Shown here: piece by piece, positions 1 through 64,000 of the stretch
Layout: each line of letters opens with the position of its first letter
Position numbering within the stretch: position 1 is the stretch's first letter
Origin: Pseudomonadota bacterium
Lineage (GTDB): Bacteria; Pseudomonadota; Gammaproteobacteria; Burkholderiales; SG8-39
Direction of reading: 5' to 3'
Assembly: GCA_040752005.1 (NCBI GenBank)
Contig: JBFMFX010000017.1
Span: 10,871-74,870 of the forward strand
Length of the DNA: 64,000 nucleotides
Made by a program: the position numbers and the translations under genes
The notes under the pieces: generated by a model
What the model was told of the DNA's origin: nothing
The model's input: the letters and a program-made list of their open reading frames with translations, nothing else
Database searches by the model: none

Positions 1-490
1 GGTGCCGGTACTTGGTGTCCAGAACCCACTCCACCATCGGCCAGGCCATCTGCGGAAAACCCGGCACGAACCAGTGCGCGCGGATCGCGAAACCGGGGAT
101 GCGGTTGAAGGGATTCGGAATGATCTCGGCGCCCGCCGGGAATTCGCCCATCTTGAGGCGCTGCGGCGTCGTCTGGGCGCCGAAGCGGCCGCGGATTTCT
201 CGTTCGGCCTCAGGATGAAGCTCCAGCGGCACGCCGAGCGCGGCGGCCGCGCACTGGCGCGTGTGGTCGTCGGGCGTGGCGCCGATCCCGCCGAAGCTGA
301 AGACGATGTCGCCGGAGGCAAAGCTCACCCGCAGTGCCGCAGTGAGGCGGACCGGATCATCGCCGAGGTACTGGCACCACGCGAGCCTCAGGCTCCGCTT
401 CGCCAGCGCCCCGGCGAGAAAGCCCAGGTGCTTGTCCTGCCGCTTGCCGAGCAGGATCTCGTCGCCGATCACGAACGCGCCGAACGCCAT
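1..490 (-). CDS. Molybdopterin-binding (MoaB/MogA/CinA N-terminal type) domain protein; C-terminus lies beyond the window start
   Basis: Reverse translation from ATG 490-488 gives MAFGAFVIGDEILLGKRQDKHLGFLAGALAKRSL...FSFGGIGATPDDHTRQ, typical of this fold. High GC3. Missing from the ORF track because it is truncated by the window edge. Confidence 0.75.
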   Translation of the reverse strand, partial: MAFGAFVIGDEILLGKRQDKHLGFLAGALAKRSLRLAWCQYLGDDPVRLTAALRVSFASGDIVFSFGGIGATPDDHTRQCAAAALGVPLELHPEAEREIRGRFGAQTTPQRLKMGEFPAGAEIIPNPFNRIPGFAIRAHWFVPGFPQMAWPMVEWVLDTKYRH

Positions 491-496
491 CGCAAG

Positions 497-502
497 ATTC
501 TA
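497..502 (-). promoter_or_regulatory. -10-like TAGAAT hexamer 6 nt upstream of the ATG at 490 (leaderless-type arrangement)
   Basis: Minus strand reads TAGAAT-cttgcg-ATG. No SD can fit in 6 nt. Confidence 0.35.
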
Positions 503-581
503 GCGGCGACCTCGGGCGACGCCGGACGCCCGCACCCCCCTCCGGCCCGGGGCAGGCGCGCGGCCTCTGCTAGCATGGCAG

Positions 582-596
582 ATAGGACAGCCCTAT
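582..596 (+). promoter_or_regulatory. LTTR/OxyR-type box ATAG-N7-CTAT overlapping the oxyR start codon
   Basis: The sequence gATAGgacagccCTATg is read directly. It matches the ATAGnnnnnnnCTAT half of the OxyR consensus and the T-N11-A rule. Only one clean half-site was found. Confidence 0.35.
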
Positions 597-1497
597 GACT
601 CTCACTGAACTGAAATACGTGGTCGCGGTGGCCGAGGAACGGCATTTCGGCCGCGCCGCCGAGCGCTGTTTCGTCAGCCAGCCGAGCCTGTCGGCCGCGG
701 TCAAGAACCTGGAGGAGGAACTCGGGGTGAAGCTGTTCGAGCGCGGCAAGCGCGGCGTGCTGCTCACCGAGGCCGGCGAGCGCATCGTCGCACAGGCGCG
801 CCGCGCGCTGGAGGAAGCCGAGCGCGTGAAGCTCGTCGCCCGCCAGGGGCGCGATCCGCTCAAGGGCACGCTGCGGCTCGGGATCATCCACACCGTCGCG
901 CCGTACCTGCTCCCCGACCTCGTCGCCGCGCTGCGGCGCGCGGCGCCGGAGATGCCGCTCGATGTCGAGGAAAACATCACGGCCACGCTCGATCGCATGC
1001 TGCGCGCGGGCGAGCTCGACGCGGTGATCCTCGCCCTACCCTACGAGGCGCCCGGTATCGAGACCGTGCCGCTTTACGAGGAGACATTCAAGGTCGTCGC
1101 GCCCGCGAAGCACCCGCTCGGGCGCCGGCGCGCGATCGCGGTCGAGGAGCTGGATGCGGGCGAGCTGCTGCTGCTTCCGGTGGGACACTGCTTCCGTGAC
1201 CAGGTGCTCGATGCCTGCACCGAGTTCTCGCGCCCGCCCGAGCCCGGCCGCCAGGGCAATTCGCTCCAGACGCTGCGCAGCATGGTCGCCTCCGGTCTCG
1301 GCATCACGGTGCTGCCGGCGACGGCGCTCACGCCGCGCTACGCCAATCCGCTCGTCAAGGCGATTGACTTCACCGAGCCGCGGCCGGCGCGCCGCATCGC
1401 GCTCGCGTGGCGCCGGGGCTTTTACCGCGCGGCGGCGCTCGAGCGCCTCGCCGAGCTGATCCGCGGCCTCGAGCTGCCTGTCACGCGCCTGCAGTAG
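595..1497 (+). CDS. oxyR: LysR-family peroxide-sensing regulator OxyR
   Basis: The N-terminal wHTH (MTLTELKYVVAVAEERHFGRAAERCFVSQPSLS) is present. GHCFRDQVLDAC keeps both redox cysteines, equivalent to C199 and C208. Confidence 0.9.
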   Translation: MTLTELKYVVAVAEERHFGRAAERCFVSQPSLSAAVKNLEEELGVKLFERGKRGVLLTEAGERIVAQARRALEEAERVKLVARQGRDPLKGTLRLGIIHTVAPYLLPDLVAALRRAAPEMPLDVEENITATLDRMLRAGELDAVILALPYEAPGIETVPLYEETFKVVAPAKHPLGRRRAIAVEELDAGELLLLPVGHCFRDQVLDACTEFSRPPEPGRQGNSLQTLRSMVASGLGITVLPATALTPRYANPLVKAIDFTEPRPARRIALAWRRGFYRAAALERLAELIRGLELPVTRLQ

Positions 1498-2245
1498 TCA
1501 TCCGGGGCCGCGCCGCCGCGTCGCGCGCCGCCGCGCGCAGCGCCTGCAGCTCCGCGAGCAGATAGTGGGCGAAGGCGAGTCCGACGACCACCGGCGCAAG
1601 CAGACCGAGGATCGGCACATAGGCGATGAGCGCAAGCACGAAACCGAGCGCGTAGAGCCGGCCCCGGTGCGCGCGAAAGAGCGCGCGCATTTCCTCCGCA
1701 TCGGCGTGCTCGGCGAGCGCGTCGTAACGCAGGATCCGCTGGTTGACCCAGGCGAGGATCGCGACCGGAATGAGCGGCCACAGCGGCGGGAAGAGCCACA
1801 GCGGCGCCGACAGCACCGCGAGCGCGACCATGCCGGCGAGCGCGACGAGGCTGTTCCAGACGCTGCCCGCCACGCCGCCGCCGCCGCGGCGCGCGAGGTC
1901 GGGAAAGCGGGTCGCCGCCACGTGCTCGACGATCGCCGGCATGCCGAAGGCGCCGACGATGAGGAGCACGGTGAGCGCCACCAGCGGCACGAACAGCAGC
2001 ACGAGCAGCGCATGCGCGAGAAAGAGCGCCACGTCGGCGTAGCCGAGCGCGAAGGCGAGTATCGAGGTCTCGATCCAGGAGCGCATCGCCTCGGCGAGCC
2101 AGAGCGCCGCCCGCATCCAGAACAGGAGCGCCGCCGCGCCCCAGACGACGAGCGCGAGCAGCATTGGCCAGATCATCAGCCAGAGCATGCGCGGGTGAAC
2201 CGCGTGCACCAGCGCCCAGGCGAGCGCGCGCGCGACGGGACTCAT
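1481..2245 (-). CDS. EI24/CysZ-like integral membrane protein
   Basis: The start is trimmed to MSPVARALAW within ORF 1481..2539. The protein has multiple hydrophobic helices. Its ATG overlaps the hrpA stop (ATGA at 2242-2245). Confidence 0.7.
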   Translation of the reverse strand: MSPVARALAWALVHAVHPRMLWLMIWPMLLALVVWGAAALLFWMRAALWLAEAMRSWIETSILAFALGYADVALFLAHALLVLLFVPLVALTVLLIVGAFGMPAIVEHVAATRFPDLARRGGGGVAGSVWNSLVALAGMVALAVLSAPLWLFPPLWPLIPVAILAWVNQRILRYDALAEHADAEEMRALFRAHRGRLYALGFVLALIAYVPILGLLAPVVVGLAFAHYLLAELQALRAAARDAAARPRMTTAGA

Positions 2246-5200
2246 CGGCGCATACTCTGCCACAGGCGCGCGAGGCGCTTGGCCGACACCGGCACCGGGG
2301 TCTTCAGCTCCTGCGCGAAAAGCGAGACACGCAGCTCCTCGAGCAGCCAGCCGAACTGCTCCAACTCCGGCGTGAGCGCGCCGTCGCGTGCGCGCGCCGC
2401 GACCGCGCGGCGCCACGCCTGATCGAGCGGCGCGATTTCCGCCATGCGCGCGGCGTCGCGCGCGGGGTCGGCGCGCAGCTTCTCCAGTCGCAGCGAGGCG
2501 GCCTTGAGGTAGCGCGGCAGGTGTCGCAGGCGCTCCCACGGCGTACGCGCGACGAAGCCGGACGCGAGCAGCCGCCCGACCTGCTCGCGCACATCCGCCA
2601 CGGCCTGCGGGAACGCCTTCTGCGCCGCGGCAAGGCGTCTTTCCAGTTCCGAGCGCTCGGCAAGGATCGCCGCCACCTGCCGCTCCAGTTCCTGGGCGAT
2701 CAGCGACAGCCGGCTGCGGCCCTCCTGCACGCGGCGGGTGAACTCGGCCTGCTTCATCGGCAGGCCGTCGGCGAGAAACGTGCGCGCGAGCGCGGCGACC
2801 AGGAGATCGTCCCCGTGCGGCGCGAGCAGCATGTTGCGCGCGAGCGCTTTCTCGATGTCGCGCAGCCGGTCGCGGAACGCGATCCGCAGCAGCCGCAGTA
2901 CGCCGGCGCGATGCACCTCCCTTGCCCGCTCCGGCGATTCAAAGACCTCGATCGTGACCGCGTCGCCGAGATCCGCGAGCCCCGGGTAACCGACGAGCGT
3001 GTGCCCGCCGCGACGCAGTGTCATCACTTCTTCCAGATCGCCGAACATCCAGGCGGTGTAGCGCCCGCATTCTTCCGTCTCGATCTCGCTTCGCAGCGCC
3101 GATTGCGTCTGCGGGGCGAACTGCGCCTTGAGCGCCGCCAGATCGCGCCCCATGCCGAGCTGCCGCCCGTCGGCATCCACGACGCGGAAATTCATGCGCA
3201 GGTGCGGCGGCGCCGAGGCCGGGCGGAACGCGTCGCCCGGCACTTCGAGCTGGTACCGTTCGCGCAGGTACCGCGCCAGGGCTTCGGCGAGCGGCGTGTC
3301 GGCGGGCGGCACCGCGGCGACGAATTCGCGCGCGAACCCCTCCAGCGCGCCCTGCCGCTGGCGCAGCCGCTGCGGCATGCCCTTCGCGAGCACCTGCACT
3401 TTTTCCTTCAGCATCCCGGGCACCAGCCACTCGCAGCGCGCCGCCGGCACCTGGTTGAGGAGGGCCACCGGAACGGTCATCGTGACGCCGTCGCGCGGCG
3501 AACCGGGCTCGAAACGGTATTCGAGCGCGAAGCAGTTCGGGCCGAGCGCGATACTGTGCGGGAAGTTCTCGGTGGTGATCCCCGCCGCCTCGTGGCGCAT
3601 CAGGTCCTCGCGGCGAAGGTAAAGCAGCCGCGGATCGGAGCGCTCGGCCTCCTTGCGCCATTTCTCGAAATCGGCGCCGCTGCTGATGCCCTCGGGCACC
3701 CGCGCGTCGTAGAAGGCGTAGATCAGCTCGTCGTCCACCAGGATGTCGGGGCGACGCGACTTGTGCTCCAGGCGCTCGATTTCGGCGATGAGCCGCCGGT
3801 TGTGGGCGAAGAACGGCGCCCGGGTTTCGTACTCGCCCTCGACCAGGGCCGAACGGATGAAGATTGCGCGCGCGAGTTTCGGGTCTCGCGGACCGTAATG
3901 GATCCGCCGGTCGCTGTACACCGGCAGGCCGTACAGCGTACCGCGCTCGAAGGCGACCACCTGCGCGCGGGATTTTTCCCAGTGCGGCCGCTCGGCGTGG
4001 CGCCGGATGACGTGCGCGCCGATCTCCTCGAGCCACTTCGGGTCCACGGTCGCCACCGTGCGCGCATAGAGCCGCGTCGTCTCGACGAGCTCGGCGGCGA
4101 CGATCCACTTGCCCGGCTTTCTCGCGCCCGAGCCGGGATGCACCCAGAACCGGATCCCGCGCGCGCCGGTGTAATGCCCCTCGGCCTCGTCCTTCATGCC
4201 GACGTTGCCGAGCAGCCCCGCGAGCAGCGCGCGGTGGATCGCGCGATAGCCTTCCGGCTTCTCGGGGTTGGCGTGCGATTCCTTCCAGCCCATCTCGCGC
4301 ACGGCCTCGGCGAGCTGCCGGTGGACGTCGCGCCATTCGCGCATTCTGGGGTAGGAGAGGAAGTTCTCCCGGCACTCGCGACGCGACGGCCCGTCGGGGA
4401 ACGCCTTCCAGAGCTTGAGGAACGCGAGGAAATCCGAGCGCTCGTCGGCAAAGCGCACGTGCCGCTCGTCGGCCGCCGCGGCCTTCTCCAGCGGCCGCTC
4501 GCGCGGATCCTGCACCGAAAGCGCCGCGGCGATGACCAGCGTCTCGGCGAGGCAGCCTTCGTCGCGCGCGGCGACGAGCATCCGGCCGATGCGCGGATCG
4601 AGCGGCAGGCGCGCGAGCTCGCGCCCGATCGCCGTGAGCGCGTTGCGCTCGTCCACCGCGCCGAGCTCCGCGAGCAGCGCGTAGCCGTCGGCGATTGCGC
4701 GCGCCGCGGGCGGGTCGGGAAACGGGAACTCCTCCACCTTTCCGAGATCGAGCGCGAGCGCGCGCAGGATGACGCCGGCGAGCGAGGAGCGCAGCAGCTC
4801 GGGATCGGTGTGGGCCGGGCGCGCGTCGAAGTCCTCCTGCGAGTAGAGGCGGAAGCACACGCCGTCGGCGACGCGTCCACAGCGGCCGGCGCGCTGCTTC
4901 GCCGCGGCCTTCGACACCGGTTCGATGCGCAGCTGTTCGACCTTGTTGCGATAGCTATAGCGCTTGATGCGCGCAAGGCCGGTGTCCACGACGTAGCGGA
5001 TGCGCGGCACGGTGAGCGAGGTTTCCGCGACGTTGGTGGCGAGCACGATGCGGCGCAGCGCCCCCGGCCGGAAGACGCGGTCCTGCTCGGCCGCCGAGAG
5101 CCGGCTGTAGAGAGGCAGGATTTCCACGTCGCGCAGGCGCCTTGCGCGGATCGCCTCGGCCGCCTCGCGGATCTCGCGCTCGCCGGGAAGAAACACGAGA

Positions 5201-5895
5201 ATGTCGCCGGGCCCGGAGCGGCAGGCTTCCTCGACCGCGTCGGCGAGCGCGTCTTCCTCCTCCTCGCGCGTCGTGTCCTCCGCATCGCCCGCCACTTCGC
5301 GCCAGCGGATCTCCACCGGGTAGAGTCGGCCCGAGACCTCGATCACCGGCGCCGGCCGACCGCCGAAGGCGAAATGCCGCGCGAACTTCTCCGCGTCGAG
5401 GGTCGCCGAGGTGACGACGAGCCTGAGGTCGGGCCGGCGCGGCAGCAGCCGCCTGAGATAGCCGAGCAGAAAGTCCATGTTGAGGTTCCGCTCGTGCGCC
5501 TCGTCGAGCACGAGGGTGTCGTAGGCGGCGAGCTCCGGGTCGCTCTGCGTCTCGGCAAGCAGGATGCCGTCGGTCATGAGCTTCACCACCGTGTCCTTGG
5601 CGACGCGGTCGGTGAAGCGCACCTTGTAGCCGACCGCACCGCCGAGCGCCACGCCCAGCTCCGCGGCGATGCGCGCGGCGACCGAGCGCGCGGCGATGCG
5701 CCGCGGCTGGGTGTGGCCGATCATTCCGGCCGCACCGCGCCCCATCGCGAGCAGGATCTTCGGGATCTGCGTCGTCTTGCCCGAGCCGGTTTCGCCGCAG
5801 ACGATCACCGCCGGGTGCTCGGCCACCGCGCGCGCGATCTCCTCGCGCTTTGCGGTGATCGGCAGCGCGGGGTCGAATTCCAGCCGAAAGTTCAT
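2242..5895 (-). CDS. hrpA: ATP-dependent RNA helicase HrpA (DEAH box)
   Basis: 1217 aa. Contains the GETGSGKTTQIPK Walker A, DEAHERNL, TNVAETSLTVP and a HrpA-type C-terminal extension. Confidence 0.95.
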   Translation of the reverse strand: MNFRLEFDPALPITAKREEIARAVAEHPAVIVCGETGSGKTTQIPKILLAMGRGAAGMIGHTQPRRIAARSVAARIAAELGVALGGAVGYKVRFTDRVAKDTVVKLMTDGILLAETQSDPELAAYDTLVLDEAHERNLNMDFLLGYLRRLLPRRPDLRLVVTSATLDAEKFARHFAFGGRPAPVIEVSGRLYPVEIRWREVAGDAEDTTREEEEDALADAVEEACRSGPGDILVFLPGEREIREAAEAIRARRLRDVEILPLYSRLSAAEQDRVFRPGALRRIVLATNVAETSLTVPRIRYVVDTGLARIKRYSYRNKVEQLRIEPVSKAAAKQRAGRCGRVADGVCFRLYSQEDFDARPAHTDPELLRSSLAGVILRALALDLGKVEEFPFPDPPAARAIADGYALLAELGAVDERNALTAIGRELARLPLDPRIGRMLVAARDEGCLAETLVIAAALSVQDPRERPLEKAAAADERHVRFADERSDFLAFLKLWKAFPDGPSRRECRENFLSYPRMREWRDVHRQLAEAVREMGWKESHANPEKPEGYRAIHRALLAGLLGNVGMKDEAEGHYTGARGIRFWVHPGSGARKPGKWIVAAELVETTRLYARTVATVDPKWLEEIGAHVIRRHAERPHWEKSRAQVVAFERGTLYGLPVYSDRRIHYGPRDPKLARAIFIRSALVEGEYETRAPFFAHNRRLIAEIERLEHKSRRPDILVDDELIYAFYDARVPEGISSGADFEKWRKEAERSDPRLLYLRREDLMRHEAAGITTENFPHSIALGPNCFALEYRFEPGSPRDGVTMTVPVALLNQVPAARCEWLVPGMLKEKVQVLAKGMPQRLRQRQGALEGFAREFVAAVPPADTPLAEALARYLRERYQLEVPGDAFRPASAPPHLRMNFRVVDADGRQLGMGRDLAALKAQFAPQTQSALRSEIETEECGRYTAWMFGDLEEVMTLRRGGHTLVGYPGLADLGDAVTIEVFESPERAREVHRAGVLRLLRIAFRDRLRDIEKALARNMLLAPHGDDLLVAALARTFLADGLPMKQAEFTRRVQEGRSRLSLIAQELERQVAAILAERSELERRLAAAQKAFPQAVADVREQVGRLLASGFVARTPWERLRHLPRYLKAASLRLEKLRADPARDAARMAEIAPLDQAWRRAVAARARDGALTPELEQFGWLLEELRVSLFAQELKTPVPVSAKRLARLWQSMRR

Positions 5896-6449
5896 GCTCT
5901 TGCGCGAAGGCGCTCGAGATAGCGGGCGATCAGGTCAACTTCCAGATTCACCTTCGCGCCGGGCCGGAGCCGCTTGAGGGTGGTTACCCTCAGCGTGTGC
6001 GGGATGAGGAACACCTCGAAGTCCGCTCCGCGCACGCGGTTCACCGTCAGGCTGACGCCGTCCACCGCGATCGAGCCCTTGCGCGCGATGTAGCGCGCAA
6101 GCCGGCGCGGCGCGCGGATGCGAGTGACGCCGTCCTCGACCGAAACGACCCGCCCGACACCGTCCACATGGCCGGTGACGAAGTGCCCGCCGAGACGCTC
6201 GCCGATCGCGAGCGACTTTTCCAGGTTCACCTCGCCGGGTGCATCGAGCCCCGCGGTGACCGAAAGCGTCTCGCGCGAGACGTCGAACGCGAGCCGCCGC
6301 CCGCGCTTGGCGGTAACGGTCAGGCAGACGCCCTGCACGCACACCGAGTCGCCGACCCGCACGTCGCGAAGCGCAAGTCCGTCCGCGTCCACCACGAACG
6401 GCCGGGTGGAGACGATGCGGCCGACGGCCTGGACGATGCCGGTGAACAT
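5892..6449 (-). CDS. ribE: Riboflavin synthase (alpha chain, RibE/RibC)
   Basis: [12 protein letters not shown]...GDSVCVQGVCLTV...GHVDGVG...SIAVDGVSLTV shows the two lumazine-binding repeats. The start is trimmed inside ORF 5892..7283. The stop overlaps the hrpA ATG (ATGA). Confidence 0.92.
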   Translation of the reverse strand: MFTGIVQAVGRIVSTRPFVVDADGLALRDVRVGDSVCVQGVCLTVTAKRGRRLAFDVSRETLSVTAGLDAPGEVNLEKSLAIGERLGGHFVTGHVDGVGRVVSVEDGVTRIRAPRRLARYIARKGSIAVDGVSLTVNRVRGADFEVFLIPHTLRVTTLKRLRPGAKVNLEVDLIARYLERLRARA

Positions 6450-7519
6450 CAGCGTAACCGGGCGATGAGGCGCAGATCCCCGCCCACGCGCTCGACCGAG
6501 TGGATGCGCAGCCGAATCCGTTCGTCGAGCAAGGCAACCGCCGGCAGTTCCACCATGCCCTGCGCGGCATCGCCGAGCAGGCTCGGATTGAGGTAGATCA
6601 GGAACTCGTCCACGCAGCCTTCGCGCACGAGCGAGCCGTTGAGGCGAAACCCCGCCTCGACGTGCAGCTCGTTGACCCCGCGGCGCGCAAGCTCCTCCAG
6701 CATCGCCGGCAGCTCGACCTTGCCGCGTGCGTTCGGCAGCACCACCACGTCCGCGTTCGGCGGTGTCCTCCCTCCCTGGGCTGCGAAGATCAGCACGCGC
6801 TCGCCGGCGAGGATGCGCGCCGAATCGGGAATCTCCAGCCGGCTGTCCACCACCACGCGCAGCGGCTGGCGCGGCGTGTCCACCGCGCGCACCGTAAGCT
6901 GGGGATCGTCGGCCTTGACCGTGCCGATGCCGGTGAGCAGCGCGCAGGCGCGCGCGCGCCAGCGGTGGCCGTCGGCGCGCGCCTCCGGCCCGGTGATCCA
7001 GCGGCTGCGGCCGTCGGCGAGCGCGGTGCGGCCGTCCAGCGTCGCGGCGATCTTCATGCGCACCCACGGGCGGCCGCGCGTCATGCGCGAAAAAAAACCG
7101 ATGTTCAGCTCGCGCGCCGCCTCCTCGAGCAGGCCGAACTCGACGCGCACGCCGGCCGCGGCGAGCGCCTCGCCGCCGCGGCGCGCCAGCGGATTCGGGT
7201 CGCGCACCGCCGCCACCACGCGCGCGATGCCGGCGCGCGCGAGCGCCTCGGCGCAGGGGGGTGTCCTGCCGTAATGGTTGCACGGCTCCAGCGTCACGTA
7301 CGCCGTCGCGCCCCTCGCCGCGCCTCCGGCCGCGGCAAGCGCGTTCGCCTCGGCATGCGGCGCGCCGGCCTGCTCGTGCCAGCCTTCGCCGACGATGCGG
7401 TTGCCTTGCGCGATCACGCAGCCAACGCGCGGGTTGGGCGTCGCGGTGTACAAGCCCCGCTCGGCGAGCGCGAGCGCGCGCGCCATCATCGCCCGGTCGA
7501 GGCCGGAGAAGCCGCTCAC
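6449..7519 (-). CDS. ribD: Bifunctional diaminohydroxyphosphoribosylaminopyrimidine deaminase / 5-amino-6-(5-phosphoribosylamino)uracil reductase RibD
   Basis: [25 protein letters not shown]...HAE...[14 protein letters not shown] is the CDA zinc motif, followed by a reductase domain. The start is either GTG 7519 (GTGA overlap with the nrdR stop) or ATG 7489. Confidence 0.9.
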
Positions 7520-7983
7520 CGCCTGCGGCGGCGCGAAGCCTTCACTTCCTGCACCGCCTCGCGGAAGTCGTCCGGCGTCTCGAAGCTGCGGTACACCGAG
7601 GCGAACCGGATGTAGGCGATCTTGTCGAGCTTCGCCAGCTCGCGCATGACCAGGTCGCCGACGCGGCTGGTGGGAATTTCGCGCTCGCCGAGCGAGCGCA
7701 GCTTTTCCTCGATCCGGTCCACCGCCGCATCCACCGCCTCGGTCGCGACCGGCCGTTTCCTGAGCGCGAGCATCATGCTGCCCACCAGCTTTTCGCGGTC
7801 GTAGTCGGCGCGCGTGCCGTCCTTCTTGACCAGCCGCGGCATGCGCAGCTCGACCCGCTCGTAGGTGGTGAAGCGCTTGTCGCACTTCGGGCAGCGCCGG
7901 CGCCGGCGTACCACGTTCGCGCCGGGGTTGGAGCGCGTGTCCACTACGCTGGTGTCCTCGTGCGAGCAGAACGGGCAGCGCAT
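7516..7983 (-). CDS. nrdR: Transcriptional repressor NrdR
   Basis: [17 protein letters not shown]...[12 protein letters not shown] is the zinc ribbon, followed by an ATP-cone. Confidence 0.95.
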
Positions 7984-7992
7984 CGGCGCGCC

Positions 7993-9231
7993 TCAGCCGT
8001 AGACCGGGAATCGCGCGCACAGCGCGGCGACCTCGCGCCGCACGCGCTCGACGCGCAGCGTGTCCGATGGAGCCTCGATCACGTCGGCGATCAGCTCGGC
8101 GAGCCGCTCGGCCTCCTCCTCGCGCATGCCGCGCGTGGTCATCGCCGGCGTGCCGATGCGGATCCCGGAAGTCACCGTGGGCTTTTCCGGATCGTGCGGC
8201 ACGGCGTTCTTGTTCACCGTGATGTGCGCGCGCCCGAGCGCCTCCTCCGCCGCCTGGCCGGTGATGCCCTTCGTGCGCAGGTCCACCAGGAACATGTGGC
8301 ACTCGGTGCGCCCGGAGACGATCCGCAGGCCGCGGCGCGCGAGCGTCTCGGCCATGACGCGCGCGTTCTTCATCACCTGAACCTGATAGTCACGGAACTC
8401 GGGCCGCGCCGCCTCGGCGAGCGCCACCGCTTTCGCCGCGATCGCGTGCATCAGCGGGCCGCCCTGGATGCCGGGAAACACCGCCGAATCGAGCGCGCGC
8501 GCGTGCTCGGCGTTGGCGAGGATCATGCCGCCGCGCGGCCCGCGCAGCGTCTTGTGCGTGGTGGTGGTGACGACGTCGGCGATCCCGACCGGGCTCGGGT
8601 AGAGCCCGGCCGCGACCAGCCCGGCGTAGTGCGCGATGTCGGCCACCAGCACCGCGTCCACCTCGTCGGCGATGTGGCGCAGCCGCTGCCAGTCAATGCG
8701 CAGCGAATAGGCGGAGGCGCCGGCGACGATGACGCGCGGGTTGTGCTCGAGCGCCAGCTTCTCCGCCTCCGCGTAGTCGAGCACCTCGTCGGCGTCGAGG
8801 CCGTAGGAGATCGCGCGGTAGAGCTTGCCGCTCGAATTCACCGCCGCGCCGTGCGTGAGGTGCCCACCGTGCGCGAGGGACATGCCGAGAATCGTATCGC
8901 CGGGCCTGAGAAACGCGAGATATACGGCCTGGTTCGCCTGCGAACCCGAATGCGGCTGCACGTTGGCGTACTCGGCGCCGAACAGGCGCTTGGCACGCTC
9001 GATCGCCAGGTGCTCGGCGATATCCACGAAGGCGCAGCCGCCGTAATAGCGCCGTCCGGGGTAGCCCTCGGCATACTTGTTGGTGAGGAGCGACCCCTGC
9101 GCCGCGAGCACCGCGGGGCTGGCGTAATTCTCCGAGGCAATCAGCTCGACGTGCTCTTCCTGGCGCCGCGTTTCCTGGCGGATCGCCTGGAAAACCTCCG
9201 GATCGGTCTGCTCCAGGGTGGCGGCAAGCAT
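7993..9231 (-). CDS. glyA: Serine hydroxymethyltransferase
   Basis: 412 aa. Contains [30 protein letters not shown] and [14 protein letters not shown] (the PLP lysine). Confidence 0.97.
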
Positions 9232-9294
9232 GGTGCGGGGTGGCGCGAGGCGGCGAAGGGGCGAATTCTACTCGACCCCCGGCGCGCGCCCGGT

Positions 9295-9873
9295 CTATAC
9301 CGTCGCCGGCGGCGCGAGGTCGGAGGGGCGGTCTATGTCGCGCAGGACCCCGGGATCGCCCACCGGCACCTTGACGATTCTGTCCTCGTGCGCGGCGAGG
9401 ATCGCTCGCGCGCCCTCGTCGCCGGCGCAGCGCTCCAGCAGGGCACGAAAGCGCGCCGAAAAGCCCACCGGATGGCCGCGGCGGGCCCGGTAGTACGGCG
9501 CCGCGATCGGGGCGCCGGCGGCGAGCGCGTCGCGCACCGCGGCGATCGTGCTCGGGCGCACGAACGGCATGTCGGCGAGCGCGACGAGCCACCCGTCGGC
9601 GTCGGCCGCAGCGCGCACGCCGCAGGCAAGGCTCGCGCCCATGCCCTCGGCGGCGCCCGCGCAGAACACCGTCTCGCAGCCCTCCTCGGCGAGCAGCCGC
9701 CCGATTTCCTCGGCGCCCGGCCGCAGCACCGCGAGCACGCGCGCCAGCTCCGCACGGAGGTTTCTCGCCGCCTGCGCCGCCATCAGGACGCCGTGCGGCA
9801 GGGGGTGCAGCAGCTTGTCCGAGCCGAAGCGGCTGGCCGATCCCGCCGCGAGCAGCAGGCCGACGAGCTTCAA
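9295..9873 (-). CDS. MobA/MocA-like nucleotidyltransferase (probable molybdenum cofactor cytidylyltransferase)
   Basis: LLLAAGSASRFGSDKLL is the NTP-transferase motif. The start is set at TTG 9873 (TTGA overlap with the xdhC stop) rather than at the longer ORF start 9945. Confidence 0.75.
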   Translation of the reverse strand: MKLVGLLLAAGSASRFGSDKLLHPLPHGVLMAAQAARNLRAELARVLAVLRPGAEEIGRLLAEEGCETVFCAGAAEGMGASLACGVRAAADADGWLVALADMPFVRPSTIAAVRDALAAGAPIAAPYYRARRGHPVGFSARFRALLERCAGDEGARAILAAHEDRIVKVPVGDPGVLRDIDRPSDLAPPATV

Positions 9874-10895
9874 GCCCGGGCGGGGGTGTCCGGCGCCACC
9901 TCGCAGGCCGAGGGATCGAAGCGGCGCTGTTCCTTGGCCGCCCATGACGGCTCCACGACGCCGTGGCGCACGGCGGTCATCTCGGCGAGGATCGCCACCG
10001 CGATCTCCGGCGGGGTCTTCGAACCGATGTACAGCCCCACCGGGCCCCGCAGCCGGGCGATCTCCTCTTGCGACAGGTCGAACTCCGCCAGGCGCCTGCG
10101 GCGCGCGTCGTTATTCTTCTTCGAGCCGATCGCGCCGACGTAGAACGCGGGCGACTTCAGCGCTTCCAGGAGCGCGAGGTCATCGAGCTTCGGATCATGC
10201 GTGAGCGCCACCACCGCGCTGTGGGCGTCGAGGTTCATCTCGCGGATGACGTCGTCGGGCATGCCGCGCTCCAGCGCCACGCCCTCGACCCGCCATCCGG
10301 CGGCGTACTCCTCGCGCGGATCGATGACCGTCACGTGGTAGTCGAGCATGCGCGCCATCGTCGCGAGGTAATGCGTGAGCTGGCCGGCGCCGATCAGCAC
10401 CAGGCGCCAGCGCGGGCCGTGCACCGTGACGAGCACGCGGCCGTCGAATTCCAGCGTGTCGCTCCAGCGCCCGGGCTCGAGCGAAACCGCGCCGCTCGCC
10501 ATGTCCAGCCGCCGGCGCACGAGCTGCTGGCGCGAAATGGTGTCGAGCAGCTCCCCAATGCCGCTCCTTTCGGTCACCGGTTCGAGCACGATCTGCAGCG
10601 TCCCGCCGCAGGGCAGCCCCCAGCGGGTCGCCTCCTCGTTGGTGACCCCGTACTTGACGAGCTGCGGCAGATCCTTCGCCACCGCCCGCGCGCGCACCTT
10701 CTCGACCAGATCGTCCTCGACGCAACCGCCGGAAACCGATCCCACGACCTGCCCATCGTCGCGGATCGCGACCAGCGCGCCGACCGGACGAGGCGCCGAG
10801 CCCCAGGTCTTGACGATGGTGCCGAGCGTAACGCGATGCCCGGCCGCTCGCCAGGCCTCGGCGGTGCGCAGAACCTCGATGTCCACGCTGTCCAT
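9870..10895 (-). CDS. XdhC/CoxI-family molybdoenzyme maturation factor
   Basis: 341 aa. WGSAPRPVGALVAIRDDGQVVGSVSGGCVE is the XdhC N-domain. LIGAGQLTHYLATMA is the Rossmann-like C-domain. Confidence 0.85.
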   Translation of the reverse strand: MDSVDIEVLRTAEAWRAAGHRVTLGTIVKTWGSAPRPVGALVAIRDDGQVVGSVSGGCVEDDLVEKVRARAVAKDLPQLVKYGVTNEEATRWGLPCGGTLQIVLEPVTERSGIGELLDTISRQQLVRRRLDMASGAVSLEPGRWSDTLEFDGRVLVTVHGPRWRLVLIGAGQLTHYLATMARMLDYHVTVIDPREEYAAGWRVEGVALERGMPDDVIREMNLDAHSAVVALTHDPKLDDLALLEALKSPAFYVGAIGSKKNNDARRRRLAEFDLSQEEIARLRGPVGLYIGSKTPPEIAVAILAEMTAVRHGVVEPSWAAKEQRRFDPSACEVAPDTPARA

Positions 10896-10901
10896 GGCGC
10901 G

Positions 10902-10907
10902 ATTCTA
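10902..10907 (-). promoter_or_regulatory. -10-like TAGAAT 6 nt upstream of the xdhC ATG; the hexamer includes the kinase TAG stop
   Basis: Minus strand reads TAGAAT-cgcgcc-ATG, read directly. Confidence 0.3.
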
Positions 10908-12269
10908 CGCCCGCGCAAAGCGCAGGGCCACGCGGCACCCCTGGCCTGCGGCGCCCGCCCCGACCTCCAGAGCCGCCCCGTGCGCCAGCGCGATCTCGCG
11001 CACGATCGCCAGCCCCAGGCCGCTGCCCTCGCCCGGTGTGCCTGGCACCCGGTAGAAGCGCTCCAGCACCCGTTCGCGCTCGGCGGGCGCGATGCCCGGG
11101 CCGTCGTCCTCGACTTCCAGGAAGCTCGCGCCCTGGCGCACGCCGCTGCGCACCGTCACCCGGGCTCCGGACCCGGCGTACTCGATCGCGTTGTGGACCA
11201 GGTTGGCGAGCGCCTCGCGCAGCAAGAGCGCGTCGCCGCGCACCGGCGCCGGCGCCAGCTCGAACCCGAGGTCGATGCCGCGCGCCAGCGCGCGGTGCAC
11301 CCATTCGTCGGCCGCTTCCTCGACGACCGCGCGCAGATCGAGCGGCGCGAACCGTTCCGCGCTCCAGCCCCCGGGCTCGGCGCGCGCGAGCGCCAGCAGC
11401 TGGTTGGCCAGACGCGCGGTGCGGATGGTCGCGCGGTGAACCTGCTCCAGCTCTGCCCGGCAGGCCGCCGGCAGCTCGTGCGCGAGCGCAAGCTCCGTAT
11501 GCGCCTGCAGCCCGGCAAGCGGCGTGCGCAACTGATGGGCCGCGTTGGCGATGAAGCGGCGCTGGTTCTCGGCCGCTTCGGCGACCCGGCCGAGCAGATG
11601 GTTGAGGGCATTGGCGAGCGGTTGGACCTCCAGCGGCGCGTCCGCGGCATCCAGCGGGCGCAGGTCGCGCGCCGAGCGTGCCTTGATCTCGGCCGAAAGA
11701 GCCTCCAGCGGCGCAAGGCCCCGCTTGACGCCGAACCACACCGCGGCGAGCGCCGCGGCCGCCACCAGCAGCTCCGGCACCAGGCCGGTGAACAGGATGG
11801 CGCGCGCCAGGCTGCGCCTCTTGTTGCCGGTTTCGGCGACCTGCACCGTGCACACGCGGCCGGCGCAGGGCACGAGCATCGCGACCACGTGCACTGCGCT
11901 GCCGCGGTAGCGCGCGTCGTAGCGGATCACGCCGTCCTGCGCCCGCGCCCCCGGCGGCGGATCGGGCAGGCCGGCGTCGCCCGCGATCGCGGTGCCGTCC
12001 GGGGCGCGCACCTGGTAGTAGATGGTGTCGTAGCGGTCGGTGCGCAGGGCGCGGTCGGCCGCCCCCGGGAGATCGAAGGCGTAGCGGTCGCCGGAGGCGC
12101 GGATGCGCTCGGCGAGCGCGAGCGCGATGTCGGCGAGCGCCTGATCGTAAGCCTCGCTCGCCGGCTCGAGCGACACGAAGTATACGGCGACCGCGCCCAG
12201 CGCGAGCAGCGCCGCCACCGGCGCGAGCAGCAGCCGCAGCAGCTGGCCGCGCAGGCTGCGTGCGGCCAT
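10905..12269 (-). CDS. Two-component sensor histidine kinase, TctE/QseC-like
   Basis: Two TM segments flank a periplasmic domain. The H-box is FIANAAHQLRTPLAGL. The HATPase part contains EVEDDGPGIAP and GSGLGLAIV. Confidence 0.88.
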   Translation of the reverse strand: MAARSLRGQLLRLLLAPVAALLALGAVAVYFVSLEPASEAYDQALADIALALAERIRASGDRYAFDLPGAADRALRTDRYDTIYYQVRAPDGTAIAGDAGLPDPPPGARAQDGVIRYDARYRGSAVHVVAMLVPCAGRVCTVQVAETGNKRRSLARAILFTGLVPELLVAAAALAAVWFGVKRGLAPLEALSAEIKARSARDLRPLDAADAPLEVQPLANALNHLLGRVAEAAENQRRFIANAAHQLRTPLAGLQAHTELALAHELPAACRAELEQVHRATIRTARLANQLLALARAEPGGWSAERFAPLDLRAVVEEAADEWVHRALARGIDLGFELAPAPVRGDALLLREALANLVHNAIEYAGSGARVTVRSGVRQGASFLEVEDDGPGIAPAERERVLERFYRVPGTPGEGSGLGLAIVREIALAHGAALEVGAGAAGQGCRVALRFARA

Positions 12270-12270
12270 G

Positions 12271-12945
12271 TCAGCTTTCCTTGTACTCCTCGAGCATGTA
12301 GCCGAAGCCGCGCACGGTGCGAATGCGGATGCCGGCCGGCTCCAGCTTCGCGCGCAAGCGCGATATGTACACCTCGATCGCGTTGGGCGACAGCTCCTCG
12401 TTCCAGTCGGTCACCGCATGGATGATCGCCTCCTTGGAGACGATGTGTTCGACGCGCGCAAGCAGCACTTCGAGCACCGCCCATTCGCGCGCCGCCAGCT
12501 CCAGCGGCGCGCCGCCAAGGTAGGCGCGCCGCGCCGCGCTGTCGAGCGTGAGCGGTCCGTGCTGCACGCGCGGCCCGGCGCGCGCCTGCGATCGGCGGAT
12601 GAGCGCGCGCACTCGCGCCGTCAGCTCCGGCATCGCGAAGGGCTTGGCCATGTAGTCGTCGGCGCCGAGATCGAGCCCCCGCACCCGGTCCTCGATCTGG
12701 TCGCGCGCCGTGAGGACCAGCACCGGCGTCGCGCCGCCCGCGCCGCGCAGTCGGCGCAGCACCTCGTAGCCGTCCATTCCGGGCAGACCGATGTCGAGGA
12801 TCACCAGATCGAACGCTTCCTGGCGTGCGGCGAGCACCGCCTGCTCGCCGCTCGACATCGCGTCCACTGCGTAGCCCTCCGCGCGCAGCATCTGGGCGAG
12901 CGCCCCGGCGAGCGAGGCGTCATCCTCGACGATCAGAATCCGCAC
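12271..12945 (-). CDS. OmpR-family response regulator, TctD-like
   Basis: (V)RILIVEDD...LVILDIGLPGMDG...MAKPF is the receiver, followed by a winged-helix domain (IRTVRGFGYML). The GTG start at 12945 is chosen over the long ORF start 13251. Confidence 0.88.
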   Translation of the reverse strand: MRILIVEDDASLAGALAQMLRAEGYAVDAMSSGEQAVLAARQEAFDLVILDIGLPGMDGYEVLRRLRGAGGATPVLVLTARDQIEDRVRGLDLGADDYMAKPFAMPELTARVRALIRRSQARAGPRVQHGPLTLDSAARRAYLGGAPLELAAREWAVLEVLLARVEHIVSKEAIIHAVTDWNEELSPNAIEVYISRLRAKLEPAGIRIRTVRGFGYMLEEYKES

Positions 12946-12951
12946 GCGCCG

Positions 12952-12957
12952 ATGATA
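12952..12957 (-). promoter_or_regulatory. -10-like TATCAT 6 nt upstream of the response-regulator GTG
   Basis: Minus strand reads TATCAT-cggcgc-GTG. Confidence 0.25.
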
Positions 12958-13076
12958 CCGCCACGTGGCGCTTGCCGATCCCGCACGCCGGCGCGCCACC
13001 ATGCCGCACGACGGGCGGTTCATCTGCCGCGCGCGCGCACGCCTGCGATCGCACCTTGGCCAGGCCGCGAAGCGCC

Positions 13077-13103
13077 AAAAAAAAAGCCCGCGCGAACGCG
13101 GGC
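13077..13103 (-). terminator. Rho-independent terminator downstream of czcA
   Basis: Read on the minus strand, the stem GCCCGCG-(ttcg)-CGCGGGC is followed by a U9 tract. On the plus strand this is A9 at 13077-13085 plus the hairpin at 13086-13103. Confidence 0.7.
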
Positions 13104-13247
13104 TCGGCAGGCGCCGGCCGGGCGGAGGAAGGAACCCGGCCAGCCCCTGCAGGGGGCCGGTCGGAAACGGCCAGGCGAGACGCAGTCTGCGCGCGCATCC
13201 TTGCAGCGCACTTGCGCGTGACTTGCGCGCGGCTGACAGCGCCTGAC

Positions 13248-16200
13248 TCATCCGGCCGGCGCCCGCCTGCGCCCGCGCCAGCCCGCCATCATCACGTACA
13301 GCACCGGCAGGACGAAGAGAACGAGCAGCGTGGCCGAGGCGAGCCCACCGATCACCACCACCGCGAGCGGCTTTTGCGTTTCGGCACCGATGCCGGTGGA
13401 AAGCGCCATCGGCAGCAGGCCCAGCGAGGCGAGCAGCGCCGTCATCAGCACCGTGCGCAGGCGCGTGCGCGCGCCCTGGATCGCGGCCTCCTCCGGCGCG
13501 GCGCCGCGATGGCGCAGCTCGTTGAAGAGCGCGACCATCACCACGCCGTTCAGCACCGCCTGGCCGAACAGCGCGATGAAGCCGATCGCCGCCGACACCG
13601 ACAGATAGATCCCGGTCAGCCAGAGCGCGAGGATCCCGCCGATCGCGGAAAACGGGATGTTGGCGACGATGAGGAGCGAGTTGCGGAACGACTTGAAGGC
13701 GTCGAACAGCAGCAGGAAGATGATCAGGATCGAGATCGGCACGATCACCGCCAGGCGCGCCATCGCGCGCTCCTGGTTCTCGAACTCGCCCGACCAGGTG
13801 ATCGCGTAGCCCTCGGGCAGCGGCACGTTGCGGCGCACCTTCGCCTGCATGTCGGAGACGACGCTGCCCATGTCGCGGCCGCGGATGAAGACACCGACCG
13901 CGAGCACCCGCCGGCCGTTCTCGCGCGCGATGTTCATCATGCCGCCGACGGTGCGCAAGCTCGCCACCTCCGACAGCGGCACGTAGGCGCCGTTCGGTGT
14001 CGCCACCAGCAGCTCCTGCATGCCGGTGAGGGTGCGTTCAGCCTCCTCCAGCCGCACCGCCACTCCGAAGCGCTGCTCGCCTTCCCATATCTGCGTCACC
14101 TGCTTGCCGCCGAGCGCGGTCTCGATCACGTCCTGGATATCGGCGACGTTCAGCCCGTAGCGCGCCGCCCGCGCGCGGTCCACCCGCACCTGGATCTGCG
14201 GCAGCTCGCCGAGCCGGTCCACGAAGGCGCGTGCGACCCCGGGTACCTCCTGCACCTGCCTGAGCACGCCGAGCGCAAGCTCGCGCAGCCGCTCGAGATC
14301 CTCGCCGAACACCTTGATCACGATCTGTCCGTCAATCTGCGAGATGGATTCGAGCACGTTGTCGCGGATCGGCTGCGAAAACGTCGGCACCACGCCGGGC
14401 AGCTTGACGATCTCGGCCTCCATCTCGCGCAGCAGCCCCGCCTTGTCCACGCCGCGCGTCCATTCGGTCTCGGGCTTGAGATCGACCAGAAATTCGGCCA
14501 TGTTGATGAGCTTCGGATCGGTGCCGTCCTCGGGCCGGCCGACTCTGGAGTTGACCTTCCTGACCTCCGGAAACTTGCGGATCGCGGCGCGGATCCGCGC
14601 CACCATCTCCTGCGCTTCGGACACCGAGACGCTGGTGGGCAGAGTGACGTTCACCCACAGCGCCCCCTCGTTCAGTTCCGGCAGGAACTCGGTGCCCAGG
14701 CGCGGCACGAGCGCGAGGCTGCCGGCGAGTGCGGCCAGCGCAAGACCGAGCACCGCGCGCCGGTGCGCGAGCGCCCACCTGAGCGCCGGCTCATAGGCGC
14801 GCCCGGCGGCGCGCACCAGCACGTTCTCGCGCTCCGGGAGGTTGCGCCTGAGCGTCACCGCGCACAGCAGCGGCACCAGCGTGAGCGAGAGCACGAGCGC
14901 CCCGGCGAGCGCCGAGACCACCGAATAGGCCATCGGCGCGAAGATGCGGCCCTCGTGCCGCGTCAGCGTGAAGATCGGGATGTGCGCGGCGATGATGATC
15001 AGCATCGAGAACAGCGTCGGCCGGCCGACCTCGACCGCGGCGTCGAGGATGATCTGCTTGCGCCGGCTCTCGGCGAGGACCTTGTGCCCGTGACTCGCCT
15101 CGGAGAGCTTGCGGAATACGTTCTCCACCACGATCACCGCGCCGTCCACGATGATGCCGAAGTCCATCGCGCCGAGCGAAAGCAGGTTCGCGGGGATCCC
15201 GATCCACGTGAGACCGAGGAAGGTGGCGAGCAGCGCGAGCGGCATGGTCAGCGCGACGATCGCCGCCGCGCGCAGGTTGCCGAGAAAGAGCCACAGCACC
15301 GCCGACACGAGCAGCGCACCCTCGAGCAGGTTGGTGAACACCGTCGTCAGCGTGCGGCCGATCAGCCACGTGCGGTCGTAGATCGGCTCGATTCTCACGC
15401 CCGCCGGCAGGCCGCCGGCGTTGAGTGCCGCGACGCGCTCGCGCACGCGCCCGAGCACCTCCGAGGGATTTTCGCCGCGGCGCATCAACACCACGCCGGT
15501 GACCACATCGTCCTCGTCGTCCTCGCCGGCGACGCCCTGCCGCGGCACCGCGCCGACTGCCACGCGTGCGATGTCGCGCACCAGGATCGGCGTTCCGCCG
15601 CGCTCGGTGACCACGACGTTGGCGATGTCTTCCGGGCCCTGGAACAGGCCGATGCCGCGGATCAGATACTGCTGGCGGCCCTGCTCGACGTAGCTTCCGC
15701 CCGCGTTGCGGTTGCCGCGCTCGATCGCCTGCGCGAGCTGCGCGAGCGTCACGCGGTAGTCGCGCATGCGCGCCGGGTCGGGGCGCACCTCGTACTGCTT
15801 GATGAGGCCGCCCAGACTGGTGACGTCGGCCACGCCCGGCACCTGCTTCAGGCTGCGCTGCACCACCCAGTCCTGCAGGGTGCGCAGCTCGCGCGGCCCG
15901 AGCCCCTCGCCCCTTAGCCGGTAGCGATAGATCTCGCCGATCGCGGTCGAGAACGGCGCCAGCTGGGAATCCACTCCCGGCGGCAGCTCCACCTCGCGCA
16001 GCCGCTCGACCACCTGCTGGCGCGCAAAATACCCGTTCACGCCGTCATCGAAGGTAATGGTCAGGAACGACAGGCCGAACTGGGTGTGCACGAACATGCG
16101 CACCGCTCCGGGCAGGCCCGAGAGCGCCACCTCGAGCGGAATCGTCACCTGCTTCTCGACCTCCTCGGCGGCGCGGCCGGGGTAGAGCGAGATCACCGTG

Positions 16201-16340
16201 ACCTGCGTGTCGGTGACGTCGGGGAACGCCTCGACTGGCAGCCGATTGAACGCCGCGATGCCCGCGCCGACGAACACGACCACGCCCAGCACGATGAACA
16301 GCGGCTGGTAGAGGGCAAAGGCGACGACGCGCCGGATCAC
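13248..16340 (-). CDS. czcA: Heavy-metal-efflux (HME) RND inner-membrane pump, CzcA/CusA family
   Basis: 1030 aa. Contains FNRLPVEAFPDVTDTQVTV and the HME-type TM4 motif MDFGIIVDGAVIVVEN. Confidence 0.93.
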   Translation of the reverse strand: MIRRVVAFALYQPLFIVLGVVVFVGAGIAAFNRLPVEAFPDVTDTQVTVISLYPGRAAEEVEKQVTIPLEVALSGLPGAVRMFVHTQFGLSFLTITFDDGVNGYFARQQVVERLREVELPPGVDSQLAPFSTAIGEIYRYRLRGEGLGPRELRTLQDWVVQRSLKQVPGVADVTSLGGLIKQYEVRPDPARMRDYRVTLAQLAQAIERGNRNAGGSYVEQGRQQYLIRGIGLFQGPEDIANVVVTERGGTPILVRDIARVAVGAVPRQGVAGEDDEDDVVTGVVLMRRGENPSEVLGRVRERVAALNAGGLPAGVRIEPIYDRTWLIGRTLTTVFTNLLEGALLVSAVLWLFLGNLRAAAIVALTMPLALLATFLGLTWIGIPANLLSLGAMDFGIIVDGAVIVVENVFRKLSEASHGHKVLAESRRKQIILDAAVEVGRPTLFSMLIIIAAHIPIFTLTRHEGRIFAPMAYSVVSALAGALVLSLTLVPLLCAVTLRRNLPERENVLVRAAGRAYEPALRWALAHRRAVLGLALAALAGSLALVPRLGTEFLPELNEGALWVNVTLPTSVSVSEAQEMVARIRAAIRKFPEVRKVNSRVGRPEDGTDPKLINMAEFLVDLKPETEWTRGVDKAGLLREMEAEIVKLPGVVPTFSQPIRDNVLESISQIDGQIVIKVFGEDLERLRELALGVLRQVQEVPGVARAFVDRLGELPQIQVRVDRARAARYGLNVADIQDVIETALGGKQVTQIWEGEQRFGVAVRLEEAERTLTGMQELLVATPNGAYVPLSEVASLRTVGGMMNIARENGRRVLAVGVFIRGRDMGSVVSDMQAKVRRNVPLPEGYAITWSGEFENQERAMARLAVIVPISILIIFLLLFDAFKSFRNSLLIVANIPFSAIGGILALWLTGIYLSVSAAIGFIALFGQAVLNGVVMVALFNELRHRGAAPEEAAIQGARTRLRTVLMTALLASLGLLPMALSTGIGAETQKPLAVVVIGGLASATLLVLFVLPVLYVMMAGWRGRRRAPAG

Positions 16341-16341
16341 C

Positions 16342-17475
16342 TCAGTCCTTCGCCGCGAGCAGGCGCTCGAGGAGCAGGTTGCCGTCGACCACCACGCGCT
16401 CGTGCAAGGCCACGCCCTCCAGCACGACTTGATGCGCGTCTATCGTCGGTCCGAGGCGCACTCGCCGTCGTTCGAAGCGGCCGTCGCCTCGCTCGACGAA
16501 CACGTAGTGCTGCTCGCCGCGCAGGTACACCGCACGCGCCGGAACCAGCAACCCTCCGGCCGCCGGCACGCGCAGCTCGGCGGTGACGAACATTTCCGCC
16601 TTGGCGCGCCGCTCCCGGTTCTCGACCGCGCCGCGCACCTTGACCGTGCGCGTCTGCGGATCCACGAAATCGGCGATGGCCGTGATCCGCCCGGCGAGGG
16701 TCCGGTCGCCGAGGAGCGTCGCGCGCAGCTGCACCTCGGCGCCGACCCGGACGGCGCCGACATCGGCTTCGGCGATGTCGAGCAAAAACCACAGCCGTCC
16801 CGGGTCCGAGATCACGAACAGGCCCTTTTCCGGCTGTGCGTCGGCGCGCAGCTCCTGCCCCGGGTTGAGATTGCGCTCGACCACCACGCCGGCGATCGGA
16901 GCGGCGAGTGCAAAGCGCTGATCCACCGTCGCGGCCGCGGCGCCGTACAGGCGCAGGCGCGCTACCTGGCGCTCGCGCTCGGCGACGGCACGGGCGGCCT
17001 CCGTGCGCGCCGCCAGCAGGTCCTTCGCCGGCGCGACGCCCGCCGCGTGCAGCTCCTCGATGCGCGCAAGGTTCGTGCGCGCGAGTTCCTCGTCCACTTT
17101 CGCCTTGCGCGCCTCGGCCTGCGCCGCGCCCAGCTCGGGCGAGGCGATCACGGCAAGCGTCTGTCCGGCGCGCACCGCGTCGCCCGCGCGTACCGCGACC
17201 GCGACGACCCGCCCGCCGAGCGGGCTGAACACGCGCACGGTGCGGTCCTCGTCCCATACCAGACGCCCGGGAAAGCGCAGCACCGACTCGCGCCACGGCT
17301 CGATTGCCGCGACCGCGAGCGACGCGATCTGGGGGCTCTCCGGTGCGAAGACGATCGTCTGGCCTTCGACGCGCGGCTGCGGCGCAGACGTTTGCGGCGC
17401 CGAGTCGCCGCAGGCCGCCGGACCGAGCGCGGCGAGCGCCGCCCAGAGCACCGCAAGCGCGCGCGCCGGATTCAT
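16342..17475 (-). CDS. czcB: RND efflux periplasmic adaptor (membrane fusion protein)
   Basis: Lipobox-like N-terminus (LGPAACG), coiled-coil hairpin and beta-barrel regions. The start overlaps the upstream OMF stop (ATGA). Confidence 0.88.
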   Translation of the reverse strand: MNPARALAVLWAALAALGPAACGDSAPQTSAPQPRVEGQTIVFAPESPQIASLAVAAIEPWRESVLRFPGRLVWDEDRTVRVFSPLGGRVVAVAVRAGDAVRAGQTLAVIASPELGAAQAEARKAKVDEELARTNLARIEELHAAGVAPAKDLLAARTEAARAVAERERQVARLRLYGAAAATVDQRFALAAPIAGVVVERNLNPGQELRADAQPEKGLFVISDPGRLWFLLDIAEADVGAVRVGAEVQLRATLLGDRTLAGRITAIADFVDPQTRTVKVRGAVENRERRAKAEMFVTAELRVPAAGGLLVPARAVYLRGEQHYVFVERGDGRFERRRVRLGPTIDAHQVVLEGVALHERVVVDGNLLLERLLAAKD

Positions 17476-18731
17476 CGCCGTTCCTCCAGCGTCTGGACCG
17501 TGGCGCTCGCCGCGCGCCAGGCGGCGAGCGCCTTCGCGTAGTCGGCGCGCGCGGCGAGCGCCTCCAGGCGGACCGCGCGCAGCGTACGGCGCGCATCGAG
17601 CACCTCGAGCACCGAAACCGCGCCGCGCCGGAACGCGAACTCGGCGGCCTGCGCGGCTCGCTCGGCCGCACCGAGGAGCGCCGTGTCGTAGCGCTCCAGG
17701 CGTTCGCCGGCCGAGGCGAGCTCGGCGGCGGCGCGGCCGATGTCGTTGTGCGCCACCGCCTGCGCCTTCTCGAGGGCATCGAGCGCGGCGTAGCGTTCGA
17801 CCTCGGCGCGCTGAATGTCGCCGGAGAAGTCGTAGCCGGTGAAAAGCGGAAAAGAGATGCCGAAGCCGACCGAGTAGGAAGACGGCGCCGGAAACCGGTA
17901 CAGCTGCGCGCCCACCGTGATATCCCGCGTCTGCAGGCTGCGCGCGAGATCCCGCAGTTTCTCGGCGGCGGCAAGGCGCGCCCGGGCAGCGGCCACGTCA
18001 GGCCGAGACTCGATCGCGCGCTCGAGCGTGGCCCGCTCGGGCGGCACACGCGCCGGCCAGTCGTCGGCGGCGCGCAGCTCGCCGGCCGAGCGCTCCTCGC
18101 CGATCAGGTACGCGAGCGCGAAGCGTGCCCGGTCGAGCTCGGCGCGGGCGGCGCGCACCTCGTTGCGCGCCCGCTCGTGATCCACCTGCACCTTGGCGAC
18201 ATCGGCCTCGGCCAGATCGCCGGCCTTGAGCCGTGCTTGCGCCGCGGCGAGCGTCTGCCCGAAGAGCTGCGCGAGGTCCTCCAGCAGAAAGAGCTTGTCC
18301 TGGGCCTGCTTGAGCTCGTAATAGGCGACACGAAGTTGCGCAAGCTGCACGCGCAGCATCTCCAGCGACTCGCTGCGCGCGGCGCGTTCGAGCTCCTCGG
18401 CCGCCTGCATGCGCAGCTCGCGCTTGTTGCCGCGCTCGAGCGGCTGGTCAATGCGCAGCGTCGCGTCCAGCCTCTGGTCGCGCAGCGGTCCCGGTCCGAT
18501 CGCATTCGGCGCCACCGACACCCCGGAGGTGGCGAGCGACACCGTCGGGTTCGGCCGCGCGGCGGCGATCAGGCGCTGCGCCCCGGCCGCCTCGACCGCG
18601 CGGCGCGCGGCTGCCAGCTCGCGATTGCGCTCGAGCAGCAGCCGCTCGGCCTCGGCGAGGGTCAGATCGCGCGCGGGCGATGCGCTGGCGGCGGCAGTGG
18701 CGAGAAAAAAAACAAGGCAGCGCGCCTTCAT
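17472..18731 (-). CDS. czcC: TolC-family outer-membrane efflux protein
   Basis: The start is trimmed to [20 protein letters not shown], which is a signal peptide. Two OEP repeats follow. Confidence 0.85.
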
Positions 18732-18808
18732 CGGGGCGCCGAAGGCTACCGGCGCCGGTTGTCGCGCGCCTTGCGGCAAGCTTTCGGCATGCTGAAGCGC
18801 CGCGGCGT

Positions 18809-18852
18809 TTGCGCGGCGCAACATTGCCGGAGCGATGCCGCTTGGCTAGGAT
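18809..18852 (+). promoter_or_regulatory. Candidate coxSLM promoter: 13-bp palindrome TTGCGCgGCGCAA abutting TTGCCG-17 nt-TAGGAT
   Basis: Palindrome at 18809-18821, -35-like at 18824-18829, -10-like at 18847-18852, and coxS SD GAGGAGG at about 18891. All read from the sequence; function is inferred. Confidence 0.3.
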
Positions 18853-18901
18853 TCCGCCTTCCCGAGGAAACAAGCAATCACAATCGTCGCGAGGAGGCGC
18901 C

Positions 18902-19381
18902 ATGGCGGTCAGAGTTTCCATGAAGGTGAACGGCAAACCGGTATCCGGCGAGATGGAGGAGCGCACGCTTCTGGTCACCTTCATTCGCGAGCATCTGCGG
19001 CTCACCGGAACGCATGTCGGTTGCGACACCGCGCAGTGCGGGGCGTGCACCGTGATCATGAACGGCCGCGCGGTGAAGTCGTGCTCGATCCTTGCGATGC
19101 AGGCCGAGGGCGCGGACATCACCACCATCGAGGGCGTGGCCAGGCCCGACGGAACGCTGCATCCGATGCAGGCGGCCTTCAAGGAGCACCACGGCCTGCA
19201 GTGCGGCTTCTGCACGCCGGGAATGGTGATGAACGCGATTGACTTCGCCAGCCGCAACCCCAACCCCACCGAGCAGGAGATCCGCGAGGCGCTGGAAGGG
19301 AACCTCTGCCGCTGCACCGGCTATCACAACATCGTGAAGTCCATCGCCGCCGGAGCGCGGGCGATGGCCGCCGCGAAATGA
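18902..19381 (+). CDS. coxS: Molybdo-hydroxylase small subunit, [2Fe-2S]-binding (CoxS-like)
   Basis: [11 protein letters not shown] and CGFCTPGMV...CRCTGY are the cysteine clusters. SD GAGGAGG lies upstream of ATG 18902. The start is trimmed from ORF 18680..19381. Confidence 0.92.
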
Positions 19382-19391
19382 GGAGGACGCC

Positions 19392-21737
<2,346 letters not shown>

Positions 21738-21752
21738 GAAGGAGAACCGGAC

Positions 21753-22550
21753 ATGCGTGCATTCCACTACCACCGCCCGGCGAGCCTCGCCGAGGCTGCT
21801 TCGCTCGCCGCCAGAGGGGAAGCGAAACTGCTGGCCGGCGGCCAGTCGCTCGTGCAGGCGATGAAGCTGCGGCTCGCCTCGCCCTCGGACGTCGTGGACC
21901 TGGGGGGCCTCAGGGACCTCGGCGGAATCAAGTCCGACGGCAAGACGCTCACCATCGGCGCGATGACGCGCCACGCCGAAGTCGCCGATTCGGCCGAAGT
22001 GAAGAAGGCGATCCCGGCCCTCGCGGCGCTCGCTGGCATGATCGGTGACCGCCAGGTCCGGGCGATGGGCACCCTGGGCGGCTCGATCGCCAACAACGAT
22101 CCCGCGGCCGACTATCCGGCGGCGGTGCTCGGCCTCAATGCGGTCGTGCATACCAACAAGGGCCGGCACGAGGCCGACAAGTTCTTCAAGGGCCTGTACG
22201 AAACCGCGCTTGCGCCCGGCGAGATCATCACCTCGGTCGCCTTCCAGATTCCGAAACGCGCCGCCTACATGAAGTTCAAGAACCCGGCTTCGCGCTTCGC
22301 CATCGTCGGCGTGTTCGTCGCCGATTTCGGCGGCGGCAACGTGCGCGTGGCGGTGACCGGCGCCGGCCCGTGCGTGTTCCGCCAGACGGACATGGAGAAG
22401 GCGCTGGCGGCGAAGTTCGAGCCGGCCTCGGTCGCCAACGTCAAGGTGAGCCCTGCCGGACTGAACAGCGACCTGCACGCGAGCGCAGAGTATCGGGCGC
22501 ACCTCGTCACCGTCATGGCGAAGCGCGCGGTGGAGGCGGCGCTGAAGTAG
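21753..22550 (+). CDS. coxM: Molybdo-hydroxylase FAD-binding medium subunit (CoxM-like)
   Basis: LLAGGQSLVQAMKLR and GTLGGSIANNDPAADYP are the PCMH-type FAD-binding motifs. Confidence 0.92.
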   Translation: MRAFHYHRPASLAEAASLAARGEAKLLAGGQSLVQAMKLRLASPSDVVDLGGLRDLGGIKSDGKTLTIGAMTRHAEVADSAEVKKAIPALAALAGMIGDRQVRAMGTLGGSIANNDPAADYPAAVLGLNAVVHTNKGRHEADKFFKGLYETALAPGEIITSVAFQIPKRAAYMKFKNPASRFAIVGVFVADFGGGNVRVAVTGAGPCVFRQTDMEKALAAKFEPASVANVKVSPAGLNSDLHASAEYRAHLVTVMAKRAVEAALK

Positions 22551-22583
22551 AGAAGGTTGTTCGGGAGGGGGAGCGGGAGGAAA

Positions 22584-22609
22584 GCCCGCGCGCTGCGCGG
22601 GCTTTTTTT
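22584..22609 (+). terminator. Rho-independent terminator after coxM
   Basis: Stem GCCCGCG-(cgctg)-CGCGGGC followed by T7 at 22603-22609. Confidence 0.8.
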
Positions 22610-22614
22610 CGCCG

Positions 22615-23001
22615 CTACGTCACTCTCCGGAACGTGAACTCCCACCGGCCCGGCCGTAGATGGAGCGTGTCGCCGTCGGCGCGGAAAAAATGAAACAGCT
22701 CGCCTTCCTCGGCGACGTCGTTCCAGTTGCGCCGCCGGCTGATCACGAAGGCTTCGCCGACGACCCGGTAGCGCCCGGAGAAGGCGAAGGCTTCACGGAA
22801 CGCCGCGAGGATCTCGCCCACGTCCTTCGCGCCCGGTTCATGGCCATCGAGCAGCGCCATGAACCGGCGCGCCGGGGTAAACAGGATGCAGGCGCGTGGC
22901 AGCCGGCCCGGCGCCCGCAGGCCGTCATGTCTCGCCTCGGCGATCTCCCAGACACCGACCAGCGCGTCCCCGCCCCGTGGCGGCTCGACTTGACGTTCCA
23001 T
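22615..23001 (-). CDS. Lipocalin-like domain protein (hypothetical)
   Basis: The start is trimmed to MERQVEPP. LVGVWEI...ILFTPARRFMALL...FSGRYRVVGEAFV...GDTLHLR fits the lipocalin-like (PF13924-type) pattern as I recall it. Confidence 0.55.
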   Translation of the reverse strand: MERQVEPPRGGDALVGVWEIAEARHDGLRAPGRLPRACILFTPARRFMALLDGHEPGAKDVGEILAAFREAFAFSGRYRVVGEAFVISRRRNWNDVAEEGELFHFFRADGDTLHLRPGRWEFTFRRVT

Positions 23002-23166
23002 TTCCCTTTGCTGGCCGAGAACCACCGCTTCGCTCCTTCGGCACCGGTCGGATGATCGAGCAGAGTGCTCCCGGCGGTTCCGCCCGTCAGCCAGTTGCGT
23101 CACGCCGGCGCCGTGCAATCTGCACGCCGGAGCAAACGGAGAGTGGCGCCTGCCAGCCAAATGCCC

Positions 23167-23183
23167 GAAAATGTGGCATTTTC
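23167..23183. promoter_or_regulatory. Inverted repeat GAAAATG-tgg-CATTTTC upstream of coxD; overlaps a weak GG-N10-GC (sigma-54-like) spacing
   Basis: The repeat has 7-bp perfect arms, read directly. TGGCAT-N5-cAGC resembles TGGCAC-N5-TTGC only partly. Confidence 0.25.
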
Positions 23184-23200
23184 GCAGCGCGCAAATCCTC

Positions 23201-24118
23201 ATGCCCAGCCCCCGAGCGTTCCCCAGATCCATCGAAGAGACCCTGCAGATCCTCGGCGCCGCCGATTACGTCGCCGACCGCAGCCTCGCCACCGCGGTGT
23301 ACCTCGCTCTCGCCATGCGGCGGCCGCTCTTCCTCGAAGGCGAAGCCGGCGTCGGCAAGACCGAGATCGCCAAGGTGCTCGCCGCGAGCCTCGGACGCGA
23401 GCTGATCCGCCTGCAATGCTACGAGGGCCTGGACATCGCGCAGGCGGCCTACGAGTGGAACTACTCGCGCCAGATGATCGAGATCCGGCTCGCCGAGGCC
23501 GCCGGGGAAAAATCGCGCGAGAGGCTCGCGCAGGACATCTACGCCGAGCGGTTCCTCGTCAAGCGGCCGCTGGCGCGCGCGCTGGAGGGAAAGCCGGGCG
23601 CCACCCCGGTATTGCTCATTGACGAGCTGGACCGCACCGACGAGCCGTTCGAGGCGTATCTGCTGGAGGTGCTCTCCGACTGGCAGATCACGATCCCGGA
23701 GCTCGGCACCCTGCGCGCTGCCGAGCCGCCGGTGGTGGTGATCACCTCGAACCGCACGCGCGAGATCCACGACGCGGTCAAGCGCCGCTGCTTCTACTAC
23801 TGGGTGGACTATCCGGACGCCGAACGCGAGCTGGAGATATTGCGGCGCAAGGCACCCGGCGCCGCCGCCGCGCTCTCGCGCGAGGTCGTCGAGTTCGTGC
23901 AGCGTCTGCGCAGGATGGATCTGTTCAAGGTGCCGGGAGTGGCGGAGACGATAGACTGGGCGAACTGCCTGGTCGCGCTCGACCGCGTCGCGCTCGACCC
24001 GGAGACGGTGAGCAACACGCTCGGGGTGCTGCTCAAGTACCGGGACGACATCGAACGCCTCTCCGGCGCGGAGGCCGAGCGGCTCGTGAGCGAGGCGAAG
24101 TCCGCCGTCGCCGCCTGA
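23201..24118 (+). CDS. coxD: MoxR-type AAA+ ATPase (CoxD-like)
   Basis: LFLEGEAGVGKTEIAK is Walker A and VLLIDELDR is Walker B, followed by VVITSNRTREIHDAVKRRC. The start could instead be ATG 23171. Confidence 0.85.
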   Translation: MPSPRAFPRSIEETLQILGAADYVADRSLATAVYLALAMRRPLFLEGEAGVGKTEIAKVLAASLGRELIRLQCYEGLDIAQAAYEWNYSRQMIEIRLAEAAGEKSRERLAQDIYAERFLVKRPLARALEGKPGATPVLLIDELDRTDEPFEAYLLEVLSDWQITIPELGTLRAAEPPVVVITSNRTREIHDAVKRRCFYYWVDYPDAERELEILRRKAPGAAAALSREVVEFVQRLRRMDLFKVPGVAETIDWANCLVALDRVALDPETVSNTLGVLLKYRDDIERLSGAEAERLVSEAKSAVAA

Positions 24119-24124
24119 CACCGG

Positions 24125-25453
24125 ATGAGCGCGGTTTCACTTCTGCGCCGCCTGCTCGGGCGCCCGCGATCCGGCATCGCGCCACGCACGCGCCAGCTGG
24201 TGCAACTGTGCCAGGCGCTGCTGGGCGAGGGCGGCGAGGTCTCGGGCATGGCCACCGCCCGCCAGGCCTTGGCCGCCTACCACGCGCTCGATGAGCGGGA
24301 GCGCGAACAGTTCTTCGACGTCCTCAGCGAGGACTTTTCGCCTTCGCCGGAGGCCGTCGGCAAGGCGGCCGACGCCTACCGCGACGACCCGACGCCGCAC
24401 AACCTGATCCGGCTGCAGCAGGTGGTCGAGCCGCCGCGGCAGGAGCTTTTCCGGCGCCTGAACATGGCCGCCGGCGGCACCGCCGCGCTGGTGGAGATGC
24501 GCCGGCTGGTGCTGCGCGGGCTCGCCGCGCATCCGGCATGGAAGGTGATTGACGCCGATCTGCTGCACCTGTTCCGCTCCTGGTTCAACCGCGGCTTCCT
24601 GCGGCTCGAGCGCATCGACTGGCACACGCCGGCGATCGTGCTCGAGAAGCTGATCCGGTACGAAGCGGTGCATGCGATTCAGGGATGGCGCGACCTGCGG
24701 CGGCGGCTGGAGGCGGACCGGCGCTGCTTCGCGTTCTTTCACCCGCAGCTGCCGGAAGAGCCGATCATCTTCATCGAGGTGGCGCTCACGCGGGGGATGA
24801 GCGCACAGGTCCAGCCGCTGCTCGACGTCGGCGCGCCGGTCTTCCCGCCCGAGCAGGCCGACTGCGCCATGTTCTACTCCATCACCAACTGCCAGGAAGG
24901 CCTGCGCGGCATATCCTTCGGCAACCTGCTCATCAAGCAGGTCGTCGAAGACCTGAAGCGCGAGTTCCCGCACCTGAAGACGTTTGCGACCCTCTCGCCG
25001 ATTCCCGGCTTTCGCAAATGGCTCGCGGAGCCCGATACGCGGGTGCGGCTCGCCATGGGTCGAGACGGCGAAGCGCGCATCGCGCTGCTCGCGCAGATCC
25101 ACACGCCGGGCTGGCATCTGCACGAGGTGCCGGAATCGCTGCAGAAGATGCTGATGCGCCTGTGCGCCTGGTATCTGCTGCACGCCAAGCGCGGCACGGA
25201 ACCCTACGACGCGGTGGCGCGTTTCCACCTGGAGAACGGTGCGGCGCTGGAGCGCCTCAACTGGCTGAGCGACACCTCGGAGGCGGGGATGGCGCGCTCG
25301 GCCGGCCTGATGGTCAATTACGTCTACCGGCTGGAGGACGTGGAGCGCAATCACCAGCGCTATTTCGCCGCGCACGAGGTGGTCGCCTCGCGCGCTGTCG
25401 AGAAGCTGGCGCGCAAATGCGTGCTGGCGCTGGACAAGCCGGGCGAGGGCTGA
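24125..25453 (+). CDS. Malonyl-CoA decarboxylase family protein
   Basis: CFAFFHPQLPEEPIIFIEVALT...MFYSITNCQEGLRGISFGNLLIKQVVEDLKREFPHLKTFATLSPIPGFRKWL closely parallels the conserved MCD catalytic region. Confidence 0.88.
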   Translation: MSAVSLLRRLLGRPRSGIAPRTRQLVQLCQALLGEGGEVSGMATARQALAAYHALDEREREQFFDVLSEDFSPSPEAVGKAADAYRDDPTPHNLIRLQQVVEPPRQELFRRLNMAAGGTAALVEMRRLVLRGLAAHPAWKVIDADLLHLFRSWFNRGFLRLERIDWHTPAIVLEKLIRYEAVHAIQGWRDLRRRLEADRRCFAFFHPQLPEEPIIFIEVALTRGMSAQVQPLLDVGAPVFPPEQADCAMFYSITNCQEGLRGISFGNLLIKQVVEDLKREFPHLKTFATLSPIPGFRKWLAEPDTRVRLAMGRDGEARIALLAQIHTPGWHLHEVPESLQKMLMRLCAWYLLHAKRGTEPYDAVARFHLENGAALERLNWLSDTSEAGMARSAGLMVNYVYRLEDVERNHQRYFAAHEVVASRAVEKLARKCVLALDKPGEG

Positions 25454-25454
25454 C

Positions 25455-26660
25455 ATGATCGCGCCGCTCGATACGCCCGCTCCCCAGGGCAGGCTCGCCG
25501 AGAACGTGATGCACTTCGCGCGCCTGCTGCGCGCCGCGGGCCTGCGCATCGGCCCCGATCGCGTGCTCGACTGCGTGCAGGCGCTGGCGCTCGCCGGCTG
25601 CAAGTGCCGCGAGGACTGGTACTGGACGATGTCCGCGGTGCTGCTCTCGCGCGAGGAACAGCGCCCGATCTTCGATCAGGCGTTCCGCATCTTCTGGCGC
25701 GACCCGCGACTCACCGAGCGCATGATGCAGGCGCTTCTGCCCAAGGCCTACGGCCGCGTGGACAAACCCAAGGAGCAGAGCCAGCGGCTCACGGACGCGC
25801 TCTTCGGCCAGAAGAAGCCCGAGCCGCGTGAGGAGCGCAAGGTGGAGCTCGACGCGCGCCTCACCTTTTCCTCGCGCGAGGTGCTGCAGCGCATGGACTT
25901 CGACACCATGTCGGCCGCCGAGCTGGCGGAGGCGAAGAAAATGCTGGCCGAGCTGCGCCTGCCGCTGCCGATGGTGCGCACGCGGCGCCTTGCGCCCGCG
26001 GCGCGCGGCGAGCGCGTGCACATGCGCGCCACCCTGCGCCAGAGCCTGCGCGAAGGCGGCGACATCATCGCGCTCGTGCGCGCGGCGCCGGTCGAAGTGC
26101 ACCCGCCGCTGGTGGTGCTGTGCGACATTTCCGGTTCGATGAACCCGTACGCGCGCATGTTCCTGCATTTCCTGCACGCGATCACCAACGACCGCGACCG
26201 CGTCAGCGTGTTCGTGTTCGGCACGCGCCTGACCAACATCACGCGGCAGTTGCGGCATCGCGACGTGGACGTGGCGATGGCGCGCGTCGCCGACGTGATC
26301 AAGGACTGGTCCGGGGGCACCCGCATCGGCGCCTGCCTGCGCGAGTTCAACTGGCGCTGGTCGCGGCGCGTGCTCGGCCAGAACGCGTGCGTGCTGCTCG
26401 TCTCCGACGGCCTGGACCGCGAGGCGGGCGAAGGGCTCGCTGAGGAAATGGAGCGGCTGCACAAGTCGTGCCGGGATCTCATCTGGCTCAACCCTCTGCT
26501 GCGCTACGAGAAATTCGAGGCGCGCCCCGCCGGCGTGCGCGCGATGCTGCCGCACGTGGACCGGTTCCTGCCCGTGCACAATCTGAAGAGCCTCGTGGAC
26601 CTCGCGCACGCGCTGGCGCGGCCCGAGCCTCGGCACCTGGAGAAACGCGCATGGAGATGA
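25455..26660 (+). CDS. coxE: VWA-domain protein (CoxE-like)
   Basis: The CoxE-type N-region is ENVMHFARLLRAAGLRIGPDR. The C-terminal VWA has a MIDAS-like VVLCDISGSM motif. Confidence 0.88.
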   Translation: MIAPLDTPAPQGRLAENVMHFARLLRAAGLRIGPDRVLDCVQALALAGCKCREDWYWTMSAVLLSREEQRPIFDQAFRIFWRDPRLTERMMQALLPKAYGRVDKPKEQSQRLTDALFGQKKPEPREERKVELDARLTFSSREVLQRMDFDTMSAAELAEAKKMLAELRLPLPMVRTRRLAPAARGERVHMRATLRQSLREGGDIIALVRAAPVEVHPPLVVLCDISGSMNPYARMFLHFLHAITNDRDRVSVFVFGTRLTNITRQLRHRDVDVAMARVADVIKDWSGGTRIGACLREFNWRWSRRVLGQNACVLLVSDGLDREAGEGLAEEMERLHKSCRDLIWLNPLLRYEKFEARPAGVRAMLPHVDRFLPVHNLKSLVDLAHALARPEPRHLEKRAWR

Positions 26661-27253
26661 CCGGCGAGCAGCTCATTCCGGCCTCGCAGGAGGAAACCTG
26701 GAAGGCGCTCAACGACACCGAGTTCCTGAAGCAGTGCGTGCCCGGCTGCGAGGCGATCGAGCCGGCCGGCGACAACACCTACACGGTGCAGATGACGGCG
26801 CGCGTCGGCCCGGTGAGCGCGAAGTTCAAGGGCAAGCTGACGCTGTCGGACCTCGATCCGCCGCGCGCGTACTCGATCGCCTTCGAGGGCCAGGGCGGCG
26901 TGGCGGGCTTCGCCCGCGGCAGCGCCCGGGTGCACCTCGTACCCGACGGCGACCGCACGAAGCTCACCTACACGGTGAAGGCGAGTGTCGGCGGCAAGCT
27001 GGCGCAGATCGGCTCGCGGCTGGTGGACGCGGCGGCGCAGAAAGTGGCGAACGACTTCTTCACCGCGTTCAACGACAAGCTCGCCGAGCGCCGGCCGCAG
27101 GCGGCCGCCGTGGCGGACGAATATCACGACCCGCACTTCCCCGAGCCGGTGCCGCGCGACCCGGAGCTGCCCGACGTGTCGGATGCCACGCTGGCGTTTT
27201 TCGCCGCCGGCATGCTCGTCGTCGTCGCGGTGGCGCTGCTGACGCTGCTCTGA
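26651..27253 (+). CDS. coxG: SRPBCC-fold CoxG-like protein with C-terminal membrane anchor
   Basis: MEMTGEQLIPASQEETWKALNDTEFLKQCVPGCE...VGPVSAKFKG is followed by a terminal hydrophobic helix (FFAAGMLVVVAVALLTLL). It overlaps coxE by 10 nt. Confidence 0.85.
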   Translation: MEMTGEQLIPASQEETWKALNDTEFLKQCVPGCEAIEPAGDNTYTVQMTARVGPVSAKFKGKLTLSDLDPPRAYSIAFEGQGGVAGFARGSARVHLVPDGDRTKLTYTVKASVGGKLAQIGSRLVDAAAQKVANDFFTAFNDKLAERRPQAAAVADEYHDPHFPEPVPRDPELPDVSDATLAFFAAGMLVVVAVALLTLL

Positions 27254-27948
27254 TGAGCACAGCGCTCGTCTTTCGTGACGACGCCTACGCACGCGCCTGC
27301 GAGGCCACCGTCGTCTCGGTGCGCGAGAACATCGTCGTGCTCGACCGCACCGTGTTCTATCCGCTCGGCGGCGGGCAGCCGGGCGACACCGGCCGCATCG
27401 GCGGCCTGCGCGTGACCGACACGCGCAAGGGCGAAGACGACACGGTGCTGCACATCGTCGAGCCGGGCGCGCCGCTGCCCGAGCCCGGCTCGCGCGTGCT
27501 CGCCGAGATTGACTGGGAGCGGCGCCACCGCCTGATGCGCTTTCATACCGCGCTGCACCTGCTCGGGGCGGTGGTGAAGGCTCCGGTCACCGGCGGACGC
27601 ATCGCCGAGGACAAGGCACATCTCGATTTCGACATCGAGATGGAGCGGCTCGTGAAGGACGAGATCGAGGAAGGCGTCAACGCGCTGGTGCGTGCGGGGC
27701 ACGCGACGCGGGCAAGCTGGATCACCGACGCCGAGCTCGATGCGCGGCCCGAACTCGTGCGCACGATGTCGGTCGCGCCGCCGCGCGGCGCCGGGCGCGT
27801 GCGCCTTGTCGAAATTCCGGGGGTGGACCTCCAGGCCTGCGGCGGCACTCATGTGGCCAACACGCGCGAGATCGGCCCGATCACGGTTGTGCGCATTCGT
27901 TCCGAAGGCAGGCGCAACAAGCGCGTCACCATCGCGTTCGCGGAATAG
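27253..27948 (+). CDS. alaX: AlaX-type alanyl-tRNA editing protein (Ser-tRNA(Ala) deacylase family)
   Basis: TVFYPLGGGQPGDTG, the HTALHLL zinc motif and CGGTHV are present. The ATG shares one nt with the coxG stop (TGATG). Confidence 0.85.
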   Translation: MSTALVFRDDAYARACEATVVSVRENIVVLDRTVFYPLGGGQPGDTGRIGGLRVTDTRKGEDDTVLHIVEPGAPLPEPGSRVLAEIDWERRHRLMRFHTALHLLGAVVKAPVTGGRIAEDKAHLDFDIEMERLVKDEIEEGVNALVRAGHATRASWITDAELDARPELVRTMSVAPPRGAGRVRLVEIPGVDLQACGGTHVANTREIGPITVVRIRSEGRRNKRVTIAFAE

Positions 27949-28056
27949 TTCACGCCGCGCCCTCCCCGTCGCGGGAAGAACGGGAAGCCGTTCCTGTCTT
28001 GCAGTTTCTTGCAAGCCCCACGCTCGGGTTCACGCCCCATCTGGCGCGGCAGCCCG

Positions 28057-28236
28057 GTGCAGACCGCGCAGCGGGCGCGCGCCGGGGAAATCGTCCTCTC
28101 GGACGCGGTGATGGGCGCGCTTTCGGTCGAAAACCTCGACCTCGACGCCGAGCCGCTGCCGCCGCTCGAGCTTGCGCGCCGCCAGCCGCTGCGGATCTAC
28201 GGCGTGCTGCTCGAGAGCCGGCTCGACTTCACGTAG
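28057..28236 (+). CDS. Small hypothetical protein (about 59 aa from GTG)
   Basis: Strong GC3 periodicity from about 28057 to TAG 28236 (...EIVLSDAVMGALSVENLDLDAEPLPPLELARRQPLRIYGVLLESRLDFT). No family recognised, and the start is uncertain. Confidence 0.3.
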   Translation: MQTAQRARAGEIVLSDAVMGALSVENLDLDAEPLPPLELARRQPLRIYGVLLESRLDFT

Positions 28237-28852
28237 CGGCAGCCTCGCGGATCGCCGTGGCGAGCTCGCCGGGCGGCACGGCGCCGGACAGCCCCGAGCG
28301 GCGGTCGAATATGAAGGTGGGCACCGCCGAGATGCCGAAACCGCGCACCAGCTCCTCCTGCTCGGCCACCCGCACCGGATCGGCCGCCTCCGGCCAGCGG
28401 CGCACGCCGCAGCGCGCGGCGATTCTTGCCAGCACCGCCGCATCGCCGATGTCCCGCGCTTCCTCGAAGTAGGCGCGGAACAGCGCCTCCACCACCGGGC
28501 TCGCGCAGCCCTGCGCCTGCGCGACGTCTATCAGGCAGTGCGCGGCGGCGGTGTTCGGCGTGCGCGCGATGCGCTCGAAGGCGAACGCGATGCCTTCGCC
28601 CGCGCCCTCGGCGGCGACGCGCGCATCCAGCGCCCGCGCACGCTCGGGCGAACCGAACTTGGCGCGCCGGTAGTCTGCGCGCGCCATCCCCTCGGCCGGC
28701 ATGCCCGGGTTGAGCTGGAACGGAAGCCAGGCGATTTCAGCCTCGACTTCACCCTTCAGCAGCGCGAGCGCCTTCTCCAGCCGCCGCTTGCCGATGAAGC
28801 ACCACGGGCAGACGACATCGGAGGCGACCTCGATGCGCAGCCGCCCGGCCAT
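28229..28852 (-). CDS. DsbA/FrnE-family thiol oxidoreductase
   Basis: IEVASDVVCPWCFIGKRRLE carries the CPWC active site, and the rest fits a DsbA-like fold. Confidence 0.88.
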   Translation of the reverse strand: MAGRLRIEVASDVVCPWCFIGKRRLEKALALLKGEVEAEIAWLPFQLNPGMPAEGMARADYRRAKFGSPERARALDARVAAEGAGEGIAFAFERIARTPNTAAAHCLIDVAQAQGCASPVVEALFRAYFEEARDIGDAAVLARIAARCGVRRWPEAADPVRVAEQEELVRGFGISAVPTFIFDRRSGLSGAVPPGELATAIREAAAT

Positions 28853-28853
28853 G

Positions 28854-29393
28854 TCAGCGCCGCCCGGACGCGCCCGGGATGGTCCACAGGTACACGGTGC
28901 GGCCGTTCACCTCCAGCTTCTTTTCCGGCTTCCAGTCCCCCATGTCGAACTGGTGCGAGACGATGCGGGTACCGGGCTTGAGCTCCTTGAGCAGCCGCGG
29001 CCGCAGCTTCAGGTTGAGATCCGGCAGGAGGTAGAGCGTGATCACCGTTGCCTCCTTCCAGTTCGCCTGGAAGAGGTCCTCGTTGCGGAATTCGACCAGT
29101 TTCGTCACGCCCGCCTTGCGGGCGTTCTCGGTCGCTTCCTTGATCCGGTCAGGGTCTATGTCGATCCCCACCGCGCGCACGCCGTAACGGCGCGCGGCGG
29201 TGATCGGGATGCGCCCGTCGCCCGAACCGAGGTCGTAGAGCACGTCGCCTTTCCTGACACCGGCAAGGCACAGCATGTCGTCCACCACCTCCTGCGGCGT
29301 CGGCACGAAGATGACGTCGGGCGCGCGCGCCGGCTGCGCGGCAAGCGGCGGGGCGAGGATGACAAGAACGGCGATCGCAATGGCACGCAGCAT
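28854..29393 (-). CDS. Class I SAM-dependent methyltransferase with N-terminal signal/anchor sequence
   Basis: MLRAIAIAVLVILAPPLAAQPA is followed by VLYDLGSGDGRIPITAA (motif I). SD GAGGAGG lies upstream. The start is trimmed from ORF 28854..31256. Confidence 0.8.
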   Translation of the reverse strand: MLRAIAIAVLVILAPPLAAQPARAPDVIFVPTPQEVVDDMLCLAGVRKGDVLYDLGSGDGRIPITAARRYGVRAVGIDIDPDRIKEATENARKAGVTKLVEFRNEDLFQANWKEATVITLYLLPDLNLKLRPRLLKELKPGTRIVSHQFDMGDWKPEKKLEVNGRTVYLWTIPGASGRR

Positions 29394-29410
29394 CCGGTGT
29401 GACCTCCTCT

Positions 29411-30808
29411 CTAGTGGCCTGCGATGGTCATGCGCTCGATCAGCATGGAGCCGCAACGGTAGGCGCCGCGCACCACCTCGTCGGAGCCGATCGCCACCAC
29501 GCCGCGGAACATGTCCTTGAGGTTTCCGGCGACCGTGATTTCCTCGACCGGATGCACGATCTCGCCGTCCTCGACCCAGTAGCCGGCCGCGCCGCGCGAG
29601 TAGTCTCCGGTGACCAGATTGATGCCGTGGCCGAGCAGCTCGGTGACCAGGAGTCCCCGCCCGAGCTTTTTCAGCATGCCGCGCAGGTCCGGGCCGTCGG
29701 CGATCGCGACCAGATTGTGCGGGCCGCCGGCGTTGCCGGTGCTTTTCATGCCGAGCTTGCGCGCGGAATACGTGCCGAGGAAATAGCCGCGCAGCTCGCC
29801 TTTTTCCACCACCGCGCGCGGCTGCGTCGCGACGCCCTCCTCGTCGTAGGGAGCGCTGGCGAGGCCCTGCGGTTCGTGCGGGCGTTCCTCGATGGTGACG
29901 TTCGGCGCGAACACCCGCTGCCCGAGCGCGTCGGCGAGAAACGACGCCTTGCGGTAGAGGTTTGTGCCGCTTGCGGCGCTGGCGAACGCCGCCAGCAGTC
30001 CGGTGGCCACCGGCGCCTCGAACAGGACCGGCGCCTGGCAGGTCGCGATCTTGCGCGCCCCCAGGCGCGCGAGCGCCCGCTCCCCGGCGTAGCGCCCGAG
30101 CGCCTCCGGGTCGGCGAGCCGCGCCGGGGCGCGCGCGGCGCTGTACCAGTCGTCGCGCTGCATCAGTCCGCCGTCCTCTGCGATGACCGCGAGGGACAGG
30201 CTGTGGCGCGAGCTGGGAAAGCCGTGCATGAAGCCGAGGCTGTTGGCGAGCACGAACTGGCCGTGCTGCGCCGAGACCATCGCGCCCTCCGAATTGCGGA
30301 TCTTCGGCGAGAGCGCGAACGCGGCGCGCTCGATGCGGCGCGCGAGGCGGATCGCCTCGCCGGTTCCGATCGACCACGGATGGAAAAGATCGAGGTCCCG
30401 CGGCGCGCGCGCCAGGGTGTCGGGCTCCGGCGGCCCGGCGCAGTCGTCCACCGCCGTGCGGCGCGCGATCGCGAGCGCCGCCTCCACGGTGCGCTCGATC
30501 GCCGCGGCGGAAAAGTCCGAGGTGCTGGCGTGGCCGCGGCGCGCCGCCGGCCGCTCGCCGAGATAGACCGTGACGCCGATCATCTTGTCGCGATGGTGCT
30601 CGATCGTCTCCACTTCGCCCATGCGCACCGTGACCGAAAGACCGTAGCCCTCGGACACCTCGCACTCGCAGGCGGAAGCGCCACCGCGGCGCGCAGAATC
30701 GAGCACGCGCTCGGCAAGCGCGCGCAGTTGCGCATCGGTATGGCTGAAGCGCACCCCGCCCGCCGCAGGCCGGGCGGGGCGCCGGGAAACGGACGGCACC
30801 ACGCTCAT
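29411..30808 (-). CDS. pmbA: Metalloprotease PmbA (TldE)
   Basis: 465 aa. The PmbA/TldD family pattern runs throughout (EGYGLSVTVRMGEVETIEH...GDYSRGAAGYWVEDGEI). Confidence 0.93.
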   Translation of the reverse strand: MSVVPSVSRRPARPAAGGVRFSHTDAQLRALAERVLDSARRGGASACECEVSEGYGLSVTVRMGEVETIEHHRDKMIGVTVYLGERPAARRGHASTSDFSAAAIERTVEAALAIARRTAVDDCAGPPEPDTLARAPRDLDLFHPWSIGTGEAIRLARRIERAAFALSPKIRNSEGAMVSAQHGQFVLANSLGFMHGFPSSRHSLSLAVIAEDGGLMQRDDWYSAARAPARLADPEALGRYAGERALARLGARKIATCQAPVLFEAPVATGLLAAFASAASGTNLYRKASFLADALGQRVFAPNVTIEERPHEPQGLASAPYDEEGVATQPRAVVEKGELRGYFLGTYSARKLGMKSTGNAGGPHNLVAIADGPDLRGMLKKLGRGLLVTELLGHGINLVTGDYSRGAAGYWVEDGEIVHPVEEITVAGNLKDMFRGVVAIGSDEVVRGAYRCGSMLIERMTIAGH

Positions 30809-30815
30809 CGCGCGC

Positions 30816-30822
30816 TATCATA
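30816..30822. promoter_or_regulatory. Back-to-back -10-like elements (TATCAT on plus, TATGAT on minus) in the 22-bp pmbA/darP intergenic region
   Basis: The plus strand reads TATCAT-9 nt-ATG(darP). The minus strand reads TATGAT-8 nt-ATG(pmbA). Confidence 0.35.
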
Positions 30823-30830
30823 ACAGCGCG

Positions 30831-31316
30831 ATGCAGCCCGAATTCCCCAGCAAGACGCAGCGCAAGCGCGCGATGACGGAGCTGCAGGCGCTCGGTGCGG
30901 CGCTGCTCGAGCTGCCTCCTGCGCGCGTGCAGGCGCTCGCGCTGCCCGAGCCGCTCGCCGAGGCGCTCGCCGAGGCGCGCCGCATCGCCAGCCGCGAGGC
31001 GCGCCGCAGACAGATCCAGTTCATCGGCCGGCTGATGCGCGCGGTGGACCCGGAGCCGATCCGCGCGGCGCTCGCCGAGGCCGAAGGCCGCTCGGCGGCG
31101 GCGCGGGCGCGCCAGCGCCAGCTCGAGCGCTGGCGCGAACGCCTGATCGCCGATGACGCCGCGCTCACCGAATTCGCTCGCGCCCACCCGGCGGCCGAGC
31201 TTCAGGCGCTGCGCGCGGCGATCCGCAACGCGCGCAAGGAGATCGCCGGCGGTCATCCGCCGCGCGCACAGCGCGCGCTTTATCGCCTCATCCGGGAAGC
31301 GGTCGGCGAGTCGTGA
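30831..31316 (+). CDS. darP: Ribosome-associated protein DarP/YjgA (DUF615)
   Basis: SKTQRKRAMTELQALGAALLELP...RRRQIQFIGRLMR is present. The gene is divergent from pmbA, as in E. coli. Confidence 0.88.
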   Translation: MQPEFPSKTQRKRAMTELQALGAALLELPPARVQALALPEPLAEALAEARRIASREARRRQIQFIGRLMRAVDPEPIRAALAEAEGRSAAARARQRQLERWRERLIADDAALTEFARAHPAAELQALRAAIRNARKEIAGGHPPRAQRALYRLIREAVGES

Positions 31317-31546
31317 TCGAGACCGAGTTCCTCCGCCGGATCCGCATCACGCTCGAGCCGGCGCGCGAGCTGGGGCACGGGCCGCTCGGCCGGCGCCGCG
31401 TCATCGGCATCACCGGCGGCGAATTCGAGGGCCCGCGCTTCTCGGGCCGGGTGCTCGCGGGCGGAGCCGACTGGCAGCTTGTGCGCACCGACGGCGTGGC
31501 GTACCTGAATGCGCGCGACATCCAGGATTTCTGCCTCGTGCGATGA
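31313..31546 (+). pseudogene. Truncated DUF3237-family ORF (N-terminal half only)
   Basis: GRRRVIGITGGEFEGPRFSGRVLAGGADWQLVRTDGVAYLNAR matches the first half of the roughly 150-aa DUF3237 proteins. The ORF then ends after 77 aa, exactly where mog starts. Confidence 0.5.
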
Positions 31547-32133
31547 GCGGGGAGCTTCGCGTCGGACTGGTATCGGTGAGCGACCGCGCCTCGCGCGGCG
31601 TGTATCGCGACGAGGGGCTGCCGGCGCTGAAGGACTGGCTCGGCCGGGCGATCCGCTCGCCGGCGGTGCGTTATGAGGAACGGCTGATTCCGGACGAGCA
31701 GTCGCTCATCGAGGCCGCGCTGGTCGAGCTGGTGGATGCGAGAGGCTGCCACCTCGTGCTCACCACCGGCGGCACCGGACCCGCGCCGCGCGACGTCACG
31801 CCCGAGGCGACCCTCGCGGTCGCCGACAAGGTGATGCCGGGATTCGGCGAGCAGATGCGCCGCATCAGCCTGGAGTTCGTGCCGACCGCGATCCTGTCGC
31901 GCCAGGTCGCCGTGATCCGCAAGGGCTGCCTGATCGTCAACCTGCCGGGTCAGCCCAAGTCCATCCGTGAGACGCTTGAAGGTCTCAAGGACGCGAGCGG
32001 CAAGCCGATCGTTCCGGGCATCTTCGCCGCCATCCCCTACTGCATCGACCTGATCGGCGGCCCCTACGTCGAAACCGACGAAGCGGTGATCAAGGCATTT
32101 CGCCCGAAGTCGGCCGTGCGGCCGAAGGCATAG
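31543..32133 (+). CDS. mog: Molybdopterin adenylyltransferase MogA
   Basis: LRVGLVSVSDRASRGVYRDEG...LVLTTGGTGPAPRDVTPEAT is present. The start is trimmed from ORF 31153..32133, with an ATGA overlap to the upstream ORF. Confidence 0.9.
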   Translation: MSGELRVGLVSVSDRASRGVYRDEGLPALKDWLGRAIRSPAVRYEERLIPDEQSLIEAALVELVDARGCHLVLTTGGTGPAPRDVTPEATLAVADKVMPGFGEQMRRISLEFVPTAILSRQVAVIRKGCLIVNLPGQPKSIRETLEGLKDASGKPIVPGIFAAIPYCIDLIGGPYVETDEAVIKAFRPKSAVRPKA

Positions 32134-32138
32134 CGGGC

Positions 32139-32792
32139 GTGCTGGCGACGATCGAGGTCGAAACCGGCGCGCGCCCCGACGCCGCCGTCATCTGGATGCA
32201 TGGCCTGGGCGCCGACGGTCATGACTTCGAGCCGGTCGTGCCCGAGCTGCGCCTGCCGCAGGGGCTGCGCGTGCGCTTCGTGTTTCCCCACGCGCCCATC
32301 CGCCCGGTGACGATCAACGCCGGCATGCGCATGCGGGCGTGGTACGACGTCTTCCAGCTTGGCGGCGGTGCCGAAGACGAAGCCGGCATCCGCGCCTCGC
32401 AGGCCGAGGTGGAGAAACTGATCGAGCGCGAGACGCAACGCGGCGTCCGGCCCGGCCGGATCGTGCTCGCCGGCTTCTCTCAGGGCGGGGCGATGGCGCT
32501 GCATACCGGCCTGCGCCATCCGGAACCGCTCGCCGGAATCGTTGCGCTTTCGACCTGGCTGCCGCTCGCGGCGAGGCTGCCGGCCGAGCGCCACGCGGCG
32601 AACGCCGCCGCGCCGATCTTCATGGCGCACGGCACGGAAGATCCCATGGTGCCGCTCGCGCTCGCGCAGGCCTCGCGCGCGGCGCTGGAGCGTCTGGGGT
32701 ACGCCGTCGAGTGGCATCAGTACCCGATGCCCCATTCGGTCTGCGGCGAGGAAATCGCCGATATCGCCGCGTTCCTCGTCAGGATTCTCTGA
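32139..32792 (+). CDS. Phospholipase/carboxylesterase-family alpha/beta hydrolase
   Basis: VIWMHGLGADGHDF, GFSQGGAM (nucleophile elbow) and HGTEDPMVP...MPHS are present. Confidence 0.85.
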   Translation: MLATIEVETGARPDAAVIWMHGLGADGHDFEPVVPELRLPQGLRVRFVFPHAPIRPVTINAGMRMRAWYDVFQLGGGAEDEAGIRASQAEVEKLIERETQRGVRPGRIVLAGFSQGGAMALHTGLRHPEPLAGIVALSTWLPLAARLPAERHAANAAAPIFMAHGTEDPMVPLALAQASRAALERLGYAVEWHQYPMPHSVCGEEIADIAAFLVRIL

Positions 32793-34281
32793 CCATTTCC
32801 CGATAGCGGCCGATGTCGTAGTCCTCGCCGCGCTCGGCGAGGCCCTGCGGGATGTACACGCGCGTGCGCTCGCCTTCCCGCACCTCCAGGTTCTGCAGCG
32901 GCGCGTAGATCCCGGGCTTGAGCAGGATGCGCACCTCTGCCGCGCCGGCGTCGCGCATCAGCACACCCTCCTCGAGCGCGCCGCTCACCTCGAAGCGCCG
33001 CACCTCGGCCGAGCGCGCCAGCGTCTGGATTCCGACGCGCGCCTCGCGCGGGGTGGTCTTGTTCACCCGGCGCACGATCCCGAGCACCCAGTTCGTGCCA
33101 CCTTCTCCCTGAAGCGCGACGAGCGTTCCGACGCGCAGCCAGTCGCCCTTCAACTGCGGCACCACCGCACCGAAGCCCCCGGCGCTCACGTTCTCCACCA
33201 CCCAGCTCTCGGTGCCTTCGGCGCTGGAGCCGAGGCCGCCGGCAGCGCCCATCGCACCGAGTGCGCCCTCGTAGCCGTGCGCGACGAACACGCGCGATTT
33301 GACCGCGTGGCGCTGCGACTTGCGCTCCGGCGGCTGCGGCGACCACGCCCGCACCAGATGACGCAGCACGCCGAGCACCGATTCCGGGTCCACGCCCGTG
33401 ACGGCGGCGAGTTCCGAGGGCACCTGCCCGCGGGTGTACACGCGCTCCACGAGGGCCTCGGCTTCGGCGAGCGCGGCGCCGGCGCCGAACCAGCGTGCGG
33501 CCGGCGCCGCCTGCGCGCCACGGGCGCTGCGCTGCGGAGCCATCGGCCGGGAGAGGTCAATCCACCAGCCGAGCTCCGGGGCGGGCGCGGGCGCGATCGC
33601 GAAGCTCGGAGCGAAGTGTGCGATGAGGCGCTCGGCGAGGTCGGCCTCGGCCGGCAGCAGGCAATCGGGGCTCGCCGCGCTGAACATCGCACCCTTGAGA
33701 AATTCAAGCTGCGGCGAGGATTCGCCCGGCACGCCCGGATAGGCCGGCACGCGCGCCTGCGCGAGCTGGCGCGCCTCTGCAAAGGCGTACACACCGTTGA
33801 ACACCGCCCAGACGGCCGGATCAATCGGGCCATAGCGCAGGTGCATCCACTTGATCTGCTGCGCAAGGCTCCTCAGGGTCCGCACGAGGAGCGCCGGAAG
33901 CGAGGCGCGCGCCTGCTCGGCGCCCTTGGCGCCCTGCACGAACAGATCCACGGCTTTCGCCAGCGACAGGCCCGCCTGCCGGTAATAGCCGTGCACCGCG
34001 CTCCAGAGCCGGTTCTCCTGAAAGCGGGACGGCCGCTCCGCGGCAAAGTAGTCTCGGGCGAGTCTGCGCAGGCGCGGCTGCGCCGCCTCGTCTACCGCGA
34101 AGAGCGCCTGAATGCGGGCTTCGGGACGGAACTGTCCGGCGGCCGTCACCGACTCCAGCCAGTGCGTCAGCTCCTCCAGCGCCTTGAATGGGTCCTGAGC
34201 CGGAAGCTCGCCGAGGATCCGGCGCGCCTCCTTCGGATCGGCGAGGGGATGGTCGGGCTTGCCGCCAAACAGACGAAGCAT
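32779..34281 (-). CDS. PilZ-domain protein with a large uncharacterised N-terminal region
   Basis: The C-terminus carries RKSQR ... ENVSAGGFG, which fits RxxxR / (D/N)xSxxG. The start is set at MLRLFGGKP with GGAGG 5 nt upstream. Confidence 0.7.
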   Translation of the reverse strand: MLRLFGGKPDHPLADPKEARRILGELPAQDPFKALEELTHWLESVTAAGQFRPEARIQALFAVDEAAQPRLRRLARDYFAAERPSRFQENRLWSAVHGYYRQAGLSLAKAVDLFVQGAKGAEQARASLPALLVRTLRSLAQQIKWMHLRYGPIDPAVWAVFNGVYAFAEARQLAQARVPAYPGVPGESSPQLEFLKGAMFSAASPDCLLPAEADLAERLIAHFAPSFAIAPAPAPELGWWIDLSRPMAPQRSARGAQAAPAARWFGAGAALAEAEALVERVYTRGQVPSELAAVTGVDPESVLGVLRHLVRAWSPQPPERKSQRHAVKSRVFVAHGYEGALGAMGAAGGLGSSAEGTESWVVENVSAGGFGAVVPQLKGDWLRVGTLVALQGEGGTNWVLGIVRRVNKTTPREARVGIQTLARSAEVRRFEVSGALEEGVLMRDAGAAEVRILLKPGIYAPLQNLEVREGERTRVYIPQGLAERGEDYDIGRYREMVRES

Positions 34282-34313
34282 TGCCTCCGCTCCTCGTGGA
34301 GCCGCATCATGCA

Positions 34314-35627
34314 ATGTCCGGCAGGCTTTATCAATCCGTCCGGCCCCGGCACAATTCGGCGAGCGTCGTGGAGCCCCTGCGCTTTCTGATCGTGAGCGAT
34401 TCGCGCGACGAATGCGCCGCGCTCGCGCGCATGCTCGCGGCGCGCTGGCCGCAGGCCGCGATCGAGCACTGGGCGCCGATCGAGCGCGGCGGGTTGCCGG
34501 GCGATCGGCTCGCAGGCTGGAGCGCCATCCTGCTCGACGCGGGTCCGGGGCGGGAGGCGCCGCTCGCGTGGCTTTCGCGCCTGCGCCAGACCGCCGATCC
34601 CCCGCCGGTGCTCTTGCTCACCGCGCCCGGCAGCGAGATCGGGGCCGAGCAGGCGAGCCGAGCTGGGGTGGCGGACCTCCTCCACTGGGCAGGGCTCGAA
34701 CCGCGGCAGCTCGCGCGCGCCGTCGGGGACGCGCTTGCCGAGCGCGAGGCGCGGCGCGCCGAGCAGACGGGCGCCGACCCGCCGTGGCTTCGCACGACGC
34801 GCTGGGAACCGGCACGCATCGGCGCGCCGCTCGACGACGCTGCGCGCGAAGTGCCCGGCTACCGCCTGTTGCGCAAGATCGGCGAGGGCGGAATGGGGCA
34901 GGTGTATCTTGCCGAGCGCGTGCACGACGGCCTGCAATTGGTGCTCAAGCTGCTCGGGCCCGCGCTGCGCGGCGATCCCGTCTTCCTGCAGAGGTTCGTG
35001 CGCGAGTACAAACTGATCGCGGCAATCGCCGACGAGCATGTGGCGCGCATCTACGACCAGGGCTTCGCCGGCGTGCAGCCCTACCTCGCCATGGAGTTTC
35101 TTGCCGGCGGCACGCTCGCGGCGCGCATCCATGAGGGCATGACTTCGCTCGCGGCGCTGCGGCTCGCCGGCGGAATCGCGCGCGCGCTGGACGCGATCCA
35201 CCGGCACGGCATCGTGCATCGCGACCTCAAGCCCCAGAACATCATGTTCCGGGCCGGCGGCGCGCGTCCGGTGATCGTGGATTTCGGGCTGGCGCGCGAG
35301 CTCCACGGCGACTCGACGCTCACGCGGCACGGGCCGCTGCTCGCCACGCCGCGCTACATGAGCCCGGAGCAGTGCCTCGGCGAGCCGGTGGACGCGCGCT
35401 CCGACCTCTACAGCCTCGGCGTCATCTTCTACGAAATGCTGACCGGCCAGAAGCTGTTCGGGGACGCCTCCCCGGCCGACCTGATGCTCGCGCACGTGCG
35501 CGGCGAGGTGCCGCGGCTGCCGCCGCGCCTTGCCGGCTACCAGCCGGTGCTCGATCGCCTGCTCGCCAGGGATCCCGAGCGGCGGTTCCAGAGCGCACGC
35601 GAGCTTTTCGCTACCATCGCGATATGA
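34314..35627 (+). CDS. Hanks-type Ser/Thr protein kinase with N-terminal receiver-like domain
   Basis: [28 protein letters not shown] and SPE motifs are present. The N-terminus (LRFLIVSD...AILLDAG...VLLLTAPG) is REC-like. The start is uncertain: ATG 34314 or GTG at about 34369. Confidence 0.85.
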
Positions 35628-36436
35628 GCGCCAACCGCGAAGAGCAGCAGTACCTGGACCTGCTCGCCGAGGTGATGGCGAGCGGCGCGCGCAAGCCCGA
35701 CCGCACCGGCACCGGCACGCTGTCGGTGTTCGGCCGGCAGATGCGCTTCGGCCTCGACGGGCGCTTTCCGCTGCTCACCACGAAGAAGCTGCATTTCAAG
35801 TCCATCGCGTACGAGCTGCTGTGGTTCCTGCGCGGCGACACCAACGTGCGCTGGCTGCAGGAGCGCGGGGTCACGATCTGGGACGAATGGGCGGACGCGA
35901 ACGGCGAGCTGGGGCCGGTCTACGGCTACCAGTGGCGCCACTGGCGCACCCCCGACGGGCGCGAGATTGACCAGATCCGCGACGTCGTCGAGGCGATCCG
36001 GCGCGACCCGCATTCGCGTCGCCACGTCGTCTCGGCCTGGAACCCGGCCGACATCGGCCGCATGGCGCTGCCGCCGTGCCATGCGCTGTTCCAGTTCTAC
36101 GCCGCCGAGGGGCGACTGTCCTGCCAGATGTACCAGAGGAGCGCAGACCTGTTTCTCGGCGTGCCGTTCAACATCGCCTCCTATGCCTTGCTCACCCTGA
36201 TGGTCGCGCAGGTCACCAGCCTTGCTGCGGGCGAGTTCATTCTGACGCTGGGCGACGCGCACCTGTACCTCAACCACCTCGAGCAGGCGCGCGAGCAGCT
36301 CACGCGCGCGCCGCGCCCGTTTCCGCGCATGCGGCTGAACCCGGAGGTGCGCGACCTGTTCGCCTTCCGCTACGAGGACTTCACGCTCGAAGGCTACGAC
36401 CCGCACCCGGCGATCCGGGCGCCGATCGCGGTCTGA
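35624..36436 (+). CDS. thyA: Thymidylate synthase
   Basis: [23 protein letters not shown] (catalytic Cys) and DAHLYLNH are present. The ATG overlaps the kinase stop (ATGA). Confidence 0.97.
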
Positions 36437-36439
36437 GCG

Positions 36440-37450
36440 CTATGGGCGGCGGGGCTCCGCGGACGCCGTCCTCCCCGCCGGGCGCGGCTTGAACGTCGCC
36501 GGCGCGAGCGCGTGGCGCGCGAGCAGCCGATAGAACTCGGTGCGGTTGCGCCCGGCCAGGCGCGCGGCGCGAGTGACGTTGCCGGAGGTGATCCTCAGCA
36601 CACGCTCGAGGTAGTCGCGCTCGAAGGCGCGGCGCGCCTCGTCGAGCGGGACGAACCGGGGCGCCGCGCCGAGCGCCTCCTCCACCATCGCGCGCGTGAT
36701 CGGACCGGCGGCGGCCATCGCCACGAGCTGCTCGACGAACGCGAACAGCTGGCGCACGTTGCCCGGCCAAGACGCGGCGATCAGCGGCTCGAGCGCATCG
36801 TCGCCGATCTCCGGTCGCGCACCCCGGTACCGTGCGCCGAGCCGCGCAAGCGCGTGCGCGACGAGCAGCGGGATGTCTTCGCGCCGCTCGTCAAGCGGCG
36901 GAACGACGAGCCGGATCACTCCGAGGCGGAAGAAAAGATCCTCGCGAAAGGCGCCGGCGGCGACCCGCTCCTCGAGCGGCTCGCGCGTGCCGGCGATGAG
37001 ACGCGCGCCGCCGGGCCCCGGCGCGCGCTCTTCGAGCGCCTCCAGCAGGCCTGCCTGCAGTGGCGGCGAAAGCTCGCTCACGCCATCGAGATAGAGCGTG
37101 CCCCCGGTCGCGGCCGGCGCCGACGCGGGCCGCGCCTCGCCCTCGCCCGGCGATCCGAGCATCGCCCGCCGGATCTCCGCCTCCACGGCCTGCGAGCAGC
37201 GCGTGACGACGAAGGGGCCCGCCGCGCGAGGGCTCGCGCGATGGATCGCGCGCGCCACGGTCTTCTTGCCGGCGCCGGCCGGGCCGACGATGCACACCGC
37301 GGTATCCGAGGCGGCGGCGCGCCGCGCCTGCGCCAGCACCGTCTCCATCGCTTGCGAGCGCGCCACGATGTGCGCGCGCCACGAGGCCGCTTCGCTCTGC
37401 GGCTCGTCTGCGACGCGCGCCGCTTCGGTCAGGTTGGAGATCGAGACCAT
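36440..37450 (-). CDS. Sigma-54-activator-like AAA+ transcriptional regulator, degenerate (no GAFTGA, Walker B Glu replaced)
   Basis: GPAGAGKK, GGTLYLDGVSEL, FREDLFFRL, WPGNVRQL and a Fis-type HTH (NVTRAARLAGRNRTEFYRLL) are present. There is no receiver or sensor domain. The start is trimmed to MVSISNL. Confidence 0.8.
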   Translation of the reverse strand: MVSISNLTEAARVADEPQSEAASWRAHIVARSQAMETVLAQARRAAASDTAVCIVGPAGAGKKTVARAIHRASPRAAGPFVVTRCSQAVEAEIRRAMLGSPGEGEARPASAPAATGGTLYLDGVSELSPPLQAGLLEALEERAPGPGGARLIAGTREPLEERVAAGAFREDLFFRLGVIRLVVPPLDERREDIPLLVAHALARLGARYRGARPEIGDDALEPLIAASWPGNVRQLFAFVEQLVAMAAAGPITRAMVEEALGAAPRFVPLDEARRAFERDYLERVLRITSGNVTRAARLAGRNRTEFYRLLARHALAPATFKPRPAGRTASAEPRRP

Positions 37451-37461
37451 CTTCGCCCCTC

Positions 37462-37467
37462 TATAAT
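37462..37467 (+). promoter_or_regulatory. Consensus -10 TATAAT 30 nt upstream of folA
   Basis: The context cTATAATcggcgca is read directly. No convincing -35 was found. Confidence 0.4.
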
Positions 37468-37497
37468 CGGCGCAAAGATCCGTCAGGACCAGGACGT

Positions 37498-38025
37498 ATG
37501 TCACAGAATGCTCGCACCCCGGCGCCGTCGGTCGCCCCGAACGAGCCGCGCATCTACCTGGTCGCCGCGGTGGCGGCGAACGGTGTGATCGGCGCCGGTG
37601 GGCGGATTCCCTGGCATCTGCCGGAGGATCTGAAGCACTTTCGCACGCTCACGCTCGGGCATCCGGTGATCATGGGCCGCCGGACCTGGGAGTCACTCGG
37701 CAAGCCGCTGCCCGGACGCGAAAACATCGTGGTCACGCGCCGGCGCGGCTACGAGGCACCCGGTGCGTGCGTCGCCGCCTCGCTGGAGGCGGCGCTCGCG
37801 CTGTGTCGCGGCGAGCCGGTGGTGTTCGTGATCGGGGGAGCGGAACTCTACGCAGCGGCGTTGCCGCTCGCGCACGGAATGGTGATGACCGAGATCCACC
37901 GCGACTACGAGGGCGACGTCCGGTTCCCGGAGTGGGACCGCACCCGTTGGCGCGAGACTCAGCGAAAGCCGCAGACCAGCGCCGACGGCCTGCGGTTCGA
38001 TTTCGTGCTCTACGAGCGGGTCTAG
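37498..38025 (+). CDS. folA: Dihydrofolate reductase
   Basis: IYLVAAVAANGVIGAGGRIPWHLPEDLKHFRTLTLGHPVIMGRRTWESL is present. Confidence 0.95.
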   Translation: MSQNARTPAPSVAPNEPRIYLVAAVAANGVIGAGGRIPWHLPEDLKHFRTLTLGHPVIMGRRTWESLGKPLPGRENIVVTRRRGYEAPGACVAASLEAALALCRGEPVVFVIGGAELYAAALPLAHGMVMTEIHRDYEGDVRFPEWDRTRWRETQRKPQTSADGLRFDFVLYERV

Positions 38026-39236
38026 CGCGCCTCGCCCTTGGACTCGAAGACGCGGACCTCGGGCAGCGGAAAGCCGTTGAACTCGCTCGCGTACGCCGTC
38101 GTGTAGGCGCCCGCGTTGCGGATGTAGATGAAATCGCCCTCCTGCAGGTCCGAGGGCAGCGGTTCGTCGCGCAGGACCACGTCCACCGAGTCGCAGGTGG
38201 GGCCGGCCACGTTCCACGGCACGTCCGGCCCGGAGCGCTCGCTGCGGATCTTGTACTTGAGCCCCTCGGTGGTTTCGATGATGCCGCCAAAGAGGCCCGC
38301 GTCCCAGTGCATCCAGCGCTTGCCGCCGCGCACTGTGGTGCCAACGACCCGGCAGACGAAGTAGCCGGCGTCGGAGGTCATGTAACGTCCGGGCTCGGCG
38401 ACCACCTGAACGTCGTCGGCAAACGCCTTCAGCGCCTCGTTGACCACCGCCCCGATCACCTCGATCGAGGGAATCGGCTTGACGTGGCGTACCGGGAACC
38501 CTCCCCCGATGTCGAGCATCCGGGGCTTCAGGCCCGCCTTCAGCATGGCGTCGAACACCCCGCGCGCCTTTTCGATGCCGACGCGCCAGTTCTCCGGGTT
38601 GCGGCACTGCGAGCCGACGTGGAACGTCACCCCGGCCAGGTCGGCGCCGAGCTTGGCGGCCGTGGCGATGATTTCGCGGGTCTCGGTCGCCCCGGCGCCG
38701 AACTTGCCCGAAAGCGGCCAGTCGCTGCCGATGTTCGGCGTCGCGATGCGCACGTAGATTCGGGCGTCGGCGCGCGTCTCGTGCACGCGGCGCAGCTCGT
38801 CCACGCTGTCCACCGCGAACCACTGCACGCCCTTGCCGGCGGCGCAGGCGATCGCCGCACGCGATTTCATCGGGTTGGAAAACAGGATCTCCTCGGCCGG
38901 AACGCCCAGCGCGAGCAGCAGCTCCAGCTCCGCGGTCGAGGCGATTTCAAAGCCGCAGCCTTCCTGGGCGAGCACCTTGAGCACGCGCCGGTCGGGATTC
39001 GCTTTCACCGCATAGTGCGGCCGCACGCGCGGCATGGCGGCGCGGAACCGGCGCACCTTCTGGCGCACGATGGCGGTGTCGAGGATCAGAAACGGCCGCG
39101 TGTAGCGTTGCCGGGCGGCCTGGCGCACGATCTCGAAGTCGAGACTCGCTTCGGGATGCGTGTCGAAGAGCTGTTCTTGCGGTTGCGGGTTCTGTCTGCT
39201 GTTGCGCGCGATGCTACTCGGAGGGCGAGCGCCCAT
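38022..39236 (-). CDS. Fold-type-III PLP decarboxylase (ornithine/lysine/arginine decarboxylase family 2; eukaryotic-ODC-like)
   Basis: HYAVKANP (PLP lysine), DIGGGFP, EPGRY and GPTCDSVD motifs are present. SD AAGGAG lies 9 nt upstream of ATG 39236. Confidence 0.88.
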   Translation of the reverse strand: MGARPPSSIARNSRQNPQPQEQLFDTHPEASLDFEIVRQAARQRYTRPFLILDTAIVRQKVRRFRAAMPRVRPHYAVKANPDRRVLKVLAQEGCGFEIASTAELELLLALGVPAEEILFSNPMKSRAAIACAAGKGVQWFAVDSVDELRRVHETRADARIYVRIATPNIGSDWPLSGKFGAGATETREIIATAAKLGADLAGVTFHVGSQCRNPENWRVGIEKARGVFDAMLKAGLKPRMLDIGGGFPVRHVKPIPSIEVIGAVVNEALKAFADDVQVVAEPGRYMTSDAGYFVCRVVGTTVRGGKRWMHWDAGLFGGIIETTEGLKYKIRSERSGPDVPWNVAGPTCDSVDVVLRDEPLPSDLQEGDFIYIRNAGAYTTAYASEFNGFPLPEVRVFESKGEAR

Positions 39237-39256
39237 TCTGCCGATCTCCTTGCGAA

Positions 39257-39316
39257 CTAAGTTTCAGGAAGGTCGAGGATGCAGACGCAAGCGCCGGAGT
39301 TCCTTTTGCCTGTCAT
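39257..39316 (-). CDS. Candidate leader peptide uORF (MTGKRNSGACVCILDLPET) in the decarboxylase 5' leader
   Basis: The ATG is preceded by GAAGGAGGT with 5-nt spacing. The TAG stop lies 5 nt before the decarboxylase SD. No homologue was recognised. Confidence 0.3.
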   Translation of the reverse strand: MTGKRNSGACVCILDLPET

Positions 39317-39369
39317 GATGACCTCCTTCGTTCAGTTCGTCGAGCGCACGGTGAAAAAAGTCTGCGCCG

Positions 39370-39397
39370 ATTATAGGTACGACCCCCTCGCTGTCAA
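39370..39397 (-). promoter_or_regulatory. Near-consensus sigma-70 promoter TTGACA-16 nt-TATAAT driving the decarboxylase
   Basis: Minus strand reads TTGACAgcgagggggtcgtaccTATAAT. The -35 is at 39397-39392 and the -10 at 39375-39370. Confidence 0.6.
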
Positions 39398-39404
39398 GAG
39401 TTTC

Positions 39405-39431
39405 GGCGCCGCGCGCGGCGCGCGCGGCGCC
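39405..39431. repeat. 27-nt perfect GC palindrome (13-bp arms around one central base) just upstream of the -35
   Basis: ggcgccgcgcgcg-g-cgcgcgcggcgcc was verified base by base. It lies 78 nt downstream of the dcd stop, and no U-tract follows. Confidence 0.5.
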
Positions 39432-39508
39432 GCCGCCGGTCGCCCCGCGGCGCTTCCAATGCACTACATGTGGGGTGCCCTGCCGGCCGCCCCGCCCTAT
39501 CTAGTAGG

Positions 39509-40072
39509 TCAGATCTTGGGCGGCGTGACGCCGCGCTGGCCCTGGTACTTGCCGCGGCGGTCGCGGTAAGAGGTTTCGCAGACTTCGTCGGACTCGATGA
39601 AGATCACCTGCGCGACGCCCTCGTTGGCGTAGACCTTCGCCGGCAGCGGCGTGGTGTTGGAGAACTCCAGGGTGACGTGGCCTTCCCACTCCGGCTCGAG
39701 CGGGGTGACGTTGACGATGATCCCGCAGCGCGCGTAGGTGGACTTGCCCAGACAGATGGTGAGCACGTTTCTCGGGATGCGGAAGTACTCCACGGTGCGC
39801 GCGAGCGCAAAGGAGTTGGGCGGGATGATGCAGACCTCGCCTTCGAAGTCCACGAAGCTCTTGGCGTCAAACGCCTTCGGGTCAACGATCGTCGAGTTGA
39901 TATTGGTGAAGATCTTGAATTCGGTCGAGCAGCGGATGTCGTAGCCGTAGCTCGAGGTGCCGTAGGAAACGACCGGCCGGCCGTCCAGCGCCTTCACCTG
40001 GCCGGGCTCGAACGGCTCGATCATGCCCTGCGCCGCCATGCGGCGGATCCAGCGGTCCGACTTGATCGTCAT
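39509..40072 (-). CDS. dcd: dCTP deaminase
   Basis: 187 aa. Contains SSYGYDIRC and [23 protein letters not shown]. Confidence 0.96.
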
Positions 40073-40094
40073 CGGGCGCGCAGCCGGCGGCGCT

Positions 40095-41180
40095 TCAGGT
40101 GTTCTGCACCACGATGTTGGGGAATTTCGAGCTCATGTCCTTCTGCAGCTCGGCGATCTTCACCGCGCAGCGGCGCGCGATCCTCTTGTAGATCTCGGCG
40201 GCCGCCCCGTCCGGATCGGACACCAGCGTCGGCCGGCCGGAATCGGCCTGCTCGCGGATCGCCGCGTCGAGCGGCAATTGCCCCAGCAGCTCGGTGCCGT
40301 AGTCGGCGCACATGCGTGCCGCGCCTCCCTCGCCGAAGATGTGGCTCTGGTGGCCGCAGCGGGGGCACACATGCACCGACATGTTCTCGACCACGCCGAG
40401 TATCGGGATTCCCACCTTCTCGAACATTTTCAGGCCCTTGCGCGCATCAATCAGCGCGATGTCCTGCGGCGTCGTGACGATGACGGCGCCGGTCACCGGC
40501 ACCTTCTGCGCAAGGGTGAGCTGGATGTCGCCGGTGCCGGGGGGCAGGTCCACCACCAGGTAATCGAGATCGCGCCAGCGCGTATCGCGCAGCAGCTGCT
40601 CCAGAGCCTGGGTGACCATCGGACCGCGCCAGATCATCGGCGTGTCCACGTCGATCAGGAACCCGATCGAGATCACCTGCAGGCCGTGGCCTTCCATCGG
40701 CTCGAGCGTGCGGCCGTCCTTCGACTCCGGTCGCCCGGCGATGCCGAGCATCGTCGGCTGCGACGGGCCGTAGATGTCGGCATCGAGAATGCCAGCCGAG
40801 GCGCCCTCGGCGGCGAGCGCGAGCGCGAGGTTGGCCGCCGTGGTGGACTTGCCGACACCGCCCTTCGCCGAGGCGACCGCGATGATGTTCTTCACGCCGG
40901 GCACGAGCTTGACGCCGCGCTGCACCGCGTGCGCGACGACCTTCGAACGCACGCTGACCGCGGCGCTCGCGGCCCCGCCCGCCCTGAGCGCCTCGATCAC
41001 CTGGCGGCGGATCGGCTCGAACTGGCTCCTGCCCGGGTACCCCAGCTCGATGGCCACCGCCACCGCGTCGCCCTCGACCCTGAGATCCTTGACCGCGCGC
41101 GCGCTGACGTAGTCCTTGCCAGTATTGGGGTCCACGAGCCGGGAGAGGATCGCCCGGGCATCGGCTTCAGTGATCGGCAT
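40095..41180 (-). CDS. apbC: Fe-S cluster carrier ATPase ApbC/Mrp
   Basis: [20 protein letters not shown] (deviant Walker A) and the CPRCGH motif are present. Confidence 0.93.
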
Positions 41181-41250
41181 GGCGCTGGGTTATCGGCAAG
41201 ACAGTCGAATGTGAAGTGTAAGCTAAAATTCGCGCTTTTCCCCCGCCCCG

Positions 41251-43347
41251 ATGCCCCACGGCAAGCTCTTCGTCACCACCGCTCTCCCCTACGCCAACGG
41301 GGCCTTTCACATCGGCCACATTATGGAGTACATCCAGGCCGACATCTGGGTGCGCTTCCAGCGCATGCTCGGGCGCGAAGTGCACTTCGTCGGCGCCGAT
41401 GACGCGCATGGTGCGCCGATCATGCTGGCGGCGGAGAAGGCCGGGATGTCGCCCGAGGCGTTCGTCGCCGAGATCGCGCGCGGGCGCAGGCTCTACCTGG
41501 AAGGCTTTCACATCGGGTTCGACCACTGGCACTCGACGCACTCGCCGGAGAACACGGCGCTGTCGCAGGACATCTTCCGGCGCCTGAGGCAGGCCGGATT
41601 CATCTATGTGCGGGCGATCGAGCAATTGTACGACCCGGTCAAGGGCATGTTCCTCGCCGACCGCTACGTCAAGGGCGAGTGCCCGAGGTGCGGCGCGCCG
41701 GACCAGTACGGCGACGCCTGCGAGCGCTGCAGCTCGGTGTACCCGGCGACCGAGCTGAAAAACCCGTACTCGACGCTGTCGGGGGCGCGCCCGGTGCTGC
41801 GCTCCTCCGAGCATTATTTCTTCCGCCTCTCGGACGAGCGCTGCAAGCGGTTCCTGCGCGAGTGGCTGCAGACCCCGGGGCGGCTGCAGCCGCAGGTGGT
41901 CAACAAGGCGCGCGAGTGGCTCGAGGGCGAGGGCGAGAAGGCGCTCGCCGACTGGGACATCTCGCGCGATCCGCCCTACTTCGGCATCCGCGTGCCCGAC
42001 ATCGCCGAGGAGAAGTACCTCTACGTGTGGCTGGATGCCCCGATCGGCTATCTCGCCTCGCTCAAGCACTACTTCGACTCGGGCAAGGCGCGCGCGCGGG
42101 GCGAGACGCGCTCGTTCGAGCAGTTCCTCGCCGACCCCGATACGCGCCAGATCCACTTCATCGGCAAGGACATCATCTACTTCCATACCCTGTTCTGGCC
42201 GGCGATGCTCAGGTTCGCCGGCCCGCCCTATCGCGTGCCGGACCACATCTGGGTGCACGGGTTCATCACCGTCTCGGGCGACAAGATGTCGAAGTCGCGC
42301 GGCACCGGCATTGATCCCCTGCGCTATCTGCGCCTGGGCATGAACCCGGAATGGCTGCGCTACTACCTCGCCGCCAAGCTCAACGCCAACGTCGAGGACC
42401 TCGACTTCAATCCGGAGGACTTCGTCGCTCGCGTCAACAGCGACCTCGTCGGCAAGTACGTCAACATCGCCAGCCGCGCGGCCGGGTTCCTCACCCGGAA
42501 TTTCGGCGGCCGGCTCTACGACTTCCGGCCCGACCAGCTCAGCCCGCAGCACAGCGGGGTGGCGGCGGAGGCGGCGGCCGAGACGATCGCGCAGGCCTAC
42601 GAGGAGCGCGAGTTCGGCAAGGTCGTGCGCGAGGTGATGCGCCTCGCCGACCTCGCCAACCAGCGCTACGACCGGGCAAAGCCCTGGGAGCTCGCCAAGG
42701 ACCCGCTGCGGCGCGAGGAGCTGCACCGGGTGTGCAGCGAAGCGATCCACGCCTTCCATGCGCTCACGGTGTATCTCGCCCCGGTCCTGCCCGCCACGGC
42801 CGAGCGGGTGGCGCGCGAGCTGTTCGGCATGGACCGCGGCTTCGTCTTCGACGACATCCGCGCGCGACCGACGCAGATCGGTCCTTTCAGGCACCTGCTC
42901 ACCCGCGTCCAGGAAAGCCAGCTCGAGGCGCTGTTCAGCGCCGAGGCGGTGCCCCAGCCGGCGGCGCCGCAGCGCCACGCCGAAGTGCGACAGAGAACCG
43001 TCAAGGAGCATGCCGTGACCAGCCAGATCACGATCGAGGATTTCGCCCGCGTGGACCTGCGCGTAGCGAGGATCGCCAGGGCCGAAGCGGTCGAGGGCGC
43101 CGACAAGCTGCTCAAGCTCACGCTCGACCTCGGCGATGAGCAGCGCACGGTCTTTGCCGGAATAAAGTCGGCCTATGAGCCGGCGGCGCTCGAGGGGCGG
43201 CTGACGATCGTGGTGGCGAATCTCGCCCCGCGCAAGATGAAGTTCGGCGTCTCCGAAGGCATGGTGCTCGCCGCCTCCGGCGAGGGGTCGGGCATCTTCC
43301 TGCTGTCGGTGGATTCTGGGGCGCAGCCCGGAATGAAGGTGAGATAG
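41251..43347 (+). CDS. metG: Methionine--tRNA ligase
   Basis: [13 protein letters not shown] (HIGH), KMSKSRG (KMSKS), zinc knuckles [17 protein letters not shown] and a C-terminal tRNA-binding domain are present. Confidence 0.97.
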
Positions 43348-43393
43348 CCCCGGCGCCGGGCAACGCGCGGCACCGCCCTCCGGCGCGGTCGAA

Positions 43394-43789
43394 TCAGTCC
43401 TTTCCGCCGCAGGCGGCCGGCATCGCAGAGATCGGATAGCCCCGGCAGCTCCAGGCGAGCTTGCCTCCCTGCAGACTCGGGATCAGCGCGATCTCGATGG
43501 CGTTCTTCTCGTTCCAGCCGCGGATCGCACCGTTCGCCTCGACCACCCACTTCAGCTCGCCCGCCTTCGGATCGTTGCGCGGGGCGATCTTGACGCCATT
43601 GCCCGAGCCGGTGAGGCTCCCGGTCTTCTCCGCGGCCGCCGCCACCTGTGTCTTGGCCGGCTCCGCGCCGGCGATCAGCGCTTGCGCAGCCTCCCTCGCC
43701 TCGGCGCCGGACATCCCCGGCAGTACATAGGCGACGCCGATGAAGCCCAGCAGCGCCAGGATCGCAACCACCAGCAGGACCGTACGCAT
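43394..43789 (-). CDS. Pilin-like small exported protein lacking a prepilin cleavage motif
   Basis: The start is trimmed to MRTVLLVVAILALLGFIGVAYVLPG, with GGAGGGAGG upstream. The C-terminal WSCRGYPISAMPAACGGKD resembles a pilin disulfide loop. Confidence 0.6.
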   Translation of the reverse strand: MRTVLLVVAILALLGFIGVAYVLPGMSGAEAREAAQALIAGAEPAKTQVAAAAEKTGSLTGSGNGVKIAPRNDPKAGELKWVVEANGAIRGWNEKNAIEIALIPSLQGGKLAWSCRGYPISAMPAACGGKD

Positions 43790-43913
43790 ATCCTCCCTCC
43801 GCGAGGCTCCGGTGAGCCTGTTTTCTCGTCGCGGACCGAGATTATCACGGGCTGCACAACGCTTCGGGTCGGCGAATCCGCCGATCCGGCGTCGCAAAAG
43901 GCAAAATCAAGTC

Positions 43914-44201
43914 ATGAACGTGACGCGCTACCTGCTCATCCGCGGTCGCGTGCAGGGTGTGGGCTTTCGCGAGGCGATGCGGCGCGAGGCGATCGCGCGG
44001 GGCTGCACCGGATGGGTGCGCAACCGGCGCGACGGCAGCGTCGAGGCCGTTGTTCAGGGCGATCCGGCGGCGGTCGAGGCGGTCCTTGCCTGGGCGAGGC
44101 GAGGTCCTCCCGCCGCGCGCGTCGATGACGTCGTCGTCGCCGCCGCCGCGGGCGAGCTTGCGCGCGAGTACGCAAGCTTCGAGTGGCTGCCCACGGTGTA
44201 A
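43914..44201 (+). CDS. acyP: Acylphosphatase
   Basis: IRGRVQGVGFREAMRREA...GWVRNRRDGSVE is present. CAAAAT lies 6 nt upstream of the ATG. Confidence 0.9.
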   Translation: MNVTRYLLIRGRVQGVGFREAMRREAIARGCTGWVRNRRDGSVEAVVQGDPAAVEAVLAWARRGPPAARVDDVVVAAAAGELAREYASFEWLPTV

Positions 44202-44228
44202 CCGGCGGTATCGCCGCCGGCGACTTTC
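44202..44228 (+). terminator. Weak hairpin after acyP
   Basis: Stem CCGGCGG-(tatcg)-CCGCCGG followed by cgacTTT. The U-tract is poor. Confidence 0.3.
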
Positions 44229-44297
44229 CGCGGCGGCGTTGCGCGCTGCGGGGCACCGCACACAATCGCGCACATCCATCGCACAGCCGGTGCCGCC

Positions 44298-45314
44298 ATG
44301 CTTGCCGAATTCACCCCTCCCGTTCCCCCGGACCTCGGCGCCGTCCCGCGCACCGCGACGGTACTGGTCCGCTCCGCCGAAGAGCTGCGGCGCGCCTTGC
44401 GCCAGGCGCGCACCAGCGCGGTCAGGCTAGACGGGTCCGCGCTCGACCGGGTGCTCGGCGTGGACCGCGAGCGCGGCCGCGCAGAGATTCAGGCGGCGGC
44501 GCGCTGGGCGAGCCTTGCCGAGCATCCGGCACTCGCGCCTCTGGGCCTTGACGCATTCACCACGGAATTCGGAGCGGCGCAGACGGTGGGCGAGAGCGTG
44601 AACGTCAACTGGGCCGGACCGGACGGCGCGCCGATGTCCCGCCACATCGCGGCAATCACACTGGTCACGCCCGATGGCGAACTGCGGCGCGCCGACCGGG
44701 AGTCGAACCCGGACCTTTTCCGGCTGGCCGTCGGCGGCCAGGGCGTGTTCGGGGTGCTCTACAGCGTGACGCTCGATCTCGCTTCGCTCGGCGCCGCCGC
44801 GGCCGCGGCGCAGCCGCCGGTGCGGCTTGCGCTCGGCGACGAGAGCGCCGCGGCGGGCAGCGCGAGCGCGCTCGAGCTGCTCGTGCCGCCGCTGGCCCTG
44901 GAGCGCTTCCTCGACGCGGTGCGCAGGATGGCCGCCGAACGGCGCGTCGCGTTGCGGCACATCTCGGTACGGCGCACGCTGGCGGAGGACGAAACCCGCC
45001 TGCGCTGGGCGAGGCGCGACTGGGCGGCGGTGCACATCCGTTTCGCCGCGCGCGGCTCGCTCGGCGCTGCGGTGTACGCGGCCGAAACGCGGCGCGAGCT
45101 GCTGGCGCAGGCGCTCGACTGCGGCGGCTCGTTCCCGGTGCGCGATCTGCGCGACGCCACGCGCGCGCAGCTCGAAGCCTGCTATCCCGCGCTCGGCGTC
45201 GTTCTCGCCGAGAAACGCCGCGCCGACCCCGCCGACCGGCTGCAGAACGCCTGGCTGCGCCGGGCGCGCGCGATCCTGCGCGAGGACCGCTGCGAGTCTC
45301 GCTGGTCGCACTGA
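44298..45314 (+). CDS. PCMH/FAD-binding-4-like oxidoreductase homologue, FAD motifs degenerate
   Basis: TVGESVNVNWAGPDG...HIAAITLVTPDGELRRADRESNPDLFRLAVGGQGVFGVLYSVTL fits the PCMH subdomain. No GGGHS-type loop is seen. Confidence 0.5.
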   Translation: MLAEFTPPVPPDLGAVPRTATVLVRSAEELRRALRQARTSAVRLDGSALDRVLGVDRERGRAEIQAAARWASLAEHPALAPLGLDAFTTEFGAAQTVGESVNVNWAGPDGAPMSRHIAAITLVTPDGELRRADRESNPDLFRLAVGGQGVFGVLYSVTLDLASLGAAAAAAQPPVRLALGDESAAAGSASALELLVPPLALERFLDAVRRMAAERRVALRHISVRRTLAEDETRLRWARRDWAAVHIRFAARGSLGAAVYAAETRRELLAQALDCGGSFPVRDLRDATRAQLEACYPALGVVLAEKRRADPADRLQNAWLRRARAILREDRCESRWSH

Positions 45315-45387
45315 CGCAGGCGGCGCGCGCTCGCGCACGTCGGCCCCGGCCCGGCAACGGACGCCCTCGCCGGCGCGCGCCTCGCGC

Positions 45388-48300
45388 TCAGGGCGTGCCG
45401 TTCGCGTACTCGACGGCGACGTTCTCCGGCGCAAGCCACGCCGACAGCTCCCCGATCAGGCGCGCATCGGGCCGTACCCGCCAGGCGTCGCCGAGCGCGA
45501 GGTCGCAGCTCGCCGCGCCGTTCTCGTAGTGCACCAGCACGGTGCAGCCGCCCCCGCCCTCGACGCGATAGGGTGCGAGCGCTTCGCGTAGCCGCGCCGC
45601 CGCCCGCGGCTCGCGCGCGGCGCCGTTCAGCGCGATGCGCAGGCGCGCGCCGAAGCGCTCGCGCAGCGCCGCGAGGTCGTAGATCTCCTCGGCGGTGACG
45701 CGCAGGCCGCCGACGAACTCGTCGCGCTGCACGCGCCCGGCGACGATGAGCAGCGCGTCCTCCCTCAGCTTGTCGCGGTGCTGTTCGAACAGCTCGTTGA
45801 ACACGCTCACCTCGACCTGCCCGGTCCCATCCTCGAGCACGACCGCCACCATGCGACCGCGGCGCGTCATCTGCGCCCGCACCGACGCGGCGACGCCGGC
45901 GATCCAGGCGCGATCCGCGGCGCCGAGCTTGCCGATGGGCGTGCGCGGAAATCCCGCGAGCGAGCGCTCGTGAACCGAGAACGGGTGCGCCGAAAGGCAG
46001 AAGCCGAGCGCCGCTTTTTCCTCGGCGAGTGTGCGCGCCAGGTCCCAGGGCGGCGCCTCGACGCGCGCGAGCCCAGCCTCGTGGGCCGCTTCCGCCTCGC
46101 CGAACAGGCTCGCCTGAGCGGCCGCGCGCTCGGCGCGCTCGGCCGCTTCCAGCGCCCGGCCGACCGAGGCCAGCAGGCTGGCGCGGTTCGCTTCCAGCGA
46201 ATCGAAACTGCCGGCGCGCACCAGCGCCTCGACCGCGCGCCGGTTGACGATGCGCTTGTCCACCCGCCGGCAGAAGTCGTACAGATCGGCGAACGGGCGC
46301 GCGCTGCGCGCGGCGAGGATCGCCTGCACGGCCGCCTGCCCGGTGCCGCGGATCGCGCCCAGGCCGTAGCGGATCGTGCGCTCGTCCACCGGTACGAAGC
46401 GGTAGTCCGAAGCATTGATGTCGGGCGGCAGAACGCGCAGCCCGTTCGCCACGGCGTCGTCGTAGAACTGGCGCACCTTGTCGGTATCGTCCATCACCGC
46501 CGACAGGTTGGCCGCCATGAAGGCCGCCGGATGGTGGCACTTCATGTACGCCGTCTGATAGGCGAGCAGCGCATACGCCGCGGCGTGCGACTTGTTGAAG
46601 CCGTAGCCGGCGAATTTCGCCATCAGATCGAACAGCTGCATCGCCTTGCCGCGCGGCATGCCGTTCTTCTGCGCCCCGGTGACGAACGTGTCGCGCTGCG
46701 CGTCCATCTCCTGCTGGTTCTTCTTGCCCATCGCGCGGCGAAGGAGATCCGCGCCACCCAGCGTGTAGCCGGCGATCACCTGCGCGATCTGCATCACCTG
46801 CTCCTGATAGACCATGATCCCGTACGTCGGCGCGAGGATCGGCTCCAGGCGCGGGTCGAGGTACTCGACGCGCTCCTCGCCGTGCTTGCGGCGGATGAAG
46901 TCCGGGATCAGGTCCATCGGTCCGGGGCGGTACAGCGCCACCAGTGCGATCACGTCCTCGAAGCGGTCCGGGCGCGCGCGCCGGAGCAGGTCGCGCATGC
47001 CGCGCGATTCGAGCTGGAACACCGCGGTGGTGTTCCCGGAGGCGAGCAGGCGGTAGGTCTCGGCGTCATCGAGCGGGATCTCCTCCAGAGAAAACCCGGC
47101 GTGGCCGAGCTGGCGCACGTAGCGCTGCGCGCAGTCGAGAACGGTGAGGGTGGTGAGCCCGAGGAAGTCGAATTTCACCAGCCCGATTCTCTCGACGTCG
47201 TCCTTGTCGAACTGGGAGATCGCGTGCGCGCCGCCCTCGGCCGCGTACAGCGGGCAGAAGTCGGTAAGCCTGCCCGGTGCGATCAGCACCCCGCCGGCGT
47301 GCATGCCGACGTTGCGCACCAGCCCTTCCAGCTTTTCGGCGAGCGCGAGCAGATCGCGCACTTCTTCTTCCTGCCGCTCGCGCTGGGCGAGCAGCGGCTC
47401 CAGCTCGCGCGCCTCGGCCAGGGTGATCAGCCTGCCGGGCTGAAACGGGATCAGCTTGGCGATCTGGTCGCAGAAACCATAGCCGAGGTCGAGCACCCGG
47501 CCGACGTCGCGCACCACGGCGCGCGCCGCCATGGTGCCGAAGGTGGCGATCTGCGCGACCGATTCCTCGCCGTATTTGCTGCGCACGTACTCGATCACCC
47601 GGTCGCGGCCGTCCTGACAGAAGTCGATGTCGAAGTCCGGCATCGAGACGCGCTCGGGATTGAGGAATCGCTCGAACAGCAGGTCGTAGCGCAGCGGATC
47701 GAGATCGGTGATGCCGAGCGCGTAGGCGACGAGCGATCCGGCGCCGGAGCCGCGTCCCGGACCCACCGGAACGCCGTTCGCGCGCGCCCAGCCAATGAAG
47801 TCGGCGACGATCAGGAAGTAGCCGGCGAAGCCCATCTTGACGATGGTGCCGATCTCGAATTCCAGGCGCGCCCGGTAGCGTGGCGTCTCGGCCGCTCGCC
47901 GCGCCGCGTCCGGGTAGAGCCGGGCCAGGCGCCGCTCGAGCCCCTGCTCGGCCTGGCTGCGCAGGTAGCGGTCCACGCCGATGCCGCCCGGTGTCGGGAA
48001 TTCCGGCAGGCGGCTCCTGCCCAGCTCGATGGCGAGGTTGCAGCGGCGCGCGATCTCGACCGCATTGGCGAGCGCCTGCGGCACATCGGCGAACAGCTGC
48101 ACCATCTCGTCCTGCGACTTGAAATACTGCTCGGACGTGAACAGGCGCGGCCGGCGCTGGTCGCCAAGCACGTACCCTTGCGCGATGCACACGCGCGCTT
48201 CATGCGCCTTGAAATCCTGCGGCGCGATGAACTGTACCGGATGCGTCGCGACCACCGGAAGCCCGGTGCGCGCGGCGAGCGCCAGCGTGCGCGCCACCAG

Positions 48301-48843
48301 CGCCTCGCCCTGCGGCGCGCCGGCGCGCTGAATCTCCAGGTAATAGCGGCCCGGAAAGCGCCGCGCCCAGAGGCCGGCGAGCTTTTCGGCCGCGGCATCG
48401 TTGCCCGCGGCGAGTGCGTGGCCGACATCGCCCGCGGCGAAGCCGGAGAGTGCGATCAGGCCCTCGGTGCCCAGCTCGTCGAACCAGGCCGCCGCGATCT
48501 CGCCCCGCCCGCGCCAGGCGTTCTTCAGCCAAGCGCGCGTGAGCAGCTCGCACAGCCGGCGGTATCCCGCCTGCGAGGCGCACAGCAGCAGCAGGCGGTG
48601 CGGCTTGTCGCGGTCGGCGTCGTTCTTCAGCCAGCAGTCGGCTCCGACGATCGGCTTGATGCCGGCGGCGCGCGCCGCGCCGTAGAACTTCACCATGCCG
48701 AAGAGGTTCGCGCTGTCGGTGAGCGCCAGCGCCGGCATGCCGTCGGCCGCCGCGCGCGCCACCGCCTCTTCGATCCGCACGATTCCATCCGTGATGGAGT
48801 ACTCGCTGTGCAGCCGCAGATGGACGAAGCGCGGGCCCGGCAT
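45388..48843 (-). CDS. dnaE: DNA polymerase III alpha subunit
   Basis: The start is trimmed to MPGPRFVHLRLHSEYSITDG (PHP domain). 1151 aa. GSGAGSLVAYALGITDLDP is present. Confidence 0.97.
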   Translation of the reverse strand: MPGPRFVHLRLHSEYSITDGIVRIEEAVARAAADGMPALALTDSANLFGMVKFYGAARAAGIKPIVGADCWLKNDADRDKPHRLLLLCASQAGYRRLCELLTRAWLKNAWRGRGEIAAAWFDELGTEGLIALSGFAAGDVGHALAAGNDAAAEKLAGLWARRFPGRYYLEIQRAGAPQGEALVARTLALAARTGLPVVATHPVQFIAPQDFKAHEARVCIAQGYVLGDQRRPRLFTSEQYFKSQDEMVQLFADVPQALANAVEIARRCNLAIELGRSRLPEFPTPGGIGVDRYLRSQAEQGLERRLARLYPDAARRAAETPRYRARLEFEIGTIVKMGFAGYFLIVADFIGWARANGVPVGPGRGSGAGSLVAYALGITDLDPLRYDLLFERFLNPERVSMPDFDIDFCQDGRDRVIEYVRSKYGEESVAQIATFGTMAARAVVRDVGRVLDLGYGFCDQIAKLIPFQPGRLITLAEARELEPLLAQRERQEEEVRDLLALAEKLEGLVRNVGMHAGGVLIAPGRLTDFCPLYAAEGGAHAISQFDKDDVERIGLVKFDFLGLTTLTVLDCAQRYVRQLGHAGFSLEEIPLDDAETYRLLASGNTTAVFQLESRGMRDLLRRARPDRFEDVIALVALYRPGPMDLIPDFIRRKHGEERVEYLDPRLEPILAPTYGIMVYQEQVMQIAQVIAGYTLGGADLLRRAMGKKNQQEMDAQRDTFVTGAQKNGMPRGKAMQLFDLMAKFAGYGFNKSHAAAYALLAYQTAYMKCHHPAAFMAANLSAVMDDTDKVRQFYDDAVANGLRVLPPDINASDYRFVPVDERTIRYGLGAIRGTGQAAVQAILAARSARPFADLYDFCRRVDKRIVNRRAVEALVRAGSFDSLEANRASLLASVGRALEAAERAERAAAQASLFGEAEAAHEAGLARVEAPPWDLARTLAEEKAALGFCLSAHPFSVHERSLAGFPRTPIGKLGAADRAWIAGVAASVRAQMTRRGRMVAVVLEDGTGQVEVSVFNELFEQHRDKLREDALLIVAGRVQRDEFVGGLRVTAEEIYDLAALRERFGARLRIALNGAAREPRAAARLREALAPYRVEGGGGCTVLVHYENGAASCDLALGDAWRVRPDARLIGELSAWLAPENVAVEYANGTP

Positions 48844-48851
48844 CCTAAAAA

Positions 48852-48857
48852 ATTCTA
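48852..48857 (-). promoter_or_regulatory. -10-like TAGAAT 8 nt upstream of the dnaE ATG
   Basis: Minus strand reads TAGAAT-tttttagg-ATG. Confidence 0.35.
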
Positions 48858-48909
48858 CCACCCGCTGAGCGGCGAACCGCGCCGTCGCGGCGCTGTCCAA
48901 CGGTGCGAC

Positions 48910-49218
48910 ATGACGCGGGGAATCGCCGTCTTTGTCGCGCTTCTTGCCGCCGCGAGTGTCGCGCTGGCTCAGCGCGCCACCGACGAACTGGAACGCGCCT
49001 ACGCCGAAGTCGTCGCGGCGCAGAAGGCGCTCGACGAAGCCAGGCGCAGGCGCGAGGAGGGCCTGGAGCCGCGGCCGGGCGAGCGGATCGGCACGGTGAG
49101 CGGCAAAAGCAGGCTCACCGAAGCCTACTTCGAAAGGCAGAAGGCACTGGAGGAAGAAGTCCGCGCCGCCGAGCAGCGGCTCACGGAAGCCTACCGGCGC
49201 TGGAACGATCTGAAATAG
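48910..49218 (+). CDS. Small secreted coiled-coil protein (hypothetical)
   Basis: MTRGIAVFVALLAAASVALAQ is a signal peptide, followed by a charged helical region. It is the 3' tail of the antisense-to-dnaE ORF 45778..49218. Confidence 0.55.
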   Translation: MTRGIAVFVALLAAASVALAQRATDELERAYAEVVAAQKALDEARRRREEGLEPRPGERIGTVSGKSRLTEAYFERQKALEEEVRAAEQRLTEAYRRWNDLK

Positions 49219-49259
49219 CGCCGGAGAGCGCCAGCCCACGCTGCTAACATCGGCGGCGC

Positions 49260-50120
49260 ATGAATCTTGCGCTCGCCGCGCTGCTCGCCGGCGCGACCTG
49301 CATCGCGCTGTCGCCGATCTGGGTGCGGCTCGCCGACGTCGGGCCGACCGCGAGCGCATTCTGGCGCGTCGCGCTCGCGGTGCCGCTGCTGTGGCTGCTG
49401 TGCGCCGCGTTCGAGCCGCGGCGGCTCGTCGCGCCGCGTGCGCGCGAGCGCCGCTGGCTCGTCTTCGCCGGCATCGCCTTCGCCGGCGACCTCGCGTTCT
49501 GGCACTGGTCCATCCAGCTCACCTCGGTCGCCAACTCCACCCTGCTCGCCAATCTCGCCACCCTGTTCGTCACCCTCGCCGCGTGGCTCATCTGGAAACA
49601 AAGGCCGACGATCCTTTTTGTCGCCGGTCTCGCCGCCGCGCTCGCCGGCGTGGCGATGCTGGTGCGCGCCAGCCTTTCGTTCTCGCCCACCGCGCTCACC
49701 GGCGATGCGCTCGGCGTGGTCACCGCGATGTTCTACGCCGGGTATCTGCTGTCGGTGAAGGAGGTGCGCGACCGGGGCGCGGCGACGGTCCGCCTGATGG
49801 CGGTCACCACCACCGTCACGGCGCTGCTGCTGTTTCCGGTCGCGCTCGCCTCCGGCGAGCGGCTGCTGCCGCGCGCGCCGGAAGGCTGGCTCGTTCTCGC
49901 CGGCCTCGCCTGGATTTCGCACTCGGGCGGCCAGGGCCTGATCGCCTGGGCGCTCGCGCATCTGCCCGCAGCGTTCTCCTCGGTGAGCCTGCTCTTTCAG
50001 CCGGTGATGGCGGCGGTGTTCGCCTGGCTGCTGCTCGGCGAGGGGCTCGCGCCGCTGCAAATCGCCGGCGGCGCGGTGGTGCTCGCCGGCATCTGGCTGG
50101 CGCGCCGCGGCTCGGCGTAG
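49260..50120 (+). CDS. EamA/DMT-family transporter
   Basis: 286 aa, about 10 TM segments, two EamA repeats. Confidence 0.88.
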   Translation: MNLALAALLAGATCIALSPIWVRLADVGPTASAFWRVALAVPLLWLLCAAFEPRRLVAPRARERRWLVFAGIAFAGDLAFWHWSIQLTSVANSTLLANLATLFVTLAAWLIWKQRPTILFVAGLAAALAGVAMLVRASLSFSPTALTGDALGVVTAMFYAGYLLSVKEVRDRGAATVRLMAVTTTVTALLLFPVALASGERLLPRAPEGWLVLAGLAWISHSGGQGLIAWALAHLPAAFSSVSLLFQPVMAAVFAWLLLGEGLAPLQIAGGAVVLAGIWLARRGSA

Positions 50121-50154
50121 CAGGCGGCTGGCGGCCGCCGCGCCGCGTCGCGTC

Positions 50155-51156
50155 TCAGACGATGGCCGCCTGCGGCTCGCCCTCGTGGCGCTCGATGCAG
50201 CCGATCGCGTACACCGTCTCGCCCGCCTCGCGCAGCAGCGCTGCGGCGCGATCGGCGTCGGCCGCGCCCACCACCACGACCATGCCGATGCCGCAGTTGA
50301 AGACGCGGAACATCTCGTCCTCGGCGATCGCACCCGAACGCTGCAACCAGTCGAACACCACCGGCCGCGGCCAGGAGCTTTTTTCGATGCGCGCGCGCGT
50401 GCCGGCCGGAAGGATGCGCGGCAGGTTGCCGGGAATGCCGCCGCCGGTGATGTGCGCCAGGCCCTTCACCGGTACCGCTTCGAGCAGCCTGAGCACCGGC
50501 TTGACGTAGATTCGCGTCGGCTCGAGCAGATCCACGCCGGCGGGCGGCGCGGCGCGCTCGAGGACGCGGCGGATGAGCGAATAGCCGTTCGAATGCGCGC
50601 CGCTGGAGGCGAGCCCGAGCAGCGCATCGCCGGGTGCGATCGCGCGCCCGTCCACGATGCGGCTCGCCTCGACCACCCCGACGCAGAATCCGGCGAGGTC
50701 GTACTCGCCGGGCGGATACATGCCCGGCATCTCGGCGGTTTCTCCGCCTATCAGCGCACAGCCGGCGAGCTCGCAGCCGCGCGCGATGCCGCGGATCACT
50801 TCCGCGGCGACGCCCGCCTCCAGCCTGCCGCAGGCAAAGTAGTCGAGAAAGAACAGCGGCTCGGCACCCTGCACCAGAACGTCGTTCGCGCTCATCGCGA
50901 CCAGGTCTATGCCGACGGTGTCGTGGCGCCCGGCGGCGAAGGCGAGCTTGAGCTTGGTGCCGACGCCATCGGTACCGGACACCAGCACCGGCTCGCGGTA
51001 GCGCGCGGGGATGCGGCACAGTGCGCCGAAACCGCCGATGCCGGCCATCACCTCCGGGCGCATCGTGCGCGCCGCGTACGGGCGTATCGCCTCGACGAGC
51101 GCATCGCCCGCCTCGATGTCAACGCCGGCGTCGCGGTAGGAAAGTCCCTCGGGCAT
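50155..51156 (-). CDS. purM: Phosphoribosylformylglycinamidine cyclo-ligase
   Basis: [13 protein letters not shown]...[13 protein letters not shown]...GGETAEMPG is present. Confidence 0.96.
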
Positions 51157-51332
51157 GGCGGGCTAGAATTCGCGGATGGTCGCGGGCGATTCTACGTGAA
51201 ATGAACGGCGCCGCCCCCGCTTCGCCGCCGCGGATGCGGCTCGCGAGCGCGACGCCGAGGCTCGCGCCGCGCCGCCGGCGCCGCGTCGGCCGCAGCGGCG
51301 CGCCGCACACGGACGGCCTCTGACCGGTTGAC

Positions 51333-51932
51333 ATGCGACAGCTTGCGCTGCCGATCTCGCCGCCTCCCGAGCCGACGCTGGAGAACTTCGTGGCGGGTGC
51401 GAATGCGGAGCTCGTCGCGCGCCTGCGCGAGCTCGTCGCCGGTCGTCTCGCCGAAAGCGTGCTCTACCTCTGGGGCGCGCCCGGCTGCGGCCGCACCCAT
51501 CTGCTGCGCGCCTGCGCCGGTGCCGCGGTCGCGCTCGCCGACGACGTCGAGACGCTGGCGGAACCGGCCCAGGTGGCGCTGTTCCACGCCATCAACACAG
51601 CGCGCGAGCGCGGCGGAACGGTGCTCGCCGCCGGCGCCGCGCCCCCGGCGCAACTGCCGCTGCGCGCGGACCTGAGGAGCCGCCTCGCCTGGGGGCTGGT
51701 GTACGAGGTGAAGCCGCTCACCGACGAGGAACGCGCGCAGTATCTTCGCGCCGAGGCCGCGCGCCGCGGCCTGCGCGTCGGCGAGGAAGTCGTGCGTTAC
51801 CTGCTTGCGCAGGTGCGCCGCGACCTGCCCACTCTGGTCGCCCTCATGGAGCACCTGGACCGGACCGCGCTCGAATTGCAGCGCCCGCTCACGCTGCCGC
51901 TGGTGCGCGAGGCGCTGAAGGCGCTGCGATGA
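51333..51932 (+). CDS. hda: DnaA-inactivating protein Hda (short form)
   Basis: The N-terminal clamp-binding-type QLALPI, GAPGCGRTHLL (Walker A) and a DnaA-like AAA+ core are present. Confidence 0.85.
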   Translation: MRQLALPISPPPEPTLENFVAGANAELVARLRELVAGRLAESVLYLWGAPGCGRTHLLRACAGAAVALADDVETLAEPAQVALFHAINTARERGGTVLAAGAAPPAQLPLRADLRSRLAWGLVYEVKPLTDEERAQYLRAEAARRGLRVGEEVVRYLLAQVRRDLPTLVALMEHLDRTALELQRPLTLPLVREALKALR

Positions 51933-52591
51933 GGCTGGCGCTCTTCGACCTCGACCACACGCTGCTCGCCGGCGACAGCGACTACGAGTGGGGCCAGTTC
52001 CTGGTGGACCACGGCGTGCTGGCGCGCGAGGAGTACGAGGCGCAGAACGCCGCCTTCTACGAGCAGTACAAGGCGGGAACGCTCGACATCCACGAATTCC
52101 TCGGTTTCGCGCTGCGCCCGCTCGCCGATCACACCGACGCCGAGCTGGCGCGCTGGCACGCCCGGTTCATGGCCGAGCGCATCCGGCCGATGATCTCCGA
52201 GCGCGCGCGGGCACTGGTACGCGAGCACCTGCAGGCGGGAGACTTGTGCGCGATCGTCACCGCCACCAACAGCTTCGTCACCGCTCCGATCGCGCGCGAG
52301 TTCGGCGTGCCGCACCTGGTCGCGACCGAACCGGAGCGCGCCGGCGGGCGCTACACCGGCCGCGTCGCCGGCACGCCCTGCTTTCGCGAGGGCAAGATCC
52401 GGCGCGTCGCGGAGTGGCTGGCGGGCCTCGGGCATACGCTCGGCGAGTTCGAGCAGAGCACCTTCTACAGCGACTCGCACAACGATCTGCCGCTGCTCGA
52501 GCGCGTGACGCGCCCGGTCGCCGTGGACCCGGACCCGCAGCTCGCCGCGACCGCGCGCGCGCGCGGCTGGCCGGTGATTTCCCTGCGATAA
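51929..52591 (+). CDS. HAD-IB family hydrolase
   Basis: LALFDLDHTLL (motif I), IVTATN and YSDSHNDLPLL are present. ATGA overlap with hda. Confidence 0.85.
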   Translation: MRLALFDLDHTLLAGDSDYEWGQFLVDHGVLAREEYEAQNAAFYEQYKAGTLDIHEFLGFALRPLADHTDAELARWHARFMAERIRPMISERARALVREHLQAGDLCAIVTATNSFVTAPIAREFGVPHLVATEPERAGGRYTGRVAGTPCFREGKIRRVAEWLAGLGHTLGEFEQSTFYSDSHNDLPLLERVTRPVAVDPDPQLAATARARGWPVISLR

Positions 52592-52602
52592 TCCGCCGCC
52601 CG

Positions 52603-53949
52603 ATGATCCGGCGCTTCATCCAGCGGGTGCTCGGCCTGCGCAAGGCGGCGCCCGCGCGCGTGCCGCGCGCGCGGCACGGCATCGCCCGCGAAGCGATCAG
52701 CCCGGCTGCGCGCAAGGTCTGCGAGGTGCTCGCCGCACACGGCTTTTCCGCCTACATCGTAGGCGGCGCGGTGCGCGACCTCCTTCTCGGCATCGCGCCG
52801 AAGGACTTCGACGTCGCCACCGACGCGCGTCCGGAGGAGGTCAAGCCGCTGTTCCGCCGCGCGCTGTTGATCGGCCGGCGCTTCCGGCTGGTGCACGTCA
52901 TCATCGGCGGCGAGACGGTCGAGGTATCCACCTTCCGCGGCGCGGCCGACGGCGACGCGCAGGCGGACGGCGACAGTCTCGTGCGCGACGAACACGGCCG
53001 CGTGCTGCGCGACAACGTCTTCGGTACCCAGGAGGAGGACGCGCGGCGGCGCGACTTCACCATCAACGCGCTCTATTACGACCCGGCGACCGAGGAAGTC
53101 ATTGACTACCACGGCGGCATGGCGGACCTGAAGAAGCGCGTGCTGCGCATGATCGGCGATCCGGAGGAACGCTACCGCGAGGATCCGGTGCGCATGCTGC
53201 GCGCGGTGCGCCTTGCCGCCAAGCTCGGCCTCACCATCGACCCAGCGACGCGCACGCCGATCCGGCGCCTTGCGCCGCTGCTCGAGCACGTGCCGCCGGC
53301 GCGCCTGTTCGAGGAAATGCTCAAGCTGCTGCTCTCCGGCCACGCCAGCGCCTGCGTGCGCCAGCTGCGCAACGAAGGCCTCTCGCACGGGCTGTTGCCG
53401 CTCCTCGACGTGATCCTCGAGCAGCCGCTCGGCGAGCGCTTCGTCACGCTCGCGCTCGCGCAGACCGACGAGCGGGTGCTCGCGGGGCGTCCGGTGTCGC
53501 CCGCTTTCCTGTTCGCGGCGCTGCTCTGGCACCAGGTGCTGGCGGCGTGGAAGGAGCGCGAGCGCCGCGGCGAACGGCCGATCCCGGCGCTCGCCGCGGC
53601 GATGGACGAGGTGCTCGACGCGCAGTGCGAGAAGCTCGCGCTCACCCGGCGGCTGACCGCCACCATGCGCGAGATCTGGGCGATGCAGCCGCGCTTCGAG
53701 CAGCGCTCCGGGAGCCGCCCGCTGCGCCTGCTGGAATCGCCGCGCTTTCGCATGGCCTACGACTTTCTCGCCCTGCGCGCGGCGAGCGGCGAGGTGCCGG
53801 CGGAGCTGGAGAACTGGTGGCGCGCGTTCCAGCAGGCCGATCCGGAGACGCGCCGCGCGATGCTGCTGCCCGCGGCCGCTCCGACCAAGCGCCGCCGCCG
53901 GCGCCGGCGCGGCCGCAAGGCGGCTGCGGCCCCCGCGGGCGAGGCATGA
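52603..53949 (+). CDS. pcnB: Poly(A) polymerase I
   Basis: YIVGGAVRDLLLGIAPKDFDVAT and RRDFTINALYYD are present, with a basic C-terminus. The start is trimmed from ORF 51988..53949. Confidence 0.93.
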   Translation: MIRRFIQRVLGLRKAAPARVPRARHGIAREAISPAARKVCEVLAAHGFSAYIVGGAVRDLLLGIAPKDFDVATDARPEEVKPLFRRALLIGRRFRLVHVIIGGETVEVSTFRGAADGDAQADGDSLVRDEHGRVLRDNVFGTQEEDARRRDFTINALYYDPATEEVIDYHGGMADLKKRVLRMIGDPEERYREDPVRMLRAVRLAAKLGLTIDPATRTPIRRLAPLLEHVPPARLFEEMLKLLLSGHASACVRQLRNEGLSHGLLPLLDVILEQPLGERFVTLALAQTDERVLAGRPVSPAFLFAALLWHQVLAAWKERERRGERPIPALAAAMDEVLDAQCEKLALTRRLTATMREIWAMQPRFEQRSGSRPLRLLESPRFRMAYDFLALRAASGEVPAELENWWRAFQQADPETRRAMLLPAAAPTKRRRRRRRGRKAAAAPAGEA

Positions 53950-54421
53950 CGCGCGCATACGTGGGACTGGGCGCCAACCTCGACGATCCGCGCTCGCACA
54001 TCGAGCGCGCGCTCGCGGAACTCGCGCGTCTGCCGCGCACGCGCCTTGCGGCGCGCTCGAGCCTCTACCGCAGCGCCCCGGTGGGCTTTCGCGCCCAACC
54101 GGACTTCCTGAACGCGGTGGCGGCGCTGGACACCGATCTCGACCCCCAGAGCCTGTTCGAGGCGCTGCGCGCGATCGAGCGGTGCCACGGGCGCGAGCGG
54201 CCGTTTCCCGGCGCGCCCCGCACCCTCGATCTCGACCTCCTGCTCTACGGCGAGGAGACCATCGCGACTCCGACCCTCACCGTACCCCACCCGCGCATGC
54301 ACGAGCGCGCGTTCGTGCTCGCGCCGCTCGCCGAGATCGCGCCCGAGGTGCGCGTGCCGGGCCGCGGCCCGGTCGCCGAGCTGCTCGCGGCCTGCGCCGG
54401 GCAGCGCATCGAGCGTCTCGC

Positions 54422-54425
<4 letters not shown>
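53946..54425 (+). CDS. folK: 2-amino-4-hydroxy-6-hydroxymethyldihydropteridine diphosphokinase
   Basis: AYVGLGANL...RTLDLDLLLYG...VPHPRMHERAFVL is present. ATGA overlap with pcnB. Confidence 0.93.
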
Positions 54426-56099
<1,674 letters not shown>

Positions 56100-56191
56100 G
56101 CCCGCCTCTCGCAGCGTTGCGCTCCGCAAGCGGAAAACTCTAACCGATCTTCCGCTCTCGTGCCATACCCGCGGTCGCGGGGATCGCGCGC

Positions 56192-57793
56192 TCAGAAACC
56201 GGCGACGCAGCCGTCGCTGCGCGGGTCGGCCGCGCCCTGCAGGATGCCGTCGGGACCGCGCACCAGGGCACCGGCGTGACCCATGCGCTCGTCGAACTCG
56301 CCGAGCATCTCCACCTCATGGCCGCGCCGGCGCAGTTCCTCGACTACGTGCGGCGCAAAGCGCGCCTCCAGTTTGAGCGTCTCGGAGGCCGAGCCCCAGG
56401 TGCGCCCGAGCAGCCAGCGCGGCGCGGTGACCGCGTGCGCCAGTGGCCGGCCGAACACCGCATAGCGCGTAAAGACCGCCGCTTGCGTCTGCGGCTGGCC
56501 GTCGCCGCCCATCGTGCCGTACACCATCACGCGGCCGTCGCGCAGGCGTGCGAGCGCCGGATTGAGCGTATGAAACGGCCTCTTTCCCGGACGCAGGCGA
56601 TTGATGTGCGCCTCGTCGAGCGAGAAGCTCGCGCCGCGGTTCTGCCAGTTGACGTGCGTGCCCGGAAGCACCACGCCGGAACCGAATTCGTGATAAATGC
56701 TCTGGATGAAGCTCACCGCGAGGCCATTGCCGTCCATGACGCCCATCCAGATCGTGCCGCCCGGCTTCGAGCCTCCGGGCCACGGGCGCGCGCGGCGCAT
56801 GTCAATGCCGGCGGCGAGCCGGTCGAGGCGCTCGTGCTCCAGCAGCCGCTGCGGCTCGAGCGGCATGTCCGCGGGATCGGTGAGGTACGGATCGCGGATG
56901 CCGAGGAACGCCGCCTTGGTCGCCTCGACGGCGGCGTGCACGTGATCGGCCCCATCGCACGCCATGTGCGCGAGGCCAAGCCGGTCGAGGATGCCGAGAA
57001 TGGCGAGCGACACCGCCCCCTGCGTCGGCGCGGTCATGTTGTAGAGCGTGCCGGCCGTGTGCGCAAGCTCTAGCGGCCGCACTTCCCGCGCCTCGTAGGC
57101 CTGCAGATCCTCCAGCGCGAGCGGGCTGCCGAGGGCAGCGAGGTCCTTCGCCAAGGATCGAGCGACCTCGCCCCGGTAGAAGTCCGCCAGGCCCGCCTCG
57201 GCGAGCCGGCGCAGCGTCGCACCGAGCACCGGCTGCCTGAAGAGCGTGCCCTCGCGGGGCACCTCGCCCGCGGGCAGGAACCGGTCGGCAAATCCGGCCA
57301 CGGGTTCGAGCTCGGCACGCTTTGCGCGCGTGTTGGCTTCCTGGCTCGCGGTCACCGGCACGCCTGCTTCGGCGTAGTGGATCGCGTCCTCCAGCAGCCG
57401 CGCAAGCGGCAGGCGGGCGCCCCAGCGGCCACGCGCCAGCGAAAGCGCCAGATCCCATCCGGCCACCGCGCCGGCGACGGTGTTCGCCGCGAGCGGCCCG
57501 CGCGCCGGAATGCTGCTCATTGCCGAGTCGCGATAGAGCGCGACGGTCGCGGCCCGCGCCGCCGGGCCACAGGCATCAATCGCGATCGGAGATCGGTCCG
57601 GAGCGGCGATCAGCCAGAACGCATCCCCGCCGATGCCGTTCATGTGCGGATAGACGACGGACACCGTGGCGGCGGCCGCCACCATCGCCTCGATCGCATT
57701 GCCGCCCTCGCGCAGCACCGAGAGCGCCGACTGCGCGGCGAGCGCATGGGGGGCCACGGCGATGCCGCGGCAGGCGTACCGCGTGTGGATCAT
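56192..57793 (-). CDS. Gamma-glutamyltransferase-family protein without signal peptide
   Basis: GGNAIEAMVAAAATVSVVYPHMNGIGGDAF is present. The predicted autoprocessing Thr is in PGGTIWMGVMDGNG. The start is trimmed to MIHTRYA, with an ATGA overlap to the upstream hydrolase. Confidence 0.9.
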   Translation of the reverse strand: MIHTRYACRGIAVAPHALAAQSALSVLREGGNAIEAMVAAAATVSVVYPHMNGIGGDAFWLIAAPDRSPIAIDACGPAARAATVALYRDSAMSSIPARGPLAANTVAGAVAGWDLALSLARGRWGARLPLARLLEDAIHYAEAGVPVTASQEANTRAKRAELEPVAGFADRFLPAGEVPREGTLFRQPVLGATLRRLAEAGLADFYRGEVARSLAKDLAALGSPLALEDLQAYEAREVRPLELAHTAGTLYNMTAPTQGAVSLAILGILDRLGLAHMACDGADHVHAAVEATKAAFLGIRDPYLTDPADMPLEPQRLLEHERLDRLAAGIDMRRARPWPGGSKPGGTIWMGVMDGNGLAVSFIQSIYHEFGSGVVLPGTHVNWQNRGASFSLDEAHINRLRPGKRPFHTLNPALARLRDGRVMVYGTMGGDGQPQTQAAVFTRYAVFGRPLAHAVTAPRWLLGRTWGSASETLKLEARFAPHVVEELRRRGHEVEMLGEFDERMGHAGALVRGPDGILQGAADPRSDGCVAGF

Positions 57794-58758
57794 CGCTCGA
57801 TCCGGTTTTCCCGATTTGCCGCAAGCAGGCTGGTCGCGGTGCTCGGCAGCTGCAGCCGTTCGAGCAACCAAGGCCATCCGGCCGCGCCGGCTCTCCGACC
57901 GAAGAAGCCGAAGTGGCCGATCCTGCGCACGCCGAGGTCGGCGGGCCTGAGCACCACGTGCCGCGGTGCCAGCCGCGGGTAATACGCAAGCAGCCGGCGG
58001 GTACCGGCTGCGGTCGCAAACGCGTCGTCGCTGAACCGCAAGGCGAGCGCGGGACGCTCAAGCAGCGCGCAACGCTGCAGAAGGCGCTGCGTGCGCTCCG
58101 CGTCTTGCCCCGCGCTGCCGGGCCGCAGATCGCCGGTGCGGCGTGAGGCCCACTGCAGCGCCACGCCGGCGGGGATGTCGTCGCCCAGCCCCAGCCGGCG
58201 CGCGGGAAAGTAGCCCACGAGGCGCGTGACCGCCGGCATCAGTCCATGCCATAAGACGGCCATCGGAAGTCGGTAGAGCGGATGGTAATCCCCGAAGTAA
58301 CCGGTATGGGCGCCGACAAGGACCAGGCGCGACTGCTCGCCGGCGTTGTGTGCGCCGCCGAACAGCAGTGCGCCCACCGAATGGGCAATCCCGATCAGTT
58401 CCGCACCCGGGTACCGATCACGCAACCAGCCGATGGCCGCACTGCAGTCGTATTCCGCCCAGTCCTCGATCACGGAGCGAAATCCTTGCAGTGTCGGTGG
58501 CCGGGATGCGCCGATACCGCGGTAATCGTAGAGGAGAACGGGCATTCCCGCGCCGGCGAGGAAACGTGCAAAGCGCCTGTAGTAGTGCGCCGGTATCCCG
58601 GCGCCGCCATGCACCACGACCACCCGTTTCGCCTCTTTGCCAGCAGCCGGCACGTACAGGTGTCCGCCCAGCTCGTAGCCGTCCAGGGCCGAAAACCGAA
58701 TGGGCCGCTCGTCGGCGGCGCCGGGTCCATCGCCGAAATCCAGGTGTGAGGACTGCAT
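57790..58758 (-). CDS. Alpha/beta hydrolase
   Basis: VVVHGGAGIPAHYY and GIAHSVGA (GxSxG-type) are present. The start at ATG 58758 is uncertain because no SD was found. Confidence 0.8.
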   Translation of the reverse strand: MQSSHLDFGDGPGAADERPIRFSALDGYELGGHLYVPAAGKEAKRVVVVHGGAGIPAHYYRRFARFLAGAGMPVLLYDYRGIGASRPPTLQGFRSVIEDWAEYDCSAAIGWLRDRYPGAELIGIAHSVGALLFGGAHNAGEQSRLVLVGAHTGYFGDYHPLYRLPMAVLWHGLMPAVTRLVGYFPARRLGLGDDIPAGVALQWASRRTGDLRPGSAGQDAERTQRLLQRCALLERPALALRFSDDAFATAAGTRRLLAYYPRLAPRHVVLRPADLGVRRIGHFGFFGRRAGAAGWPWLLERLQLPSTATSLLAANRENRIER

Positions 58759-59033
58759 CGTGGAGCAAAGTCGCGGTATCGGGCCTGTCACGAGCCGGGG
58801 ACCTGGGTCCTGCCGGGCCGCATCGCGCGCTCGGGCCGCGCGCCGCCAGCCCTGATCATTTCCGCCGATCTCGTCGTGCGGATGATACAGGGGTCGGGTC
58901 GCCACCGTCGCCGGCGATCCGTCGTATTTGCGCCCGACACACGAGGGGCGTCTAATGCTGGCCGAAGGCGCCGGCTGGACCGGCGTTTCGGGATTCACGG
59001 ACCCCGGAAGGGGATTTTGGAGGAGAACGCATC

Positions 59034-59963
59034 ATGAGCAACTTGAACGACGTCGCGGGTCTGCGGCTGGCCTGCGGTACCTACCCCGAGGTGGAATACG
59101 AGTTTGAGCCGGCGATCGGCACCGTCTGGGGCTACATGCGGCAGCGAGGCACTCCCTGCTTCAATCTCGGGCTGCTGAAATCCATTCGGGAGTTCGGTAA
59201 CGCGCTCACGGCGAACGGCGGCACGGTCGAGTGCGGCGGGACCCGGTACAAGGTGAACTACTACGTCGCCGCCTCCCGGGTGCCGCGCGTGTTCAACCTG
59301 GGCGGGGATATCGCGCTGTTCCTGCTGCTGATCAAGTCGGGCGATCGCGACGCGCTGGCGCATTACGCGCACCTGTGCATAGATAACATCTACGCTCGGG
59401 TGCGGAACTATGGCTGCCCGGAGCTGACGACGATCTCTCTGGTGCAGGGCGAGGCGCTCGGCGGCGGGTTCGAAACCGCGCTCGCCTCCGACGTCATCGT
59501 CGCCGAGGAATCAGCGATGATGGGACTGCCGGAAATCCTGTTCAACCTGTTCCCCGGAATGGGAGCCTACAGCCTGCTCGCCCGCCGCGTCGGGCCGCGG
59601 GTCGCCGAGGAGCTGATCCTCTCGGGGCGCGTCCTGCCCGCTGCACGGCTTCACGAAATGGGCATCGTCGACGTGTTGGCGAAGGACGGCGAAGGCGAGG
59701 CCGCGGTCCGCAGCTGGATCGCGAAGAACGCGCGCCGGCGCATCGGCTTTCAGGCGGTGATGCAGGCGCGCAAACAGGTATTTCCGCTCACGCGCGCCGA
59801 ACTCGATGCCGTCGTCGAAACATGGCTCGACTGCGCCCTGCGCATCGAGGAGCGCGACCTGCGCATGATGGAGCGTCTCGTACGCGCGCAGCTGGAGCGC
59901 ATGGAGCGCGGCGCCTGGGGAGGTGTCGGCGGTGGAGCCGCGGCTGCTGCCGCCGCGGGCTAA
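59034..59963 (+). CDS. rpfF: DSF-family (cis-2-enoic acid) signal synthase, crotonase fold, RpfF homologue
   Basis: VFNLGGDIALF, LVQGEALGGGFETAL, MMGLPEILFNLFPGMGAYSLLARR and MERLVRAQ parallel RpfF. Both catalytic Glu positions are retained. SD GGAGGAG lies upstream. Confidence 0.88.
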   Translation: MSNLNDVAGLRLACGTYPEVEYEFEPAIGTVWGYMRQRGTPCFNLGLLKSIREFGNALTANGGTVECGGTRYKVNYYVAASRVPRVFNLGGDIALFLLLIKSGDRDALAHYAHLCIDNIYARVRNYGCPELTTISLVQGEALGGGFETALASDVIVAEESAMMGLPEILFNLFPGMGAYSLLARRVGPRVAEELILSGRVLPAARLHEMGIVDVLAKDGEGEAAVRSWIAKNARRRIGFQAVMQARKQVFPLTRAELDAVVETWLDCALRIEERDLRMMERLVRAQLERMERGAWGGVGGGAAAAAAAG

Positions 59964-62488
59964 CCCGCCGAGGTGCGGCGCTCCCGCAGATACTGCTCGA
60001 GCGCCGCACGCGTTGCGGCGAGCTCCTCGCGCAGCGATTTCAGCAGCGCCGGCGCCTGCAGCTTGAGCTCGGGGTCGGAAAGTCTGCCGATATCGCGGCA
60101 AAGGGCCGTCAGCCGCTCCGCGCCCATGCTCGCCGCAGAGCCCTTCATGGCATGCAGGTGGCTGCGGAATTCGGGCGCGTTGCGCGCCGCGAGCGCGGCC
60201 TCCAGCCTGCTCAACAAGGCCGCGTTGTCGGCGGTGAACACCCCGATCAGCTTGTCCATGAAAGCGGGCGAGGACCCGAGCTCCTCCAGGTCGCGCAGCG
60301 TCTGCGGATTGACCACCGGCACCGCCCCGGCCGGCTGCTCGGCGCGAACCGCCTGCGGCGGCTCGACCGCTGGCGCCCGCCGCGGCTGCGCTTGCCTGGG
60401 GGCGCACAGAGCTTGGATCTCCTCGAGCAGCCTCCCAGCCTCCACCGGCTTGCCGAGGAACGCGTCGGCCCCCGCTTCCAGGCTTTCCTGCCTCGCCTCG
60501 GGCGTGACGTCGGCAGAAAGCAGGATCACGGGCATGCGCGTCGCCGCAGTAAGACGGATCGCCTTGACGGTATCCGTGCCGCTCATGCCCGGCATGTTCC
60601 GGTCAATAATCGCGATGTCGTAGCGGCCCGCCTCGAGCGCATCGAGCGCGCGATCACCGTCGGCAACCAGCGTGGGCACGTGGCCGGCCCGCTCCAGGAT
60701 CCGGCCGAGCACCTCGCGGTTGGTCGGATTGTCGTCGGCAACAAGCACCTTCAGGCCGACGGCGCCCGGCGCGCGGCGCGCGTAGTCCTGCAGCCGCACC
60801 ACCCCCTCGCGCGCCTCCTCCCCGGCGCGGACCGCGTGCAGCACGTGGAAAAGCTGCCGTTTGTCCACAGGCAGTTCCAGCAGCGCACCGAACCCTGCCG
60901 CAAGCGCCTCCCCGCGCGGCACCACACCGTCACGCTGGACTGCGAGCACCAGCGCCGGGGCGGGCTCAGGTACCGCGCGCCGGAAGCGCTGCGCCGGCCG
61001 CAGGTCCTTGTCGTCGGTGTAGATCAGGACGCTGTGATAGGGCCGCGCCAGGCTGATCTCCGCCACGATCCGGCTGATCCCCTCTTCGACATCGGACACA
61101 GCGATCGGCGTCGCCCCCCATCCCTCGAGCGCCTGCTCCAGCGCTTGCCGGTGCTGCGCCGGAAAGCCGACCAGCATCACCCGCGCGCCGGCGAGCTCGC
61201 CCGTACCGGTCACCGCGCGCTCCGGCTGCTTCTCGAGCTCGATCTCGAACCAGAACGTGCTGCCCAGGCCCACCGCGCTCTCCAGCCCGATGCGTCCGCC
61301 CATCAGCTCGACCAGCTGCTTGGCGATCGTGGTGCCCAGACCGGTGCCCCCGAAGCGCCGGGTGGTGGACTGGTCAGCCTGCATGAAGCTCTCGAAGATG
61401 CGCTGCTGCACCTCCGGCGCGATGCCGATGCCTGTGTCGCGCACCGAGAACTTAAGCTGCACGCGGGAGTCGGTTTCCTGCTGCACGCTCACGTGAACGG
61501 TCACGCTCCCCCGCTCGGTGAACTTGACCGCGTTGGCCACGAGATTGATCAGCACCTGGCGCAGGTGGTGCGCGTCGCCGCGCACCGCCAGCGGCACCTC
61601 CGGCATGATCGAAACTACGAAGTCCACACCCTTCGCCGCCGCCTGCGTGGCAAGGATGCGGCACGTGCTGTTCACCAGTGCATGCAGGTCGAAGTCGCTG
61701 CGTTCCAGCGCCAGCTTGCCCGCCTCGATCTTGGAGAAATCGAGCACGTCGTCCACCAGGCCGAGCATCACCCGCGCCGACCCGCGCAGCGTCTGCAGCA
61801 TGTCAGCCTGCTCGCGGTTGAGCGGGGTATCGCGCAGCAGGTCCGCCATACCGATGATCGCGTTGAGCGGCGTCCTCATCTCGTGGCTCACCACCGAGAT
61901 GAAGCGGCGCTTGGCCTGATTGGCGGCCTCGGCGCGCTCCAGCGCGTTGGACATGCGGCGCACGAGCGTCAGCACGTACAGACTCAGGGCCGCGAACCCG
62001 ACCATCATCCCGATGCCCACGCTCACCCGCTCGCGCCAGTACTCGCTCAGGACCATCGCTGTCGCAAAGCCGAGCGTGCTCAGCCCCAAGGAGACGACGA
62101 GATAGCGCGCGCCGTAGCGAAAGCCGTTGCCGAAGGTGAACCACAAGTACACGAGAAACAGGGGAACGCCCTTTTCTCCGAAGTACGCGATGCACCAGCT
62201 CAGGGTGGCGGAATCGAGGACCGTACCGAGAATGCGCCGGCTGGGCGATGCCTGAGGAAACGCGAGAATCGCTCCCAGAATGAACGCCGACAGGACAAGA
62301 AAGGCGACCCAGACCAGAAAGTGCGGTTCCTGCAACTCCGCCGAGCGCCGTTCCAGCATTTCCGGAAGCAGGTAAAGACCGAGCAGCAACCCCACCACCA
62401 TCCGCACGATCGCCTGCTCGTGCTCGGTGTCCGGGCGCGCCGCGAGGCGCGCCTTGAGTGCCGCGACGAGCGTGCCCGGAGCGATCAT
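59960..62488 (-). CDS. rpfC: RpfC-type hybrid sensor kinase (TM input-HisKA-HATPase-pseudoREC-REC-HPt)
   Basis: The RpfC-like input has RLAARPDTEHEQAIVRMVV and WFTFGNGFRYG. Also present are the H-box SHEMRTPLNAI, REC IAIIDRNMPGMSG and HPt HLHAMKGSA. The start is trimmed to MIAPGTL. Confidence 0.88.
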   Translation of the reverse strand: MIAPGTLVAALKARLAARPDTEHEQAIVRMVVGLLLGLYLLPEMLERRSAELQEPHFLVWVAFLVLSAFILGAILAFPQASPSRRILGTVLDSATLSWCIAYFGEKGVPLFLVYLWFTFGNGFRYGARYLVVSLGLSTLGFATAMVLSEYWRERVSVGIGMMVGFAALSLYVLTLVRRMSNALERAEAANQAKRRFISVVSHEMRTPLNAIIGMADLLRDTPLNREQADMLQTLRGSARVMLGLVDDVLDFSKIEAGKLALERSDFDLHALVNSTCRILATQAAAKGVDFVVSIMPEVPLAVRGDAHHLRQVLINLVANAVKFTERGSVTVHVSVQQETDSRVQLKFSVRDTGIGIAPEVQQRIFESFMQADQSTTRRFGGTGLGTTIAKQLVELMGGRIGLESAVGLGSTFWFEIELEKQPERAVTGTGELAGARVMLVGFPAQHRQALEQALEGWGATPIAVSDVEEGISRIVAEISLARPYHSVLIYTDDKDLRPAQRFRRAVPEPAPALVLAVQRDGVVPRGEALAAGFGALLELPVDKRQLFHVLHAVRAGEEAREGVVRLQDYARRAPGAVGLKVLVADDNPTNREVLGRILERAGHVPTLVADGDRALDALEAGRYDIAIIDRNMPGMSGTDTVKAIRLTAATRMPVILLSADVTPEARQESLEAGADAFLGKPVEAGRLLEEIQALCAPRQAQPRRAPAVEPPQAVRAEQPAGAVPVVNPQTLRDLEELGSSPAFMDKLIGVFTADNAALLSRLEAALAARNAPEFRSHLHAMKGSAASMGAERLTALCRDIGRLSDPELKLQAPALLKSLREELAATRAALEQYLRERRTSAG

Positions 62489-63579
62489 CTGCCCGCCTCG
62501 GCCATGGTGTCCTGGAAGTCGCGCTGCACTTCCAGCACCTTGGCCTTCATCCCGAGAAACGCATCCACCATGCGCGGATCGAAGTGCTTGCCGCGCTGGG
62601 CGCGAAGGTACTCGAATGCGTCCTCCGGCCGCCACGCCTTCTTGTACGGGCGCCGGGAGGTGAGCGCGTCGTAGACATCGGCCACCGCGACGATGCGCGC
62701 GCAAAGCGGAATGTGGTCGCCGTCCAGCCCGCTCGGGTAGCCCTTGCCGTCGTAGCGCTCATGGTGCCCGAGCGCGATCAGCGCCCCCATGCGCACGTAC
62801 TTGGAAGCGCTGCCCTTGAGGATCTCGTGGCCGATCAGCGGATGGCGCTGCATGACGTTCCATTCCGGCTCGTCCAGCCGCCCCGGCTTGAGCAGGATGC
62901 CGTCGGGAATGCCGATCTTGCCGATGTCGTGCAGCGGCGCCGCCAGCTCGATCGTCTCGGCCTCGTCGCGCTCCAGACCGATGGCGTTGGCGATCAGGCG
63001 CGAGTACCGCGCCATGCGGATGAGGTGATAGCCCGTCTCCTCGTCGCGGAATTCGCCCGCGCGCGCAAGGCGCAGAAGCGTCTCCTTTTCGCGCTCGCGG
63101 ATCTCGCGCGTGGCCTCCTCCACCATGCCTTCGAGCAACTTGCGCTTGTCGTCGAGGGCGAGCTGCTGGCGGCGCAGCGTCAGCAGGTTGCGGCAGCGCG
63201 CCAGGCACTCGCGCGCATCCACCGGCTTGATGAGGAAGTCGGTGATGCCGGCATCGAGCGCCGCGTATCGCACCCCCTTGTCCTCCTGCGCAGTGACCAT
63301 CACCATCGGCACGTGTTCGTAGCCGGGGAGTGCGCGCAGCCGTCCGACCAGCTCGATGCCGTTCATGTCGGGCATGAGGTAGTCCACGAGCACGAGGTCG
63401 GCGACGTGGCGCGTCGCCCACACCACCGCGTCCACCGGACGGGCGAAGCCCTCGACGATGACGCGCTCGTCGAGGCTGCGCACCACCTGCTCGAGGATGG
63501 CGCGGCCGGTGGATTGATCGTCCACGACCATGACGGTGTTGCGGGTAGCGGGCAGCACCAGGAGCTGCGCCTTGGCCAT
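62485..63579 (-). CDS. rpfG: Response regulator with HD-GYP c-di-GMP phosphodiesterase domain (RpfG-type)
   Basis: The REC part has VMVVDD...LVLVDYLMPDMNG. The HD-GYP part has PLHDIGKIGIP...HHERYDGKGYP. The stop overlaps the rpfC ATG (ATGA). Confidence 0.9.
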   Translation of the reverse strand: MAKAQLLVLPATRNTVMVVDDQSTGRAILEQVVRSLDERVIVEGFARPVDAVVWATRHVADLVLVDYLMPDMNGIELVGRLRALPGYEHVPMVMVTAQEDKGVRYAALDAGITDFLIKPVDARECLARCRNLLTLRRQQLALDDKRKLLEGMVEEATREIREREKETLLRLARAGEFRDEETGYHLIRMARYSRLIANAIGLERDEAETIELAAPLHDIGKIGIPDGILLKPGRLDEPEWNVMQRHPLIGHEILKGSASKYVRMGALIALGHHERYDGKGYPSGLDGDHIPLCARIVAVADVYDALTSRRPYKKAWRPEDAFEYLRAQRGKHFDPRMVDAFLGMKAKVLEVQRDFQDTMAEAGR

Positions 63580-63723
63580 CGCTCTCTCCCAGCCGATTTT
63601 CGCGCGGCAACAGCCTACGCCGGGCCGGCGGTCAGTGTCCAGCCGAAAAGTTCCGCACCTGATAGAGCTGACAAAGGCTTACGGAACTGCGCCCGCGTTT
63701 CGATCAGGGTGCCGCCGGCCGGC

Positions 63724-64000
63724 CTAGGCACGCTCGGCGACTAGGACGACGTTCGACCCCCCAAAGCCGAACGAATTGGACATCACGGCCCGCAAGTCGC
63801 CGGCGCGTTCAGCTTCCCGGGCAACGTGGCGCACCGCACAAGCCGGATCGGGTTCGTCGAGGTGCGCCGTTGGCGGCAGAACGCCCTCGCAGAGCGGCAT
63901 CAGGGCGGCGGCGAGCTCGAGCGCTCCGGCCGCGCCGAGAAGATGACCATGCATGGACTTGGTAGAGCTGACCGGCACGCGCTCGCCAACCTCGCCAAGC
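63724..64000 (-). CDS. Beta-ketoacyl-ACP synthase (KAS I/II family), C-terminal part; N-terminus beyond the window end
   Basis: STKSMHGHLLGAAGALE...NSFGFGGSNVVLV is the KAS C-terminal signature. Confidence 0.85.
   Translation of the reverse strand, partial: LGEVGERVPVSSTKSMHGHLLGAAGALELAAALMPLCEGVLPPTAHLDEPDPACAVRHVAREAERAGDLRAVMSNSFGFGGSNVVLVAERA

Follow-up and report, generated by a model that had tools for sequence, protein, structure and literature searches.

A malonyl-CoA decarboxylase gene between moxR and vwa in a conserved cox accessory operon of uncultured Burkholderiales

Introduction

Why should a gene for malonyl-CoA decarboxylase (MCD) lie exactly between the gene of a MoxR ATPase and that of its VWA partner, amid the maturation genes of a molybdenum hydroxylase? 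The question is raised by positions 23201-27948 of the window, the whole stretch of 64,000 nucleotides of a Burkholderiales contig that was analysed, where a CoxD-like MoxR ATPase, MCD, a CoxE-like VWA protein, CoxG and an AlaX-type editing protein are encoded by five co-oriented genes. In Oligotropha (Afipia) carboxidovorans OM5, the pHCG3 genes coxMSLDEFG encode the characterised form-I Mo/Cu CO dehydrogenase together with its maturation genes, of which the products CoxD, CoxE and CoxG are reportedly involved in active-site maturation and membrane docking.

The five-gene set

Gene identities were assigned by Pfam and NCBIfam profile searches, which together with the coordinates bear out the earlier note's claim of five co-oriented, tightly packed genes:

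23201..24118, + strand, CoxD-like MoxR AAA+ ATPase (Pfam AAA_5, E 4.5e-11)
24125..25453, + strand, malonyl-CoA decarboxylase (Pfam MCD_N and MCD, E 1.6e-103)
25455..26660, + strand, CoxE-like VWA protein with MIDAS motif DISGS (Pfam VWA_CoxE, E 3e-68)
26651..27253, + strand, CoxG, SRPBCC fold with hydrophobic C-terminal tail (Pfam COXG, E 8e-32)
27253..27948, + strand, AlaX-type free-standing tRNA(Ala) editing domain (Pfam tRNA_SAD and the C-terminal part of tRNA-synt_2c)

The MoxR product of 305 aa, on which a second, independent gene call agrees, carries the Walker A motif GEAGVGKT and the Walker B motif LLIDELD in its translation. All spacings previously claimed are found on the sequence, namely a 6-nt gap between MoxR and MCD (TGA-CACCGG-ATG), a 1-nt gap between MCD and VWA (TGA-C-ATG), a 10-nt overlap of VWA and CoxG (ATGGAGATGA) and a 1-nt overlap of CoxG and AlaX (TGATG), junctions that would be compatible with translational coupling. 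GC3 amounts to 0.88-0.95 in all five genes, with uniform, coding-like codon-position GC, and the value of 0.90 for MCD, the same as in the adjoining genes, suggests a long residence in the operon. Within the operon a consensus scan found no significant promoter or terminator signal, the counts being at chance level.

MoxR, VWA and CoxG are, as had been proposed for the MoxR-VWA-SRPBCC set, clear orthologues of the CoxD, CoxE and CoxG maturation proteins of OM5 (48%, 32% and 50% identical). AlaX possesses the HxxxH and CxxxH motifs and scores 224 bits against NCBIfam AlaXM, below the cutoff of 300; encoded 3' of coxG in 11 related loci and missing in others, it appears to be a later 3' add-on in one sub-lineage. 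The description as a cox accessory operon interrupted by MCD and extended by AlaX is supported.

The neighbouring hydroxylase genes and putative transcription signals

Upstream of the five-gene set, coxS, coxL and coxM follow each other in form-II order, and further elements lie around them:

9870..10904, - strand, XdhC/CoxI-family Moco-insertion chaperone gene (Pfam XdhC_C and XdhC_CoxI)
18902..19381, + strand, coxS-like [2Fe-2S] small subunit (Pfam Fer2_2 and Fer2)
19392..21737, + strand, form-II large subunit, coxL-like, bearing molybdopterin domains (Pfam Ald_Xan_dh_C, MoCoBD_1, MoCoBD_2)
21753..22550, + strand, coxM-like FAD-binding medium subunit (Pfam FAD_binding_5 and CO_deh_flav_C)
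22581..22609, + strand, hairpin resembling an intrinsic terminator, with a T7 run after it, just 3' of coxM (AAAGCCCGCGC-GCT-GCGCGGGCTTTTTTT)
22615..23025, - strand, orphan 136-aa ORF between coxM and moxR, no family match
23143..23172, + strand, promoter-like element upstream of moxR, of putative function (GTGGCGCC..GCCAAATGCCCGAAAAT)

The CoxL translation contains the form-II motif AYRGAGR, scores 707 bits against NCBIfam CO_dehy_Mo_lg, below the cutoff of 991, and shares 67% identity with the form-II large subunit of Azospirillum and 41% with the form-I CoxL of OM5. In the relatives L001 and L020, xdhC is divergent from coxS and adjoins it.

The RNA fold of positions 22551-22625, which cover the hairpin 3' of coxM, has -37.4 kcal/mol (z = -2.5); the hairpin is kept in L001, L008 and L116, and the consensus terminator scan missed it because the stem takes up part of the T run. 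The promoter-like element occurs once in the window, is kept there and in L001, L004, L008, L111, L116, L127, L129, L133 and others, and is retained wherever a coxM-moxR spacer exists. The five genes would be read as one operon with its own promoter region 3' of the coxM terminator, in which MoxR, VWA and the tail-anchored CoxG may serve the adjacent form-II hydroxylase CoxSLM in maturation and membrane docking.

On the opposite strand between coxM and moxR, an ORF is indeed present, although its former label as lipocalin-like gene finds no support in Pfam, NCBIfam (even at E 0.1) or PDB matches. Only two homologous clusters, 100% and 84% identical, exist among 5.8 billion proteins, a pLDDT of 43 makes the AlphaFold model unusable and GC3 of the longer 22615-23232 version is 0.78 compared with about 0.9 in neighbouring genes. 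The ORF is part of a strain-group-specific insertion of ~370 bp, missing from the 95%-identical relative L001; apart from this insertion, the only strain-specific element is an ~8-kb efflux block at another place in the region.

Comparison with form-II and form-I cox clusters

Cultured form-II clusters are found on the Ralstonia solanacearum megaplasmid (coxS-L-M-moxR-vwa-coxG-xdhC) and on pAB510c of Azospirillum sp. B510 (coxSLM-moxR-vwa-xdhC). They share with the window the S-L-M order, the CoxL motif AYRGAGR and accessory genes that overlap or nearly touch; the MoxR of the window is 66% and 57% identical to that of Azospirillum and Ralstonia, respectively, its VWA 57% and 45%, and its CoxG is orthologous to that of these form-II clusters, with 51% identity. 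However, moxR and vwa adjoin in these clusters with gaps of 4-7 nt, whereas in the window they are separated by a 1.3-kb MCD gene, AlaX is located 3' of coxG and xdhC is divergent upstream instead of downstream. The form-I cluster of OM5 differs by the motif AYRCSFR, the order M-S-L and coxF between coxE and coxG, and its moxR and vwa are likewise directly adjoining, with neither MCD nor AlaX.

Conservation and origin of the arrangement

A gene-neighbourhood survey recovered the MoxR-MCD-VWA order in 24 independent genome or metagenome loci, with tight and kept junctions, while 11 contig-truncated loci are consistent with it. All are from uncultured Burkholderiales/Betaproteobacteria, and the host lineage would be one of uncultured soil Burkholderiales in which the arrangement is inherited. 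The median gap is 7 nt for MoxR-MCD (n=34) and -4 nt for MCD-VWA (n=31), and 20 of 22 loci show the VWA-CoxG overlap of 10 nt; since the same spacing recurs in dozens of relatives, it is not a chance property of one genome. A strain-specific accident or assembly artefact, in which a biologically meaningless MCD gene had recently inserted along with a promoter of its own, is refuted, as assemblies of independent origin (JGI, ENA, NCBI and Logan) agree in the gene order, the junctions are kept across loci and the base composition of MCD is identical to that of its neighbours. An insertion peculiar to one strain and driven by its own promoter is ruled out also by the many relatives that share the order and the lack of a significant internal promoter.

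Identities among these loci fall to about 59% for MCD, about 68% for MoxR and about 54% for VWA. In neighbour-joining trees calculated without support values and with OM5 as outgroup, the MCD-associated MoxR and VWA proteins form one group each, excluding Azospirillum and Ralstonia, both without MCD; the topologies fit a single old insertion. MCD would have entered the coxD/coxE junction once, in an ancestor of the lineage, and been inherited since.

The decarboxylase and its relatives

The best structural matches of MCD in PDB are 4KSA (E 5.9e-124), 4KSF and 4KS9. The Ser/His dyad (PMC3701320) is intact at S291 and H368, invariant in a 47-sequence alignment and spaced by 77 residues as in RpMCD (PMC3701320). 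The protein is predicted to be a catalytically intact, ordinary-looking MCD of a 'stand-alone' clade (clade A), which would convert malonyl-CoA to acetyl-CoA and CO2. In the matABC systems of Rhizobium and relatives, comprising a GntR regulator, the MCD matA, the malonyl-CoA synthetase matB and the carrier matC, MatA is of the same family with the same dyad, the Rhizobium protein being 48-50% identical to the MCD of the window. Yet more distant MCDs have matB, matC or a CoA-transferase nearby in 38 of their 66 informative loci, and clade-A MCDs in none, so that the MCD of the window stands outside any malonate-uptake module. Conversely, cox linkage occurs in 0/66 informative loci outside clade A, and the association is therefore clade-specific, stable and not random.

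In 19 loci with sufficient flanking sequence, clade-A MCDs (56-64% identity) adjoin neither cox nor mat genes, hosts including Acidobacteriota, Vicinamibacterales and Terriglobia MAGs, and in the MCD tree, likewise neighbour-joining and without support values, these solo MCDs are nested among cox-linked ones. Five further loci show the order XdhC(-)|MCD-CoxG and lack MoxR, VWA, coxSLM and any remnant of VWA nearby, absence here referring to the local flanks, as the missing genes may be located elsewhere in such genomes.

A functional link of decarboxylase and maturation genes?

The earlier note had suggested that a MoxR/VWA chaperone pair serves the decarboxylase. Among MoxR-VWA systems, (de)carboxylase partners are known for RavA-ViaA, namely the lysine decarboxylase LdcI, and for CbbQ-CbbO, namely Rubisco, and in MoxR-DUF58-VWA (Bat-type) operons a third gene lies between those of ATPase and VWA protein. 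With these the window would share the logic of a MoxR ATPase and a VWA adaptor on a specific client, possibly with a third gene in between; on the other hand, MCD has no sequence relationship to LdcI, Rubisco or DUF58, and MoxR and VWA are of CoxD/CoxE type. By analogy to CbbQ/CbbO acting on Rubisco and RavA binding LdcI, MoxR and VWA might remodel, activate or assemble MCD, besides or in place of the hydroxylase. That MCD lies exactly between the two genes, separated from each by a few nucleotides in 24 loci or more, would agree with this, as would the MoxR-MCD adjacency that outlasts a local rearrangement to MCD-MoxR (L022, L091) and occurs without nearby coxSLM in L015, L006 and L105. However, 24 informative loci have a clade-A MCD without MoxR or VWA, MoxR, VWA and CoxG are orthologous to the hydroxylase maturation set, MCD is seen fused to family-III CoA-transferase and in no case to MoxR or VWA, and MCDs are generally active as stand-alone oligomers, free of chaperones (PMC3701320). 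With related MCDs lacking MoxR/VWA and MoxR-VWA pairs lacking MCD, the proposal gained no positive support, and we regard it as distinctly improbable.

Alternatively, form-II CoxSLM may act in a route that makes or uses malonyl-CoA or a related acyl-CoA, with MCD as downstream or upstream enzyme, for example when a 3-oxo or aldehyde intermediate is oxidised to malonyl-CoA and then converted to acetyl-CoA. Some members of the xanthine-oxidase family, 4-hydroxybenzoyl-CoA reductase and 2-furoyl-CoA dehydrogenase, indeed act on CoA thioesters. Form-II activity being unresolved (PMC13240472) leaves room for such a role, and the association is kept over deep divergence in three gene orders, MoxR-MCD-VWA-CoxG, coxM-MCD-MoxR and XdhC|MCD-CoxG. 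Moreover, coxSLM-moxR-MCD-vwa-coxG is contiguous in many loci, with coxM-moxR gaps of 9-132 nt, and in L027 and L119 the genes of a further molybdenum hydroxylase, an IorAB-like pair, come after MCD-CoxG. Against this, coxSLM linkage is variable, with spacers of up to 4.3 kb containing unrelated genes and, for L006 and L105, no coxSLM inside 7-9 kb, the orthologous form-II clusters of Ralstonia and Azospirillum lack MCD, and clade-A MCDs are solo in other phyla. Across the MCD-containing clusters, no gene for a CoA ligase, CoA-transferase or transporter is conserved, nor is any other catabolic gene, and the acyl-CoA-linked substrate or cofactor suggested before is without positive support; a pathway link is unlikely.

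A proposed reading: an independent enzyme under shared expression

The most likely reading, to which we would give about an even chance, is that MCD acts independently and is co-expressed with the cox maturation genes, the operon, the shared expression and the single insertion being taken as one explanation. It is favoured because close relatives are solo or accompany XdhC and CoxG without MoxR and VWA; independence of MoxR and VWA is favoured by the pair adjoining directly without MCD in Ralstonia, Azospirillum B510 and O. carboxidovorans pHCG3. MCD probably takes no part in maturing the hydroxylase, nor is it likely to be a client of the MoxR ATPase. We infer co-transcription of the five genes, through which a housekeeping MCD would be switched on along with the hydroxylase machinery, for example such that malonyl-CoA is drained back to acetyl-CoA once lipid synthesis stops.

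Since MCD keeps to cox accessory genes in three gene orders, which pure hitch-hiking predicts less readily than selection for linkage, a functional link may still exist. The retention of tight junctions across deep divergence (MoxR ~68%, VWA ~54%) also counts against independence.

The MoxR-MCD-VWA arrangement, of which no description within a cox operon was found in the literature, is a previously undescribed cox operon variant. If hydroxylase and decarboxylase were linked by a pathway, the operon would combine a metabolic step with the maturation of an enzyme.

Results

In the window (G+C about 70%), the hydroxylase genes coxSLM and a tightly packed five-gene accessory block lie on the same strand, the block carrying a malonyl-CoA decarboxylase (MCD) gene between the genes for the MoxR ATPase and the VWA protein.

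Features of the cox region (coordinates, strand, identity and basis)
18902-19381, plus strand: coxS (ORF listing and translation, Pfam, NCBIfam)
19392-21737, plus strand: coxL (form-II active-site loop AYRGAGR in the translation)
21753-22550, plus strand: coxM (ORF listing and translation, Pfam, NCBIfam)
22615-23025, minus strand: orphan 136-aa ORF in a ~370-bp insertion just after the coxM terminator
23201-24118, plus strand: MoxR AAA+ ATPase (Pfam AAA_5 and AAA)
24125-25453, plus strand: MCD (Pfam MCD_N and MCD)
25455-26660, plus strand: VWA_CoxE protein (Pfam VWA_CoxE)
26651-27253, plus strand: CoxG (Pfam COXG)
27253-27948, plus strand: AlaX-type editing protein (Pfam tRNA_SAD and tRNA-synt_2c)

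The junctions of the block, read from the sequence, are those given in an earlier note on this stretch: TGA-CACCGG-ATG between MoxR and MCD, TGA-C-ATG between MCD and VWA, a 10-nt overlap (ATGGAGATGA, 26651-26660) between VWA and CoxG and TGATG between CoxG and AlaX. The coxD-type moxR is thus not directly followed by vwa, as the MCD gene intervenes, and a separate gene call on an identical metagenome contig arrived at the same MoxR (305 aa), MCD (442 aa) and VWA (401 aa) proteins. GC3 ranges from 0.88 to 0.95 across all five genes, as in coxSLM, and since the MCD gene equals its neighbours in this respect it is not a compositionally foreign recent arrival.

All parts belong to known families, namely MCD, CoxD-type MoxR, CoxE-type VWA, CoxG, AlaX-type and form-II CoxSLM. 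The predicted malonyl-CoA decarboxylase identity of 24125-25453 is secure. Both Pfam models (PF17408 and PF05292) match far above their cutoffs (MCD_N, residues 71-154, 85.7 bits; MCD, residues 157-401, 346 bits), which gives the two-domain architecture of an N-terminal helical and a C-terminal GNAT-like catalytic domain, and alignments to the bacterial MCD structures 4KSA, 4KSF and 4KS9 (PDB) and to human MCD span the whole protein. The catalytic Ser/His dyad is Ser329/His423 in the human enzyme HsMCD and Ser312/His389 in RpMCD of R. palustris (PMC3701320); its putative counterparts S291 (LSPIPGF) and H368 (RFHLENGA) are invariant in an alignment of 47 diverse MCDs and are 77 residues apart, as in RpMCD.

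MoxR, VWA and CoxG are orthologues of the characterised cox maturation set of Oligotropha carboxidovorans OM5, which possesses a form-I CO dehydrogenase. The MoxR translation displays Walker A (GEAGVGKT) and Walker B (LLIDELD) motifs and is 48% identical to OM5 CoxD over 283 aa; the VWA protein, 32% identical to OM5 CoxE, scores 230 bits with VWA_CoxE (PF05762) and carries a DISGS (DxSxS) MIDAS motif at about residues 219-223; and CoxG, an SRPBCC protein encoded within the cox cluster, scores 110 bits with COXG (PF06240) and is 50% identical to its OM5 counterpart. At the CoxG C-terminus (27188-27250), about 22 hydrophobic residues, ATLAFFAAGMLVVVAVALLTLL, follow a charged, proline-rich linker; this stretch looks like a tail anchor and is consistent with a membrane-docking role. 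The names MadB and MadC, considered for MoxR and VWA, were dropped since the NCBIfam matches fall below cutoff (MadB_ATPase, 270 versus 475 bits, which places MoxR outside that family), and a literature search under these names returned nothing relevant.

The hydroxylase itself is of form II, as indicated by the gene order S-L-M (18902-22550) and by AYRGAGR in place of AYRCSFR when its motif is compared with the active-site motifs of OM5 and Azospirillum CoxL; at 707 bits, CoxL stays below the NCBIfam cutoff of 991 for true CO dehydrogenases. In the last gene of the block, Zn-binding-type HTALH (HxxxH) and CGGTH (CxxxH) motifs are visible in the translation, and Pfam tRNA_SAD and the C-terminal part of tRNA-synt_2c match; as the NCBIfam AlaXM score of 224 bits is below the equivalog cutoff of 300, 'AlaX-type' is the safe wording.

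The form-II clusters of cultured Azospirillum and Ralstonia encode proteins 57-66% (MoxR), 45-57% (VWA) and 51% (CoxG) identical to those of the window. In these clusters and in OM5 moxR stands directly beside vwa; the window departs from all described cox clusters that were compared in its MCD gene, placed at the junction of ATPase and VWA genes, and in the AlaX gene that follows coxG. The matABC malonate operon has its MCD beside matB and/or a malonate carrier, whereas the window MCD has neither. In literature full text, no paper turned up that connects MCD with MoxR, and none of the 20 best-ranked of 71 papers for MCD paired with coxD, coxE, coxG or carbon monoxide dehydrogenase mentions MCD.

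Direct context look-ups recovered MoxR-MCD-VWA-CoxG also at 95%, 77% and 74% MCD identity, with AlaX in some cases and not in others. Scanning GTDB at one genome per species contributed at least 80 loci and a metagenome scan seeded on divergent members at least another 80; the window proteins served as tblastn queries to annotate the loci of both scans, which were then classified. MCDs at least 56% identical to that of the window are referred to as clade A.

Gene contexts of clade A MCDs
MoxR-MCD-VWA: at least 24 loci
Truncated by a contig end, consistent with MoxR-MCD-VWA: at least 11 loci
coxM-MCD(-MoxR): at least 3 loci
XdhC on the minus strand, then MCD-CoxG: at least 5 loci
Flank of at least 1 kb, neither cox nor mat neighbour: at least 19 loci
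Uninformative, short flank: at least 21 loci

The earlier note would have been refuted by an arrangement absent from all relatives; MoxR-MCD-VWA in at least 24 loci is not a one-off, and a strain-specific accident is excluded. The cox-linked loci listed with a named organism all come from MAGs of uncultured Burkholderiales or Betaproteobacteria. Among the 66 informative loci listed for MCDs of less than 56% identity, none is cox-linked; matB adjoins 30 and a family-III CoA-transferase 8 of them, and an annotated Rhizobium plasmid confirms this canonical malonate-utilisation context of distant MCDs. Neither MatB, MatC nor a CoA-transferase occurs near MCD in the window or in any listed clade A locus.

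The tight spacing is equally maintained, with median gaps of 7 nt between MoxR and MCD (n=34), -4 nt between MCD and VWA (n=31) and -4 nt between CoxG and AlaX (n=11). The 10-nt vwa/coxG overlap recurs in 20 of 22 related loci, and its conservation points to a strict translational coupling of the predicted CoxE-like and CoxG proteins. The coxM-moxR gap ranges from 9 nt to 4.3 kb; some relatives have coxSLM and the accessory genes in a single contiguous block, others, like the window, in separate units.

Neighbour-joining trees, calculated for MCD, MoxR and VWA and read with caution as they carry no support values, place the MCD-associated MoxR and VWA sequences in one group that excludes the MCD-free Azospirillum and Ralstonia, with OM5 as outgroup, and the coxM-MCD-MoxR variants nest within this group. 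These topologies would fit a single MCD insertion at the coxD/coxE junction in the lineage's ancestor, with local rearrangements and deletions afterwards. Of the clades in the MCD trees, the main cox-linked one is coherent, the second is a mixture of cox-linked and solo genes, and a third, largely of Acidobacteriota-type MAGs, holds solo genes only. AlaX follows CoxG in only part of the main clade and is absent from the related loci L006, L009, L012 and L020, in which CoxG is followed by a GST-like gene or by nothing; given this patchy presence, AlaX is a later, dispensable 3' addition.

Two variant gene orders are found among the relatives. In L022 (769-5465), L091 and L092, the order coxL-coxM-MCD-MoxR continues with ccmA and ccmB, a VWA gene is missing, and the 67-nt MCD-moxR spacer of this variant holds a promoter-like GGCTGGCATAAT. 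In L027 (6731-12653), L119, L026, L115 and L135, minus-strand XdhC adjoins MCD-CoxG, and coxSLM, moxR and vwa are missing; MCD-CoxG is followed in L027 and L119 by an IorA/IorB-like two-subunit molybdenum hydroxylase, its large subunit with a Tat-type signal, and in L026 by GST and a Vut_1 transporter. VWA remnants were sought in the vwa-less loci L015, L022, L026 and L027, and none was detected even at E values up to 1.

Directly after coxM, a strong hairpin with a run of seven T (22581-22609; -37.4 kcal/mol, z = -2.5) is kept in relatives. The ~370-bp insertion behind it, with the minus-strand ORF, is missing from L001, the 95%-identical relative. The ORF had been labelled 'lipocalin-like', for which no support was obtained, as it has no domain-model match (Pfam and NCBIfam, E up to 0.1) and no PDB sequence match. 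Its AlphaFold model (pLDDT 43) is unusable, being too poor for a fold search. Homologues form only two clusters among 5.8 billion proteins, 100% and 84% identical, both of which retain the reading frame (in full in the 84% variant); the ORF may be a genuine small orphan gene.

The window shares with relatives that have a coxM-moxR spacer a conserved element, GTGGCGCC..GCCAAATGCCCGAAAAT (23143-23172), with the consensus TGGCG-N8/9-CAAATGCC(C/G)GAAAAT. It lies about 30 nt 5' of the moxR start, occupies the same position in L001, L004, L008, L111, L116, L127, L129, L133 and L138, and is probably the promoter or operator from which the accessory operon is controlled. In a second sub-lineage, GCAAAGGTATAAAAT or GGCTGGCATAAT takes its place. 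A sigma-54 promoter was considered for the TGGCG..GCC motif and rejected, since most loci have the -12 GC shifted by one base; the better, though unproven, reading of the motif is a sigma-70-like -35/-10 pair or else an operator. Upstream of moxR and coxS, no Rfam riboswitch or RNA family matched; the only Rfam matches, two sub-threshold Leu-leader matches, fall on the terminator hairpin. Within the five-gene block, promoter-like sites (1 versus 0.4 expected) and terminator-like sites (6 versus 5.0 expected) are at chance level, and no convincing terminator was detected 3' of alaX (z = -0.41).

Further downstream, the synteny of 28229-32133 (DsbA-like, SAM methyltransferase, PmbA/TldD, DarP and Mog/MoaB-like MoCF_biosynth) is kept in relatives, so that the distance from the cox accessory operon to a molybdopterin biosynthesis gene remains no more than about 4 kb. 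Upstream, xdhC is divergently adjacent to coxS in L001 (4024-5193); in the window the two are about 8 kb apart (10905-18824). The intervening block, a metal or drug efflux module inserted at strain level, encodes an RND efflux system (AcrB/CzcA-type pump, CusB/HlyD adaptor and outer-membrane factor) together with a sensor kinase and a probable response regulator. Two other related loci, L004 (5567-8684) and L006 (1-7995), have three to seven tandem ABC_sub_bind (PF04392) solute-binding genes on the opposite strand upstream of moxR.

Discussion

The operon architecture with MCD between MoxR and VWA is solid, conserved and previously undescribed, and belongs to an uncultured soil lineage. As to what this position means, we give about an even chance to the reading that MCD would be an independent housekeeping enzyme, fixed inside the accessory operon and co-expressed with it, and that MoxR, VWA and CoxG would serve the form-II hydroxylase. 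Recycling of malonyl-CoA to acetyl-CoA and proofreading of tRNA(Ala) might then be useful under hydroxylase-inducing conditions. Independence of MCD from MoxR/VWA and from CoxSLM is argued for by close MCD relatives that occur solo in other phyla, by the five loci that retain MCD, XdhC and CoxG with coxSLM, moxR and vwa absent and no detectable remnant, and by bacterial MCDs being ordinary self-sufficient enzymes (PMC3701320). Conversely, orthologous MoxR/VWA pairs function without MCD in cultured bacteria (Ralstonia, Azospirillum and OM5).

A true functional coupling, either through malonyl-CoA or a related acyl-CoA on the form-II pathway or with MCD as client or partner of the MoxR-VWA pair, appears rather doubtful. 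It draws on an MCD/cox association that is clade-specific and old, on very tight junctions that are maintained, and on the persistence of the association in three different local gene orders, with MCD-CoxG preceding a different (IorAB-like) molybdenum hydroxylase in two loci. For the pathway link in particular, some members of the CoxL enzyme superfamily act on CoA thioesters. The activity and substrate of form-II CoxL are described as unresolved (PMC13240472). Such a link between MCD and the hydroxylase is nevertheless unlikely; the clusters have no CoA ligase, CoA-transferase or transporter gene as a conserved member, so a complete malonate or acyl-CoA pathway is not encoded locally.

Still less probable, and indeed improbable, is that the MoxR/VWA pair has MCD as its client or partner; fusions of MoxR or VWA to MCD, sought in the longer MCD homologues P0130 and P0139, were not found. 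These two proteins (887 and 692 aa), from other lineages, are natural fusions of family-III CoA-transferase and MCD; they constitute a Rosetta-stone link for a route from malonate to acetyl-CoA that depends on the transferase.

To our knowledge, the Mo/Cu CO dehydrogenase is the only system in which CoxD/CoxE-type MoxR-VWA pairs are understood. Soil and marine bacteria very commonly carry form-II CoxL enzymes (PMC13240472). If the pathway coupling were true, the MCD would be the first genomic clue to the substrate of a form-II enzyme, namely acyl-CoA chemistry; if MCD were a MoxR-VWA client, this chaperone class would be extended beyond metal-cluster maturation; and if there is only co-regulation, as in the housekeeping reading, the operon would show which housekeeping functions, malonyl-CoA recycling and tRNA(Ala) proofreading, are switched on with the hydroxylase. 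Either way, the idea of a one-off insertion is corrected and a distinct MCD clade is defined that is linked to neither matB nor a CoA-transferase. As a lead on form-II enzyme function it is testable, if not compelling: an MCD fixed at the ATPase/VWA junction across an uncultured lineage provides a concrete handle on the form-II substrate and on MoxR-VWA function.

Follow-up and report, generated by a model that had tools for sequence, protein, structure and literature searches.

The kinase-thyA locus in the 64,000-nucleotide stretch of DNA analysed here (the window) is, as a whole, best explained by a gene for a cytoplasmic PknB-like kinase with an N-terminal receiver that separates thyA from its promoter. 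This would make thyA expression dependent in cis on the kinase gene and leave the link to the divergently transcribed gene for PilZL, a 500-aa uncharacterised protein, facultative; we regard this account as probable. The kinase and thyA would form a bicistronic operon, transcribed with a very short leader from a sigma70-type promoter (TTATCA-16-CACAAT) within an 86-bp intergenic region, back-to-back with the divergent PilZL promoter and having a -35 region in common with it. Translation of thyA would proceed through termination-reinitiation at an ATGA junction.

In the gene model that we prefer, the kinase occupies 34368..35627 (+ strand) and comprises 419 aa from a GTG start. Its PknB-like Ser/Thr kinase catalytic domain (34860..35624, +) matches Pfam Pkinase with E=7e-40, and a match to NCBIfam PknB_PASTA_kin is limited to the kinase-domain part. 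Foldseek comparison of the AF2 model with M. tuberculosis PknB (1o6y) gave E=3.6e-21, a TM of 0.84 and 35% identity; the likeness to this protein and to S. aureus PknB (35-37% identity) encompasses the catalytic fold, all catalytic motifs and an activation loop with a conserved Thr (S-T-L-T). The Lys, Glu, HRD-Asp, Asn, DFG-Asp and APE-Glu are invariant in all 121 members of the kinase family and, judged by these residues, the catalytic apparatus is complete. The original identification of a Ser/Thr (Hanks) kinase is thus upheld by profile, residues and fold alike. Unlike PknB, the window kinase has neither a transmembrane segment nor PASTA repeats and is wholly cytoplasmic, with no extracellular part; it also carries an N-terminal receiver, joined to the kinase domain by a long helix. 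A receiver with a Hanks kinase output is a rare architecture.

The receiver (34380..34769, +), delineated by its AF2 fold and a residue census, is modelled with the (beta-alpha)5 fold of response regulators with enzymatic output (b1-a5, residues 23-152, pLDDT about 80-91). Across the 121 sequences of the census, the window's included, the family consensus likewise retains the D-D/E pair, the phospho-acceptor Asp (Glu in 14 members) and the Lys of such regulators. The window's sub-lineage differs in having Ser for the first acidic residue and Trp for the Lys: in the numbering of a 437-aa model, S28-D29 replaces D-D/E and W125 stands at the Lys position, with D75 kept and T103 present. Pseudo-receivers are atypical receivers without the acidic pocket or Lys. 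Having lost the conserved Lys and an acidic residue that binds Mg, the receiver in this lineage is a pseudo-receiver, as the first-pass annotation had proposed from Ser-Asp in place of Asp-Asp, a retained Asp and a missing Lys. Pfam Response_reg reaches 14 bits in the window kinase, under the 30.2 cut-off, and precomputed PF00072 assignments are found for relatives that are 60-69% identical and are absent for the four closest.

The thyA gene (35624..36436, +) encodes a 270-aa thymidylate synthase that matches PF00303 over its full length (E=3.6e-122) and is 78-86% identical across nearly all related loci. Its ATG overlaps the kinase stop TGA in an ATGA junction (35624..35627, +), read directly and as first described. 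Under a strict in-frame criterion, 106 of 123 loci share an [A/G]TGA overlap (88 ATGA, 18 GTGA), and nearly all of the others have kinase-thyA gaps of 3-21 nt; in 88 overlap loci the codon before the kinase stop has A in third position (mostly ATA/GTA), despite a genome of ~70% GC. Upstream of thyA there is no SD complementarity (mean SD-duplex energy about 0 kcal/mol), and a scan of 34000-35800 revealed no promoter- or terminator-like site between the two genes. A point against our account is that synonymous-site conservation is not in excess at the junction. Natural evidence for coupling comes from loci that have lost the kinase and yet hold mini-ORFs ending in ATGA on thyA: two (L042 and L043) retain a 5-codon ORF, MRFMI-stop; in a third (L028) the codons for the kinase N-terminus run on in frame into a short new tail, 31 codons in all; and a fourth (L020) retains the kinase's last codons alone. 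The conserved overlap, a thyA devoid of an SD, the lack of an internal promoter or terminator and the persistence of these mini-ORFs support the view, already advanced from the overlap, that kinase and thyA are co-transcribed and translationally coupled.

Among the 160 related loci compared, which belong to uncultured Burkholderiales wherever named, thyA comes next after the kinase in all 64 kinase-seeded metagenome loci that were evaluable, a constancy that may partly be synteny inertia since the set consists of best-scoring matches from one clade, with more distant kinase homologues outside its scope. The gene is also downstream in 54 PilZL-seeded genome loci (40 with the REC-kinase, 12 kinase-only and 2 with remnants). 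The kinase-thyA layout is real and conserved, and the adjacency first remarked upon in a single sequence holds throughout the survey.

PilZL is encoded at 32779..34281 (-) from ATG 34281, which is preceded by the purine-rich GGAGCGGAGG; its N-terminus aligns with 33 homologues beginning M[LIK][KR]LFGG. It belongs to PF27104, a large unstudied family, and its homologues among the matches listed are all PF27104 and all named 'hypothetical protein'; the full-length protein had no match above threshold in local Pfam and NCBIfam. The N-terminal domain (about residues 1-230; 33592..34281, -) is all-helical in AF2 model m4587b1665127 (helices H16-H226, pLDDT mostly 80-97). Foldseek returned weak matches only for this domain, to helical-bundle and 14-3-3 structures, and hhalign against 14-3-3 zeta gave a probability of 0.09%. 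The C-terminal beta-rich region (about residues 315-500; 32782..33339, -) carries RxxxR and NxSxxG motifs, here RKSQR (R320/R324) and ENVSAGG (N364/S366/G369), spanning 33175-33324. The bare motif regex matches nine other places when all six frames of the window are translated, so that the whole weight falls on conservation across the family: in 97 divergent relatives R320 and G369 never vary and conservation of R324 and S366 is 90% or more, and both PilZ-type motifs occur in 93 of 104 full-length 50%-identity representatives.

The C-terminal domain might be PilZ-like in fold and yet not bind c-di-GMP, having a structural or protein-interaction role only. We consider this rather unlikely. Its strength lies in a Pfam PilZ score of 15.8 bits (E=0.018), under the 22.5 threshold, in the failure of profile comparisons to connect the sequence with any solved PilZ structure, and in a long, variable and low-confidence loop of ~39 residues that parts the motifs. 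Against it, the motifs are kept across a family only ~30% identical, a constancy not easily accounted for unless a ligand is bound. No Pfam domain other than PilZ is matched recurrently in the family (7 of 97 members, best E=0.0019), and Foldseek with the C-terminal region returned MotI (prob 0.80), MrkH (0.66) and five BcsA chains in the top 18, with individual E-values of 0.14 or worse. In common with the receptors YcgR, MotI/DgrA, MrkH and the BcsA C-terminus, PilZL has RxxxR followed by [D/N]xSxxG, the canonical order, where its beta-rich domain begins, a likeness drawn from motifs and predicted fold with the Pfam score under threshold. It differs from them in the unusual length and variability of its inter-motif loop, in about six extra C-terminal strands after the barrel and in a 300-residue helical N-terminal region without known relative. 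We favour a divergent PilZ-like domain that retains both motifs for c-di-GMP binding, making PilZL a candidate c-di-GMP receptor. Of the PilZ domain claimed at the outset, the motifs are conserved family-wide, whereas the Pfam match falls short.

Another reading, in line with the first-pass annotation, would unite these genes in a functional module: the kinase would phosphorylate ThyA or another component of the dTMP/folate cycle, for example the adjacent REC-less AAA+/HTH regulator, PilZL would feed in c-di-GMP status, and coupling would fix the kinase:ThyA ratio. Unbroken adjacency (the 64 loci in which the kinase is never parted from thyA) and stoichiometric coupling (the 106 overlaps) are also to be expected of a true kinase-ThyA functional pair, and this counts against our preferred account. 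Moreover, PilZL and the kinase have one compact promoter region in common, and the AAA+/HTH regulator accompanies the kinase in 29 of 34 REC-kinase loci as against 1 of 5 kinase-only loci. In Myxococcus xanthus, Pkn1 is a Ser/Thr kinase-PilZ fusion whose PilZ is predicted to lack c-di-GMP binding (PMC8316039); a Hanks kinase is associated with a PilZ domain there too, but in one polypeptide, whereas the window kinase and PilZL are separate divergent genes in facultative association.

The pattern of losses makes such a module improbable. The kinase is absent from 9 PilZL-seeded loci, with remnants only in 2 more, amounting to at least nine losses during which thyA and PilZL stayed; at least 17 kinase-seeded loci lack PilZL yet retain the kinase-thyA pair; and a whole kinase sub-clade has dropped the receiver altogether. 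The AAA+/HTH regulator and the kinase have also been lost independently of one another, the disordered loops of PilZL contain no invariant Thr, and distant PilZL homologues have unrelated neighbours. Judged by gene content in related lineages, the kinase, its receiver and PilZL have each been lost independently, and with such losses the PilZL-kinase link is facultative. The first-pass annotation had seen a hint of c-di-GMP input in PilZL together with RpfG in the same window. A REC-HD-GYP gene (RpfG) is present at 62485-63579 (-), but it lies ~28 kb from the locus beside its own hybrid histidine kinase; that distance, and the loci lacking either PilZL or the kinase, give input by this route no comparative support.

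E. coli, in which thyA is likewise coupled to an unrelated gene, provides a precedent that also weighs against a module. The title of Gan et al. (1995, J Bacteriol 177:1879; via PMC9487459) reports translational coupling of lgt(umpA)-thyA, and in MG1655 a gap of 6 nt parts lgt from the thyA gene downstream of it. In both organisms thyA is directly downstream of, and co-directional with, a functionally unrelated gene at a minimal gap, and its level depends, going by that title, on translation of the upstream gene, as it would in the window. The window differs in having a REC-Hanks kinase gene in place of lgt and a 4-nt ATGA overlap where E. coli has a 6-nt gap, and in that the kinase is dispensable, having been repeatedly deleted to leave mini-ORFs.

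The dimensions of the intergenic region depend on where the kinase begins. Alignment makes GTG 34368 the most likely start rather than the annotated ATG 34314 (+; 437 aa), because MRFLIV, whose counterpart in the window is GTG 34368, is the start in most of the aligned family, because the first 18 residues of the 437-aa model are predicted with pLDDT 28-35 (AF2), and because 34314-34367 is conserved as DNA with relatives differing in the reading frame used. One close relative has GTG at the 34314 position, and ATG 34314 falls within the spacer of the conserved PilZL promoter. A start at ATG 34314 or further upstream, which would leave a 32-bp gap and place the promoters in the partner's coding sequence, is to our minds improbable. 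We give it some credence because in the four closest relatives, at 88-96% identity, the frame stays open back to 34314, with similar amino acids in the 18-residue extension; in the window the frame is open from 34188. GTG is a poor start codon for leaderless initiation, and with transcription predicted to begin only ~5 nt away, GTG 34368 would be expected to initiate weakly as a leaderless codon, which counts against the start that we prefer. The longest kinase ORF begins at 34188 and would overlap PilZL; it is not a credible model.

With the start moved from 34314 to 34368, the kinase-PilZL gap is probably 86 bp and would hold both promoters. The predicted PilZL sigma70-type promoter (34306..34334, -; -35 TTGATA at 34334-34329, 17-nt spacer, -10 CATGAT at 34311-34306) is the sole scanner-level promoter site in 34000-35800 (shuffles mean 0.0), and a GGACGNATTGATAAAGCC...GATCAT element upstream of PilZL is conserved in many loci. 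The candidate kinase-thyA promoter (34328..34355, +; -35 TTATCA at 34328-34333, 16-nt spacer, -10 CACAAT at 34350-34355) matches 8 of 12 consensus positions, under the scanner cut-off. In 27 loci, that of the window among them, the pattern CTTTATCA-N16-CA[G/A/C]AAT recurs with its 16-nt spacing constant, and the kinase start lies 11-28 nt past the -10 in 20 of them, those with the start located. The two -35 hexamers overlap and the promoters stand back-to-back, a conserved pair that fits an 86-bp gap; the 32-bp spacing of the first-pass annotation hinges on ATG 34314, and its claim that the promoters must lie inside coding sequence is not sustained.

A role as a single-gene anti-phage defence system, a kinase of the PD-T4-6 or Stk2-like kind that has ended up by chance in front of thyA and owes its patchiness to defence-gene turnover, is very improbable: PADLOC models for PD-T4-6 (E=1.6e-75) and mad6 (1e-55), partial NCBIfam MADS6 and PglW matches, patchy presence and a variable N-terminal domain speak for it, but the matches are confined to the generic kinase domain, the gene always occupies one chromosomal site amid housekeeping genes, with no shift in GC content, its degree of identity varies in step with that of its neighbours, and no integrase, transposase or other defence gene was seen among the genes examined.

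Since kinase identity follows that of PilZL (rho 0.70) and of the esterase (rho 0.45) and GC content is uniform, the locus would be vertically inherited and clade-specific to uncultured Burkholderiales. Its parts are ordinary and its operon neat. With thyA translated by reinitiation, the bond between kinase and thyA would be a cis expression dependency like that described for lgt-thyA in E. coli, and not evidence of signalling to dTMP synthesis.

Central to this locus is the junction between the Ser/Thr kinase gene (plus strand, ending at 35627) and thyA (35624-36436, plus strand), where direct reading places the kinase stop and the thyA start in a shared ATGA at 35624-35627. We compared this junction across 80 genome loci seeded on PilZL, the divergent 500-aa protein encoded beside the kinase, and 80 metagenome loci for which the kinase itself was the seed. 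The survey of kinase-thyA adjacency proposed in the first-pass annotation found the arrangement fully kept, with thyA downstream of the kinase in 64 of the 64 kinase-seeded loci that held enough sequence to judge. Under a strict test, in which the kinase stop must overlap an in-frame thyA start, overlap was present in 106 of 123 loci (88 ATGA, 18 GTGA); the remainder mostly had gaps of 3-21 nt, the exceptions being L003 (42 nt) and L087 (a premature stop). Of the 106 overlapping loci, 88 have A at the third position of the final kinase codon, chiefly as ATA or GTA, despite a genome of about 70% GC.

No Shine-Dalgarno (SD) complementarity for thyA was found in the window or in the related loci, the duplex energy upstream of thyA being +1.9 kcal/mol in the window and about 0 on average across loci. 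Scanning between kinase and thyA returned no promoter- or terminator-like sites, and the third-position entropy of the last 10 kinase codons was not below that elsewhere, giving no sign of a hidden cis-element at the junction. We infer that kinase and thyA form a translationally coupled bicistronic operon, a reading well supported by the comparison. The closest precedent for a coupled thyA is the E. coli lgt-thyA pair, in which 6 nt separate lgt from the thyA that follows it, whereas here the two genes overlap by ATGA. In L087 (Ga0194119_10023701) the kinase carries a premature TAA in its catalytic domain with an intact thyA downstream, and is either a nascent pseudogene or an assembly error.

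Natural deletions provide a second view of this proposed coupling. The kinase has been lost repeatedly (nine loci and two remnants), and in the nine genomes from which it is absent thyA lies directly divergent from PilZL at a distance of 52-205 nt. Several of these kinase-less genomes are deletion derivatives in which a translated remnant still ends in ATGA on thyA. The most reduced form, found in L042 and L043 with 136 nt between PilZL and thyA, reads ATG CGC TTT ATG ATA TGA (MRFMI*) and has a TAAAAT -10 box upstream. L028 (205 nt between PilZL and thyA) keeps the first 28 kinase codons in frame with a three-codon tail (GTI) and a stop, making 31 codons; its remnant peptide, MRFLIVDESGTFRAELALMLRERWPDAGTI, again ends in ATGA on thyA. 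Only the last kinase codons (…LLFATIAV*) persist in L020, and larger kinase remnants that include the 3' end occur in L015 and L035. Such a pattern would be expected of a thyA that needs both the kinase promoter and translation reaching the ATGA. The earlier proposal of co-transcription, possibly with translational coupling, is thus upheld by the strict overlap, the missing thyA SD, the missing intervening sites and the ATGA-ending remnants that survive deletion.

By its flanking genes, L015 (JAOAFL010000138.1) is the genome closest to the window (odc 93%, moaB-like 91%), yet its PilZL shares only 64% identity with that of the window and its kinase has decayed to a remnant, with 404 nt between PilZL and thyA. 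The kinase/PilZL pair therefore evolves, or is turned over, much faster than its neighbours.

The wider gene order is compact, with a GC content of about 70% across the whole region. A carboxylesterase gene (32139-32792, plus strand) precedes PilZL (32779-34281, minus strand), the kinase and thyA, after which come a gene for a sigma54-activator-like AAA+/Fis protein (36440-37504, minus strand), folA (37498-38025, plus strand) and, downstream of folA, an ornithine/lysine decarboxylase-like gene. The thyA product matches PF00303 over its full length (407 bits, E=3.6e-122, profile positions 1-266 of 266), and nearly all homologues of the kinase and PilZL stem from metagenome-assembled genomes of uncultured Burkholderiales/Betaproteobacteria, so that the organism, for all that an RpfG-like gene lies elsewhere in the window, is not a xanthomonad. 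The convergent 3' ends of PilZL and the carboxylesterase gene overlap by 14 bp (32779-32792); this adjacency is the most widely kept PilZL neighbourhood and is present even in 35%-identical homologues (L073-L075).

Our analysis also revises the 5' end of the kinase. The first-pass annotation had placed the divergent starts 32 bp apart, with the promoter of each gene embedded in the coding sequence of the other, a picture that rests on the annotated ATG at 34314. Most relatives start at a position reading MRFLIV, for which the window equivalent is GTG 34368 (V-E-P-L-R-F). Upstream-extended gene calls in some relatives use another frame of the conserved DNA than the one that reads …SGRLYQSV…, and since the same DNA is thus read in different frames, conservation of the upstream stretch is at the DNA level. 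Residues 1-18 of the AF2 model of the 437-aa protein, which begins at ATG 34314, have a pLDDT of only 28-35, and ATG 34314 itself falls within the spacer of the PilZL promoter. For these reasons the kinase likely starts at GTG 34368, and with the PilZL start at 34281 supported by homologue alignment, the gap between the two genes becomes 86 bp, with room for a back-to-back promoter pair in place of the embedded promoters. Scanning 31000-39500 against Rfam (E<=1) returned no RNA family, and hence no riboswitch or leader in this gap.

A consensus scan of 34000-35800 gave one sigma70-like promoter only, against a shuffle mean of 0.0. This putative PilZL promoter, TTGATA-17-CATGAT (34334-34306, minus strand), is well positioned for PilZL and is conserved in many loci. 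On the plus strand of the window, the candidate kinase promoter is CTTTATCA-N16-CA[G/A/C]AAT, whose 16-nt spacing is fixed in 27 loci; where the kinase start can be located it follows this -10 by 11-28 nt, and by 12 nt in the window. The two inferred -35 hexamers overlap at 34328-34334, and the element common to both putative promoters in the 86-bp region is TTTATCAA. A kinase mRNA made from this site would have a very short leader, without an SD.

The window ORF is a Hanks-type Ser/Thr kinase and a predicted phosphotransferase. Residues 225-468 of the longest, 479-aa, reading match Pkinase PF00069 with 137.5 bits against a cut-off of 31.7 (E=7e-40), and an alignment of all 121 family members (the window protein and 120 homologues) shows no variation at any of the catalytic residues, namely VAIK Lys, helix-C Glu, HRD Asp, catalytic-loop Asn, DFG Asp and APE Glu. 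The AF2 model (pLDDT 75) has a bilobal fold matching M. tuberculosis PknB 1o6y (E=3.6e-21, TM(target) 0.84, rmsd 2.5 A), and the match to the NCBIfam PknB model is limited to the catalytic domain. No membrane segment was found in the kinase, which indicates a cytoplasmic protein.

The N-terminus had been described as a pseudo-receiver that retains its Asp, with SD in place of DD and no conserved Lys, and both the AF2 fold and a residue census of 121 sequences, window included, bear this out. In the 437-aa numbering, residues 23-152 are modelled as a (beta-alpha)5 receiver running by a long helix into the kinase (E23-27, H31-44, E49-53, E71-75, H82-91, E99-103, H109-117, E121-124, H130-152; pLDDT about 80-91). 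Response-regulator receiver PF00072 scored only 14 bits against the window N-terminus (cut-off 30.2, E=0.059); a precomputed match to this family exists in relatives at 60-69% identity and is absent from the four closest. Of the Mg2+-binding acidic pair at the end of beta1, the first residue is D in 107 of 121 sequences and S in the window, and the second is acidic in 111 (E 84, D 27) and D in the window. The phospho-acceptor that closes beta3 (D in 105 sequences, E in 14) is retained as D75 in AILLDAG. At the Thr/Ser position the family has A in 91 and T/S in 30 (window T), and the Lys position that closes beta5 carries K in 94 sequences, R in 25 and W in two, one of them W125 of the window. 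The window receiver therefore lacks both the acidic pair (S-D) and the conserved Lys. Because the Ser is common to all four closest relatives and their Lys position varies (W, R, K, K), the sequences suggest relaxed constraint on the receiver in this group. The receiver is missing from a whole sub-clade, which accounts for 12 of the genome loci and for 55 of the 80 metagenome loci seeded on the kinase. Literature searches on REC-Ser/Thr-kinase (REC, receiver) architectures returned nothing specific.

Full-length PilZL matched nothing in local Pfam or NCBIfam; all listed homologues belong to PF27104, a family newer than the Pfam release scanned, and are hypothetical proteins at NCBI, and a literature search for PF27104 gave nothing. 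AF2 (pLDDT 77.6) models residues 1-230 as a confident helical domain and residues 329-498 as a beta-rich region, with a mixed linker between them. The first-pass annotation had recognized a C-terminal PilZ domain here; the motifs behind that call hold up across the family, and the Pfam score does not reach threshold (PF07238 against the C-terminal 173 aa, 15.8 bits, cut-off 22.5, E=0.018). Among 97 relatives with a mean identity of about 30% to the window protein, R320 of the RxxxR motif (R320-K-S-Q-R324) and G369 of the [D/N]xSxxG motif (N364-V-S366-A-G-G369) are invariant, and R324 and S366 are at least 90% conserved; the two-motif pattern occurs in 93 of 104 full-length representatives. The bare motif also matches nine other, spurious frames in the GC-rich window, so that the case for a PilZ-like domain rests on motif conservation. 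Seven of the 97 relatives match PilZ at E<=0.1 (best 0.0019), and no other Pfam family recurs among them; Foldseek with the whole model placed MotI, MrkH (twice) and five BcsA chains in the top 18 PDB matches, each with weak statistics. Searching the PDB with sequence profiles of the PilZL family (A2, A4) gave no PilZ or other meaningful match, and Pfam scans of distant homologues gave PilZ at E=0.17 at best. We read the domain as a putative divergent PilZ-like domain that is likely to bind c-di-GMP. A profile of it recovers no fewer than 862 clusters at 50% identity, and among the top 150 most full-length members are about 500 aa long and carry the domain at a matching position.

For the nine-helix N-terminal domain (residues 1-230; 33592-34281, minus strand), about 12 weak Foldseek matches raised a 14-3-3 identity that was rejected at sequence level, hhalign against human 14-3-3 zeta giving a probability of 0.09%. 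Two PilZL paralogues stand in tandem in more distant relatives (L060-L065, about 8001-11450), L076 has a second 500-aa ORF without a Pfam match that diverges from PilZL (6440-7942, minus strand), and a GspH/FimT-like pseudopilin gene lies upstream of PilZL in L060 and L067.

The first-pass observation is right for the most part, although its embedded promoters find no support. All components of the locus are of known kinds, and the evidence does not call for a functional tie of the kinase to ThyA or PilZL. In every locus sampled the kinase family occurs upstream of thyA and nowhere else, an unbroken adjacency that can be explained by cis dependency alone and is also compatible with a true functional pair. 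The identities of kinase, PilZL and esterase co-vary (rho 0.70, 0.45 and 0.69), as expected from vertical inheritance of one locus.

A more ambitious reading has the kinase, made in a fixed ratio with ThyA, controlling the dTMP/folate cycle by phosphorylating ThyA or the AAA+/HTH regulator, with the PF27104 protein as a c-di-GMP receptor sharing the control region; we consider it improbable. The regulator is present at 29 of 34 REC-kinase loci, 1 of 5 kinase-only loci and 3 of 7 kinase-less loci, a co-occurrence that is suggestive but confounded by phylogeny, with independent losses both ways. The c-di-GMP scenario sketched in the first-pass annotation is not supported. At least 17 kinase-seeded loci lack PilZL and have the esterase directly against the kinase, and PilZL and the kinase are lost separately; distant PilZL homologues (33-48% identity) have tandem paralogues or unrelated neighbours with no kinase or thyA nearby, and no conserved partner was found for them, their upstream genes varying (GspH-like pseudopilin, LysR, BON, CoA-transferase). 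The HD-GYP gene invoked in its support is real (REC-HD-GYP, 62485-63579, minus strand), but it lies about 28 kb from the kinase locus and adjoins its own hybrid histidine kinase, HisKA-HATPase-REC-Hpt (59960-62704, minus strand), with which it makes up a predicted RpfC/RpfG-like pair (59960-63579); nothing connects it with the kinase locus. A defence role, prompted by a PADLOC match to anti-phage PD-T4-6 (E=1.6e-75), can be dismissed, since the match is to the generic kinase domain only, the PD-T4-6 models also flag a kinase gene found in all S. thermophilus genomes analysed, and the context here is housekeeping and syntenic, not a defence island or mobile.

The sigma54-activator-like AAA+/Fis-HTH protein (36440-37504, minus strand) has no receiver. 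A GAFTGA loop is absent from its sequence (…AMLGSPGEGEARPASAPAATGG…), and its Walker B motif, TLYLDGVSE, has Asp-Gly and no Glu. Its gene is divergent from folA, whose start is overlapped by the longest-ORF start, and convergent with thyA, 3 nt separating it from the thyA stop.

Current concepts are unchanged unless the kinase acts on ThyA or the folate genes; were the ambitious reading above true, second-messenger and Ser/Thr signalling would be tied to DNA-precursor supply. The locus corrects a likely mis-called start codon and offers a putative compact back-to-back promoter pair. It also brings forward, as candidate c-di-GMP receptors, a large, unstudied family of proteins of about 500 aa in which PilZ-type motifs are conserved, together with a REC-Hanks kinase family that, if our reading is right, bridges two-component and Ser/Thr signalling. 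The most instructive feature of the locus is the lock that coupling places on kinase removal. If thyA expression does depend in cis on the upstream kinase gene, this would be a clean natural example of translational coupling as an evolutionary lock, in which the essential thyA has lost its own ribosome-binding site and the upstream accessory gene can be removed only by deletions that leave a translated mini-ORF, as in the MRFMI* relics.

Follow-up and report, generated by a model that had tools for sequence, protein, structure and literature searches.

The gene that lies between thyA and folA in the 64,000-nt window (the whole stretch of DNA analysed here), hereafter X, encodes a 336-residue protein with a degenerate sigma-54-activator-type AAA+ domain and a Fis-type HTH. 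As judged from gene order and alignments with related Burkholderiales, the comparison shows that X is an orphaned remnant of a QseF/GlrR-type sigma-54 response regulator. The explanation that we favour overall, and regard as likely, is that this remnant is kept as a sigma-54-independent DNA-binding protein and that its position was inherited.

Domain organization of X

35624–36436, plus strand: thyA, a neighbour not shown to belong to the system (Pfam Thymidylat_synt, E=3.7e-122; start checked)
36440–37450, minus strand: X coding sequence, 336 aa, an AAA+/HTH protein without REC and GAFTGA (ORF list, sequence, Pfam, NCBIfam, alignment, orthologues)
36908–37369, minus strand: degenerate AAA+ core, residues 28–181, with Walker A at 37262–37285 (PF00158 score; AF2 fold)
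36524–36634, minus strand: Fis-type HTH, residues 273–309 (Pfam HTH_8; invariant alignment columns; omega 0.12–0.31)
37498–38025, plus strand: folA (DHFR), a neighbour not shown to belong to the system (Pfam DHFR_1, E=2e-56)

The stop of thyA at 36436 and the stop codon of X at 36440–36442 are 3 nt apart, and 47 bp separate the start of X at 37450 from that of folA at 37498. At its other end, thyA overlaps the stop of an upstream Ser/Thr kinase gene by 4 nt. X starts with an ATG preceded by GAGGGG-N5. A 354-aa reading from a GTG at 37504, which would overlap folA, was dropped: L004 and L091 have in-frame stops ahead of X, and it is the ATG with GAGGGG that is conserved. Orthologues in the same position are 64–94% identical to X.

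Pfam assigns residues 28–181 to Sigma54_activat (PF00158; E=2.6e-28), residues 188–261 to AAA_lid_14 and residues 273–309 to HTH_8 (23.2 bits, cut-off 22). It detects no REC or other N-terminal domain in X. Ahead of the AAA+ domain there are only about 27 residues, poorly conserved, and none of the input domains (REC, ACT/PAS or GAF) that control atypical EBPs from the N-terminus. The best NCBIfam match is GlrR with 259.7 bits, below the equivalog cut-off of 763. The match to PF00158 is retained at 99 bits (cut-off 20.2), compared with 235–237 bits for the intact relatives.

Loss of the sigma-54-coupling and catalytic determinants

37103–37162, minus strand: former L1 loop, residues 97–116, hypervariable, disordered and Pro/Ala-rich (alignments; pLDDT <50 for residues 100–115)
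37082–37096, minus strand: Walker B LYLDG, residues 119–123 (D122 G123), catalytic Glu replaced by Gly (alignments)
37004–37030, minus strand: former L2/pre-sensor-I insertion, residues 141–149, 8 residues shorter (alignments)

The degenerate features were read from alignments to the ZraR, NtrX and NifA structures and to eight intact homologues. In L1, GH-x-KG-x-FTGA has become GSP-----GE, a 5-residue deletion that takes out GAFTGA in all six clade members, and residues 100–115 form a variable Pro/Ala loop. Walker B reads LYLDG where the intact proteins have LFLDE; the Gly is present in 6/6 members, and L004 additionally has Glu for Asp (LYLEG). Eight residues are missing between G148 and A149 relative to ZraR, NifA and the eight intact homologues. 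The Glu-switch Asn is also lost (VNC to T-R84-C), and Walker A has changed from GKE to GKK. Kept in X are the Walker A residues G56-x-x-G-x-G-K62, T155 of sensor I, the Arg fingers R169 and R175 (FREDLFFRL) and R233 of sensor II (WPGNVRQL), of which G56, G59, G61, K62, R169, R175 and R233 are invariant across the alignment of the X clade and the intact homologues. Every indel in X is in frame.

The initial annotation had described a 336-aa protein with a bEBP AAA+ core and a Fis-type HTH but no sensor or receiver domain, in which GAFTGA is absent, LDG stands for LDE and the segment after Walker B is shortened, and had taken it for a sigma-54-independent regulator. Pfam, the PF00158 comparison it had proposed and the alignments agree with this description on every point. 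The loss of L1/GAFTGA, L2, the Walker-B Glu and the Glu-switch Asn supports the prediction that X is unable to work through sigma-54. From what is established for bEBPs, a protein without L1, L2 and the catalytic Glu cannot be expected to contact or remodel the sigma-54 holoenzyme, or to hydrolyse ATP efficiently.

A pattern search apparently found GAFTGA losses also in L037, L038, L048, L047 and L077. These were dropped as losses, the motifs being the variants GAYTGA and GAFTDA.

In the AF2 model of X the AAA+ fold is kept, and the best PDB matches are NtrX, FlrC and ZraR, with the GAFTGA-less NtrX at the top. The confidence of the model is moderate (pLDDT 73) and low at the Arg-finger helix (residues 168–175).

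A complete module in the same slot of relatives

A tblastn search with the genes of the window revealed that in related Burkholderiales MAGs the same slot, ODC> <folA ... RR> <thyA <STK, holds a complete QseE/QseG/QseF-like module. It encodes a HAMP-HisKA-HATPase kinase, a lipoprotein resembling QseG and a regulator of REC-AAA+-HTH type in which GAFTGA is intact; in L024 the gap is filled by a 493-aa kinase, a 194-aa lipobox protein and a 464-aa response regulator (RR). The module further includes a small membrane-protein gene, a sigma-54 promoter of the form TGGCAC-N5-TTGC, and TGTCGCC-N4-GGCGACA boxes, of which there are one or two. In seven intact loci with this synteny (L016, L023, L026, L028, L031, L033 and L034) the exact promoter sequence follows the RR stop at a distance of 20–220 bp, and it is found upstream of glrK in several enterobacterial loci, which is the known glmY arrangement. 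No copy with ≤1 mismatch is present in the 64-kb window. The box, with ≤2 mismatches, occurs at or near the 3′ end of the RR gene in 13 of the 17 non-degenerate loci scanned (two short-intact and fifteen full-length), and is absent from about 130 kb of X-clade DNA, the folA/X spacer included. It matches the published GlrR box of E. coli, TGTCN10GACA (PMC3045617). Intact regulators also occur in another genomic setting, where an MlaC-like gene lies downstream (L009, L011, L012, L015, L018 and L019), and the intact modules of L021, L027 and L030 are without a local target, so that remote boxes exist in the family.

The short degenerate form is rare: a homology search with X returned it in five other protein clusters only. 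The next homologues, at about 50–55% identity, are mostly REC-containing 'GlrR' regulators of about 400–476 aa with intact GAFTGA, together with a few shorter entries such as P0029, P0055 and P0119; relatives at about 50% identity sit in the same folA–thyA slot. A contig scan with X, from whose matches the intact syntenic relatives came, gave no short-form member among the matches listed, which were apparently taken up by the HTH peptide pattern GRNRTEFY that GlrR-like genes have in common. When metagenomes were scanned for a DNA pattern of the X-specific Walker-B region, the one match was the L005 contig, which was known already. Every short-form contig is collinear with the window, over 12–17 kb where it reaches that far, and the synteny of the six lineages is therefore one observation, not six.

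Probable stepwise dismantling of the module

37395–37470, minus strand: 5′ deletion scar, promoter region fused to the last REC helix codons (nucleotide and amino-acid comparison with L022, L024, L026 and L016)
36437–36439, no strand: 3′ deletion scar, 3 nt between the X stop and the thyA stop (comparison with intact relatives)

In the window clade of six lineages the kinase, lipoprotein, REC, GAFTGA, boxes, promoter and target are all lost. L017 and L092 (P0029) are without kinase, lipoprotein and REC, and keep GAFTGA, DE, boxes, promoter and target. A tree of the neighbouring genes forms a ladder from the full module (L022) through L017 and L092 to the degenerate clade. The positional orthology of X to the module regulator rests on the same slot and flanking genes and on its place next to L092/L017 in this tree.

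At the 5′ scar about 2.1–2.4 kb are missing, comprising the genes for kinase and lipoprotein and the greater part of REC, and K-V-L-L-D-T-V-A-E-A of the intact proteins corresponds to K-M-V-S-I-S-N-L-T-E-A in X. At the position of the 3′ scar, intact relatives have about 0.5–1.0 kb with GlrR-type boxes, the sigma-54 promoter and a gene for a membrane protein of about 110 aa; L022 and L092 carry a DUF6627 gene there as well. The simplest history of deletions is at odds with L001, in which DUF6627 is present.

Parsimony favours one stepwise loss; the sequence at the 5′ junction is not the same in the X clade, L017 and L092. First to go on the lineage to the window would have been the kinase, the lipoprotein and REC. 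The boxes, the promoter and the target gene would then have been deleted in the ancestor of the window clade, in which the regulator would also have lost two loops, GAFTGA and L2, together with the Walker-B Glu and the Glu-switch Asn. Since the folA–thyA slot was ancestrally filled by the whole module with its own sigma-54 target, the position of X is a historical leftover. The place between thyA and folA is thus, on this comparison, inherited rather than evidence of function. A survey of the thyA-X-folA arrangement, suggested in the initial annotation, does find it in six lineages, but as an inheritance from the full module.

The spacer between X and folA

37451–37497, no strand: divergent folA/X spacer, 47 bp, with TATAAT at 37462–37467 (plus strand) and the X Shine-Dalgarno GAGGGG (minus strand) (sequence; conserved in X-clade loci, L022 and L024)

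The geometry first described for the locus, with X antiparallel to thyA at 3 nt, 47 bp from folA and a TATAAT in the spacer, is accurate in its coordinates. TATAAT occurs in two copies in 64 kb against 0.54 expected. A sigma-70 promoter scan of 36200–37800 gave no match, the TATAAT lacking an acceptable −35 partner at 16–18 bp. The folA side of the spacer with GATTATA/TATAAT has the same core in the kinase-bearing loci L022 and L024 (41–44 bp), and by this conservation the spacer is the ancestral folA/kinase-operon promoter region. Searches around the spacer for GlrR-type boxes, relaxed GTCG-N8-CGAC palindromes and inverted repeats found none above chance. A CGTC-N8-GACG in the spacer was dropped as a candidate operator: it shares sequence with the folA ribosome-binding site (AGGAC repeats), its spacing does not fit that of the family box, and in L022 and L024 the corresponding sequence is no palindrome. 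An Rfam scan of 34–40 kb gave no match, and therefore no riboswitch or sRNA from it explains the locus.

Selection on X

The omega of X is about 0.33–0.43 with bootstrap upper bounds ≤0.63; every deep pair, up to a dS of about 0.7, lies significantly below 1. For the HTH it is 0.12–0.31. The neighbouring genes have values of 0.06–0.23 and the intact regulators 0.01–0.12 at similar dS, the omega of X being 3–6 times that of the intact homologues. The dN of X is about 3 times that of thyA and folA, and its branch is long. In the pair of the window and L088, omega reaches 0.64, and 0.87 in the AAA+ domain, on few substitutions. From these values we infer relaxed but significant purifying selection on X; given the raised omega and the 0.64 of the window–L088 pair, X may be undergoing decay. 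The recognition helix GRNRTEFYRLL is the same as in intact relatives, some of which have adjoining TGTC-N10-GACA boxes, and this gives no hint that X has acquired another DNA specificity.

Comparison with known systems

The parent family of X, by its best NCBIfam match, is GlrR/QseF, which works with GlrK/QseE and QseG in Enterobacteriaceae. Over the AAA+ and HTH domains X is 42–47% identical to enterobacterial GlrR among the matches listed. The intact syntenic relatives share with the enterobacterial GlrK/QseG/GlrR system the order kinase–lipoprotein–regulator and the TGTC-N10-GACA boxes upstream of a sigma-54 promoter. In these Burkholderiales the local target of the module is the small membrane-protein gene, whereas that of enterobacterial GlrR is the glmY sRNA. 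Unlike GlrR, X stands without kinase and lipoprotein partners and lacks REC, GAFTGA, the L2 loop and the Walker-B Glu.

Atypical sigma-54-independent EBPs are already documented, namely TyrR, PhhR, HupR, NtrX, VpsR, DhaR and the NtrC of Rhodobacter and Caulobacter. NtrX of Brucella abortus (PDB 5M7N/O/P), the best structural match of the X model, likewise has a shortened L1 without GAFTGA and is described in the literature as an atypical EBP acting as a repressor. It differs from X in keeping REC, the kinase NtrY and the Walker-B DE (LYLDE), and represents an independent, Alphaproteobacteria-specific lineage. E. coli TyrR and PhhR are, like X, EBP homologues without GAFTGA, and they work with sigma-70; regulation of folA by TyrR has also been published (Yang et al. 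2007, cited in PMC8355897). TyrR has N-terminal ACT/PAS ligand-binding domains and TyrR boxes, whereas the X locus has neither a box nor a ligand domain, and TyrR is kin to GlrR only via the AAA+ family. VpsR of Vibrio cholerae, HupR and the Rhodobacter/Caulobacter NtrC resemble X in their L1 deletions, and VpsR also in a Walker B that departs from the consensus. Their sites of action are sigma-70 promoters, where some work by binding ATP without hydrolysing it. All of them keep REC and signal input, whereas X has neither and is also without the L2 insertion. PspF shares with X the plan of AAA+ plus HTH with no N-terminal regulatory domain, but its GAFTGA, Walker B and L2 are intact; PspF is a genuine activator of sigma-54, with PspA as its control in trans. 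As an EBP-type AAA+ protein with a deleted GAFTGA loop, X probably fits the documented class of atypical EBPs.

Present role of X

The purifying selection, the kept nucleotide-binding and subunit-contact residues and the unchanged helix together argue that X probably persists as an input-less ATP-binding protein. Most likely it would be a non-hydrolysing DNA-binding protein. The Walker A Lys, both Arg fingers and sensor II would serve nucleotide binding and subunit contacts, and X would be expressed from the old kinase-operon promoter. It might recognise GlrR-type TGTC-N10-GACA boxes elsewhere in the genome and work independently of sigma-54, either by repression or as a sigma-70-type factor, by analogy with NtrX or TyrR. 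The present function is a matter of pure inference from sequence, the roughly 130 kb of X-clade DNA scanned being free of GlrR-type boxes.

X could instead be a functionless, slowly decaying fragment, whose frame has stayed open through short time and the rarity of stops at 70% G+C. Of its ancestral partners (kinase, lipoprotein, REC, boxes, sigma-54 promoter and target) none is left, four determinants of catalysis or coupling have disappeared, the family is rare, and the dN, the long branch and the raised omega point the same way. We nevertheless consider decay unlikely, given an omega significantly below 1 in deep pairs, indels that are all in frame and a maintained Shine-Dalgarno and start codon. 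Moreover, the losses are not random: the sigma-54-specific residues have gone, while nucleotide-binding and Arg-finger residues are kept and the HTH scarcely varies. A further possibility is that X acts as an anti-activator, which competes for GlrR-type boxes or poisons the rings of a paralogous intact bEBP elsewhere in the genome. bEBPs mutated in Walker B or L1 are classical dominant negatives, the recognition helix is that of the intact paralogues and orthologues, including those of the MlaC-like context loci, and remote boxes exist in the family, as in L021, L027 and L030. However, the 64-kb window contains no paralogue and nothing separates this model from simple repression, so that we hold it to be highly improbable.

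The initial annotation had deduced from the position of X a sigma-54-independent factor for folA, through the shared 47-bp spacer, and/or for thyA, linking the dTMP/folate cycle to an ATP-binding regulator. The divergent genes with one of only two TATAAT copies of the window between them, and an arrangement kept in all six lineages, speak for it. So does the precedent of the GAFTGA-less TyrR at E. coli folA; this same precedent removes the claim that a homologue of this kind at folA would be undescribed. The step from position to role does not hold, however. The spacer is equally conserved where the kinase gene follows instead of X, it has no GlrR-type box or other inverted repeat, and the synteny derives from a complete module, for which the cis-target that can be shown is another gene, since deleted. 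The six collinear lineages count once, and the recognition helix betrays no new specificity. Control of folA or thyA by X thus appears improbable. The bolder version, in which X has been domesticated as a constitutive ATP-sensing, non-hydrolysing sigma-70-type regulator with a regulon that includes folA and perhaps the convergent thyA, seems very improbable to us; if true, it would be a natural case of a bEBP switching sigma-factor class and gaining a link to one-carbon/dTMP metabolism.

Under the preferred reading of X as an orphan remnant, the locus opens no new route to folate or thymidylate regulation. Automatic annotation labels X a 'sigma-54-interacting regulator' or 'response regulator GlrR', and it can be neither. 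The relatives form a natural series of four states, namely the full QseEGF-like module, the input-less intact activator, the sigma-54-dead orphan with DUF6627 and the orphan alone, which gives the order in which a sigma-54 two-component module was dismantled. The series shows AAA+ residues that are still constrained after the loss of sigma-54 coupling, and is useful for understanding the origin of atypical, sigma-70-dependent EBPs.

Domain architecture and degenerate motifs of X

The ORF of X and its Pfam domains are as follows.

36440-37450 (-): X, 336 aa, ATG start with GAGGGG ahead of it
X residues 28-181: Sigma54_activat (E=2.6e-28)
X residues 188-261: AAA_lid_14
X residues 273-309: HTH_8, barely over the cut-off

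No further domain was found by Pfam on the N-terminal side of Sigma54_activat, in agreement with the initial annotation of X as a protein without an N-terminal sensor or receiver domain. The top NCBIfam match is GlrR, for which X scores 260 bits where the cut-off is 763. The AlphaFold2 model (pLDDT 73) presents an AAA+ fold with lid and HTH, residues 100-115 being disordered, and its best PDB match is NtrX, which like X is an EBP without GAFTGA.

The motifs were assigned by aligning X with HMMER to the solved ZraR, NtrX and NifA structures and with MAFFT to intact homologues (alignment A1). All three degenerate features read earlier from the sequence were recovered: GHxKGxFTGA is reduced to GSP-----GE by a 5-residue deletion, Walker B is LYLDG versus LFLDE in intact homologues, and the L2/pre-sensor-I insertion following Walker B is 8 residues shorter. 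In addition, the glutamate-switch Asn, partner of the Walker-B Glu, is replaced by Arg84, and Walker A GKE by GKK. In A1, the Walker A glycines and Lys62, sensor-I Thr155, Arg169 and Arg175 (FREDLFFRL) and sensor-II Arg233 (WPGNVRQL) are all invariant and the recognition helix GRNRTEFYRLL is untouched; the former L1 loop is hypervariable among the six lineages carrying the short degenerate form (the X clade).

In bEBPs, L1 and L2 touch sigma-54, and hydrolysis needs both the Walker-B Glu and the glutamate-switch Asn; the PspF E108 and NtrC1 E239 variants bind ATP without turnover. As L1, L2, the Walker-B Glu and the switch Asn are all lost in the alignments, X can at most be predicted to bind nucleotide and oligomerise. 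As judged from these alignments, none of the elements required for action on sigma-54 remains in X, which bears out the sigma-54 independence proposed initially.

Distribution and gene neighbourhood

Among 5.8 billion clustered proteins, the short degenerate form was found in only five other clusters (94, 82, 79, 79 and 64% identity). The next matches, at ~50-55% identity, consist largely of proteins annotated as GlrR, ~400-476 aa long, with REC-AAA+-HTH architecture and, in every case, an intact GAFTGA; a few shorter entries (P0029, P0055 and P0119) are also present. Gene order on every contig with the short form matches that of the window, over 12-17 kb where the contig extends so far: mrp, dcd, ODC> <folA X> <thyA <STK, FimW_N protein (ODC, decarboxylase gene; STK, Ser/Thr kinase gene). 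The thyA-X-folA arrangement is therefore present in every one of them. Their carriers belong to one uncultured Burkholderiales-type lineage, with one member (GCA_026416295.1) labelled 'Burkholderiales bacterium', so that the shared synteny counts as a single observation.

The neighbouring features in the window are listed below.

32779-34314 (-): 511-aa ORF
34188-35627 (+): Ser/Thr protein kinase gene
35624-36436 (+): thyA
37462-37467: TATAAT in the folA-X spacer
38022-39236 (-): ornithine/DAP-decarboxylase-family gene
39370-39375 (-): second TATAAT

The geometry stands as first described, with 3 nt between the stops of thyA and X, 47 bp between the starts of X and folA, and TATAAT within that spacer. 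This hexamer has no acceptable -35 partner in the promoter scan, and the 64-kb window contains 2 such hexamers versus 0.54 expected; the other lies ~135 nt upstream of the decarboxylase-family gene, which is convergent with folA and overlaps its stop by 4 nt. At the 5′ junction of X, a conserved promoter region (…TTGCGCCGATTATAG…) is joined to codons matching the last REC helix, K-V-L-L-D-T-V-A-E-A in intact proteins and K-M-V-S-I-S-N-L-T-E-A in X. The X/thyA junction TAGCG(C/T)TCA is common to five of the six X-clade lineages.

On the other side, the kinase gene stop overlaps thyA by 4 nt (ATGA), and the N-terminal ~130 aa of the kinase look receiver-like; the orthologue in the related locus L092 is recorded with Pfam Response_reg. 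Given this overlap and N-terminus, thyA is likely to share a transcript with a REC-Ser/Thr kinase gene and to be translationally coupled to it. The 511-aa ORF had no Pfam match in our scan, and its orthologues are recorded as PF27104 (FimW_N) in contig tables; in every related locus it adjoins the kinase and thyA genes.

The ancestral module between folA and thyA

To compare the slot, the window's flanking genes served as tblastn queries against loci from the genome scan. Among the matches listed, intact regulators ~50% identical to X occupy the same folA-thyA slot in many Burkholderiales MAGs. In locus L024, <folA is followed by a 41-bp spacer, a HAMP-HisKA-HATPase kinase (493 aa), a lipobox (LLAGC) protein of 194 aa in the position of QseG, and a REC-AAA+-HTH regulator (464 aa). 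Directly past the regulator stop, intact relatives carry one or two TGTCGCC-N4-GGCGACA palindromes, which fit the published GlrR box TGTCN10GACA (PMC3045617). An exact or near-exact sigma-54 promoter (TGGCAC-N5-TTGC) comes next, then a conserved gene whose ~110-aa product is a predicted membrane protein belonging to no Pfam family, and lastly <thyA, preceded in L022 and L092 by a DUF6627 gene. As a positive control, the same scan found a sigma-54 promoter upstream of glrK in several enterobacterial loci, the known glmY arrangement.

These syntenic intact modules, together with the GlrR-type boxes and the sigma-54 promoter, indicate that a QseE/QseG/QseF (GlrK/YfhG/GlrR)-type module, complete with a cis-target of its own, filled the slot ancestrally. 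X itself descends from the QseF-like regulator of this module. In intact relatives the module appears to drive the small gene through the boxes and the sigma-54 promoter, so that the output would be a multi-TM protein, whereas that in Enterobacteriaceae is the glmY sRNA. Predicted proteins of this kind (~108-112 aa, no Pfam family) are encoded within L016 4656-5159, L024 7032-7551, L023 1686-2220, L017 7069-7541 and L092 6090-6580. Loci L021, L027 and L030 have kinase, lipoprotein and regulator all present in the slot, with neither a GlrR box nor a sigma-54 promoter nor the small membrane-protein gene close by, which argues for remote targets in the family. In these three the module is followed by another gene (about 6945-7400), whose product is secreted and contains the motif CSSCPPADRWL.

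The window contains none of the module kinase, lipoprotein, target gene or DUF6627, and no sigma-54 promoter even at one mismatch. GlrR-type boxes at 3 mismatches number 6 in the window versus 10.7 expected, none near X. At <=2 mismatches, such a box stands at or close to the regulator 3′ end in 13 of 17 scanned non-degenerate loci, and the ~130 kb of DNA from the X clade has none.

Order of loss

In two relatives, L017 and L092 (P0029), the kinase, lipoprotein and REC are gone; the regulator still has GAFTGA, Walker B DE and the L2 loop, and the boxes, sigma-54 promoter and target gene remain in place. When ODC, dcd, folA and mrp are concatenated, the NJ tree forms a ladder from L022 (full module) through L017 and L092 to the degenerate clade (L004, L001, L005 and window/L088). 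The parsimonious history would have two steps, in which the input components were lost first and the sigma-54 coupling determinants and cis-target afterwards. Since the 5′ junction sequences differ among the X clade, L017 and L092, input loss may have occurred more than once.

The folA-regulator spacer of L092 (4808-5000) is 193 bp long with two GATTAT(A/G) copies, and may be a duplicated promoter region made when the kinase and REC region were lost. In the X-clade lineage of P0004, a DUF6627 gene overlaps the X stop (L001 9044-9427, also L002 and L003); it is missing from L004, the clade outgroup, and from the window, which have the same 3-nt X/thyA junction. This pattern is at odds with the neighbouring-gene tree and points to parallel deletions or recombination.

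Selection on X and its possible role

Table. Omega values (Nei-Gojobori with codon bootstraps)
X, whole protein: 0.33-0.43 (upper 95% bounds 0.63 or less)
X, AAA+ domain: 0.2-0.5
X, HTH: 0.12-0.31
thyA, folA, ODC: 0.06-0.23
Intact regulators at similar dS: 0.01-0.12

All X-clade indels in A1 are in frame, and the losses fall on sigma-54-coupling and hydrolysis residues, sparing those for nucleotide binding, inter-subunit contact and the recognition helix. Together with omega and the AlphaFold2 fold, this means that purifying selection on X is relaxed but real. Functionless decay is accordingly unlikely, with omega below 1 and retention that is not random. The role in regulating dTMP/folate cycle genes that the initial annotation had proposed is improbable: adjacency speaks for control of folA/thyA, and nothing beyond it, while the spacer is equally conserved where the kinase gene follows and no operator-like repeat was found in it. 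Regulation of folA by a GAFTGA-less EBP homologue is moreover already on record for E. coli TyrR, as relayed in PMC8355897. We give very little credence to X as an anti-activator of a paralogous bEBP.

We favour instead a reading in which X lives on as a DNA-binding protein without signal input. It would be made from the old operon promoter, recognise GlrR-type boxes elsewhere in the genome and act without sigma-54, through repression or a sigma-70-type effect, as is documented for the atypical EBPs TyrR, PhhR, HupR, NtrX, VpsR, DhaR and Rhodobacter/Caulobacter NtrC. EBP homologues without GAFTGA are a known, polyphyletic kind, to which X is a new QseF-derived addition; it is unusual in that any input domain is absent and L2 and the Walker-B Glu are missing as well. 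The interest of the locus lies in this natural degradation series, not in folate biology.

Follow-up and report, generated by a model that had tools for sequence, protein, structure and literature searches.

A conserved UAG-terminated leader peptide upstream of a fold-III ornithine decarboxylase gene in Betaproteobacteria and its possible role in termination arrest

The stretch of DNA analysed here (the window) comprises 64,000 nucleotides of contig JBFMFX010000017.1 from a Pseudomonadota bacterium (Burkholderiales, SG8-39). Positions 38022-39236 of its minus strand encode a fold-III PLP decarboxylase of 404 aa with the Pfam domains PF02784 (Orn_Arg_deC_N) and PF00278 (Orn_DAP_Arg_deC). The nearest solved structure is the lysine/ornithine decarboxylase of V. 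vulnificus (2plj, E = 3e-67), with eukaryotic ornithine decarboxylases (ODCs) next. Relatives of the protein carry the JGI label 'ornithine decarboxylase', and its score does not reach the lysA cut-off. Judged by these homologies, the regulated gene is an ornithine (or lysine/ornithine) decarboxylase of fold III. The gene is monocistronic, with the dihydrofolate reductase gene (folA) convergent toward it and with dcd (dCTP deaminase, 39509-40072) as the upstream neighbour of the leader region. The gene order mrp/apbC-dcd-ODC-folA-thyA is common to lineages from Nitrosomonas through to that of the window, and the context of the decarboxylase, as read from its neighbours, is that of a housekeeping, biosynthetic ODC.

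A first-pass annotation of the region between dcd and the decarboxylase gene had described a promoter, a palindrome and a strongly led small upstream ORF (uORF), and a read-out of this region finds all of these features on the minus strand where they had been placed. The promoter consists of a -35 hexamer TTGACA (39392-39397) and a -10 hexamer TATAAT (39370-39375) with a 16-nt spacer. It agrees with consensus at 12 of 12 positions and is the sole such site in 6 kb, where shuffled sequences yield 0.3. The geometry of the promoter predicts a transcription start near 39363, and from that start the leader would be about 125 nt long. Within the leader lies a uORF of 19 codons plus UAG (39257-39316; ATG at 39316, TAG at 39259-39257), which encodes MTGKRNSGACVCILDLPET. 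It is preceded by an extended Shine-Dalgarno (SD) sequence, GAAGGAGGTCATC (39317-39329), that abuts the ATG directly. The SD is as strong as had been claimed, but its core, GAAGGAGGT (39329-39321), is followed by 4 nt (CATC) before the ATG and not by 5. AAGGAGGUCAUC agrees with the complement of the 16S rRNA 3' tail at 11 of 12 positions. The uORF ends in CTT CCT GAA ACT TAG (39257-39271), the Leu-Pro-Glu-Thr-UAG core that is invariant judging by conservation in relatives, and this core motif is found a single time in the window, where 0.08 occurrences are expected. The SD of the decarboxylase gene itself, AAGGAG (39246-39251), lies 5 nt past the uORF stop, as previously described, and 9 nt before the main ATG (39236), which gives 20 nt between uORF stop and main start in the window. 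No terminator-like site was found between the promoter and the main ATG of the window leader.

Orthologous loci were collected via the decarboxylase protein alone, using as species representatives the best 80 of 363 genome matches. All 80 relatives are metagenome-assembled genomes of uncultured Burkholderiales/Betaproteobacteria with 79-93% decarboxylase identity. The uORF, reported from the window as a 19-codon reading frame, is conserved as coding sequence at the same place in 76 of these best 80 relatives, one copy being truncated, or in 77 of 81 loci when the window is included. In four relatives (L011, L039, L046 and L055) the uORF is cleanly lost, with promoter, 5' leader and main SD all retained. 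Because the main SD is intact in these lineages, the main gene apparently initiates without the uORF, which would fit a uORF that acts as a negative gate. Additionally, metagenomes were scanned with a pattern made of the SD and the C-terminal motif (GGAGGTCATCATG-N33-63-CCNGARACNTAG), which returned at least 120 loci. Among the matches listed, 118 of 118 loci that could be read downstream have the decarboxylase 17-36 nt past the stop, and the remaining 2 end just past the start codon of what is apparently the same gene. These matches include a clade on contigs of 40-50% GC whose decarboxylases are 60-70% identical to that of the window and which was assigned to Nitrosomonadaceae by protein searches. 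Peptides of this clade include MRSKINLFIQTDWVQVHIPET and MICIKNFFAPADLVNVHIPET, and its layout runs promoter, AAGGAGGTCATC-ATG, 21 codons, TAG, 20-25 nt, SD, ATG. Looking up the decarboxylase in cultured strains found the uORF in 11 of 11 Nitrosomonas/Nitrosospira genomes (N. europaea, N. eutropha, N. ureae, N. communis, N. cryotolerans, N. supralitoralis, Nitrosomonas spp. PY1 and Is37, Nitrosospira lacus, N. multiformis and Nsp13), and none of these 11 loci has an annotated gene where the uORF lies. Among the loci compared, the link between the uORF and this decarboxylase is, on sequence, exclusive.

The signals around the uORF are conserved as well. In all 80 readable sequences of the window and its relatives, including those that lack the uORF, the -35 element reads TTGAC[T/A/G] (TTGATT in Nitrosomonadaceae), the spacer is 16 nt without exception, and the -10 element is TATAAT in 61, TATACT in 12 and CATAAT in 7, which bears out the promoter proposed from the window. 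The sequence GGAGGTCATC-ATG is almost invariant in relatives, and 10 of the 11 cultured ammonia oxidisers keep it, with GGGGGTCATC in sp. PY1. Conservation in relatives places the promoter, SD and uORF far beyond chance. The gap from uORF stop to main ATG ranges from 17 to 36 nt among relatives and is mostly 17-25 nt, with one clade at 33-36 nt. A fusion of uORF and decarboxylase by readthrough or frameshifting was considered and rejected, because the frame of the gap varies freely (17, 18, 19, 20, 21, 22, 23, 25... nt).

A lack of peptide conservation in relatives had been named beforehand as one finding that would refute the leader, and it is decisively contradicted: the peptide, its SD and its stop are conserved from the GC-rich soil lineage of the window as far as N. 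europaea. The last three residues, P, E and T, are each present in 76 of 77 uORFs (window plus 76 relatives), where they are written with CCT (49), CCC (18), CCG (5) or CCA (4) for Pro, GAA (45) or GAG (31) for Glu, and ACC (39), ACT (31) or ACG (6) for Thr. In the same 77 uORFs I, L or V occupies residue -4, and D or E usually precedes it at -5. In some copies from Nitrosospira and N. cryotolerans, P-V-T replaces the terminal P-E-T (HIPVT, HTPVT). The acidic residue is therefore not absolute, and the C-terminal consensus across sets is [I/L/V]-P-[E/V]-T. Codon entropy was computed for 53 distinct 21-codon uORFs that had been ascertained without reference to the uORF, and its mean rises from 0.74 and 0.94 at codon positions 1 and 2 to 1.30 at position 3. 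The individual codons follow suit, with values for the three positions of 0.14/0/1.33 for P, 0/0.31/1.23 for E, 0/0/1.71 for T and 0/0/0 for the stop. Insertions and deletions in the uORF are multiples of three. Information content climbs along the peptide to its C-terminal end, from 1.9-2.8 bits at residues -6 to -10 through 3.0-3.2 bits at -4 and -5 to 4.2-4.3 bits at -1 to -3; a weaker second motif, M-[T/R]-[S/G]-x-[R/K]-N, lies at the N-terminus. Over all sets there are at least 141 distinct peptides, of which 104 of 141 are 21 aa long, and the uORF ranges from 19 to 22 codons. That third positions drift while the C-terminus stays fixed shows, as far as comparison can, that selection acts on the uORF at the level of its peptide. 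Known termination-arrest peptides likewise tend to be constrained most strongly close to the peptidyl-transferase centre. None of five representative peptides matched a Pfam or NCBIfam family at E<=10.

The stop codon is constrained too. UAG is the only stop codon that is read by RF1 alone. The uORF stop is TAG in 88 of 88 cases found without the stop as a search criterion (77/77 in the window and relatives, 11/11 in cultured Nitrosomonadaceae). As background, TAG closes 16 of the window's 43 genes; in the flanks of GC-rich relatives its share is about half, and Nitrosomonas-like loci use it in 14 of 89 cases. TAA is a single transition away from TAG, and the adjacent GAA/GAG site is fully mixed (45/31). 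Set against this background use and this mixed neighbour, the uniform TAG shows that the identity of the stop itself is under selection. In PepNL, the identity of the stop codon tunes the stall (PMC11890864). SpeFL blocks RF1 at UAG in E. coli, but speFL orthologues use all three stop codons (bioRxiv 10.1101/604074), whereas UAG is invariant in the leader described here.

No RNA structure was found to be conserved with the peptide. The 27-nt palindrome of the first-pass annotation is present, and in fact extends to a perfect stem of 14 bp (39404-39432) located 6 nt upstream of the -35 element, but it lies outside the conserved unit. No other perfect hairpin in the window is as long, and stems of at least 13 bp occur in 3 of 20 Markov-random windows. 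A shorter version is found at the same place only in the closest relative (L001) and is absent in the other 78, and no T-run that could serve as a U-tract follows on either strand. The palindrome is thus mildly unusual and unconserved; its absence in 78 of 80 relatives and the missing U-tract led to its rejection as a conserved operator or terminator, and it might represent a dcd 3' hairpin or an insulator specific to the lineage. In the leader itself, RNAalifold gave 0 consensus base pairs over 72 leaders, and single-sequence minimum free energy folds differ from lineage to lineage. Single-sequence ensembles leave both SDs mostly paired, with unpaired probabilities of 0.25 (main SD) and 0.29, and RNA unfolding may contribute in individual lineages. 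The speF and odc1 RNA motifs were the first suspicion for this leader and were dropped, as cmscan matched no Rfam family at gathering score, either in the window or in the 17 orthologous loci scanned; with the threshold relaxed to E<=10, the leader yielded nothing but noise (CRISPR direct repeat, osmY, IRES). A UUUUCC tract in the 5' leader that might act as anti-SD of the main SD is seen in L003, L009 and L022 but is inconsistent elsewhere, the window included, and was likewise discarded. An inverted repeat that extends across the -35 element and the spacer stands out in N. europaea/eutropha (7 bp) and in N. multiformis (9 bp), but as a general operator it was rejected, with a mean arm of 3.99 nt against 3.58 nt for shuffled spacers over 79 promoters.

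The reading we lean towards, as somewhat more probable than its negation, is that the uORF encodes a translated, cis-acting leader peptide of the arrest type in the ODC mRNA, that a stall at its UAG occludes the main ribosome-binding site (RBS), and that the effector is probably a polyamine end product. Under this model, a strong conserved sigma-70 promoter would produce the leader of about 125 nt, and the exceptionally strong SD would load ribosomes on the 19-22-codon uORF. The nascent chain ending in [I/L/V]-Pro-Glu-Thr, located in the upper exit tunnel and at the peptidyl-transferase centre, would then slow or block release by RF1 at UAG, and the ribosome held there would physically occlude the decarboxylase RBS. 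Fast release would instead free that RBS, and terminating ribosomes may re-initiate. By established toeprint geometry, a ribosome whose P site holds Thr-tRNA and whose A site holds UAG shields about 10 nt past the stop. In most lineages the main SD begins 5-12 nt past the uORF stop and the main AUG lies 17-25 nt past it. With this footprint and this distance, a held ribosome would exclude the 30S subunit from the decarboxylase RBS. Stalling would most likely be set by a small molecule of the pathway. The occluding geometry together with the housekeeping context favours the end product as effector, so that putrescine or another polyamine would bring about feedback repression; both the direction of regulation and the ligand are proposed from geometry and physiological logic. 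The selection on the C-terminus, the UAG, the invariant SD, the short gap, the lack of conserved structure or terminator and the intact RBS of the deletion lineages all fit termination arrest by direct occlusion. One caveat of this reading is that occlusion by a single ribosome would be marginal in the clade with a gap of 33-36 nt. This clade and the P-V-T variants show that details of the leader vary by lineage. A sequence of the form -Pro-Glu-Thr-stop is not known to stall ribosomes, which also counts against the reading, as does the Val that replaces Glu in the P-V-T variants.

Other explanations for the conserved uORF have to be weighed against arrest with occlusion. The first-pass annotation had itself suggested an RNA switch, in which CUUGCG in codons 9-11 of the uORF pairs with CGCAAG beside the main SD, uORF translation opens or closes the main RBS, and the palindrome belongs to the control region. 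Both 6-mers and the palindrome do occur in the window, but the complementarity is at chance level, since a 6-nt helix forms in 28 of 200 shuffles of the window's uORF, and over 74 distinct leaders the complementarity between uORF and main SD region is 4.47 nt against 4.52 nt after shuffling. With no RNAalifold pairs and no palindrome in 78 of 80 relatives, control by pairing does not hold up, and we give the switch almost no credence. Activation in the manner of SpeFL or TnaC, where ornithine or lysine would induce a stall in the uORF and so raise decarboxylase expression (with the SD kept unfolded, ribosomes handed on, or protection from Rho or RNase), is a more serious candidate and yet an unlikely one. 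SpeFL is the one ODC leader peptide characterised in bacteria, and it activates in response to ornithine by stalling at UAG. The main SD is predicted to be mostly paired in single-sequence folds (unpaired probability 0.25), and the Nitrosospira spacer contains, immediately past the stop, a CCUCC...GGAGG anti-SD hairpin that a ribosome at the stop would melt. However, the spacer of 17-36 nt, compared with 257 nt in speFL-speF, is too short to accommodate a rut site or a pause hairpin, no structure is conserved family-wide according to RNAalifold, and in most lineages a ribosome on the stop codon would cover or abut the very SD that it should expose. The housekeeping context (mrp-dcd-ODC-folA-thyA), with no acid-stress operon and antiporter, and the natural uORF-less variants with an intact main RBS also argue against activation.

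Two further explanations need no stalled ribosome. As in translationally coupled gene pairs, the uORF stop is near the downstream start (17-36 nt), and the strong uORF SD could constitutively deliver ribosomes to the decarboxylase start, or unfold it, with no ligand involved. The extremely strong invariant SD and the short constrained gap would be expected from such coupling, and the A-rich first codons (ACA, AGG, AAC), conserved at the nucleotide level, are typical of efficient initiation regions. However, coupling is independent of the peptide and of the choice of stop, yet constraint in the uORF is strongest at its final residues and at UAG while third positions drift. The main gene also has a good SD of its own, which lineages that have deleted the uORF retain unchanged. 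The constraint on peptide and stop codon thus argues against coupling alone as the function of the uORF, and we consider this explanation rather improbable. The uORF could also encode a trans-acting micropeptide, a released product of 19-22 aa that acts on the decarboxylase or another polyamine protein as an antizyme-like inhibitor or an assembly factor. Selection at the peptide level over much of the length, including the N-terminal M-T/R-S/G-x-R/K-N, is compatible with this, and the exclusive linkage of the uORF to the decarboxylase would ensure co-expression of the two. A diffusible product, however, would leave both the 88/88 UAG and the distance of 17-25 nt unexplained, the peptide matches no family, and conservation peaks at the extreme C-terminus beside the stop, as expected for action within the ribosome, so that we regard a micropeptide as a poor candidate.

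The leader shares several features with known systems and does not coincide with any of them; SpeFL, TnaC, PepNL and MAGDIS come nearest in function, and the alphaproteobacterial odc1 and speF RNA motifs in position. Like SpeFL of the speFL-speF-potE operon of E. coli and Salmonella, it is a short cis-acting uORF before an ODC gene, it would act at its stop codon (in E. coli a UAG where RF1 is blocked) with the C-terminal part as the proposed effector, and it would tie ribosome function to polyamine synthesis. However, SpeFL has 34 aa with an N-terminal HIRRXXH sensor and an aromatic-rich C-terminal effector, whereas the peptides described here have 19-22 aa and end in IPET, and inspection found the HIRRXXH motif in none of the at least 141 peptides. 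SpeFL also precedes the inducible fold-I enzyme SpeF and an antiporter, where the present leader precedes a fold-III ODC in a housekeeping context; it works over a 257-nt spacer through Rho, a rut site and a pause hairpin, where the spacer here is 17-36 nt and free of conserved structure; and it is found in Gammaproteobacteria, while this leader is found in Betaproteobacteria. TnaC (24 aa) and PepNL (14 aa) are likewise short peptides that inhibit a release factor at their own stop, as is proposed here, and the identity of the stop codon is functionally important in PepNL. Both differ in having a UGA stop and RF2, in showing no sequence similarity and in regulating other pathways, and TnaC differs additionally in its use of Rho and a long spacer. 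As in arrest peptides generally, the uORF is short and in cis, and its conservation is concentrated at the C-terminus beside the stop; we hypothesize from this that it belongs to the termination-type arrest peptide class of TnaC, SpeFL, PepNL and MsrDL.

Structured leaders of the same genes are a separate matter. The odc1 and Rfam speF motifs also form conserved leaders 5' of fold-III ODC genes, likewise in Proteobacteria, and the alphaproteobacterial odc1 motif (uORF-25-1) contains a conserved short uORF of 11 aa (PMC8632094). However, these motifs are structured RNAs with a long P1 hairpin and a pseudoknot, and their uORF, which begins with UUG, overlaps the main start, whereas the present leader has no conserved structure and no Rfam match (a comparison in which the odc1 model may be outside the Rfam set). 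It also differs from the attenuation leaders trpL, hisL and pheL in having no terminator, no conserved structure and no run of regulatory codons in its peptide profiles. The first-pass annotation had called this an independent leader unlike SpeFL before a fold-III ornithine/lysine-type decarboxylase, and that view is supported; the leader has no Rfam, Pfam or NCBIfam match. No published description of this leader peptide was found in the mainly open-access literature that was searched for the peptide motif, for ODC leader or arrest peptides and for the Nitrosomonas ODC. Going by its sequence features, the uORF most likely represents a new leader-peptide family with an RBS-adjacent, UAG-dependent architecture, outside the SpeFL and the odc1/speF families.

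A parallel in logic comes from eukaryotes. Polyamine-dependent stalling of MAGDIS at termination blocks the main ORF and provides end-product feedback. MAGDIS is the uORF peptide of eukaryotic AMD1/SAMDC (PMC2811004). Both leaders consist of a tiny uORF before a decarboxylase of the polyamine pathway and would share the same feedback logic, if the polyamine dependence proposed here is correct. They differ in that MAGDIS is a hexapeptide with no homology to the present peptides and operates under eukaryotic cap-dependent scanning. It is quite possible, although less likely than not, that the leader is the first bacterial arrest peptide that senses an end product, a polyamine, with the [I/L/V]-P-E-T chain and putrescine or spermidine together blocking RF1 at UAG and so gating the ODC RBS without Rho or RNA structure, as a counterpart of MAGDIS shared by N. 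europaea and uncultured soil Burkholderiales.

Metabolite-sensing arrest peptides are rare and reveal much about mechanism, with TnaC and SpeFL as the main bacterial examples. If the model is true, this leader would add a short peptide of 19-22 aa with a sharp C-terminal motif and an absolute need for UAG, in which termination by RF1 rather than RF2 is regulated. Whatever its mechanism, the uORF is a widespread small ORF that has no called gene in the genomes examined, and it thus represents an annotation gap. Its presence in cultured and sequenced strains (N. europaea, N. eutropha, N. ureae, Nitrosospira multiformis and N. lacus) makes it directly testable. The uncultured soil Burkholderiales that carry the leader are a very abundant group, and the model, if true, would describe polyamine control in Betaproteobacteria that include the ammonia oxidisers Nitrosomonas and Nitrosospira, which are of importance for the nitrogen cycle and for wastewater treatment.

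The 19-codon leader ORF (uORF) upstream of the fold-III ornithine decarboxylase gene (ODC) is preceded by an extended Shine-Dalgarno sequence (SD), AAGGAGGUCAUC (39317-39329, minus strand), that lies directly 5' of the uORF AUG and is nearly invariant among the orthologues. It is complementary to the 16S rRNA 3' tail at 11/12 positions, and since it adjoins the AUG, the uORF SD reaches right to the start codon. AAGGAGGUCAUC was retained even in Nitrosomonas genomes of 40% GC. Its extent and retention point to selection that favours maximal or prolonged binding of the 30S subunit.

The 16-nt promoter spacer (39376-39391, minus strand) is also conserved and G-rich, with the consensus cgcGGGGGGTCATCCC in the GC-rich clade of relatives (L001-L080), and a conserved AAGTTTT(T)CC tract was seen at the predicted transcript start in the window and the same clade. 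In three ammonia oxidizers the promoter, which lies about 130-160 nt before the ODC ATG, contains a long inverted repeat that has the -35 hexamer as its left arm and extends into the spacer. It reads CTTGATT-N7-AATCAAG in N. europaea and N. eutropha (L209 and L211), and a 9-bp form, CTTGATTCC-GCT-GGAATCAAG, is present in Nitrosospira multiformis (L210). This arrangement points to an operator that overlaps the promoter of those lineages. An inverted repeat over the -35 and spacer was rejected as a general feature, as the mean arm was 3.99 nt compared to 3.58 nt with shuffled spacers (79 promoters).

Two more conserved blocks were detected between dcd and ODC in the GC-rich clade (L003-L038), where they precede the -35 by about 60-110 nt. 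One, CCCAC(A/T)AT..TTAGTGGG, is an imperfect palindrome, and the other is CTACCTATAGTGGTTTCTCA. In the window (about 39440-39508) the blocks can be made out only weakly, with CACATGTAGTGCATTGG at about 39471-39455. The blocks, which had no match in Rfam, could be transcription factor sites or structures of the dcd 3' end. The GC-rich Burkholderiales genome of the window (36440-41180) and Nitrosomonas/Nitrosospira (L201-L203) have their genes here in a common order, mrp/apbC (Fe-S P-loop NTPase)-dcd-ODC-(convergent) folA-thyA, and a sigma-54 activator gene (36440-37504) is next after folA in the window. Elsewhere, a perfect hairpin with flanking A- and T-runs, AAAGCCCGCGCGCTGCGCGGGCTTT (22581-22605), resembles a canonical bidirectional intrinsic terminator, which indicates that U-tract terminators are in use in this genome. 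In this it is unlike the palindrome upstream of the -35 (39404-39432).

In one clade (L024, L053, L054, L060 and L069, with L094, L097, L110 and L129 among its metagenome loci) the gap from uORF stop to ODC start is longer, at 33-36 nt, and holds a conserved insert of a small hairpin and T-run, TAG GTCCG.TCGACCGAC TTTTT GGGGGATTTGGAGATATG. This insert is weakly terminator-like, so the mechanism in this clade may differ.

The uORF was cleanly missing in four species (L011, L039, L046 and L055), all of which retained the promoter, 5' leader and main SD. The L011 junction, …CAAG|CAAGGAGACGTTGATG, looks like recombination between the two SD-like repeats. In L061, an internal deletion left a 9-codon remnant, MRSKRVPET. 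These loci are natural "deletion mutants" that would serve well as comparison material.
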